From Chiloscyllium plagiosum (Eukaryota): a DNA stretch of 43,333 bases. Where the stretch lies: the NCBI RefSeq assembly GCF_004010195.1, contig NC_057718.1:68784746-68828078 (forward strand), given 5' to 3'. The position numbers and the translations under genes are program-made. The notes under the pieces are model-generated. The model did no database searches, was not told the origin of the DNA, and saw only the letters and a program-made list of their open reading frames with translations. Below are positions 1 to 43,333 of this stretch, piece by piece; positions within the stretch are counted from its first letter, which is position 1, and each line of letters starts with the position of its first letter.

Positions 1-54
1 ATCATTGATCAGAAATACAACAGGATGTGCTACGTATAGACAGTGGCTATAAGT

Positions 55-590
55 CAAAAAGTGTGGTGCTGGAAAAGCACAGCCAGTCAGGCAGCATCCG
101 AGGAGCAGGAGAGTCGATGTTTCGAGCATAAGCTCTTCATCAGGAATGTGGTGGGGGGGCCCAAGGAGACTGAGAGATAAATGGAGTTGGGGGTGGGGCT
201 GTGGGAAAGGTAGTTGGGAATAGGATAGGTAGATGAAGATGGGAGGGGTGATGGTGATAGGTATGAATGGAGAGTGAAGCGGATAGGTGGGCAAGTAGGA
301 CAGATCAAGAGGGCAGTGCCGAGTTGAAGGTTAGATCTGGGATAACGTGGGGGAGGGGACATCAGGAAACAGCTGCAAATCCACATTGATCCCGTGCGGT
401 TGGAGGATCCCAAGGTGGAAGGTGAGGTGTTCTTCCTCCAGGCATCAAGTGGCTAGAATTTGGCAGTTGAGGAGGCCCAGGACCTGCATGTCCTTAGTGG
501 AGTAGAGCTGAAGTGGAGTTGAAGTATTTGGCCACAGGGTGGTGGGGTTGATTGGTGCGTGTGTCCTGGAGATGTTCTCTGAAATGTGGC
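55..590 (-). mobile_element. Penelope-like element (family 1), 3' fragment: GIY-YIG C-terminus plus pLTR
   Basis: Minus strand reads HFREHLQDTRTNQPHHPVAKYFNS...KDMQVLGLL...LEEEHLTFHLGILQPHGINVD, followed by a pLTR with a hammerhead core at 119-143. Confidence 0.8.
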
Positions 591-1212
591 CACAACAGCA
601 GGTCAGAAGTGAGATATACTGCAGTGAGTAACTCACCTCCTGACTCCCCAAAGCCTGTCCACCATCTACAAGGCACAAGTCAGGAATGTGATGGCATATT
701 CCCCACTTGCCTGGATGCGTGCAGCCAAACAACACTCAAGAAGCTTGACACCATCCAGGACAAAGCAACCCGCTTGACTGGCATAACATTCACTACATCC
801 ATTCCCTGCACCACCGACGCTCAAGAGCAGCAGTATGGACTATCTACAAGATGCACTGCAGAAATTCACCAAAGAATTTTACACAGCACCTTCCAAACCC
901 ACAACCACTTCCACCTAGAAGGACAAGGGCAGCAGATGCATGGGAACACCACCACCTTCAAATGTCCCTCCAAGGCACACACCATCCTCACTTAGAAATA
1001 CATCGCCATTCCTTTATTCTCACTGGGACTCCACAAATTCTCTCCCTAATTGTCTGAGCTGAGATGTCACCTTTTTAAATAAAATCTTAAGCTATCTTGG
1101 GAATGTGACACTTGAAAGAAGTCCTGAAATTTAAATATTAATGAATTGAAATCTGCAATCCATTCTAAAAGATGAAAGACTTAACAGAAATTTGGATTTG
1201 TTCAATATGCAC

Positions 1213-1420
1213 ATTCTCCGTGTCAGCGCGGGTCTCCTCCAGATGCTCCGGTTTCCTCCCACAGTCCAAAGATGTGCAGCTCAGGTGAGTCAGCCATGCT
1301 AAATGGCCCATAATGATAGGTGCATTAGGGGCAGGTTACTCTTCGGAGGGTCGGTGTGGACTGGTTGGGAAGAAAGGCCTGTTTCCACACTATAGGGAAT
1401 CTGATCTAATCTAATCTAAT
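1213..1420 (+). mobile_element. HE1-type SINE (5'-truncated)
   Basis: Core GCTCCGGTTTCCTCCCACAGTCCAAAGATGTGCAG, 3' part GGCCTGTTTCCACACT and a (TCTAA)n tail. Confidence 0.8.
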
Positions 1421-1617
1421 ATCATATCAGTTGCATGACACTGTGATCTTATGCTATAAATTCTGTGACTTATGATCCTTCCCCACTAACTTCCTGACGA
1501 AGGAGCAGTGCTCCGAAACCCAGTACTTCCAAATAAATCGTGGGCTGAAGGGCCTGTTCTGTGCTGTACTGTTCTATGTTCTATGTTCTAAATCTGTTGG
1601 ACTATAATCTGGTATTG

Positions 1618-1874
1618 GGAGAAAGTGAGGACTGCAGATGCTGGAGATCAGAGTCGAACGTGTGCTGCTGGAAAAGCACAGCAGGTCAGGCAGCATCCAG
1701 GAACAGGAGAATCAACATTTCGGGCATAAGCCCTTCATCGGAAGAGCAGGAGAATCGATGTTTTGGGCATAAGCCCTTCATCAGGAATTATTGGGTTTAT
1801 GCCCGAAAATGTCGATTCTCCTGCTCCTCAGATGCTGCCTGATCTGCTGTGCTTTTTCAGCACCACATTCTCGC
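1618..1874. mobile_element. Penelope family-1 pLTR insertion in inverted configuration with 16-bp TSD
   Basis: Minus-oriented pLTR at 1618-1787 (with an internal duplication), then a plus-oriented pLTR at ~1793-1874. Flanked by CTATAA(T/C)CTGGTATTG at 1602-1617 and 1875-1890. Confidence 0.8.
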
Positions 1875-2134
1875 CTATAACCTGGTATTGTGTGATTTTT
1901 AATTTTGTCCACCCCAGTCCAACACCAGCACCTCCATCGTTAGAGTTGACCCTAACGACATTGTAGGTCAACTCACAGCAGCTGGATTGCAGCAGTTGAA
2001 GAAGACAACTCACCACCACCTTCTCAAGGACAACTGGGGACAGACAATAAATGCTGACCACATCCCATAAAATAATAATAAAGAGAAGTGATGAACTGTT
2101 TCAAAAAGAAATGGAAAGAAGTATAAATAGAATG

Positions 2135-2810
2135 GAGGAGCAAATTTCTGCAGATGCTGGAATCTGTACTGAAAGCAAACAAAAAAGCGCTGGAAATCAC
2201 AACAGGTCAGGCAACATCCACAGAGAAAGAGGAAGCTAACGTTTTGAGTCTAGATAACTTCATCAAAGCTGACGTGAAGTACGGAGGGGGCAGCATTTAT
2301 GCAATGGTGGTGGGAGAGAAAGGATGTTGATTGTGCAGATTAAGTGATCAGAATGTGAGAATGACAGAACACTGGTGTGTCTAACTGCCAGACTGGAAAG
2401 AACAGACAGTTGCACTGGAGTTGAGGGAGGGGAGAGAGGACATGGTGACAGAGAATATAACAAGTCAAGCTAAAAGGGAAGGAATAGTAGTGAGTTCATA
2501 ATCTGAAGTTGTTGAACTCAATATTGAACCTAGAAGGTTATAAACTGCCTAGTCTTAAGATGAGATGTTGCTGCTCTAGTTTTTGCTGTGATTAGCTGGA
2601 ACATTGCAGCATGCCGAGGACAGACAAGTGGGCATATGAGCAGGATGCAGTGTTAAAATGACTTGCTACAGAAAGATCAGGGTCATGTTTGCGCATGGAC
2701 TGGAGGTGTTCTGCAAAGTGATCACCCAGTCACAGACAGGGTGCAGAACATCTCCGGTCCATGTGCAAGCACGATCCTGACCTTTCCATAGCTGGTCATT
2801 TTAACAAACC
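2135..2810 (-). mobile_element. Penelope-like element (family 3), 3' fragment with inverted 5' end
   Basis: Minus strand LGDHFAEHLQSMRKHDPDLSVASHFN...LEQQHLILRLG (GIY-YIG C-terminus). Degenerate hammerhead at ~2235-2270. 2742-2806 repeats the AEHL..KHDPDL segment on the plus strand. Confidence 0.75.
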
Positions 2811-3789
2811 TAACTAATGACTCAATTTTAAAACAAATTTTACAACAGGTTGCTGTGTATTATATAGAGGCCTCGTCCCCAGGACGCATAAATTATACAA
2901 CCAGTGCCAGACTTAGATGCATATTTTCTGTCGGTGGTACAGATTACTTCCACTTTAGTACTAAAAATAGCAAACATTTTAAAGAGAGTGCTGACATTTG
3001 ATCAGTGTTTTGCAAAAGATATTATCCATTAGAAAGCCATCAAAGTAATGCTGTTGCATTGTTGATCAAAGTTTGTCGCTGAAATATTTTCACTTTACAC
3101 TATTGGTTGTCATGCATTTAGCTGCCTTGGTGTTAAAAGTCCAGTTTTCTTTCCAAGAAAGTCTTCTCTTGCAGCTCATCTTTCTCCTTTGAGATGCACA
3201 TCAAAAAGTTGTTTAATTATATTGCACGATTTTGCTGCGACTCATGTAATTCTCAAGCATGAAACTTCTGCTTTGCTAATACAATGAATTATTGTTAAAT
3301 TTAGGGAATCCTGAAGGAATTGTGTGCAAAATGTGAAATTGTGAAAGCAAACTGCAATTTTGGGCTTTTGGTCAGAAAAGTAGAACTGAATAGGAACAAC
3401 TAAAAATTCTGTAATCATAGAATCACATCATAGAACCACAGAACTTTCATAGAACAGACAGAGAGCCATTAAGCACATATTTATGCCAACTCTTTGAATG
3501 AGTAAATCATCTCATCCAATCACCTAACTTCCCCCAACAAACTGCACATTCTTCCCTCTTGAATACCTAGATTGAACCTACCTTCAACGTGCTCTCAAAC
3601 AGCAGATTCCCAATCTTAACCACTTGCAGTGTGATAAGCTTTCTTCTCGAGTTCATTGCTTCTTGTAGCACAGGAAGAGACCATTTCATTTACTGTCATC
3701 AAGTTGAGAGAGTCCTCTGATTAGTTCCAATCTTCAACCTTTCTCCATAGTTCTGTAAAATGTGAACCATTTCTTTATTTTAGTTTGCT

Positions 3790-6700
3790 ATCGTGGAGGA
3801 ACCTGTGTGGGAGAGCTCACAGCACAGGAGTAGATAAGTGCATAGTTTTTAATGTGTAACCTTGCTGTAAGTTGACAGTAGTGAGTAGAGTGGTTTCTTT
3901 CTTGATTGTATGTTTTACTGAGATCTGTCTTTTGATTAAGTTTTAAAAATATAAACCGTAAGTACCAAGTTAGCCTGGAGCATGTTTTTTTTAACAGCAA
4001 AAGGACAGTGCTATTTTCTGTGTCTGTAGGTTGTGAAGGAGCAAAAATGGCCTTTAGCAGAATGAAATGTTCTTCCTGTTAGATGTGGGAGTTTAGGGAG
4101 AGCTCACATGTTACTGAGGATTATGTCTGCAGGAAGTGCCTTTGGTCATGAATCCTATCAGATTGAATGGATTGGTTGGAGCAACAATTAGAGGCAATGA
4201 GGAATTTACAAGAGCAAGGAGGTGTGATGGATGGAGATTATAGATAGGGAGCAAAGGCGCTGATACAGTCAGTTAGATGGGTTAGCTCCAGGAAAGATAG
4301 GAGGAATAGGCAGACAGTACAGGAGTCTTCTGTGGCTATCCCCATTTCAAACAAGTACGCTATTTTTGGAAATATAGGGGGTGATGGACTCTCAGGGGAG
4401 TGTAGCACAAACAGCCAAGTTTCTGATATCAAGACAGGCTCTAACGTAAGAAGGAGTATGTTGGGTTCCAAGTGATCAATTGTGTTATAGGACTTTCAAG
4501 TCAGAGGCACAGACAGACATTTCCGTGGCCAGCAGCAAAAAATCAGAATGGTGTGTTGCTTCCCTGGTGCCAGGATCAAGGATATCTCAGAGAAGGTGCA
4601 GAATGTTTTCAAAGTGGAGAGGGTCCAGCAGGAGGTCATTATACACATTGGAACCAATGACATAGGAAGGGAAAAGGTTGAGATTCTGAAGGGAGAATAT
4701 AAAGTTAAGCAGGAATTTAAAAATGCGGTCCTTGAGGGTAGTAATATCTGGATTACTCCTGGTGCTATGAGCGAGAGAGGGTAGAAATAGGAGGATAGAG
4801 CAGATGAATGCATGGCTGAGGAGCTAGTGCATGGGAGAAGGATTCACATTTTTGGATCATTGGAATCTCTTCAGGGGTAGAAGTGACCTGTACAAGAAGG
4901 TTGGATTGCACCTGAATTGGAAGGGGACTAATATACTGGCAGGGAGATTTGCTAAAGTTGCTTGGGAGGATTTAAACTAGTAAGGTGGGGCGTGGTGGGA
5001 CCCAGTGAGGTAGTGAGGAAAAAAATCAATCTGAGACTGGTTCAGTCGGGAAAAAGAGTGAGTCAGTCAGAGCAGGCAAGGCCAAAACAGAGAACAAGGT
5101 AGGACTGATAAATTAAACTGCATTTCAATGCAAAAGGCCTAACAGGGAAGGCAAATGAACTAAGGGCCTAGTTAGGAACATGGGACTGGGATATCATAAC
5201 AATTACAGAAACGTGGCAGAAACTGGCAGCTTAATGTTCCGGGATACAAATGCTACAGGAAGGACAGAAAGGGGACAAGAGAGGAGGGGGAGTGGCGTTT
5301 TGATAAGGGAGGATATTCTTGGGAATACATCCAGGGATGTTATTTGGGTGGAACTGAGAAATAATCTCACCTTATTGAGATTGTATTATACACCAACTAA
5401 TAGTCAGCAGGAAATTGAGAAACAAATTTGTAATGAAATTTCAGTTATTTGTAAGAATAATAGGGTGGTTATGGTAGGGGATTTTAACTTTCCAAACCTA
5501 GACTGGGATTGCCATTGTGTTAAGGGTTCAGATGGAGAGGAATTTGTTAAGTATGTACAAAAAAAAATTCTGATTCAGTATGTAGATAAACCTACTAGAG
5601 AAGGTGCAAAACTTGACCTACTCTTGGGAAATAAGGCAGGGCAGGTGAATGAGGTGTCAGTGGGGGAGCACTTTGGGGCCAGTGACCATAATTTTATTAG
5701 TTTTAATATTGTGATGGAAAAGGATAGATCGGATCTAAAAGTTGAAGTTCTAAATTGAAGGAAGGCTGATTTTGACGGTATTAGTCAAAAACTTTCAAAA
5801 GCTAATTGGGGGCAGTTGTTCGCAGGTAAAGGGATGGCTGGAAAATGGGAAGCTTTCAGAAATGAGATAAAGAGAGTCCGGGGCAGTATATTGCTGTTAG
5901 GGTGAAAGGAAAGGCTGTTAGGTATAGGGAATGCTGGATGACTAGAGAAATTGAGGTTTTGGTAAAGAAAAAGATGGAAGCATATGTCAGGTATAGACAG
6001 GTTAGATTGAGTGAATCCTTAGAAGAGTATAAATCAGTAGGAGTATACTTAAGAGGGAAATCAGGAGGGCAGAAAGGGGACATGAAATAGCTTTGGCAAA
6101 TAGGGTTAATGAGAATCCAAATGGTTTTTATAAATACATTAAGGGCAAAAGGGTAACTAGGGAGAGAATAGGACCTCTCAAAGATCAGCAAGACAGCCTA
6201 TGTATGGAGCCACAGGAGAAGGGGGGAATACTAAATGAGTATTTTGCATCAATGTTTACTGTGGAGAAGGACATGGAACACACAGAATGTGGGGAAATAG
6301 ATGGTGACATCTTGAAACATGTCCATATTACAGAGGAGGGGTGCTGGCTGTCTTGAAATGCATAGAAGTGGATAAATCCCCAGGAGGGAATCCTGACGGA
6401 CAGGATTTACAAACATTTGGAGAGGCAAGGACTGATTAGGGATAGTCAGCATGGCTTTGTCCGTGGAAAATCATGTCTCCCGAACTTGATTGAGATTTTT
6501 GAAGAAGTAACGAAGAGACTTGATGAGTGGTGGACCTGCTCTGTATGGACTTCAAGTAAGGCGTTCGACAAAGCATCCCATGTGAGACTGGTTAGTAAGG
6601 TTAGATCTCATGGAATACTGGGAAAAGTAGCCATTTGAGTACAGAATGAACTCGAAGGTAGAAGACAGAATGGTGGTGGAGGGTTGCTTTTCAGACTGGA

Positions 6701-7618
6701 GACCTGTGACCAGTGGTGTGCTACAAGGATCTTGGTGGTGCTTGGTCCACTACTTTTCATCAGTAGCAGATTAGATAAATGCGAGGTGCTGCATTTTGGG
6801 AAAACAAATCTTATCAGGACTTATACACTTAATGGCAAGGTCCTAGGGAGTGTTGCTGAACAAAGAGACCTTAGGGTGCAGGTTCATAGTTTCTTGAATG
6901 TTGAGTCGCAGGTAGGTAGGAGAGTGAAGATGGCATTTGGTATGCTTTCCTTTTATTGGTCAGAATATTGAGTACAGGAGTTGGGAGGTCATGTTGTGGC
7001 TGTACAGGACATTGGTTAGGCCACTGTTGGAAAATTGTGTGCAATTCTGGTCTCCTTTCTGTCGGAAGGATGTTGTGAAATGTGAGAGGGTTCAGAAAAG
7101 ATTTACAAGGATGTTGCCAGGGTTGGAGGATTTGAGCTATAGGGACAGGCTGAACAGGCTGGGGCTGTTTTCCCTGGAGCGTTGGAGGCTGAGGGGTGAC
7201 CTTATAGCAGTTTATAAAATCATAAGGGGCATGGATAGGATAAATAGATAAAGTCTTTTCCCTGGGGTGGGGGAGTGCAGAACTAGAGGGCATAGGTTTA
7301 GGGTAAGAGGGGAAAGATATAAAAGGGACCTAAGGGGCAACTTTTTCATGCAGAGGGTGGTGCGTGTATGGAATGAGCGATCAGAGGAAGTGGTGCTGAG
7401 GGTGGTGCATGTGTGGAATGAGCTGTCAGAGGAAGTGGTGGAGGCTGATACAATTACAACATTTGAAAGGCATCTAGATGGGTATATGAATAGGAAGGGT
7501 TTCGAGGGATAAGGGTCAGATGCTGGCAAATGGGACTAGATTAGGTTAGGATATCTGGTTAGCATGGACGAGTTGAACTGAAGGGTCAGATTCCATGCTG
7601 TACATCTATGACTGTATG
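3790..7618 (+). mobile_element. Near-full-length decayed CR1 LINE (ORF1 zinc finger + SGNH esterase; ORF2 APE + RT with internal deletions)
   Basis: ORF1 from ATG 4047 (CSSC..CRKC; VCCFPGARIKD; HIGTNDIG). APE motifs GDFNFP and SDH at 5180-5758. RT SQHGF..GKSC..DFSKAFDK. Deletions near 6385 and 6762, the latter removing the FADD motif. CR1 3' tail ends CTATGACTGTATG. Many stops and frameshifts. Confidence 0.9.
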
Positions 7619-7619
7619 T

Positions 7620-7910
7620 TCTCCCCTCCCAGATCCTGCTTACTGTCCTTTCAAGTCTGGCAGGAGGCACACTATTGTTCTGCCATTCTCACATTCTGAT
7701 CACTTAATGTAAACTACTAACATCTTTTCTCCACCAACACACTACACCCACTACCATCACCACCACCCCACCAACTATAGCATAAATGATGTCCCCTCCA
7801 CTTCACTTCAGCTCTAACGAAGAGTTATCCACACTCGAAACATTAGCTTACTCTCTCTCCATGGATGCTGCCTCACCTGATATGATCTCCAGCATTTTGT
7901 TATTTTCAGT
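7620..7910 (+). mobile_element. Penelope family-3 pLTR fragment
   Basis: Reverse-complement match to 2140-2400, with degenerate hammerhead CAGCTCTAACGAAGAGTTATCCACACTCGAAACATTAGCT at ~7809-7848. Confidence 0.65.
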
Positions 7911-7914
7911 CCTG

Positions 7915-8510
7915 AACTGAGGGCATTGTTGCTTAGTTTGCAGATGACACAAAAGTCAATGGAGGGACAGGTGGTATTCAGGATGCGGGGAGGCTGCAGA
8001 CGGACTTGTACATACTAGGGAGTGGACAAACAAGTAGTAGATGGAATACAGTGTTGGAACGTGTGAGGCTGTGCACTTTGGTAGGAAGAATAGAGGCATA
8101 GAATATTTTCTAAATGGGAAATTACTTCTGATATCTGGACCACAAAGCAAATTGGGAATCGTAGTTCAGGATTCCCTTAAGCTGGTATGCTTGGTGGTTA
8201 GGATGTCAAATGCAATGTTAGCATTAATTTCAAGAGGACTAGAATGTAACTGCTGAGGCTGGATGAGGCTCTGCTCAGACCACATTTGGAAGATCCCCAC
8301 CATCCCCTGAGTGAAACAGTTTTTCCTCACATCTCCCTTGCCTTAAATCTACACCCCTGGTTAATCATGTCATTTCACATGTTCCTCTGTTCTGAGAAAA
8401 ATAACCCCAATCTTTCCAATCCTTATTTATAATTGAAACTCTACAGCCCAGGCAACAAGCTAGTAAATCTCCTCTGCACTCCCTCCAGTGCTATCATATC
8501 CCATCTTTTA
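7915..8510. mobile_element. Two CR1 RT fragments (plus ~7915-8290; minus ~8295-8510)
   Basis: FADDTK and CEAVHFGRKN on plus; CR1 3' region on minus. Confidence 0.6.
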
Positions 8511-8512
8511 AG

Positions 8513-11500
8513 TGTAACCCAGAGATCAATGGATTGGACCCTCCTCTGCTATATGCTGTGTGCACTGCTGAGGTATGACAGTATTCCTGGGTAGCACTGC
8601 TCCATATATAGTGTGAGGAGGAAAAATATATATAAACAGGAGATTAGATCTCTTCAGTAAAAAAACGTGATGTAATCAGAAGTGTTTACCAAAACCCTTG
8701 AGGTTTTCAGGGAGAGGTGGGCACCATGGAGTATTTTATTTCCCCCTTGGAGAAAAAAAAGAAAAAACAGTAGTCTCAGAAGTTCTGTCCACTCTATGAG
8801 CCGGTTCTGAGCTAGCTGGATCAGTATCATGTACTATGTGCATGCAAATAAAGGGTGACTTAGTGATGGGACACTGGCCTTCATAAAGTTATTTCATTGG
8901 CAGTGAGAGAAGATTCGCTCGCAACAGTCTTCTTTGAGGTAAGCATTGCTGGCATCATGCTGCTATTTGGAAAGCTTGACTTCTTCAATCATAACATCAG
9001 AGACTGGTCCCAGTATGTGGGAAAAATGCGTTATCTTTTCTGAGCAAACGGCATTGGGGCAGATGAAAAGCAATGAGTAATTCTCCTGCCAGTTTGTGGA
9101 CCCGCAACTTTTTTAGTTATTAGGAGCCTAACTTTCCCTGAGGCAAAGATGCTAAAACCTTTCAAGAGTTGACAGATTCAACTGAGGTCTATTACAACCC
9201 TAAGTCTCCTCTAATTCTTAGACTCTATCAGGATTACTCGACAATTTGACAACTGTAGAGGCACGTGAGTTTGGTTCAACCGTAAGTGAGACTCTAAGGG
9301 ACTGCTATGTGGGGTTAATGATGTAATCATGCAAAAGTGCCTACTAGCTGAAGTCCAACTGGACTTCAAGCAGGCCTTCGTCATTAGAAAATGTGGCAAG
9401 TGGAACATATGGTTACAAGGTATGAAGTGGTCACCCTTGCCAAGGTCAACTGTCTTGAGGAACACCACCTGAGTGAAGGCAATTGAATAGCTTCATTCAA
9501 GACATATCCTGAACAGATATCCTAGGTCAGCACACAGCAAAATTCCAAAACAAAGCCCAGCCTCAGCCAAATGGGTAAAATTTTCTTAATGGTCTTTACC
9601 AGCAGACCATTGTTATTGCTGCCAGTATGCGGACTTGAGACAGCGAAAGAGTCCCACTAAGCTTGAATTGAGTATGAAATTCATAGACCAGTATCCTGGA
9701 GAGTGCACACCCTGGGAAATCCATCTACATCTGATTTGGAACAGTCAAATTGCATGTCAACATCCAAATCAGAACCAATCAAAATAAACGTCTGGTTAAA
9801 TGGTCACCCAGTTCTAATGGAGGTTGATACTGGTGCAGCTATATCAATGATTGTGGAACCAGTCTTTACCAAAATTCACTCTGGATTCCAACCTTTAAGT
9901 TTACATAAGACTTGGTGAGGTAAAAAACTCATATGTACTGAGGAACCTTTACAGATAAAGGTATGGTTTCTTATAAGAAGCAGCTGGGTCAGTTATCACT
10001 GATTGTAGTGAAAGGCTTGGGGCCAAGCTTGAGAGGGTGAATTGATTGAGAAAGATTAACTTGATTAGCTTAACATTTTTCATTTGAAAAATGGCTGCCT
10101 GAGTGAAGTCCTAATGAAATAACCAGAAGTGTTTCAGGACGGTCTAGGGACTATCAAAGAGCTAAGGCCACCTCACACAGAATCCCTATAGTGTGGAAAC
10201 AGGCCCTTCAGCCCAACGAGTCCACACCAACCCTCTGAAGAGTAACCCACCCAGACCCATCCCCCCATTACTCTACATTTACCCCAGACTAATACCTAAC
10301 TTACACATCCCTGAACACTATGGACAACTTAGATTAGATTAGATTACCTACAGTGTGGAAACAGGCCCTTTGGCCCAACAAGTCCACACCGATCCTCCGA
10401 AGAGAAACCAACCCCCCTATATTTACCCCTGACTAATCCACCTAACACTATGGGCAATTTTAGCATGGCCAATTCACCTAAGCTGCATATCTTTGGACTG
10501 TGGGAGGAAACCGGAGCACCCGGAGGAAACCCACGCAGACACGGGGAGAATGTGCAAACTCCACACAGACAATTGCCTGAGGTGGGAATTGAACCTGGGT
10601 CCCTGGCACTGTGAAGCAGCAGTGCTAACCACTGCTAAGCCCCCGTAGTGTTAGGTGAAGGGGTAAATGTAGGGGAATGGGTCTGGCTGGGTTGCGCTTC
10701 GGCGGGTCGGTGTGGACTTATTGGGCCGGAGGGCCTGTTTCCACACTGTAAGTAATGTAATATCTCAATCTAATTAAAAAAATCTAAGTAATCTAATATC
10801 TGACAATTTAGCATGGCTAAATCACCTAACCTGCACATCTTTGGATTGTGGGAGGAAACTGGAGCACCCGGAGGAAACCCACGCAGACACGGGGATAATG
10901 CGCAAACTCCACACAGACAAATCTTCTACAAATCTTCTCAAAACTCGCTAAGACAGTTGCCCAAGGCAGGAATTGTATCTGGCGCTGTGGCAATAGTACT
11001 AACCACTGAGCCATCGTGCCACCCCAAAAAGCAATTCTACCATTCTGCAAGGCCTGCCCAGTGCCATTTGCTTTACAGGCAAAAGTAGAGGCAGAAATCA
11101 GGAGACTGAAAGGATCATCAAACCAGTACAGTTCACAGAATGGGCAGCACCAGTTGTACCAAATGTGAAGCCTGACAGGTCGGTTTGCCTTTGTGGGGAT
11201 TTCAAACAAACAGTAAACTGTTTTTTGCAGCTGGATGATTACCTTGCATAGAGGACTTATACACAAAACTGGTGAGCCATGCATGCCTGCATTGGCAGTT
11301 AGATGAGGATTCCTAAAAGTATTACAATTAATGCTTATAAAGGTTTCTATCAATATACGAGACTGTCTATCGACGTATCATCAAGCTGTGCCATTTTCCA
11401 ATGGACAACATTTTACAAGGTCTACCTCAGGGTGCCAATTATCTGGCCTACTTGCTAATAACAGGGAAGATCAGTAAAGAGCATTTAGAGAACTTAGAGA

Positions 11501-13140
11501 AAGTGCTTAAATGTTTTTCTAATGCATGTGTACTCATTAGGAAGAAAAGAATGTGTTCCAGGTGCCCCAAGTGACCTACTTGGGCTACAAGGTTGACAAG
11601 ACTGGGTTACACCCATTGGAAGATAAAGTGACGGTGACCAAGGTGGCCCAACTCCCACAACAGTGTTGGATCTGAGGTTTTTTTGGGTTGGTGAATTATA
11701 ATGGAAAATTCATACACAACCTGACCGCCATCCTGGTACCATTATATCTGCTATTATAAAAGGATCAGCCTTGGAAATGGTCTCATAACCAAGGCATAAC
11801 CTTGAGGGAAGTGAAGAAGCAGTTATGATCATCTAAGGTGTTGGCACACAAGTGAGTTTTGGTGCTGAAATGCAAAGCCTCCCTGTATGGTACAGGGTAG
11901 TGTTGGCTCACCTGTGGCTCAAAGTGAGGCCCATGGTGTATGCTACCTGGACTTTGGTTGATGCCAAACAAGAATATGCCCAGATAGAGAAGGAAGATTT
12001 GGCAGTCACCTTGGTGTGAGAATATTCCATCAATACCTTTACGGACGTAAATTATGAATAATAATGGACAAGAAACCCCTGATAAGGCTACTTAAAGAGG
12101 TCAGAGCTATACTGTCCATAGCTTCAGGTCAAATTCAGTGTTGGGCTCTTACTCTGAGTGTGTACAATTATAAGTTGGAACACTGTCCGGGAGGCCAAGT
12201 GGCAAATGCCTTGAATTACCTCCCTCTGGCGGATCCACCACTGGTGGTGAAGAAGAGTTCATTAGAAGAGTTCATTCTTATTTTAAACTTTCTGGTCACT
12301 GCTGAGAATACCTGACCGTGGACACCAAAGGATGTGGTACTGACAAAACTTGAAACAGCTAGTAGTGATGGGAGAAAGAAAGTGGTCATCACAAGCAGAA
12401 TTGAAAACTTCTGGACTTGGAGAGCTCAGATCTCCATAAAGATTGGCATATTATTACGGGAGCAAGAGTGGTTGGCCCGAGCAAAGGTCCTTACCAGAAA
12501 CTGGCTGAACCCCACCAGGGTCATCCAGGGGTTTCAAATGAAGATGCTGGTGAGATGTTATGGTTGGTGGCCAGGACTAGATGTAGATATAGTTGGATTG
12601 GTGGGGCAATGCCCAGAATGCTAGGGGCCAAAATTACTGCCAGTAGCTCCCCCTCATTCATTAGAATGGCCAGGTGAACCCTGAACTCAGTTACACTTCA
12701 ACTCTTGGTTCCTTTCATGGGCTATATGGGTCATTGTGAATGCCTATTCAAAGTGATGGGATGTTTACAGAGTTCATTAGTCAAACATGGGCATGATGAT
12801 AGAAAAGTTGTGAGCATCTTTTGCAATACGTGGACTCCCAGTGGTGTTAGTCACAGACAAGAGGCCATCATGTATCAGCAGGAAATTCAATATTTGCTAG
12901 AGTTGAATGGCATTCAGTATATAAAGACAACTCCATACCATCCACCATCCAATAGTCTGGCGGAAGCAGCAGTCCGAACTTTGAAGGCAGTCTTAAAGAA
13001 ACAGCATACAGCTTCACACAATATCAAACATCTCAGTTCTTGTTTGATTACAGGACCACTCCTCATGCAACTACAGAATAGCTCCACTAGAGTTGCTAAT
13101 GGGAAGAAGATTCCGCATCAGGTTAAACCTGATCTTCCTG
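8513..13140 (+). mobile_element. Decayed Ty3/Gypsy LTR retrotransposon, Mag/K02A2.6-like (5' LTR 8513-8896, gag-PR-RT-RH-IN, no 3' LTR seen)
   Basis: TG..CA LTR with AATAAA, PBS-like TGGCAGTGAG at 8898, gag ATG at 8957. Protease MEVDTGAAIS at ~9817. RT WAAPVVP..GDFKQTVN at ~11140. Integrase HQGHPG..WWPGLD..CPEC and PYHPPSN.LAE.AVRTLK. Confidence 0.85.
10178..11025. mobile_element. Nested HE1 SINE cluster inserted between the Gypsy protease and RT
   Basis: Outer minus copy (10178-10332 + 10812-11025) is split by an inner minus+plus pair (10333-10801). Confidence 0.8.
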
Positions 13141-13390
13141 AGGCCTTTTGTTTATATGTAAACAGGTGAGACTTCAGGCCAAAGTGGTCATGTCCTAGAA
13201 GTGACCTGTATAATAAAAGGGGAGTGGTCAGCTCTCTAGCTGAGCAGTTCAGTCCAGAACTAATTAGGAGTTCAATAGTGAGCTGTGTGGAAAATCTCTC
13301 TGCTTATGCCCTTCTAACTTCAATCTATAAGCATTTGTTCCCTTTGTACTGTGTTTTAAAGGGGGTTTGCTTATTGGGACTGTTGTCAAC
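13140..13390 (+). mobile_element. LTR fragment related to the Gmr1-type LTRs
   Basis: CTGTATAATAAAAGGGGAGTGGTCAGCTCTC resembles the reverse complement of 31214-31250 and 17375-17410. Confidence 0.45.
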
Positions 13391-13394
13391 CTAG

Positions 13395-13772
13395 CTTTCT
13401 TACTCCGGGTAATTTTCACCGTTTTTTAAACATTGTAATTGTGTCCATATCCATCACTTCCTCTTGAAGTTCATTCCACACACCAACTGTTCTCTGCATA
13501 GAAAAAGTTGCCTCTCTTGCCCTTTTTAAACCTTCTCCTCTCACCTTAAAAGTATGTCCCCTAGTTTTGAACTCCCCCATCTGAGGGAAAAGACCTTTTC
13601 TATTCACCCTAACTATGCCCCTCTATAAGGTCACCGCTGACTCTCCTAAGCCCCAGTGAACAAAGTCCCAGCCTAACATGCCTAGTTATATAACTCAAAC
13701 CCTCCATTCCTGGCAATGTTATGGTAAATCTTTTCTGAACCCTCTCTAGTTTAATAATATCCTTCCTATAGC
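13395..13772 (-). mobile_element. CR1 LINE 3' fragment
   Basis: [16 protein letters not shown]...TRGHTFKVRG...WNEL. Confidence 0.8.
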
Positions 13773-14711
13773 TTCCTTTTGATATTTCTTGCATCCACCC
13801 AAATGGATTCTTACATCATTCAAGATCATTTCTTGCTAATGTACTCAATCCATCACCTACTAACAAAGTTACCCTTTCCTTACTGCATGTCTTTTTGCCA
13901 TCAATTTTGCCTTTTGTTCCCTCTTGACTCTATTTGCCACTTTTTCATGCATGCATATGCTGGGTCTTTATTTCAAAGGCAATAGAATATAAAAATAGAG
14001 AGGTTTTGTTAAAACTGTGCAAGGCATTAGTCAGACCACAGCTGTGAATGATAAACAGTTTTGGCAAAACAGATTTGATGGATTGAATGACCCACTTCTG
14101 CTCCCATGTCTTCCACTTTCTTCCTGTCCCACTCTGAATATCAAATTAGTTGCTCTGCAATGCGAGCATATCCTTTTGCTTTGCAAGCTTACATTTCCCA
14201 TTTCTCAAATCTTTCCTCTAATTAAAAATATGGGAATGCATGGAATTGTTGAGTGTAGTCTCTCTGCCTGCTCTGATGTCAGCCTAATCATCTTTTTTTC
14301 TAATCCCTGATGAGAAACAAGTGAGAGTGGATGATAATCGTGCTCTGCAATTTGGATCATAGGCCTCACGGACTTTAACTGCTGCCCCTCAACTGAGGTT
14401 GTATTTATTTGCCCTCAATTTTATGTGGGGTAGAGGACAGATTAGGAAAATCTGACAGCCAACAAGCAGGAACATCACCTAGCGGCCAATGGAAGTATTG
14501 GAGGGTTGGGATTAAAAACAAACTGTTTCAAGGTAGCTGAGGAGCCCGAAATCCAGGCCAACAGAAGTCCAAACTTACTTTTGTGTCTGGAACAGTACGC
14601 CTGCTCATCTTGACGTTAACAATTTTTAAAAAAAAATCTGTCTTCATTAATCTTTCTGAGTTCTTTACATGGCAACACTTTGCTCTCTCAAGCAAAAAAT
14701 TATTTTTTTTA

Positions 14712-14793
14712 GGTTAGATTCCCTAGAGTGGAAACAGGCCCTTTGGCCCAACAAGTCCACACCAACCCTCCGAAGAGTAACCCACCCAGTCCC
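14712..14793 (-). mobile_element. HE1 SINE/HER1-type LINE 3' tail fragment
   Basis: GTGGAAACAGGCCCTTTGGCCCAACAAGTCCACACC, as in the other HE1 tails. Confidence 0.7.
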
Positions 14794-14799
14794 TGAGGC

Positions 14800-15900
14800 A
14801 CTGTACTTCTCAACTAAACGTTCGAGTCGACCGAGGGCCAGGGATCTATACATCAGAATTCAAAACTTACCAGGGCCCGCTGGTGAGATCAAGTGCCCAG
14901 ACCCGGAGTCCGATTTCTATCCCTGGCCCTAATTGGTTTAGTGTGTCAATCGCAGGTTTGACTTTTTTTTTTGGCCGAAGAAGATACTGTATTTGCCAGA
15001 CTTTACCTCGATTTACACTTTATTAATAATTAGGCGGATCATTCGGAAAGTGACAAAAATCACAGCTTGGCGCTGATTCAGAAAAAAAAAATTGAGAACA
15101 GTTCCGTTTGAACTACCCTGCCCTGGATTCCTATTATGCATCTGTTCTCAGTTTTTGTAACCAGTTGACACAGCCGGAGAAATCCAATATTGTCGATTAC
15201 TTCCTACCAGGAAACATTCCTCAGTTTTGGAGAGCACATCGAAACGTATTTGCTTTACTGATGGTATAAAAACCGTCTGAGCCGCACCTACAGCGGAGTT
15301 TTTGGCAAGATTATTGTTTTTTTGTGTGACCTGTCGATGGCGCTCCAAGTTGCTTGAAAGGTGACCAAGATTGAGATAGGGTTGTCGTTTTTGAGTGGAG
15401 GATCAAAAATTGTGTATCTAATTGGTTCCCGTGTGCTGGACTGGCTCCTTACCTGAGAGTGGGTGGAAAAAGCGTCTTGAAGGAGGGTCTTATGTTGGAC
15501 GCCTACTTCCTGCTTCAGCAGCTTTCCGACGTGCTATTAGTTGTGAGCAGGGGAATGTGAATCGGCTTGGGAAAGCTACAACATTAATGAGAAGGAAAAA
15601 GAGCGGATGGTTGAGTGAAAGTTGTTTTTGGCTACCTCATGCTGGGATCTTTTTTAACCTGTGTTCAGAGTTTTCCTTTGAAATTTGACCATGGCTCTGA
15701 GTAAAGGATTCCGAGTGTTTCAGAAGCAGGAACCCGGCGGCAGCAGTGTGTTGCTGGAGTCCAGGAGTCGTCAGGATTGCCTCCTCTTCGAGGCTGGGGC
15801 TGTGGCCATTCTCTGTAAGTAACACCAGATTTTCGCGCATGGAATGAACTTTTAAAGAAAGCGGGGTACAGCTGCAACATTTAAACGATATTTTGGATAA
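14800..15900. promoter_or_regulatory. CpG-enriched, largely repeat-free promoter/5' UTR region of SYNJ2
   Basis: Visibly more CpG than the CpG-depleted flanks. Lies directly around the SYNJ2 ATG exon. Reverse CCAAT (ATTGG) at ~15421 and ETS-like ACTTCC at ~15505. Confidence 0.6.
15691..15814 (+). CDS. SYNJ2: Synaptojanin-2, first coding exon (N-terminus, ahead of the Sac1 domain)
   Basis: Kozak-like ACCATGG, then [41 protein letters not shown] + 1 nt, then a GTAAGT donor at 15815. It matches the recalled human SYNJ2 N-terminus (MALSKG...SVLLE...DCLLFEAG) better than SYNJ1 (MAFSKG...EECLMFESG), with the same phase-1 intron. Exon 2 was not found in the window. Confidence 0.9.
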
Positions 15901-16209
15901 TTACATGAATAAGAACTGTTTGGTGGGAACTGTGTAGTTTGGGATTACGGTCGGCATGGATTGTTTGGACCGAACGGTCTGTTTCCGAGCTGTATGACAC
16001 TGGTACTGGGATTGTGACTGCAGCTTTACCTGTACTGTATCTGCACTTTGGCTCCTTTCAGCAAATTCACCCATATCCACAACTGTGCTTGCAGCTTTAA
16101 CAATAACTGTATCCTCAGATTTAGCTGGACCCCCAATTGTGTTTATAGCTTTTTCAATTTTAACTACTGTGCCTGTATCTTTAGCCATATTTGCATTTTC
16201 ACAATTAGA

Positions 16210-16973
16210 AGCATGGAAAATAGGATTAGAAAGCCGCTTGTCCCTTTGAGACTGCTTTGCCATTCAATATGATAATGGCTGACCATCCAACTATGTTTTC
16301 CTCAAACACTTTGATTCCCAAAGTATGATATCTAACTAATTCTTGAAAACATTCAATATTTTGGTCTCGGTTCCACAATTCATCACACTCTGGATGAAGA
16401 AATTTCACCTTATCTCAGTTCTAAATTACCTACTCCATTTCATGACACAAGAATGAAGAACAGGCAATACTGTTTTGTCATTTGATACCATAATGACTGA
16501 TCTCATCTCCGTTCCATTTTCCTGCCCTTTGACTGTGATCCCTGGTCATTGAGAATTTACTTCCTGTGTTTACCCTGCTTAGACCTGTTGGAATTTTATA
16601 AGTTTCTGTGAAGTCTTGCCCACCACCCCTCCATATTCATGTAAACTCCAGTGAATATAGTCGTAACCAGACTAATCTCTCTTCATACATCAATCCTGCC
16701 ATCCCAGGAATCAGGCTGGTAAGCTTGACCTCACTGTCCATAGCCAGACCTTCTTCAAATAAGCAGACCAAAACTGCTTACAATACCAGTGCTGTTAACA
16801 GTTGCAGCGAGACATCCCAGCTCCTATAATCAAATCCTCTTGTTACGAAGGCTAACAAACCACATGCCACCTTCACCACCTGCTGCATCTGTATGCTACC
16901 TCTCAGGGACTGGTGTACAAAGACACCCAGGTCTCACTGCAACTCCCCTTTTCCCAATCTAATGCCATTCAGA
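16210..16973 (-). mobile_element. Old CR1 fragments; host of the Gmr1 insertion (continues at 31376-31475)
   Basis: CR1 RT/3' sequence runs up to the LTR edge and resumes after the other LTR (KYEVIHFRNKNRKADY). Confidence 0.6.
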
Positions 16974-17541
16974 TGTTACGGACCAGGCCAAATCCTGTCA
17001 AAATATTTTAAGAAGGTAGCAGAGAACCTAACTTTTCTAGTTGGTTTAAGCAGATGTAAGCTGAATATTCCAGGAGTGACCCAGTTGGTCAAACTACTCG
17101 GTTAAAAAAAAAACAGAATTTATTTACACACGAACAACAGAAAATCAAATTTAGAATAACATAACTTTTTGAAAACGCAACTGACATGAAAACACAACTT
17201 AACAAAGAATTGTTCCGATTTCTTGCAATATCTCATAACACACCCTTTGGCAAAAAAGTAAACTCAAACACACATTCTAACAGGAGAGGGACTGCAGAGA
17301 GTGAAAGGATCAGCAAGGAACTGTTTCTTTGAGTCCCCAACTAAAACTAACCCAAAAGTATAAAAAAACCCACACTGGGAGAACTGGCCGCTCCGCTTTC
17401 ATTGTTCAAGTGTTCTAAAAAAAACTTAAAAGCCTTTTCAAGTAGATGTTTTCAGACATATCAGAACCTCTGCCTGTAAGATCCCTGTTGGAAAAAATAT
17501 CAAGGACAACATAACCTTATTAAAGGAGCAGCATCATCACA
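16974..17541 (-). repeat. 3' LTR of the Gmr1-type element
   Basis: TGTTA...TCACA ends; diverged direct repeat of 30817-31375; adjacent PPT. Confidence 0.85.
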
Positions 17542-17902
17542 CCTCCCCCACCACCCAAAAAAAGCTTCATTATAAAACCTCAAATCTTACATTGTTAGTA
17601 GCCCACAACACATATACATCACATTAACTGTAAACATGCACTACTATATTCTGTTTCAGCCTGTTTACTCCTGCAACCTAATACCTCCATTTCTCTTCCA
17701 AATCTTGACAATGCATCGGCAATCACATTTTCCTGTCCTGCCACATGCACAATTTTCAAATTGAATGGTTGTAACAACAAGCTCCATCTTAACAGTCTGG
17801 AATTTTTATCCTTAAATTTCTCCACAAACTTCAATGGGCTATGATCAGTGTCTATGACTGTCTGTCTCAGATACACTACTGGTAATATATACAATTGAAA
17901 TA

Positions 17903-19635
17903 TAGTGACGCAAATAATTGGTGGGCTCTCCATTCGTCATCTACCTTAGGTATGTTATGGTGAAGGGTAAAAAGTGGTAAGGTGTGCACTAAAGCACAAT
18001 GTCCATACCAGTCATTCGGTATATATGGGTAGGCCTTGTTTTCATATAGCCAGTGGAGGCTAAATAGAGTTCCAAGGGTGCACTTCTGTGAATGAATGAC
18101 GAGTTGAGTCAGAACAAGGGCTGAATCTTGTAAATAGTGGGTGTTATCAAAAGTTCAGTTATCCAAGTGTATTTGTGGATGGAGAGTAGGTGTACAACCA
18201 GTGTCTTTTATAACATTGTTAAAAGTACTTGTTTCACTTGCCCCATGTCATGGGTACCGGAAGTTCTTTCAATACACCATTCTAATAGTGGAACACCGTT
18301 AACGTTGAGTCCTTTAAGTTTGTTAGTGCACTTCACACAGCAATGCGCTTCTTCTACCGAATGAGTTTTGTCATCGTAGGTAAGGGATTGAATAAATGGG
18401 TGAGTCTTATTCATACATTGTATATCTGATGGAAGAGTGAGCAGACAACACATTGGTCGGGGTGTTTAGCTTGAATAAAGAAACCATTGGCAACAGAAGG
18501 AGGATTGGAGTGCATAGTTTTTTGGTCTGTCTTCACTTTTCAACTTTGTTAACTACAGTAGCTACTGACTGCAGAAGCTGTACAAAGGTATTTCTGCCAG
18601 TAGTGGTAGGTCAGACAGGAGAAGGTTCTGTCGAGAAGGTACAAGTTGACAGTCTCAGAGCAATAGATGCCTTAGGGTTCTGTGATTTCGGTACTATGTG
18701 CTCAAAACTGCAATTCCTATGGTTCACTTTGGGAGAGAAGCAGACAAACATTTCAAAGTAACTATTTTCGGCTGATGAAGTGAATGAAGTTATCGGATCA
18801 TGCCATCTCATGACAACTGGCATGGATGTGTTGTGAGGGTGACAATAATGTTGAAAGTGATGTTTGGATGTGCAATGTGAATAGCTTAAATGAGGTTCAG
18901 CTGGGCATCTGCACTCATAACAGCTTCCAATAGTATTGGTACAAGTTTCATGGAGCTGACAAATTCTATCTTCAGGGGGAGCAGTGGGGAAGATAATACA
19001 TTCATCGTCATCGAAGCATCCCAAAGCACCAATGCCATTGCCAGTGTAGCCATGATTACATTGGCATTCTACACCTAAATTGTTGGGTTTTTTTCTACAA
19101 GTGGCATCGGGGTTATAAGTGGGTCATGTTAGTGTTCTCATTGTATCAGAATCACAATGGGGTAGCAAAATGGGTAGTGGATAGCAGAGTGAATGTTGTT
19201 AATTTCTGCTGTTTTGTGATCATCATGTCATGAGTGTCTTGTCTTGAGTGGTAGTTAACAACGTCAGTGGTGGTGGTGATGGTAGGTGATGATATGATCA
19301 TCTGTGTTGGGGGAAAGAGTCATTGGTGGGCATCTAATGGTCTCATTGCTTCAGCATGTGGCATCCTCCAAAATATCGTTTAGTTTGATAAAATTCATTC
19401 CTATGACATTGTTCATACCAATAAATGTACGTACATCTTAGTCACTTTTCCATTTGATTCATTAGCATTGACAAATTCCGTTCATACAGTCACATTGGAG
19501 GTTTGGCCTGTCGGAGATATTACCGATGGGCAGATTACATCTGGGCACATGTACTTGGATTGGGTTTTGATTGCACTCGTACTAATACTAGAATTGTGAA
19601 GGTGATACAAACTTGCAATTTCCTTTGTAGACCTC
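17903..19635 (-). pseudogene. env: ERV env region with embedded EGF-like modules
   Basis: Hydrophobic LQVCITFTILVLVRVQS overlapping the IN end, Thr-rich segment at ~19260-19300, EGF pair at 18872-19156, CxxC at 18441-18452, SU C-terminal motif at 17975-18052. Multiple frameshifts and stops. Confidence 0.7.
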
Positions 19636-20125
19636 TGTTGAATGTCCTTCTACTTTTACTGCAGTTTCAGTTGTCAGAAGAACTTGATTAGGACCTTTCC
19701 AGTGACGGCCCAATTTTTCTCGATTTAAAGTCTTGCAATAATACGTAGTCACCAGGGTTGATGTCTTTAAACGTTGAACCTTTTTCTTTTTCCTTCCCTG
19801 GTACCAGATAAGATGATAAGACTGCATTTCTTTGGTTAGCTTAATCAGATACCTGTGCATTTCATGCACATTAACAGGATATTGGGTCATTAATGGTGCA
19901 GACCAGGGAATCGTTAGGGGCTTTCCATATACTAGTTTAGCCGCCAAGAATCCCGTCTTTTACTGGTCATGGTTCTCATATTAAAAAGGGCAATCGGGAG
20001 TACTTGCAGCCAATTAAGATCTGTTTCCTCTACCAACTTGCTTAGCTGACCTTTTAAAGTACCATTGGCACTTTCTACAATTCCTGCTGCTTGGGGATGG
20101 TTGGCACAATGGAATCTCTGTAAAT
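19588..20125 (-). pseudogene. pol: ERV integrase C-terminal half
   Basis: HPQAAGIVE..NGTLK and WKGP.QVLLTT.TAVKV motifs typical of class I retroviral integrases. Confidence 0.85.
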
Positions 20126-20399
20126 GTCTGAATATGAATCATGCAGTAAAAGGGGAAACCTGTTGGGGTTCCTGGGGAGAGGGATCAGAAGATTGCTAGC
20201 TTCTTCATTCCAGTGATCAACAGGGGCCTGCCTTGGGAGAGGGCAGTTTTTGGATGAATGTCCTGGTTGGTTACAGTTGAAGCAAATGTCTGGCTGTAGG
20301 GGGTGGGAGAGACAGAGAGGAATAGTAAGAGGATGTGTAGGGAGTAAGGGGCATCATGGACTGTTGGGGAAGGTACATAGGAGGACCCAAGGTTCATAG

Positions 20400-22189
20400 G
20401 GATGTTGTCAATATACAGTACCAGCCCTATTCTCTTGCCATACTAGATAGACCTTCCTGTCCGCAAGGCCAGCTAGGTGATTCAGAGTTCTGGATTTAGA
20501 TCCAGCCCTTGCACTTTGGGCAAATTCAGTCTTGACCTTAACTGTTGAGGCCTTACTGTCGGGTCTTTTAGTTCCCAGAAGTTACATCCTTCTTGAACTG
20601 GTCAACATCGGCATCTTGTCAGTGTATATTATGGTTTTAATAGGTTTCTGTACCTGGTCAGGAAGGACAGTCAATCATAAGGCATTAAGTTGGGGCAATT
20701 GTCCTTGTGGGTACTGAGTGTCACCAGAGTAAGCAGCATAGCAGTCCTAAAGCAGACAAGGAAATCCTCAGCTCCTTTGCTTGAACAAGGTTTACATGTG
20801 AGGACCTTACTCATGTCGATTCCACATTGTACTGCTTCACGGAGGCAGCTATTAATCCAATCTGACTTATTAGGTTCGCCTGGATGCGTAATCATGAGTT
20901 GGGTATGATTATTACATTGTAAAATTTCTAAGAACTTAGTCCATTTTTCAGAGAAAAGAGCGCATTCTATAAAGAAGTCTTGGGAGGCCACATTGTAAAT
21001 GGTCCTAGTCCTATTAATATAACTACTGACTCCTTTGGGATTCTTTCCATAGTCTGGAGCCTTATTGATGATGTGAGAGAGTTCATGAGGCTTCCAAGGT
21101 TGATAAAGATTAACAAATGGATTTTGTCCCTGATCCTGGGCCAGTGGGTTAGGGAGCCTTCCAGTCGGGAAATTTCCTCTTGGCCATTTCATATTAGGGT
21201 GAGTGCAAGGACTAACATTAAAGGTACCTAAACTTTGATTGTAATTCATCAATGTGGCAGTCAAAGGTGCCTTCTCAGGGTTCCTTGCATGTCTTAATCT
21301 CAGTTGATTCCTTGTGCGGGTGGCAGTGGGATTATGGTAGCCTTGATCATCCGAATTCTTCTTATGCTGGACAGGAGAGGCAAATGAGGCAAAAAAAAGG
21401 GTATGGGCCTTGGCACGTTCATCCTCCGAGTAGGAAGGGGGTTCAGGTGCTTTAGTTTCATAGTCAGTGTTCACTTTGGTCATACTATGGGTGGGTTTCA
21501 AGAAATTCCCTGCTGGGGAACCGGAAAAGGTCGGTTAACAGGAGGGCGGGCATAATAAATGATATCCTCCTCCGAATTGGATTTAAATTCCTTGCTTGCA
21601 GGAGAATCATTGTCCTCTAATAATGGGTCTTTGGGATAGGTGGGGTGTAAGGAGCTGTCCTTGTCTGTCTGATCATGCGCAGCTGCAGCCTGATTCTTTC
21701 TAATTTACCACTTTCCTTTTTCTTTGGGGTCCCTGAAATTACAGATTAGGTTGTGGATCTCCGCCTCCTTTTATTTTATGCTATTTTTTTCTCTAGCTAT
21801 CTCCAATTTTGCTTCTAAATCATGTGCTTCATATTTGCATTTTACTTCTGTCCAATCTAATTCAAATCCTTCCTCAGTTAATTGACTGATACCCCTTTTA
21901 ATACATTGTTAACTCCATGATGATTGCATGGAATTTTCCCACTTTTCTTTAGCTACATTTTTCCATGCAGATATGGCTTTTTTCTTTTTACTCCCACAAC
22001 CTTTTTTAAAATTAACTCTTGTTCAGCCTCCATAAGTAAATTTAGATCATGTGTGCCTCTCAGAGGCCAGACCTTATTCTGTTGGGCAGCTGCATCAGAT
22101 ATTCCCCTTTGTTTCTCATAATTAGGATACGTACTCACTATCTCTGTTAAGGGACATTTACTCTCTATCTTATTTGAGGCCACATTCAT
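20400..22189 (-). pseudogene. gag: ERV gag (frameshifted, stops)
   Basis: ORF pieces 21953-22189 and 20671-21501 with MA-like, late-domain-like and CA-like motifs. Confidence 0.75.
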
Positions 22190-22455
22190 ATTTATCCTAT
22201 TTATTGTATACCTTCACAAAATTCTTACCATTGTCTCCTACCTTTGCAAGGTCTCTATTTTTAGTGCCTATTTAAACGATCTCATTCAGGGTGCCATCAG
22301 GGTATGTGAGAGTGAAATGGGGGATGTGGCACACAAAAATGCAGACAGCGAGCAACCAAGTTATAACCTTACCTTGTGGGCCTGTTGGTCTCGAGTCCGA
22401 CCTTTTAGATGAAGCTCTTCTTTCCCAGTTTCACTCTCAAGTATCCCTTGTTGGA

Positions 22456-22473
22456 ACCCTGCTCGCAGCGCCA
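22456..22473 (-). other. Retroviral primer-binding site complementary to tRNA-Ser
   Basis: TGGCGCTGCGAGCAGGGT, 3 nt from the LTR end; 17/18 match to the recalled 3' end of vertebrate tRNA-Ser(TGA) ACCCTGCTCGCTGCGCCA. Confidence 0.75.
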
Positions 22474-23934
22474 AATTGTTAAGTACCTATTTGAGATGGC
22501 TCAGGGAATCCCGAATGGTTCTCTCTTGGTTCGTCCTGGAGATCGTACTCTGTGATAGTCTGGAATATACAACTCTTACAGTTTAGTTTAACTTGTTACC
22601 TTTATTTACCAATAGCATGTTACACTATAGCATAGATACTTACAAGCAAGGCTTGAGCTAAGGTTTTAAAACCATTAGCAGGGGAGCAGCACCAGCTCTC
22701 TCAGGCTACTCCCCTTATTCTGCAAACAAGCTGTCTTTATACAGAAATTGGTACTGAGATTACGAGAAAAACACCGCATGTCCTTAATCAGATAAGCAAC
22801 AATAAAATGGCAAACGTTTGTAGAGGAGGAGAAACTCATTGACAGGTCTGTATATGCTTGCCTGATTAAGCTACATGCACATCACAGTGGGAAACCTTGA
22901 TCCAGCCAGGCCCCAAATGGCCAATTGCTTTGGCTAGATAGCCTTCCCTTTTTAGCTGTACATCATAATGAGGGACTAGTCTAAACTATGTGGGAAAGGT
23001 CATGAGGTAACCTTGCTCAGCTAACATGTCAAGTATCATTGTCCTACAAAATGGCTTTTTCTTTTAAAATCACCTTAGATTCCCAGAATGCAAGTTAAAT
23101 TCATAACCTTCCCAGATCTTGAGCTCCAGGAAAGAACACACTAACATTCAATCCATGACAAGCCAGTGTTCAGTCAAATCAGACCACAGAGTTAATCTTT
23201 CCAACAGCGTCTCTCCCTCGAATGTTATTTACAGAAGAATGTTTTCTCTTTCTCTCTCTCTCATTCACATGAACATCTTCCAATGTCCTTACTGTGTTAT
23301 TCAGCCTTTTGTGTTTTCCTAACCCGTAAGGGTAATGAGACTGTCACACTCTAGAACAGTCAAGATTATGGAATAAAGCTTCATAAATTCAAATCTGCTC
23401 AGTGTGGTATATGTGAAAACGTATCAGGATTGTTTGATTTCGTGTATTTTCCACTTAGCTTATTAAATTAAAAGTTATTTTCCTATTGAGTATGAGTTTT
23501 GTTAAGAGTCTTCGATTATAACCAAAATGTTTAGCTCTCTGACATTCCACAGTGAAATATGCATGCCTCCAGCCCCCGGCGTGAGAAGGAAGTACTGCCA
23601 CACATTCCACAAGTGAAAAAATGTTATTACTTTATTTACACCGATCCATTGACACTAAGAACAGGTGCCCCCAATTCTTCTGAACAAATGCCACCGCCCC
23701 CCCCCCCCCCCCCCCGCCACAATTCTCCTGAACAATTGCCCCCGCCCCCCCCCCCCCCCCCCCCCCGCCATGTCAAGTGCTTTTCCTGCATCTCCTGTAG
23801 CAAATGTGTCACATGTAAGGCTACAAGCTTTCTCATAGTCATCTTGAATGGTTTTTTGTAATTAGGTGTGGCTAATACAAGGGCAGTGGTTAACACAGCT
23901 TTCAGGCTGTCAAGTGCCTTCTGACACAGTCTGC

Positions 23935-24430
23935 TTTTCATCCTGATTCCCATTCAGTCGAAGGAAAATGCTTAGAGCGACAGTAAGCTTTACCTCCTTC
24001 ATCTTTATTCCAGGCCCTGGAGGGAGAGAGAATGATCGCCCACATGCACAGGGACATGAGTTCTCGGTCTTCTCTGGAATAGCAGTTTCTTAATTAATTA
24101 TATAGTCATTTTATGGGGAGGAGCATCCAGATAAGGCAACACACATATTGATTAAGTGACCATTACAGTCAGCAACTGTCAACATTAAAGATTGAGCAAC
24201 CTGCTTATGAACGTTCTTAACCTTAACTGGCTTCACATATGGAATACTTTTCACCTTGGTAAACTGACCTTACATACTGAATGCTTCCACATCTTGTTAA
24301 ATGGCTTTACATAATGAATGCTTTTCCGCCTTGTTAACCTATTGATCTGAGTCATGCTCAGCTGAACCTCTTGCTTCACAAAACTCATAACTCTTTCCCT
24401 ACCTACTTATACCCTATACACATTCTTTCA
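23935..24430 (-). mobile_element. Solo-LTR-like repeat (family B) inserted in the Gmr1 RT/RH junction
   Basis: Homologous to 35374-35937 and 42762-43157; splits the FQWT|ADCQKA coding; AATAAA on minus. Confidence 0.7.
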
Positions 24431-27048
24431 CTGTCCACTGGAAATTCTTTATTTTCTTTAGTAATTCAGTGAGAGGAGCAGCCACACAGCTAAAACTCGC
24501 TTCAAATTTTGAATAAAATCCACTCAATCCCAGGAATCATAGTACTGCTGTTTTTGTCGATGGTATGGGAAACTCCCCAATCACCTTTTGTTTTTGAATT
24601 CTGTGGGGCTATTTATCAGTATCCAATAACATTGATTAGGAAGGTGATTTGGAATTTGGCAAATTTTCTCCTTAGTCAGGTTTAACAGTTGAAGTCGATT
24701 TAACAGTTCTGATAAATGTTGTAAATGTTCCTTCCATGTGTGACTAAAAATTACCAGGTCATCAATATAAGCTACAAATTGGGTAATCTGGAAAGTACCT
24801 TATTGATTAGTCTTTGAAATGTGGCTGGCACATCCTTCATACCAAATATCATGACTTTAAATTGATGTAGTCCATTTGCATTACAAAAACCAAAATTGTC
24901 TGTCTTTGCTCTTTCGGACAAATTAACCTGCCAGTACCCTCTGAGCAAGTCCAACTAGAAATACAAGTTTCTTGTCCCACCTTTTCAATAAAGACTTTCA
25001 AATGTGGAGTCAGATATGAACCAGACTTTGATTATCACAAAGTCGATGCAATTACAAACTATCCAGATGATTGGGATAAAGGAATTCAGTTTGTTCCAAA
25101 TGCACCAAAAGAATTGGCCAAATTCAGACCATTTGAATTAGCTTTTGGGCGTGAAGAGAGGGGACTGCTAAAATTGATTAAGAAGAAATTGGTTAGTCAT
25201 AATTCAGAGTTCACACATTTGGACTGTATCAAATTTTAGGGAATGATTAAATAAACTGGGGGCATTGGCTAGACAGCATTTAAAAGTATCACAGCATGTA
25301 TTGAAACTGGAGGCAGACAAGAAATTAAAAAATCTCAATTTTGCTATCAGAGATAAAATTATTACTGCCAGTGATCGGTGACCCTTTAAAAGCAAAGTTT
25401 AGTGGACCATATCAAGGCGAAAGGTGATTGAGATTTCTTTCTGTCTGGACTCCTTACCAAATAGTTCACCTCACTCTGTCATGTGAACATGCTGAAAAGA
25501 TATTTTGACAGAGAAGGAAAGCAAAAGGAAACTGTGGTGAGTACCATCTGCTTTTGGCACCATTGGTGAGCTCCAGTCACTGTAACTCACATCAAATGTG
25601 TCACCTTGGAGCATGCATTCAATCTCCTTTTGATCCCGTACCAACTTTAAAGGCTTAAGACTAAGGATATTACTTAATCGGAACAGCATTTCCTATCTCT
25701 ACATCATGCATAATTAAGTTAGTATTTCCCAGCTTATTTCCACACGTCTCCCCATGTGATAGCAATAACTGTTTTGGGTCATTTTGATTTGCCTCTGGAA
25801 GGTAACTCAATAATTTATCCCAATTTTTGACAACTTCCTCATTGTCCAATTTTAATTCAAGGAATGTCCAATTCAGAATCCTCTGAACTTGGTTCTTCAC
25901 TCTGTGTTGTAACCAATAACAGTCTCCTTTTGATTCCCTTCCCTATACTGTTTGAGCATATTCACATGACACACTGAAATGTTTCTGTCTAGAATCCTTA
26001 TCAAATAGTTCACCTTATTCAAACTCCTTTTGACTTGATAAGGTCCATTAAACCTTGTTTTTAAAGATTCATCACTGGCAGTAACAGAAGTCCTCAACGT
26101 GGTTTTAATGTCTGATGCCACCTTTCTAGCACACCTTGCAATTTTGGATGATATGCAGTAGATTTGAATTGTTTTATTCCTAACTATCCATAACTTTCTT
26201 GAATAATTTTGAAGTTTGACCCTTGTTCTGATTGTATTTCTGTGGTAGTTCATCTCTAGTGAAAAGCTTGAGTAATTCCTCTACAATCCATTTAGCTGTG
26301 ATATTGTGTAATAGATTCACCTCTGGAATTCTGGTGGACACATCCATTATTATTAAGAAATCCTGATTCCCGTCAATGTTTTAGGTTCGGGGTCCTTTGC
26401 AATCAATTAAGACTCTTGGTATTATAGGTGCAGGTTTTATTGCTGCCTGCAGTTTTTAAATTACCTGACATGTCTGACAAAATTCACCTACATTTTCGTG
26501 CAGTCCAGGCCAGTGAAAATGTTTTTGTATTTTAGCTTGAGATTCTCTTACCCCTAAATGATATCCTACTGGTAATTCATGTGTAACCCACAACACACTG
26601 GCAATATGACTTGATGAATGTCTGCCCATTTCCTATTTGTCTGAAAGTCATAGGCTGTATTTCCTCATTAAAACATCATTTGTAAGATAGTAGCACTCAG
26701 GGATCCATCTAGATTCATTATTCCAAGTATACGTTTTGATACAATTGCTTCAAATTTTCATCTTTCCGCTGTAACTCCGTTAACTTCTCTGAGCTAAAGA
26801 TATCTACTTTGTCATCTATCTGCTTCTGGTTTGTCTCAACCGTCTGATCAAACAGGGTCTCTGCTAATTCCACTTCAACTTTCTTATCTGTAGTCTTTGA
26901 TCTCTCCTGTTTCAGCTGCTGACTTAGAGACATTGTTACCACACAGTCAAGAAACATCCCAGGACATGCTTCCTGTAATAATTCAGTGTCTGATTTTCCA
27001 CTGGCTTTTCAACCACAGTAGGCAGCACTCTAACCTGTGGACCAACTA

Positions 27049-29065
27049 CAGAGGAACCTCAATTATCCGAATATCTGATTATCCGAAGGGGATCTCAAGG
27101 TCCCGACAAAAACATACGTCAAAGAGCTGTGACAACTCTGATCGCGTCTTCTGTTTACGGGTACAGTGATTAAAACCAATCTCAGCTTGCTGAAATGCTG
27201 CCGAGAACAGTCCTGGACAGAACAGGCACCGTCTCTAAATGACTGATCTCCCACCTGCCCTCCCTGTCCTCCCTCACTTTCCCTGGAATTCTACACAAGG
27301 ATGTACCCTAAACCCCCCTCCCTCTTCCCCAGATAATCTCTCCAACATTGTCCTGTACAGGGCAGAGGTGGAACTTGTCAAAACGTTGTGTGTGTGTGTG
27401 TTCGCTCGCGCATGCTATTTGGAGGCAAGGACTGATTAGGGATAGTCAGCATGGCTTTGTGTGTGGGAAATTATGTCTCTCAAACTTGATTTGAGATTTT
27501 TCGAGCAGTAACAAAGAGGATTGATGAGGGCAGAGCGGTAGATGTGATCTATATGGACTTCAGTAAGGCGTTCGACAAGGTTCCCCATGGGAGACTGGTT
27601 AGCAAGGTTAGATCTCACTGAATACAGGGAGAACTAGCCATTTGGATACAGAACTGGCTCAAAGGTAGAAGACAGAAGGTGGTGTTGGAGGGTTGTTTTT
27701 CAGACTGGAGGCCTGTGACCAGTGGAGTGCCACAAGGATCGGTGCTGTGTCCTCTACTTTTTGTCATTTACATAAATGATTTGGATGCGAGCATAAGAGG
27801 TATGGTTAATAAGTTTGCAGATGACACCAAAATTGGAGGTGTAGTGGGCAGTGAAGAGGGTTACCTCTGATTACAACAGGATCTTGGCCAGATGTGCCAA
27901 TGGGCCGAGAAGTGGCAGATGGAGTTTAATTCAGATAAATGCGAGGTGCTGCGTTTTGGGAAAGCAAATCTTAGCAGGTCTTATAAACTTAATGGTAAGG
28001 TCCCAGGGAGTGTTGCTGAACAAAGAGACCTTGGAGTGCAGGTTCATAGCTCCTTGAAAGTGGAGTCGCAGGGAGGTAGGATAGAGAAGAAGGCATTTGG
28101 TATGCTTTCCTTTATTGGTCAGAGTATTGAGTACAGGAGTTGGGAGGTCATGTTGTGGCTGTACTTGACATTGGTTTAGGCCACTGTTGGAATATTGTGT
28201 GCAGTTCTGGTCTCCTTCCTATCAGAAAGATATTGTGAAACTTGAAAGGGTTCAGAAAAGATTTACAAGGATGTTGCCAGCATTGGAGGATGTGAGCTAT
28301 AGGGAGAGGCTGAATAGGCTGGGGCTGTTTTCCCTGGAGCGTTGGAGGCTGAGGGGTGACCTTTATAGTGGTCTACAAAATCAAGAGGGCCATGGATAGG
28401 GTAAATAGACAAAGTCTTTTCGCTGGGGTTGGGGAATTCAGAACGAGAGAGCATAGGTTTAGGGTGAGAGGGGAAAGATAAAAGGGACCTAAGGGGCAAC
28501 TTTTTCACGCAGAGGGTGGTACGTGTGTGGAATGAGCTGCCAGAGGAAGTGGTGGAGGTTGGTACAATTGCAACATTTAAGAGGCATTTGGATGGGTATA
28601 TGAATAGGAAGGGTTTGGAGGGATATGGGCCAGGTGCTGACAGGTGGAACTAGATTGGGTTGGGATATCTGGCTGGCATGGACGGGTTGGACCGAAGGGT
28701 CTGTTTAGTTGCTAGATATCTTGATGACTCTATGACTTACCCCACAAAAGCAGCAGCAGCAGCCTTATTGTCGGTGTACAGTCCTGCAGCCCCTGAGGGC
28801 TGGGTGGGGGGGGGAGTGGGGTGTGGTAGGTGTGTGGAAATGCGGGCGGTTGAGGCCAGGGGCGCAGACAGGATTCGGACTGGGTGGGGATGCGGGTTTA
28901 TAAGAATGTTGCCAGGGCTCAAAGGTCTGAGTTATAGGGAGAGGTTGGATACGCTAGGACTCTTTTCTTTACAGTGTAGGAGACTGAGGTGGGTGGGGGG
29001 GGGGGGGGGGCGGGGTCTCACACGCAGTGTGCTTTTGCCTAGTCTCCTGAACGGGGAGCAGACTT
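27049..29065. mobile_element. Tc1/mariner (pogo/Tigger-like) non-autonomous element remnant, one TIR only, interrupted by CR1
   Basis: TA|CAGAGGAACCTCAATTATCCGAA with a repeated ATTATCCGAA subterminal motif; no matching right TIR seen. Confidence 0.55.
27420..28735 (+). mobile_element. 5'-truncated CR1 LINE (RT domain to 3' tail)
   Basis: SGVPQGSVLCPLLFVIYINDL..KFADDTKIGG; very similar to 6420-7618; ends ATGACTCTATGACT. Confidence 0.9.
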
Positions 29066-29867
29066 TTTAGCCTCCACTGTGCTTTCTGTTACCCCTCCAA
29101 CAAAAGTCAGAGTTATCCTGTTTTCCTACATCTGGCTTTCCAGTGCTTTTTCTAAACCTACCAACATTGGTGATTTCACACAGCTGATTTTATTGCAGTA
29201 AAAGTACTGGAACTTTTTAAACTTCTGTTTTCCCTTTTAAGGGTTTCCTTTCTACCCTGTGGCAAGTTATGCTTATGATCCTCGAGATCTACCTTTTCCT
29301 TATGACAAGAGGATCTCTTTTCCCCAATTTCTGTCCCTCATGGATTGAAATTGATGTTGGAAGCCAAACTTTGATTTACGAATCATCTCATAATCAGCCA
29401 TTTGAGCTGCTGATCTTGCTGTTTTAACTCTCTGCTCTTTCACTTGAGTTCTCACTACTTCAGGAAGTGATTCTTTGAACTCCTCCAAAATAATCGTTTC
29501 TCGAAGAGGTTTGCTCTATTTTTAATGCTCTTCTCCACTATCAAAGTTACTTTGTTTGATCCTTTCAAACTCAGTGTAGGTTTGACCAGGGTTCCTCCTA
29601 AGATTCCTGAAAAGTTGTCTGTATGCTTCTGGTACAAGTTAATATGCACTTAATGGCTTTTTTTCACCTCCGCATAGGTGCAATTTACTCCTCTGATAGT
29701 GTTGCAAATACCTCAATAGCTCTACCTACAAGTTTTATTTGGATCAACAAAACTGAGTTGATCACTGGCTACTTCATTTGTTTAGCCACCTTTTCAAATG
29801 AGATGAAAAAGGATTCTACACCCTTCTTATCAAATTTAGGCAACGCTTGTATATATTTAAATGGATC

Positions 29868-29960
29868 TGAAAATGTGTTGCTGGAAAAGTGCAGCAACAC
29901 ATTTTCCAGCAACACATTTTCCAGCTCTGATCTCCAGCATCTGCAGTCCTCACTTTCTCC
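29868..29960. mobile_element. 93-bp Penelope family-1 mini-insertion with 16-bp TSD
   Basis: TATATTTAAATGGATC at 29852-29867 and 29961-29976; content is an inverted pLTR end plus the tail. Confidence 0.85.
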
Positions 29961-30091
29961 TATATTTAAATGGATCCCCGCCAGACGTTTGGCTACTATG
30001 GGTTTGCTCATCCTCAACCTCTTCCTCTGCAGCCTTCATCCATTCTTTTAAGTTGACTTTCCTGTCTAATTGCCAGTTTATGAAGTTCAAC

Positions 30092-30303
30092 CTTTCTTTC
30101 CTTTCTTTCCTTTCTTTCCTTTCTTTCCTTTCTTTCCTTTCTTTCCTTTCTTTCCTTTCTTTCCTTTCTTTCCTTTCTTTCCTTTCTTTCCTTTCTTTCC
30201 TTTCTTTCCTTTCTTTCCTTTCTTTCCTTTCTTTCCTTTCTTTCCTTTCTTTCCTTTCTTTCCTTTCTTTCCTTTCTTTCCTTTCTTTCCTTTCTTTCCT
30301 TTC
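30092..30303. repeat. (CTTTCTTTC)n 9-bp tandem repeat, about 23 copies, inside Gmr1 gag
   Basis: Perfect array reading (KER)n on the minus strand. Confidence 0.95.
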
Positions 30304-30816
30304 CTTTCTTTGTCTCTGTCTTTTTTTTTCTTTTTGTTCTGCTCAGGCCTTTCATTCTTTTTCTTTTCCCTCTGCTTTTAATCATAATTCAAACAGTTTC
30401 ATTTCCTTTTCTCTTCCTTTTTCTTTTGCCTCTGTCGCAAGCTGCTTCATTTTTAATTGAATTTTAGCCATCTCCAAAGATTCTGATGGCATTTCCAGCA
30501 AATTTTAAATGTTGAGCTATTGTTGTAGTTATCTCTCCTCTCCTCACTGAAGGAAGCAGCTCCAACTCCAGCTTGACTGTCAACACCAACAGCCTTTCCT
30601 TGTTCACCTTTTGTAAAGCCCCCAAAGTCATGTCTCCAAACCCCAGAAAACTCTTAATGACTGAAAGAGCCATGACTACACCAAGCACTGCTTAAACCAA
30701 CTGAATTCAACACCCGGAACAAAAGACACTAACACCTACCACTCGCTGCCTTTGAGTCCAACTACCCTAATTCGAAAACGGAACTACAGAACAAATCTTG
30801 CAAAGAGCCCCCAATC

Positions 30817-31375
30817 TATTATGGAACAGGCCAGACCAAACTGATAAGATTTCAAGAAGGTAGCCCAGAACCTAATGTTTTTCTAGTTATTTTAAGCAGA
30901 TGTCAGGTGAATATTCCAGGAGCGTTGAAGCTAGTCAAATCACTGTTTTAAACAAAATAATTTAGTTACAAATGAACAAAAGAAAATTGAATTTAAAATA
31001 ATATAACTATTCGAAAACCCAACCGACATGAAAACACAACTTAAAGCTGTTTCAATTTCCTACAATATTGGATAACACACTCCTCAGCAAAAGGGTAAAT
31101 GCTGATCCTGTCTCTCTCTGCAATCTCTCTCCTATAAGAACGTGTTTGCAAGGAACTGTTTCTTTGGGTCCCTAGCTAAAACTAACCCAAAATGAGGGAA
31201 AAAAAAAATTCTGAACTGGGAGAACTGGCCACTTCCCTTTCATGTACAAGTGTTTTTTTTATATAAAGCTTTCTCAAGTAGATACTTTCAGACATATCGG
31301 AAACTCTGCCTTTACCACCCCTCTCGAAAAAATACCATGTACAGAATAATCTTTTAAAGGAGCAGCCTCGTCACA
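30817..31375 (-). repeat. 5' LTR of the Gmr1-type element
   Basis: Direct repeat of 16974-17541; adjacent PBS. Confidence 0.85.
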
Positions 31376-32089
31376 TAGAAAATAATCTGCCTTCCTGTTT
31401 TTATTCCTGAAGTGGATTACCTCATATTTATTCACCCACTCATTCGTCCAAATCACACTGAAGCATCTCTGCACCCTCAATTTCTCCACATCTGTAGCTT
31501 TTTCTGTAACTGCAACTGTACTAGGCCTCTGCAATGTGAGGAGTGGATTTGGAGGATGTTTTATAGGGATGGGAATGGCAGTGGTCCTGGCAGCATTTCA
31601 AGGGAGTCTACAGCTTCCCTAACCATTGAAAACCGATTTGGACAAGCTCCATTCATGGAATGCACTTCTGCCAGTTCAAATTTCCAGTGTTTGCTGTGGC
31701 TGGGCATTCCCATAAAGACACAATAGGAAGGGAAAAAAAAAATGCCTGTCACCTACTAAAAGATGAATATTGAGTGGTACAAAAAAAGGCATCCTAAATA
31801 GTCTCAAAACATGTCTGGTATTGTGGAGAAAATATTTTTCAGCACAGACCTCAAAAAAAGCTAGTCATCGGTGCAAATAATAGAATCCTATCCACCTACA
31901 CAGCCATAGATTTCAATGATTTTAGCTGAAAATTAGATGATATATATTTTTGTAGTTATTCCTTTGGCAATCCCAAGAGATATTTTGCTATCACTATTCT
32001 AAATTCAATAGATTTGGAGCAAATTTAGCAGCTCTAAACTGGAAATCCACCAGCTGCTTTTGGGCTATCAGCAAAATTGTATTTCACCA

Positions 32090-33010
32090 CAAACTATAAC
32101 CTCACTGCCTGGCATATCCCTCAATCTACCATTACTATCTAACCAGGATACTAAACCAACCTTGCTTCAATGAGGAGTGCAGAAGAGGATGCTGGGGCAT
32201 TTTTAAGTATACCTAAAACTGAGGTGCCAATCTGCTGAAACTACAGAGGACTACATGCTTGTTAAGCAGTGGAAGCAGTATGCTATAGTAAAAGTAGATC
32301 AGGTCTAAGCTCTGAAGTCCTGGTGCATCATCTTTTGGATGGTGGTAAACTATTAAATAATTATCAGGAGGAAGGCATTCCCCAAATATCCCTATCATCA
32401 ACGGTAAGGGAACCAACACGAAGACAAGGCTGAAGAATTTCTAAAATTTATTGCCAGAGGTGCTGAATGGAAGATTCATCTTCAGCTTTCTCCAAATCAT
32501 AGATTTTTAATTGACACTGTGTGACATCAAGAAATTGCAGAATGCATTGGATGCAGCACAGACTGTGGGCTTGACAACATATCGAAGACTTAAAATCCAA
32601 AAGTACACCCACTCCCTCTAATGGGAGCATACAGCTATCACCAAACTCTTTTACAACAGCTATGGTACTGGTATATCTCCAAAGTTGTGGAAGATTGTCC
32701 AGGCATATCCTGCCTCCAAAATCCAGAACAAAACAAGTCTGACCAATTACTGCCTCATCAGCCTATTTTCAGTCATTATAAAGTAATTGTTGGTATCAAT
32801 TATTATGTGACTCTGCCAGAGTAGCAACTTGTTAACTGAAGCTAGATTTGAATTCCACCAGGCTGCACCGTTCCAGGCCATTTCACAGGTCTAATACAAA
32901 TGTGGACAAGGGAGCTGAACACAAGGTGAAATGTACTAACACCATATGGATTGCACTGGCTCACCAACTTCTTGAGGGCAATGAAGAATGGTATTTATGA
33001 ACCATGGATC
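32090..33010 (+). mobile_element. Highly decayed CR1/L2-group LINE ORF2 remnant
   Basis: Degenerate matches to the old LINE type at 590-2085, including a similar 3' tail near 32960. Confidence 0.5.
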
Positions 33011-33174
33011 CATAAATAAGCCCTCTAATTCCAGTTTCTTGAGCATCTCTCCTTTTATTCACTCCATTGAATGATAGCTGTACTTTCAATTGCTGAGATC
33101 CTAAGCTCTAGAGTTCTCTCTCAACTTTTGTCTGTGTTTCCTCCTAAATGACACTATTTAAAATGTGCTTCTTT

Positions 33175-33486
33175 TAGATTAGATTAGATTAGATTAGATT
33201 ACATTACAGTGTGGAAACAGGCCCTTCGGCCCAACAAGTTCACACCGACCCGCCGAAGCGTAACCCACCCATACCCCAACATTTACCCCTTACCTAACAC
33301 TACGGACAATTTAGCATGGCCAATTCACCTGACCTGCACATCTTTGGACTGTGGGAGGAAACCGGAGCACCCGGAGGAAAGCCACGCAGACACTGGGAGA
33401 ATGTGCAAACGCCTGAGGTGGGAATTGAACCCAGGTCTCTGGCGCTGTGAGGCAGCAGTGCTAACCACTGTGTCACCATGCCGCCC
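33175..33486 (-). mobile_element. Near-full-length HE1 SINE
   Basis: tRNA-like head GGGCGGCATGGTGACACAGTGGTTAGCACTG..GGTTCAATTCCC (A/B boxes), central core and (TCTAA)n tail. Confidence 0.9.
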
Positions 33487-33882
33487 ATTTGGTCATCTGT
33501 TTAGACATATGGATGAAAATGGAATAGTGTAGCTTAGAGGAGCTTCAGATTGGTTTCACAGTTCAGCACAACATCGAGGCCTAAAGGGCCTGTTCTGCAC
33601 TGTAATGGTCTATGTCTTCTATGTCTATGTTCCTGTGAAGTGCTTTTGGGTTGTTATTAAAACAATTTTATAAATGCAAATTTTTAAAAGATGTTTAGGT
33701 TAAATGCATTCAGGAGTGGGAAGATGCAGTTAGCCTACTCAATTCAACATTGTCAACATGGCAGAGACTAGAGAAGGTCCTTTTCTGGGTGTATCATGAT
33801 TTAGGGGTTAATTGAAAACAGGTAATCATTGGAGTAATACTGGACCCATGTCTATGTTGTATACAAACTAATTTTAAAAAGT

Positions 33883-34259
33883 TAAAAATCACACAACACC
33901 AGGTTATAGTCCAACAGGTTTAATTGGAAGCACACTAGCTTTCGGAGCGACGATCCTTCATCAGGTGATTGTGGAGGGCTCGATCGTAACACAGAATTTA
34001 TAGCAAAAATTTGCAGTGTGATGTAACTGAAATTATACATTGAAGAATTGATTGTCTGTTAAGCCTTTCATCTGTTAGAATACAGTGATAGTTTCACTTC
34101 TTTCATGTGTAAATCACAAAACCTTTTTTTTAAAGTTTCATTCTCGGGTTAGCTGTTAACAATGGTGATAGCTAGACAATGTGTTGAAGGTGTTAGCCCC
34201 CTGTGTTCTCTGTCTATGACCTTTGTACACCCCAGTCCAACACCGGCATCTCCGAATCA
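33883..34259 (-). mobile_element. Penelope family-2 insertion with hammerhead, inverted tail and 14-bp flanking direct repeat
   Basis: TAATTTTAAAAAGT at 33869-33882 and 34260-34273; tail TTTGTACACCCCAGTCCAACACCGGCATCTCC in the opposite orientation at ~34222-34253. Confidence 0.8.
33932..33968 (-). ncRNA. Minimal type I hammerhead ribozyme motif
   Basis: CAC-CUGAUGA-A-GGAUC-GUC-GCUCC-GAAA-GCUA-GUG: stem I CAC/GUG, stem II with one mismatch, palindromic AGCU stem III. Confidence 0.7.
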
Positions 34260-34339
34260 TAATTTTAAAAAGTCAGCATTAAAGTAAGGTGTGGGTAGAA
34301 AGGGTTCCATTTCATGGGATCCTGGTAACTGGTACAGGA

Positions 34340-34580
34340 ACCATAGAATCCTTGCAGTGTGGAAAGAGATATTTGGCCAATGAGTTTGCACTGATCCTCC
34401 AAAAGGCAACCCATCCAGACCCAGTCCCCCACCCTTTCCTCATAACCATGCATTCACCATGGTTAATCCATCTAGCCTACACATCTCTGGACATAATAGG
34501 GCATTTTAGCTTGGCTAATCCACCTAACCTGCACATCTTTGGAGTGGGAGGAAACCAGAACACTGGCAGATACCGGGGGA
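34340..34580 (-). mobile_element. Degraded HE1 SINE
   Basis: Diverged match to the HE1 3' half. Confidence 0.6.
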
Positions 34581-35373
34581 AGGATGATGCTGTACAATTT
34601 GAATGAGCTGCTCCTCAAGAGGCTGGGACCAAAGGATAACCAAGGCTTAAATAGAAGACTGTAAACTAATAATATTGGGAATGGGTTGCTGGAAATGACA
34701 AACCTGATAATAAGAGAACGAAGAGAGTAAAGAAAAGGAAGAAGGATACCTCGTATGACTGGAGATTTGATATCTTCATAGGATGATAAAGTAATATAAT
34801 TACTAAAATTGAGAGAGGAATTAGTACTTGTACACCATGTTCAGGGTATACAACACAAAATGAATAATTTTTGGGGATGATGTGGATATAGAAGGAATAA
34901 AATTAAATGTGGCAACATAGGGAATAGATTGTCGGTTAATTATTACAGAACACATTACAAAGTATGGAAAGGGGGTGAAGAAACTGTACTGGTTGAAGAT
35001 AGTCACACATAGAACAAAGAATGACAGAGATTCTGGATCAAACAAAAAAAGTACACGTGCCTTTAGTGGTGTTCTCAATGTGAACTTTAAGTTCAAAGCT
35101 GAAGCAGTGTAGACCAATCAAAAACCCATCAAAGTTGATAAGCATCAAAATCATACCCATTTTTCTGATTATTGAAAGTGGCTTGAAGATCCCTAATGTA
35201 GTTATCCAGGAGTTGGAGAATGTTATCCTCTCTATTTTAATGCGTGACTATTAAGCTAAGTCATTTGGAAGTCTGAACTCTAAGTTTGAGTTGTGAATAT
35301 TTTTTGGAGGACACTAGTCACTGGGTAATAGCCCATCAGTTTTAATGTCTATGGCAATTCTTAGTCCCAACAC

Positions 35374-35937
35374 GTCGTCCGGTTCTCCTCCTCTCCCTTT
35401 CCCTCCCCCCCCCCGTCAAAGCAAAATGCACACAGACACCGTATGGCTTTACCTCCATCTTTATTCCAGGCCCTGGAGGGAGAGAGAACAATTACCCATG
35501 TGCACAGCGACATGAGTTCACAGTCTTCTCTGGAATAGCAGTTTCATAATTAGTTATTTCATCATTTGATAGGGAGGAGCATCCAGATAAGGCAGTGTGC
35601 ATATTAATTGGGTGACCATTACATTCAGCAAGCATCAATAGTAAAGATTAAGCTACCTGCTGTTACACAATGAATATTCTTGACTGTAACTGGCTTCATA
35701 ATGAATACTTTTCACCGTGTTAAACTGACCTTACATACTGAATGCTTCCAATATTGTTAAATGGATCTGCATAATGACTGCTTTTTGACCTTGTTAACCC
35801 ATTACTCTTAACTCCAGCATCCCATTGTTAACTGCAAGTTCTTCTCTGATCTGAGTCATGCTGAGCTGTATCTCATTTCATAAAATTCGACTTAACTCTT
35901 TCTCTACCTGGTTATACCCGATACACATTCTCAAACA
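35374..35937 (-). mobile_element. Solo-LTR-like repeat (family B)
   Basis: Homologous to 23935-24430; ends CAAACA. Confidence 0.7.
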
Positions 35938-37139
35938 TAGTTCGCTCCCTTTCATATGGCCTCATTGTGTAAATCCTGTTTACATGGCTACAATAATCTG
36001 AGCCAAAGTAGGATTGATGCAGCATGTATGTTGTTTGATTGCCAACTTTTAATTCAAAAATCAATCTAGTTGTCTGACGGGATTACTATGGTCCAAATAG
36101 TGGAAGTCTAGTGGAGAAGAAGTATGTAGGAATGTTCTATTAGAAGAGCAATGGCATGGAATAATAATTGCAGAAGATTTCAATTGCCCCCAGATACATT
36201 GAGTCTATTTCTTTTTACCAAAAAAGGAATGGAGTTTTTGCACTTGGATTCAGCACTACTTTTTAACTTAGACTTGAGAAGTCTGGCAAGAAAAATCATT
36301 GCCAGATTTTGCAATAGTTCGTGAAGTAGAATAAATAGAAGAGAAGAAGAGTAACCTAATGACAGTCATCACAATATTGTAAGGTGCAAGAGTAATGGGA
36401 GCAAAGCCTATTGTAATCAATTGGAAAATAAATTTGAGGACATTAGATTTTGAACTTAGTTTCTTTGAAAATACAAGTAAACAATGGGAATTCTTTAAAG
36501 ATTAATTAATAGCAGTCAAGCGAAACTGTTTTCAACAAAAGCCATAAGCAAGGATCTAATTAAGGACTACTAATGTTTTTAAAAAATGCATTCAGGATAT
36601 GAGAGCTTTACTGGCTGGGCCAGCGTTTTATTGCATAATTGCCCTGGAGAAGGTGGCAGTGAGCTGCCTTCTTGAACTGCAGCTGTCGTTGGGAGTAGGA
36701 GTACACCCACATTGAAATAAAAACTATCAATGCAAGGTGCTCGACAATTAAAGAAGAAGACAAAGAGAAGTAGGAGGAAATTGAGAGAAAAGTTTATAAA
36801 GTCTCAAGGCTATGAGAAAACATAATTTTCAAAAATAGGAAAATAAGTGATATTTCACAAATGCATAAATGACAAATAATGTCAGTGAAGGGTAAGAAAA
36901 GTGAACACAGTGAAAGAATGGCAGAAGGAATACATAATTGCTTTGCTTCAGTTTTTACTTAGTGTCTATTCTGTTTACTTTTATTTGAGTGTGAGCATGA
37001 ATATAATATATGGGATAAAAAGAAAACAATTGACTTAGGAACTATGCTTAAGTGGATGAAATACCAGGTCTAAATCTTATGAACTCGAGGCATGACAAAA
37101 CACAGGCAGCACAAGAATGGATGTTCTCAGGACTGTTAA

Positions 37140-37266
37140 ACAGCCAACACATAAATAGAAAGCTGGCCATGCCACCAGTGCTTCATCCGGAGGCTCACTG
37201 ATGTTACATACGAAATGTCTGAAACTGACCCTTCCAGCTCAGCGAGCAAACCTACATCCAAAGACC
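37140..37266 (+). mobile_element. Penelope-like pLTR fragment (fourth family) with eroded hammerhead
   Basis: CTGATG...CGAAATGTCTGAAACTGACCCTTCCAGCTCAGCGAGCAAACCTACATCC. Confidence 0.45.
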
Positions 37267-37269
37267 AGT

Positions 37270-37830
37270 ACTGTGACCTCTGTTCATTTGAATTGATTGG
37301 ACAGAGTAGATGTGGAGAGAATGTTTCGCTTCTGTGTTTCTTTGCTGGCTGCCGACTCCAATGAAGTAGCGATTTTGACAGCTGGCTTGAAAGCCAGGTC
37401 TCTTTGTTAGTAGCTATCATTGGTTTCAAGTTGGAGGCCACAAACCAACTGGTCCTGCAAGACATCCTGGAGGAATGCTGTGAAATTACAATGTTCTGCT
37501 AACCTCTTTAAGGTGGCTATGAATTGGGCAATGGGCTGTCCTTTCTGTTGTACCCGTTCGTAAAAACAGAAAGGGTCCATGATAATCAGTGACTTTGGTA
37601 CAAAATGACTTTCCAACACTTCACATAGTTCTTTAGAGGTCTTCTCCACTGGTTTCTGATTTCATCAGATGCCTTGACCTTGCAACAGTCTGACTTTCAC
37701 TAGTGTTCAAAAAAATTAATATCATTAAGTCTTCAAGAACTCTGTTTGCCTTCAAGTTTGCATTAAAACATTCATTGTACAGAGTACAACTTTTCATTAA
37801 AAATTCCATCACTCTAAATTGACATGCCAT
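37270..37830 (-). mobile_element. Mag-type Gypsy gag remnant
   Basis: LESHFVPK..FYERVQQKGQPIAQFIATLKRLAEHCNF..LQDQLVCGL. Confidence 0.75.
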
Positions 37831-38975
37831 TTTGCTTTCCTGTCACTCAAGTCTAGGTAGCTGCTTGCAGCCCAAGTCCTTTTGGCGATAACCACTTCAG
37901 TAAACTCTTGGGTGGATACTCCCTTTTCAGTTATTAGCTGCATGGCGAGTCACCCCACATGATCTGAAGTTTTTAAAAACCCCTGCTGTGTAGACTTTAA
38001 ATAATAGTTAATAGCTGACACTGAGAATTTTTAAAATGCCAAACTGTTTGTTTTGATTGACAGGCTACCTGCACATCAGAGAAAAGCATGCCCAAAAGAA
38101 TCTCTTGATGATGTTTGCCCAAGGATTATTAACAGACCATTATGAATGCTTGACTGAGTTTCAAAAGTTAAACTTAACCTGTAGGGGTTTCTGAATTCAC
38201 TGATTAATATATAAGAGATAATTCAATGATTAGCTGTCTCTTGTATTGAGTCTGTTTAAAAGTTTACTTTTATGAGAGATTAAAAGCCTGCACTGGGTAA
38301 ATGGAAATATTCACGAGTGAGTAATGCACTAGATTTTCAAAGTTTTTTGCTCCATCTTTGTGGCTGCTGAAGTCTGCCCATGATGCCTCGTGAGTGAATT
38401 GACATGGAGGCTGTTTGGACAAAGGGTGGTGCGGGTATTACGTTGATATAGGTCCAACATGGGACTATGCTGGCAGGTATGGTTTAACAATTTTGATGAA
38501 AGGTCAGCAACCTAAAACATTGACTATGTTTCCCTACATAGATGCTGCTTGACCTGTTGGTATTTTTTCCTCTGCATCTCTTTGTTCTTATTTCAGATTT
38601 CCAGCATCTGTAGTGTTTTGCTTGAAAAGTAGGTGAGTTAGTGATAAAGTGTCACAAATGTGGTTCAGAGGCAATAAAATTTTGAGAAAACTACATTTTG
38701 TGAACCAAGGTGTGTATTTTAACCAGCTGACCTTGCACTGAACAGCCTCAGGGGCTACCTTTTAATCTGCATCTGGAGACAGTGAACCTGATTCCAAACA
38801 GAACCTGCTGTCTGTGAAAATCAGGTTTAACTGGAGTTTTACTCTTGAAGTAGATTCAGTGAGAAGAGAAACTTCTAATTTTGTGCTATCGACGTGGAAG
38901 CAAAAATCTGGCCCATCTTTCCTAAAGGTTTGTTCAGACTGAGGTTAAACAGACAGACCTGTAGTTGCTGGGTTT

Positions 38976-39216
38976 ATCCATGCACCTTTTTTTAGTAAGA
39001 GTGTAAAACCTGCCAGTTACAAGTCCTTTGTATACGAGAAGGATTTAAAGATTGCTTATGCAACTTCCTCCCTTTTATTTCCTCTGTTCTTAGTGATCCA
39101 TGCACCTTTTTTTGGTAAGAGTGTAAAACCTGCCAGTTACAAGTCCTTTGTATACGAGAAGGATTTTAAAGATTGCTTATGCAACTTCCTCCCTTTTATT
39201 TCCTCTGTTCTTAGTG
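38976..39216. repeat. 120-bp tandem duplication
   Basis: 38976-39095 vs 39096-39216 differ by one substitution and one inserted T. Confidence 0.95.
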
Positions 39217-40281
39217 ATGTTCATCTTGGTGATGTTGTTAGTCCATCTAGTATGTCAACTACTTCCTTGTTCATTTTGACTTATCAATCTTTCTTGGTGA
39301 AGACCAAGCAAAATACTCATTAGTCCCTGATTATCCCTACTGACCTCTTACTATTGTAAGACTATTTAAATCTTATTGAAGGCTTTTGGATTATCTTTTA
39401 CAATCAGTTACTAGGCTCTGATTTCCTTTATTCCCTTGAACCACTTGAATCATCAAAGTGAAAATTTTCATATACTTCCTTTTTCTGCTTACTCTGTATC
39501 TCTTTGCTTATACAGGGAAGTCAGTAACATTGGAACAACATGCCAAGATCCTTGGCTTATGCAGTTTTAGCGAGCATTGAATCTCAATACCATAGCATCA
39601 GTTAGATTCATGATTAACAGCTGATTACCAGCATTGTGTTTCAGGAGCATAGGAACAGAAGTGGCCATGCAGCCTATTGAGCCTGCCTACCATTTAACAG
39701 GATCATGACTGATCAAACACTTCACTGCCTTTACCAACCCCATACATAAAACCTTGCATGTTATTGGTAGTCAGAGTACTTATCAATCTCTACCTTAAAC
39801 ATAGTCAACGACTGAGGTTCCACAGCATTTTTTTTGACAGATAATTCTAGAAGTTATTTCACAGTAATCAATGATAGGTCAATGAACATGAAATGTGAAT
39901 GACTTTTTAAAAGATTAAGTACCACTGCAAGCTCCTTGAAAGGCTGATGTCAACACATCATCGAGAATGGAGCCAGATCTCTCAAGCTGGGAAAATTCCA
40001 AAATCAATACATGAATCATTAGGGCAGTCATAGTGGTAGTAAGTTTGGTGATATTAGAATCAACTAATTTAGGAGAGAGTTTAGTTATTTTTGTCTTTTC
40101 AATATTATCCATTGGTTGCATGTGGGTTGAATATAAAATTGGGTTCAGCTGTGATATTTAGCACTGGAGGTCATGGTTGGGGTATTGATGGGAAGAGGAA
40201 GGGCAGAAGAAGACCATATCATACTTCTCTTCAAAACCAAAATAATCCGATAAATGGAAACGTTTATTTCGATTAGCTATA

Positions 40282-41031
40282 TGTGAAAGTACCTACTCCA
40301 CGTGGCTCAGGGAATCCCTAATGGACTCGACTTGTAAGCTTCTCTTGCTTCGTCCTGGAGATGGTACTCTTTGGTAGGCTGGAATATAAAACTCTTACAG
40401 TTTAATGTAAACTATAACCTTTATTTACCAATGGCATCAATGTTACACTATAACATAGAAAACTACAAGCCAGGCTTGAGCTAAAGTTTTATACCATTAG
40501 CATAGTAGCGATGCCAGCTCTTACCCTAAGAGCTCTCTCAGGCGACTCCCCTTATTGCTGCAAACAAGCTGTCTTTATACAGAAATTGGTACTGAGATTT
40601 CAAAAAGTGCCACATGTCCTTAATCAGATAAGCAGTATTAAAATGGCAAAAGTTTGTAGAGGAAGAGAAACTAATTGACAGGTCTGAGTATACTTGACTA
40701 ATTAAGCTACATGCACAAAAGTGGGAAATCCTGATCAAGCCAGGCTAAATGGCCAATTGCCTTGGCTAGATAAGCCTCCATTTTATCATACATCATAATG
40801 ATGGACTAGTCTAAATTATATGGAAAAGGTCATGAGGTAACCTTGCTCAGCTAACATTCCCAATACCATTGTCCTACAACATGGCTTTTTTTTTAAAAAA
40901 ATCATCTCCCAAAATGCAAACAAGGTTCATAACCTTCTGGGATCTCAAACTCCAGGGAACAACACAAATTCAATCCATGACAAGCAAGTGTACATTCAAA
41001 TCCGACCACAAAGAGTTAACCTTCTCTCACT
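40282..41031 (-). mobile_element. Solo LTR of the same ERV family as 22477-23206
   Basis: Collinear similarity over ~750 bp (e.g. GGCTCAGGGAATCCC, CAAACAAGCTGTCTTTATACAGAAATTGGTACTGAGATT). Confidence 0.9.
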
Positions 41032-41564
41032 CTTTCTTTCAATCTCTCTGTCTCAAAGAATTCAAAGACCTGGTTGATGTAGATTTTTAACACTCTGGAA
41101 TTCCCTCCACCTTAATACATCTTTTTGAGATGGAGATTTAAAACAAATCTGGGAATTACTGATTGGTTACTGAACTTGATAAGAAAGATCCTAGAATTTT
41201 AATGCAAATGATGAGAGCAACTCAAGTCCAAAAGTGTAATGAAAACAGAAAGGCTGTTTCATACTTGGCAAAAACTGATAATATTCGTTTTAGAGGTAAC
41301 AAAATGTGTAGAAAACAATATTGTGAAAAATTTGACTTACAAACTATGTTTTTTTTTTCTGTTGGTCTTTCTTAAAGTTCCTTCCTAAATGCATTTTATA
41401 TGAAATCTTTGCTTCCTTTGGTATTGAGGGGTGCAGGCTTTAAGACAAAGTGTTGGGTAAACCTCTTCCCATTTACTTACAAATACTGATGCAATGACAT
41501 CAACCAAATTGAAACGTTTGTGCATGCTGGGATTGTGATGAAAATTATGTTTACTGCTCATAGA

Positions 41565-42000
41565 CTTGTTGAGCCATACAGCATAGAAACATTCCCTTCA
41601 CTCCACTATATTTATGCTGACCTACAAATACCACACTACATGAATCCCATTCATCTGCACTTGGTTCATAGCCTTGTGTTTTAAGTGCTTATGCAGCTGC
41701 TTCTTAAGTGTTGCAAGAGTACCTGCCTCCACCACCCCCTCAGGCAGCACATTGCATATTTCTACCACTTCCTGGATGAAAAACCGTTTCCTCCGATCCT
41801 GTCTAAACCGCCTACTCCTCAACTTAAACTTATGCCCTCTGGTCTTAGTCATTTCTGACATGGGGAAGGAATTTTCATGAACTATTATGTGCCTCTCATA
41901 ATTTTGTATACCTGACTCAGGTCCTCCCTCATCCTCCCCTGCTGCAAGGATAATAAATATAGCCGAGCCAGTCTCTCCTCATAAATGAGGCTGCTCCATC
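41565..42000 (-). mobile_element. CR1 3' fragment
   Basis: TRGHKFKLRSRRF..FFIQEVV..NVLPE. Confidence 0.7.
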
Positions 42001-42009
42001 GAGTGAATT

Positions 42010-42135
42010 GGACTTCACCTGACGAAGGAGCAACCCTCCAAAAGCCTGTGATTTCAAACAAACCTGGACTATAACCTGGTATTGTGTGACTTCTGACCTT
42101 GTTCACCCTAGTCCAAAACCAGCATCTCCACATCA
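42010..42135 (+). mobile_element. Penelope family-2 pLTR with degenerate hammerhead
   Basis: CACCTGACGAAGGAGCAACCCTCCAAAAGCCTGTG...GGACTATAACCTGGTATTGTGTG. Confidence 0.7.
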
Positions 42136-42569
42136 ATTCTACATAAACATTGTTTTTAAACTTGCTTGATGGGTACTTTATGTACCTATTAGGAAAGGGG
42201 ATTTTATTAAAAATCATGGACCACAGATTTAAAGTAAATGGCACAAGATGTAAAATTAATGAGAAAAAGTATGTGGCGAGGGTCTGGAATGTGCTGCCTG
42301 AGAGTCTGATGAAAGAAGGTTGAACTGAAGCACTCAAAAAGGATTTTGACTTTAATTGGAAAAGGAACATTACACAGGGTTACCAGGTGAAGGCAGGAAA
42401 CTGGCACTAATTTATAGAGCCAGTGCAGGTACAGTGAGCTGAGTAGCCTCTTTCTACAGTAGTAATTCTGTCCTTCATAAGTTTTCAATTGCATTCTTTT
42501 GAAATACCCACATCAACTTATCCATACACCAAAGATTTGTGTACACACTCCCTTAGGTCTGTGTTTCCA

Positions 42570-42761
42570 TGGAATCCCTACAGTGTGGAAACGGCCCTTC
42601 AGCCCAATAAATCCACACCGACCCTCCAAAGAGCATCCCACCCAGACCCTACCCTTTCACTGTGACCCTACACTTCCCCATGGCTAACGCACCTAACCTA
42701 CACATCACTGAACACTATGGGCAATTAAGCATGGCCAAACCACCCAAACTGCACATCTTTG
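42570..42761 (-). mobile_element. HE1 SINE 3' half
   Basis: CAGTGTGGAAACGGCCCTTCAGCCC...CTGCACATCTTTG. Confidence 0.75.
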
Positions 42762-43157
42762 TGTTGTCCTGTTCCCATCTCAGTCAAAGCAAAACACATA
42801 GAGACACAGTATAGTTTTACCTCTTTGTTCCAGGCCCTGCAGGGAGAGAGAACAATCACCCATGTACACAGGGACATGAGTTTGTGGTCTTCTCTTGAAC
42901 AATAGATTCTTAATGAATTGTATAGTCACTTACACGGAGCAGCATCCAAATAAGGCAACATCTATATTGATTGGGTGACCATTGCAATCAGCGAGTGTCA
43001 AATAGTGGAGATTAAGCCTTCTGGTGTTTCATGATGAATGTTCTTAACCCTGTTTAACTAACTTTGCATAATGAATGCTTTTTCACCTTGTTAACTGGCT
43101 TTACATAATGAATGTTTTTTTACCTGTTAACCCACTACCCTTGCCTCCAGCACCTCA
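42762..43157 (-). mobile_element. Solo-LTR-like repeat (family B), interrupted by a Penelope element
   Basis: Starts TGTTGTCC; homologous to the other two copies. Confidence 0.7.
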
Positions 43158-43159
43158 TA

Positions 43160-43333
43160 GAGGTAAAAACAATGACTGCAGATGCTGGAAACCAGATTCT
43201 GGATCAGTGGTGCTGGAAGAGCACAGCAATTCAGGCAGCATCTGAGGACAGGCAAAATCGACGTTTCGGGCAAAAGCCCTTCATCAGGAATAAAGGCAGA
43301 GAGCCTGAAGCGTGGAGAGATAAGCTAGAGGAG
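43160..43333 (-). mobile_element. Penelope family-1-related pLTR (runs off the window)
   Basis: Tail CTGCAGATGCTGG, GTGCTGGAAGAGCACAGC..GGCAGCATC and an intact hammerhead core. Confidence 0.75.
43256..43291 (-). ncRNA. Minimal type I hammerhead ribozyme motif
   Basis: AUUC-CUGAUGA-A-GGGC-UUUU-GCCC-GAAAC-GUC-GAUU: intact core, perfect stem II, palindromic ACGU stem III, weak stem I. Confidence 0.7.

Follow-up and report, generated by a model that had tools for sequence, protein, structure and literature searches.

Retroviral host range is decided by the heads of SU proteins, and those known so far have viral folds whose origin is unclear. Acutely transforming retroviruses carry cellular inserts fused to env, for example v-sis, which is read from the env start. 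In retargeting work of the 1990s, MLV envelopes were reportedly engineered to carry human EGF at the SU N-terminus. Such EGF-Env chimeras were not found in the accessible part of the review PMC3265223. The gamma-type Env family (MLV/FeLV Env and syncytin-2, with filovirus GP2 as a non-retroviral homologue) is characterized in the available text of PMC9967133 by a CxxC motif that lies within SU's C-terminal half, a TM with a heptad region, CX6CC motif and membrane anchor, and an env gene that overlaps the end of pol. Amphibian ERVs with gamma-type Env have captured the cellular gene OGFr, which in the accessible part of the preprint (bioRxiv 10.1101/2021.11.23.469661) is drawn as a captured provirus domain and not as part of the Env ectodomain; "EGF" is not mentioned in that text.

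Here we describe an ERV of the shark Chiloscyllium plagiosum. The window, that is, the whole stretch of DNA analysed, comprises 43,333 nt of contig NC_057718.1 (68,784,746-68,828,078, assembly GCF_004010195.1); all feature positions are counted within it, and the provirus lies on its minus strand. An initial reading of the letters alone (the original prediction) placed tandem EGF-like domains in the env region of an ERV and knew of no natural retroviral Env with EGF repeats; none was found described in the literature that we searched. We hold, at a probability of roughly 0.8, that the segment is the env part of an extinct, multi-copy class I (MLV-like) ERV with a gamma-type Env that carries an EGF module and a calcium-binding-type EGF (cbEGF) module in the N-terminal half of SU.

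The shark Env shares the gamma-type features named above and differs from that family in the N-terminal half of SU, where a small Cys-rich domain, a Thr-rich linker and the EGF/cbEGF pair take the place that the receptor-binding domain and proline-rich region occupy in known members; a canonical furin site (R-x-K/R-R at the SU/TM border) was not seen by eye in the open frames of the copies. As in the engineered EGF-display MLV Env, the N-terminal part of a gamma-type SU contains an in-frame EGF-fold module; the engineered protein is man-made and uses an EGF of receptor-ligand type, whereas the shark ERV carries a natural tandem of matrix/adhesion-type modules inside SU, behind a domain and a linker. 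The likeness to the OGFr-bearing ERVs, as presented in the accessible text, is that cellular coding sequence travels in a lower-vertebrate ERV lineage that has many copies and a gamma-type Env. Transforming retroviruses offer a parallel in that their env leader is joined in frame to cellular sequence for a secreted Cys-rich protein, yet they are single isolates, defective for replication and with a destroyed env, while the shark ERV kept the SU C-domain and TM and seeded at least 20 germ-line integrations.

Organization of the window provirus

The features of the provirus are given below, with other copies of the family designated by locus number (L002 and so on) or, for the copy that supplied RT, C1.

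22477..23825, minus strand: 5' LTR, 1,349 bp, begins with TG and finishes with CA; 77-81% identity with the C1 stretch
22457..22473, minus strand: primer-binding-site-like 17-mer with TGG at its start, 3 nt past the LTR, from alignment
20674..21534, minus strand: open frame of 287 aa, assigned to gag by its position
20078..20353, minus strand: nucleocapsid zinc knuckle (CCHC; Pfam zf-CCHC E=4.4e-7, 30.1 bits), then an internal deletion joint near 20125
19591..20121, minus strand: C-terminal part of integrase (MLVIN_C E=1e-6, 28.7 bits, cut-off 29.2; tblastn with the L013 and L030 integrase frames)
19553..19651, minus strand: env start with signal peptide remnant, overlapping the pol end; aligns with residues 6-39 of the L002 frame
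19309..19572, minus strand: Cys-rich N-terminal domain of SU, disrupted by stops and frameshifts (L002 residues 35-123, 60% identity, 3 stops in the aligned part)
19127..19308, minus strand: Thr-rich (mucin-like) linker, limits approximate in the window owing to frameshifts
19016..19126, minus strand: EGF module 1 (EGF_3 type), limits set by comparison with other copies; Cys1 now TGA, Cys2 now Tyr
18872..19015, minus strand: EGF module 2 (calcium-binding type), D-D-D-E-C ... C-x-N-x4-Y-x-C-x-C, with one residue inserted in the window copy
18614..18871, minus strand: post-EGF Cys-containing SU region in the same frame as the EGF modules, ending at a stop that is read through in other copies
18223..18537, minus strand: C-terminal domain of SU with the CxxC place (tblastn with the L015 frame, 57% identity); CxxC not intact in the window
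17917..18121, minus strand: SU end; alignment to copy C1 stops at 17917

A repeat search of window positions 10000-30000 found no LTR pair, and the 5' LTR, which contains two long G runs and a GA repeat, was recognized only through its counterpart in copy C1 (L061/L062 10084-11364), located after the env stop and a purine-rich tract. The 287-aa frame matched no Pfam family at E<=0.01 and nothing within the 14 kb fetched around C1, and is taken as gag because it is placed between the LTR/PBS and the zinc knuckle. The integrase match begins at 20121, and the window copy lacks protease, RT, RNase H and the N-terminal part of integrase. Neither of the two candidate start Met codons of L002 is preserved in the window copy. 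The L002 counterpart of the linker spans 68 aa with 22 Thr, 5 Ser and 5 Pro (S+T+P = 0.47), and the CxxC place reads C-V-V-C in other copies. The provirus is truncated at 17917, leaving the window copy without TM and 3' LTR, and Gypsy-like genome repeats extend to about 17915. The window copy is thus a degraded, dead remnant.

The layout of the ERV was assembled from two copies, the window supplying the 5' LTR, PBS-like site, gag, zinc knuckle, integrase C-end and SU, and C1 supplying RT, RNase H, IN, env, purine tract and LTR; no second LTR was found within the 14 kb fetched for C1. The RT of C1 matched XMRV/MLV RT at 5.7e-19. The element is assigned to class I (gamma/epsilon-like, MLV-like RT), with a gamma-type Env.

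Sequence evidence for the EGF modules

Translation of the minus strand from 19189 to 18611 yielded an EGF-like module and, after it, an EGF module of calcium-binding type, identical to the translation in the original prediction, and the modules sit in a 170-aa stop-to-stop frame (19123-18614). This frame matched Pfam EGF_3 (PF12947) at E=6.6e-7 and 29.9 bits, over the curated cut-off of 28.5, and scored 18.1 with Pfam EGF, under the cut-off of 21.5. Four frames of the long form, which carries both modules, were scored with EGF_3: the window and L002 (34.9 bits) pass, L015 (26.9 bits) fails and L009 gives no match, and both failures show Cys-to-Tyr decay. EGF_CA (PF07645) stayed under its cut-off of 27 in all cases (window 14.4, L015 16.9, L030 of the short form 14.8 bits).

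The cysteines, six per module, follow the order and spacing usual for EGF domains. Across the family, 20-23 copies span each of the 12 EGF cysteine columns and 15-21 of them have Cys there, and L002 retains 12/12. This comparison corrected the original reading in several details. The cysteine taken as the first of the array (19156-19154) is private to the window copy, other copies having N-T-T-L-D-T there. The Tyr read as a decayed Cys codon stands, with Cys in 18/23 copies, whereas the TGA at 19126-19124, attributed to a CGA codon, is a decayed Cys codon, since 17/22 copies have Cys in that column. The second module of the window copy also holds one extra residue, S-C-Y-E against S-Y-E elsewhere. 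The PROSITE calcium-binding EGF pattern is [DEQN]-x-[DEQN]2-C-x(3,14)-C-x(3,7)-C-x-[DN]-x4-[FY]-x-C. It is present in full in 4/23 long-form loci (L003, L006, L012, L015), and the partial pattern C-x-[DN]-x4-[FY]-x-C-x-C in 8/23 long-form and 8/20 short-form loci; its loss from the remaining loci is consistent with copy-specific lesions.

Column-by-column alignment of the viral pair with 25 cellular EGF/cbEGF pairs matched the cysteines at 26-42% identity. A profile built from 6 natural copies and run against 1.84 billion proteins gave 35 matches at E<=1e-3, and 9 of the 10 that were scanned are EGF-array proteins, which share with the viral profile the motifs C-H-P-N-A-T-C, G-Y-x-G-N-G, D-x-D-E-C and C-x-N-T-x-G-S-Y-x-C-x-C. 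The same profile found nothing in PDB sequences at E<=1e-3; at E<=10 it returned weak EGF, fibrillin and uromodulin matches (E 0.1-0.3) together with chance RBX1 matches. Thus, we conclude that the modules belong to the EGF family. The viral modules resemble cellular tandems (uromodulin EGF I-II, NELL1/2, EMR2/CD97, Notch1) in cysteine pattern and calcium-binding motif, and depart from them in the C1-C2 loop of module 2 (12 residues), in the lack of the G-S-F/Y turn in module 1 and of G-F/Y after C5 in module 2, and in their seat within a viral glycoprotein.

Predicted fold

An AlphaFold model of the EGF pair with cellular EGF pairs added to the alignment reached a pLDDT of 77.4, while the 6 viral rows alone gave an uninformative model (pLDDT 35.7); since a good model needed the cellular pairs, the predicted fold match leans on that alignment. 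With the cellular-seeded model, the top Foldseek matches in the PDB were all tandem EGF modules, the best being uromodulin (7q3n; E=3.1e-4, 33% identity over 85 columns), followed by NELL, EMR2 and Notch, and superposition on 2bo2 gave a TM score of 0.57. The likeness to cubilin-type repeats seen in the original prediction did not hold up, as no cubilin was among the best sequence or fold matches, which were uromodulin EGF I-II, NELL, EMR2/CD97 and Notch. ESM Atlas returned no usable match for the N-domain and one 0.75 match, without a family, for the post-EGF part.

Architecture of Env across copies

In natural copies, one frame encodes a signal peptide, the Cys-rich N-domain, the Thr-rich linker, EGF, cbEGF and SU with CxxC, followed by a TM with CX6CC and membrane anchor. 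The overlapping open frames run from the signal peptide to beyond EGF2 in L002 (357 aa), from the N-domain to beyond CxxC in L009 (368 aa) and from EGF1 to the SU C-domain in L015 (340 aa), and the end of SU and the TM, CX6CC and anchor included, are read in frames of L005 and L002. The EGF modules are therefore in one frame with the rest of Env. The CxxC motif reads C-V-V-C in L003, L004, L005, L009 and L015 and C-V-I-C in the short-form L026, and C-x6-C-C is read in L003, L004, L009 and L013. In phmmer comparison with the PDB, the TM matched filovirus GP2 (3.7e-13), syncytin-2 (4.7e-4) and MLV-related Env (0.086), with Pfam scores below cut-off for Ebola-like_HR1-HR2 (22.4 bits, cut-off 27) and TLV_coat (13.7, cut-off 22.5). 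None of the scored copies holds a full-length open env. A 935 aa open frame on contig C90064 was rejected as the product of an N run (2,271 of 4,200 bases) and not an intact gene.

Copy number, decay and selection

The family was surveyed in the 3.56 Gb genome, and both modules were found at the same place in at least 24 loci on many contigs, ahead of the CxxC part of SU, which bears out the predicted placement between the integrase end and the SU motifs and speaks against an insertion unique to this locus. Copies carry 0-16 lesions each, and the damage is private or CpG decay, recurrent stops being CGA to TGA, with CAA alongside. The tree of copies is star-like. This pattern of damage, together with the retention of cysteines and the star-like tree, indicates that the progenitor env carried intact EGF modules.

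A sister subfamily, the short form, displays an in-frame loss of 181 codons that covers part of the N-domain, the linker, EGF1 and a third of EGF2, and is approximately threefold commoner than the long form. This deletion removes an even number of cysteines (12) and restores a six-Cys hybrid module. For SU downstream of the deletion, dN/dS was ~0.30 on the branch between the subfamilies compared with 0.62-0.69 within them. Within the family, the value for the EGF pair (0.57) was no different from those for the remainder of SU (0.57-0.72) and for the post-integration baseline, and selection on EGF1 is thus not directly visible.

Possible roles of the EGF pair

The original prediction suggested receptor binding or signalling as possible roles. 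The pair probably sat in the receptor-binding half of SU, where it may have formed part of the binding surface or a stiff, Ca2+-stabilized stalk that presented the N-domain. We would put a stalk or spacer role at somewhat under even odds and direct receptor contact slightly lower, and the remaining weight falls to the pair having no needed role.

On the last of these views, which we consider unlikely, a fragment of cellular mRNA lodged in a variable, insertion-tolerant part of SU and stayed there as a tolerated passenger with no needed role in entry. This view agrees with the EGF-pair dN/dS, which resembles that of the rest of SU, and with the tolerance of the proline-rich region of gamma-type SU for large in-frame insertions reported in the available text of PMC9967133. 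Loss of EGF1 and a third of EGF2 likewise did not halt spread, and short-form places outnumber long-form places ~3:1; endogenous copies can nonetheless multiply without a working env, and the short-form copy number thus says little about entry. The deletion itself left a six-Cys module and took an even number of cysteines, which looks like selection for a foldable product. Also against a passenger, 12/12 cysteines and the calcium-binding motif were intact in the progenitor of at least 20 integrations.

A more specific and, in our judgment, somewhat doubtful proposal is that an ancient infectious retrovirus of cartilaginous-fish-like hosts used a captured cellular EGF/cbEGF tandem on a mucin-like stalk as its receptor-binding head, or part of it. 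If true, nature would have in this Env its own version of the engineered ligand-display envelopes, host adhesion modules could serve to rebuild retroviral SU heads, and the 181-codon deletion that came later would mark a switch of receptor or life style. With recognizable host-type EGF modules that were in frame and intact at the time of its spread, the ERV family offers a probable example of a retrovirus that assembled its outer envelope out of cellular adhesion/matrix parts, a testable handle on what the EGF modules bind, a natural comparison for engineered EGF-display envelopes and, with long and short forms side by side in one genome, a dated example of env domain gain and loss; its weight is limited by the fact that all copies are dead.

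Origin of the EGF pair

Neither a donor gene nor an Env relative with the EGF stretch was found in the protein libraries searched, and no non-viral match to the pair was seen in the host genome outside ERV copies. The best library matches were generic, coming from amphioxus, cnidarians, teleosts and plants, with a sum of <=60 bits across several repeats. At E<=1e-3, word-based protein searches found nothing, either with the TM frame (longer lengths) or with the SU frame of L002 (near and longer lengths). In view of the missing donor, we infer rather than assert that the pair was captured from a host gene. Its intronless state and the lack of a counterpart in other retroviral Envs suggest that it may have come from the spliced mRNA of a cellular multi-EGF surface or matrix protein, through recombination during reverse transcription. 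Capture would have preceded the burst of integrations, and the later in-frame loss of 181 codons would have produced a shorter Env that kept the six-Cys hybrid module and multiplied further.

An account that needs no host capture would treat the Cys-rich stretch as an old viral domain that is merely EGF-like, or one shared by descent with unknown viral glycoproteins. In its favour, a cellular donor was not found and no host-genome match was seen outside ERV copies. We nevertheless judge it improbable: cellular EGF arrays make up 9/10 of the scanned profile matches and share motifs with the virus, EGF is absent from the accessible portions of two reviews of gamma-type Env and ERV structures (one of them PMC9967133), and an Env relative with such a stretch was not seen in the libraries searched. 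The suggestion in the original prediction that the modules might lie either in Env or in an accessory ORF just upstream is settled for Env, since the reading as a separate accessory ORF, a later insertion or a host exon unique to the locus, which the window frame resembles in being closed on both sides (19123-18614), is refuted by private bounding stops, by the same frame running on in other copies, upstream to the signal peptide (L002) and downstream to the CxxC domain (L009, L015), and by the recurrence of the modules at one and the same position in 24 loci spread over many contigs.

The window copy encodes two EGF modules

The EGF stretch is real and belongs to a gamma-type Env that carries EGF modules of host type. 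Our translation of 19189-18611 on the minus strand was identical to the reading in the original prediction, which the analysis below supports in its main points, donor and function aside. The stretch lies within a 170-aa stop-to-stop frame (window 19123-18614, minus strand). This frame matched Pfam EGF_3 (E=6.6e-7, 29.9 bits, cut-off 28.5), with EGF (18.1 bits) and EGF_CA (14.4 bits) under their cut-offs. Comparison with other copies set the module limits:

19126-19016, minus: EGF module 1
19015-18872, minus: EGF module 2

The TGA at 19126-19124 had been taken for a decayed CGA, a reading we abandon given that its column is Cys in 17 of 22 copies; the Tyr two codons later was rightly taken for a changed Cys (Cys in 18 of 23 copies). 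From signal peptide to post-EGF end, the window copy carries 8 frameshifting indels and 2 TGA stops.

The modules resemble cellular tandem EGF domains

EGF_3 scored above the Pfam cut-off in two of four frames of the long form, the env with both modules. Module 2 fits the calcium-binding pattern (PROSITE) in 4 of 23 long-form loci, and falls below the EGF_CA threshold because its first loop is 12 residues long. A profile of six natural stop-free EGF pairs, searched against 1.84 billion representative proteins, gave 35 protein matches at E<=1e-3, of which 4 reached E<=1e-10 and none E<=1e-30. Nine of ten matches scanned with Pfam were EGF_3/EGF_CA/cEGF arrays, some with GAIN/7tm_2, NIDO or C-type lectin domains, and the remaining one contained CARDB only. 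Names of 20 matches were generic, covering amphioxus adhesion-GPCR-like and LTBP-like proteins, cnidarian fibrillin-, LTBP- and ADGRE2-like proteins, a teleost hypothetical protein, plant proteins and unnamed metagenome proteins. Of the 29 matched proteins covering at least 60 profile positions, stretches of 25 were aligned with the viral pair, leaving out P0001 (CARDB), P0022 (score 1.1), and P0036 and P0037 (same cluster as P0003). These stretches are 26-42% identical to the pair of L002, the locus providing our reference env frame, and share with the viral sequences the cysteines, G-Y-x-G-N-G, D-x-D-E-C and C-x-N-T-x-G-S-Y-x-C-x-C.

Structure prediction, proposed as a check, put tandem EGF modules at the top of the Foldseek list, using a model built on an alignment that included cellular EGF rows. 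AlphaFold reached pLDDT 77.4 with these rows and a useless 35.7 with viral rows alone, so that the predicted fold depends on the cellular sequences. Four PDB entries matched at E<=1e-3, tandem EGF modules filling the list; the predicted fold resembles those of uromodulin (7q3n, 3.1e-4, 33% identity), NELL1/2, EMR2 (2bo2), CD97 and Notch1.

The modules belong to the Env of a class I ERV family

In the 3.56-Gb genome, where all family counts are lower bounds, window 18600-19200 gave at least 41 DNA matches (40 of 95 candidates scored), a natural SU frame at least 120 protein matches (111 of 320 candidates scored) and a natural EGF pair at least 102. EGF1 is present in at least 24 loci, and the segment is thus no insertion unique to this locus. 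Whether signal peptide, EGF modules, CxxC and TM form one ORF has a divided answer: open frames of natural copies together cover the whole Env, but none of the scored copies has an env open over its full length, and the longest frames measure 368-496 aa. A 935-aa frame on contig C90064 was rejected as a run of N.

The L002 frame (357 aa) runs from signal peptide through Cys-rich N-domain, Thr-rich linker (22 Thr in 68 residues), EGF1 and EGF2 to the post-EGF stretch, with 11 N-x-S/T sites. Frames at other loci extend it: L009 (368 aa) covers the N-domain and both EGF modules and continues beyond C-V-V-C, L015 (340 aa) reaches from EGF1 to the SU C-domain, and L005 leads from the SU end into TM. 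A second L002 frame (235 aa) is TM, with heptad region, CX6CC place, membrane anchor and tail; the first Cys of this motif is Tyr in L002, and C-x6-C-C is intact in L003, L004, L009 and L013. TM matched filovirus GP2 (3.7e-13) and syncytin-2 (4.7e-4) in the PDB. In another copy, C1, RT best matched the XMRV/MLV enzyme (5.7e-19), ahead of foamy-virus and Ty3 enzymes, and the repeat that forms the window 5′ LTR recurs after env, behind a purine-rich tract. The TM and RT matches and this repeat identify the family as a class I ERV with a gamma-type Env of ~800 residues.

In that PDB search, the TM (L002:2768-3472) is far nearer to filovirus GP2, of Marburg/Ravn type, than to mammalian gamma-type TMs, the MLV-related match being at 0.086. 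At L015:1466-1520 a private deletion joins the pol end/env start to residues just before EGF1, with loss of signal peptide, N-domain and linker.

A short form lacks most of the EGF pair

The 43 non-redundant loci comprise 23 long and 20 short, the latter missing one segment:

window 18952-19480: long-form-only segment (short-form loci L024-L030, L042-L060)

Among the short loci, 19 of 20 regain their match at query base 610-613, and 12 of 20 have a left-hand match ending at base 74-94; both matches abut wherever both are seen, with the same breakpoints in the copies examined. The loss is in frame, L002 codons 66-246 (181 codons), joining C-I-N to E-T-C. Gone with these codons are the remainder of the N-domain, the linker, EGF1 and the two leading EGF2 cysteines, 12 cysteines in all, which leaves a six-Cys hybrid of N-domain and EGF2, C-x-C-x4-C-x8-C-x-C-x10-C. 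Places matching the EGF pair only from residue 57-65 onward were about three times as numerous as long loci, by lower-bound counts.

A tree from the 723 bp shared downstream of the deletion included 36 of the 43 loci (seven with <450 matched bases were dropped) and resolved two groups, both star-like, whose end branches have a median length of 0.068. Long and short copies were reciprocally monophyletic (100/100), with distances of 0.142 and 0.136 within groups and 0.214 between them. Since a recognisable cbEGF is interrupted at the breakpoint, the short form probably derives from the long one, in a tree that has no outgroup.

The seeding virus had an open env

Individual copies carry 0-16 lesions across the 1,071-bp L002 frame. 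Stops common to many copies fall at CGA codons, where TGA, CAA and CGA occur side by side (codon 109: 11, 6 and 4; codon 278: 7, 5 and 9; codon 30: 4, 4 and 7, respectively), a clear sign of CpG decay, from which we infer that the proviruses were methylated. At every EGF cysteine column, Cys is retained in 15-21 of 20-23 copies. It follows from lesion pattern and retained cysteines that env was open, and both modules undamaged, in the virus that seeded these loci. Codon 109 is altered in 17 of 21 long-form copies, and the stops at CGA codons 30, 109 and 278 arose independently. L021 and L023, ~17 kb apart on contig C8, have nine lesions in common, a joint branch of 0.13 and tips of 0.013 and 0.024; they stem from one provirus that had already decayed when it was duplicated locally.

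Pairwise Nei-Gojobori dN/dS, a comparison suggested earlier, was 0.57 for the EGF pair within the long form, alongside 0.57 (N-domain), 0.72 (linker) and 0.64 (post-EGF stretch), all near the post-integration baseline of the method. For the SU part common to both forms, dN/dS was ~0.30 on the between-subfamily branch versus 0.62-0.69 within, and Env was thus constrained while the two lineages diverged, a conclusion drawn from the shared SU part and silent on EGF1.

Origin and possible role

As the EGF pair is intronless, looks like modules found in surface and matrix proteins of metazoans and has no counterpart in known retroviral Envs, its simplest origin would be that the virus recombined with a spliced cellular mRNA while reverse transcription was under way. 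No donor gene was found among the 1.84 billion representative proteins. Nor did the host genome yield one, every EGF-pair match appearing to be an ERV copy by extent and position in a search that would miss an exon of 35-40% identity. The pair sits in the N-terminal half of SU, the one that binds receptors, and is preceded by a small domain and a glycosylated linker. This position suggests that it served as a binding surface or as a rigid stalk dependent on Ca2+. Cases for comparison are engineered EGF-Env chimeras and v-sis.

The belief that no natural retroviral Env with EGF modules had been described agrees with full-text searches of the literature outside subscription journals and supplements, which listed none. 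'EGF' occurs 0 times in the text of an anamniote gamma-type Env survey (bioRxiv 10.1101/2021.11.23.469661), of reviews on gamma-type Env (2023, PMC9967133) and on ERV structures (2026, PMC13709493), and of an elephant-shark ERV paper (PMC4422223).

The window provirus, its age and its surroundings

The window copy is a truncated provirus:

23825-22477, minus: 5′ LTR (the repeat also found after env in C1)
22473-22457, minus: PBS-like 17-mer
21534-20674, minus: gag frame
in 20353-20078, minus: CCHC zinc knuckle
20121-19591, minus: integrase C-terminal part, directly after the zinc knuckle
19651-19553, minus: env start, overlapping the pol end

Protease, RT, RNase H and the integrase front are deleted, and both candidate start Met codons of L002 are altered. 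Behind the env start follow a broken Cys-rich N-domain, the Thr-rich linker, the two EGF modules and further SU to 17917, where the provirus stops without TM and 3′ LTR. It lies inside a Gypsy-like RT/RNase H (Pfam RVT_1 and RT_RNaseH_2 at 24954-23639, RT_RNaseH at 17936-17622), numerous Gypsy-like copies in the genome matching up to ~17915. Among 40 scored of 1,453 candidates, the ERV/Gypsy joint occurs at this locus only.

At a neutral rate near 1-2e-9 per site per year, an assumed value, the end branch of ~0.07 changes per site points to a family age of tens of millions of years. We compared contigs of three other organisms with the window at >=90% likeness. Those of X9 (organism B) and X13 (organism C) covered 30 of 30 bins of 17600-22400, including the EGF region, and those of X19 (organism D; RNA by guess) lay over 18874-19155 with 5-6 other letters each. 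One X9 contig (17780-17962) spans the joint at 17916|17917, with 12 other letters and 4 gaps in 179; on this one contig's worth of evidence, the truncated locus would predate the split between the window's species and organism B.

The Gypsy-like flanks, both minus strand, are 23826-24954 (RVT_1 and RNase H start, upstream of the LTR) and 17622-17916 (RNase H end, adjoining the truncated env). Their RNase H profile positions nearly abut across the provirus, to 48/100 (RT_RNaseH_2) and from 67/105 (RT_RNaseH) in two different Pfam models, which is odd for a provirus without a 3′ LTR. Two long G runs near the 5′ end of the window LTR (23700-23775, minus), where the frame reads poly-Gly, are absent from the C1 LTR. 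A second partial LTR copy at 40286-41023 (3′ ~740 bp, 78-81% identical, same strand) lies 17 kb off with no adjoining internal ERV sequence. On the minus strand, 25900-26632 and 29303-29515 hold a Gypsy-type integrase (Integrase_H2C2 7.2e-11, SH3_Tf2-1, Integrase_p58_C) and a SCAN-like frame (6e-6, just below cut-off), respectively. Dispersed repeats, 73-84% identical, pair 6415-7618 with 27417-28734, 16976-17541 with 30819-31375, and 23941-24343 with 35415-35803 and 42767-43117.
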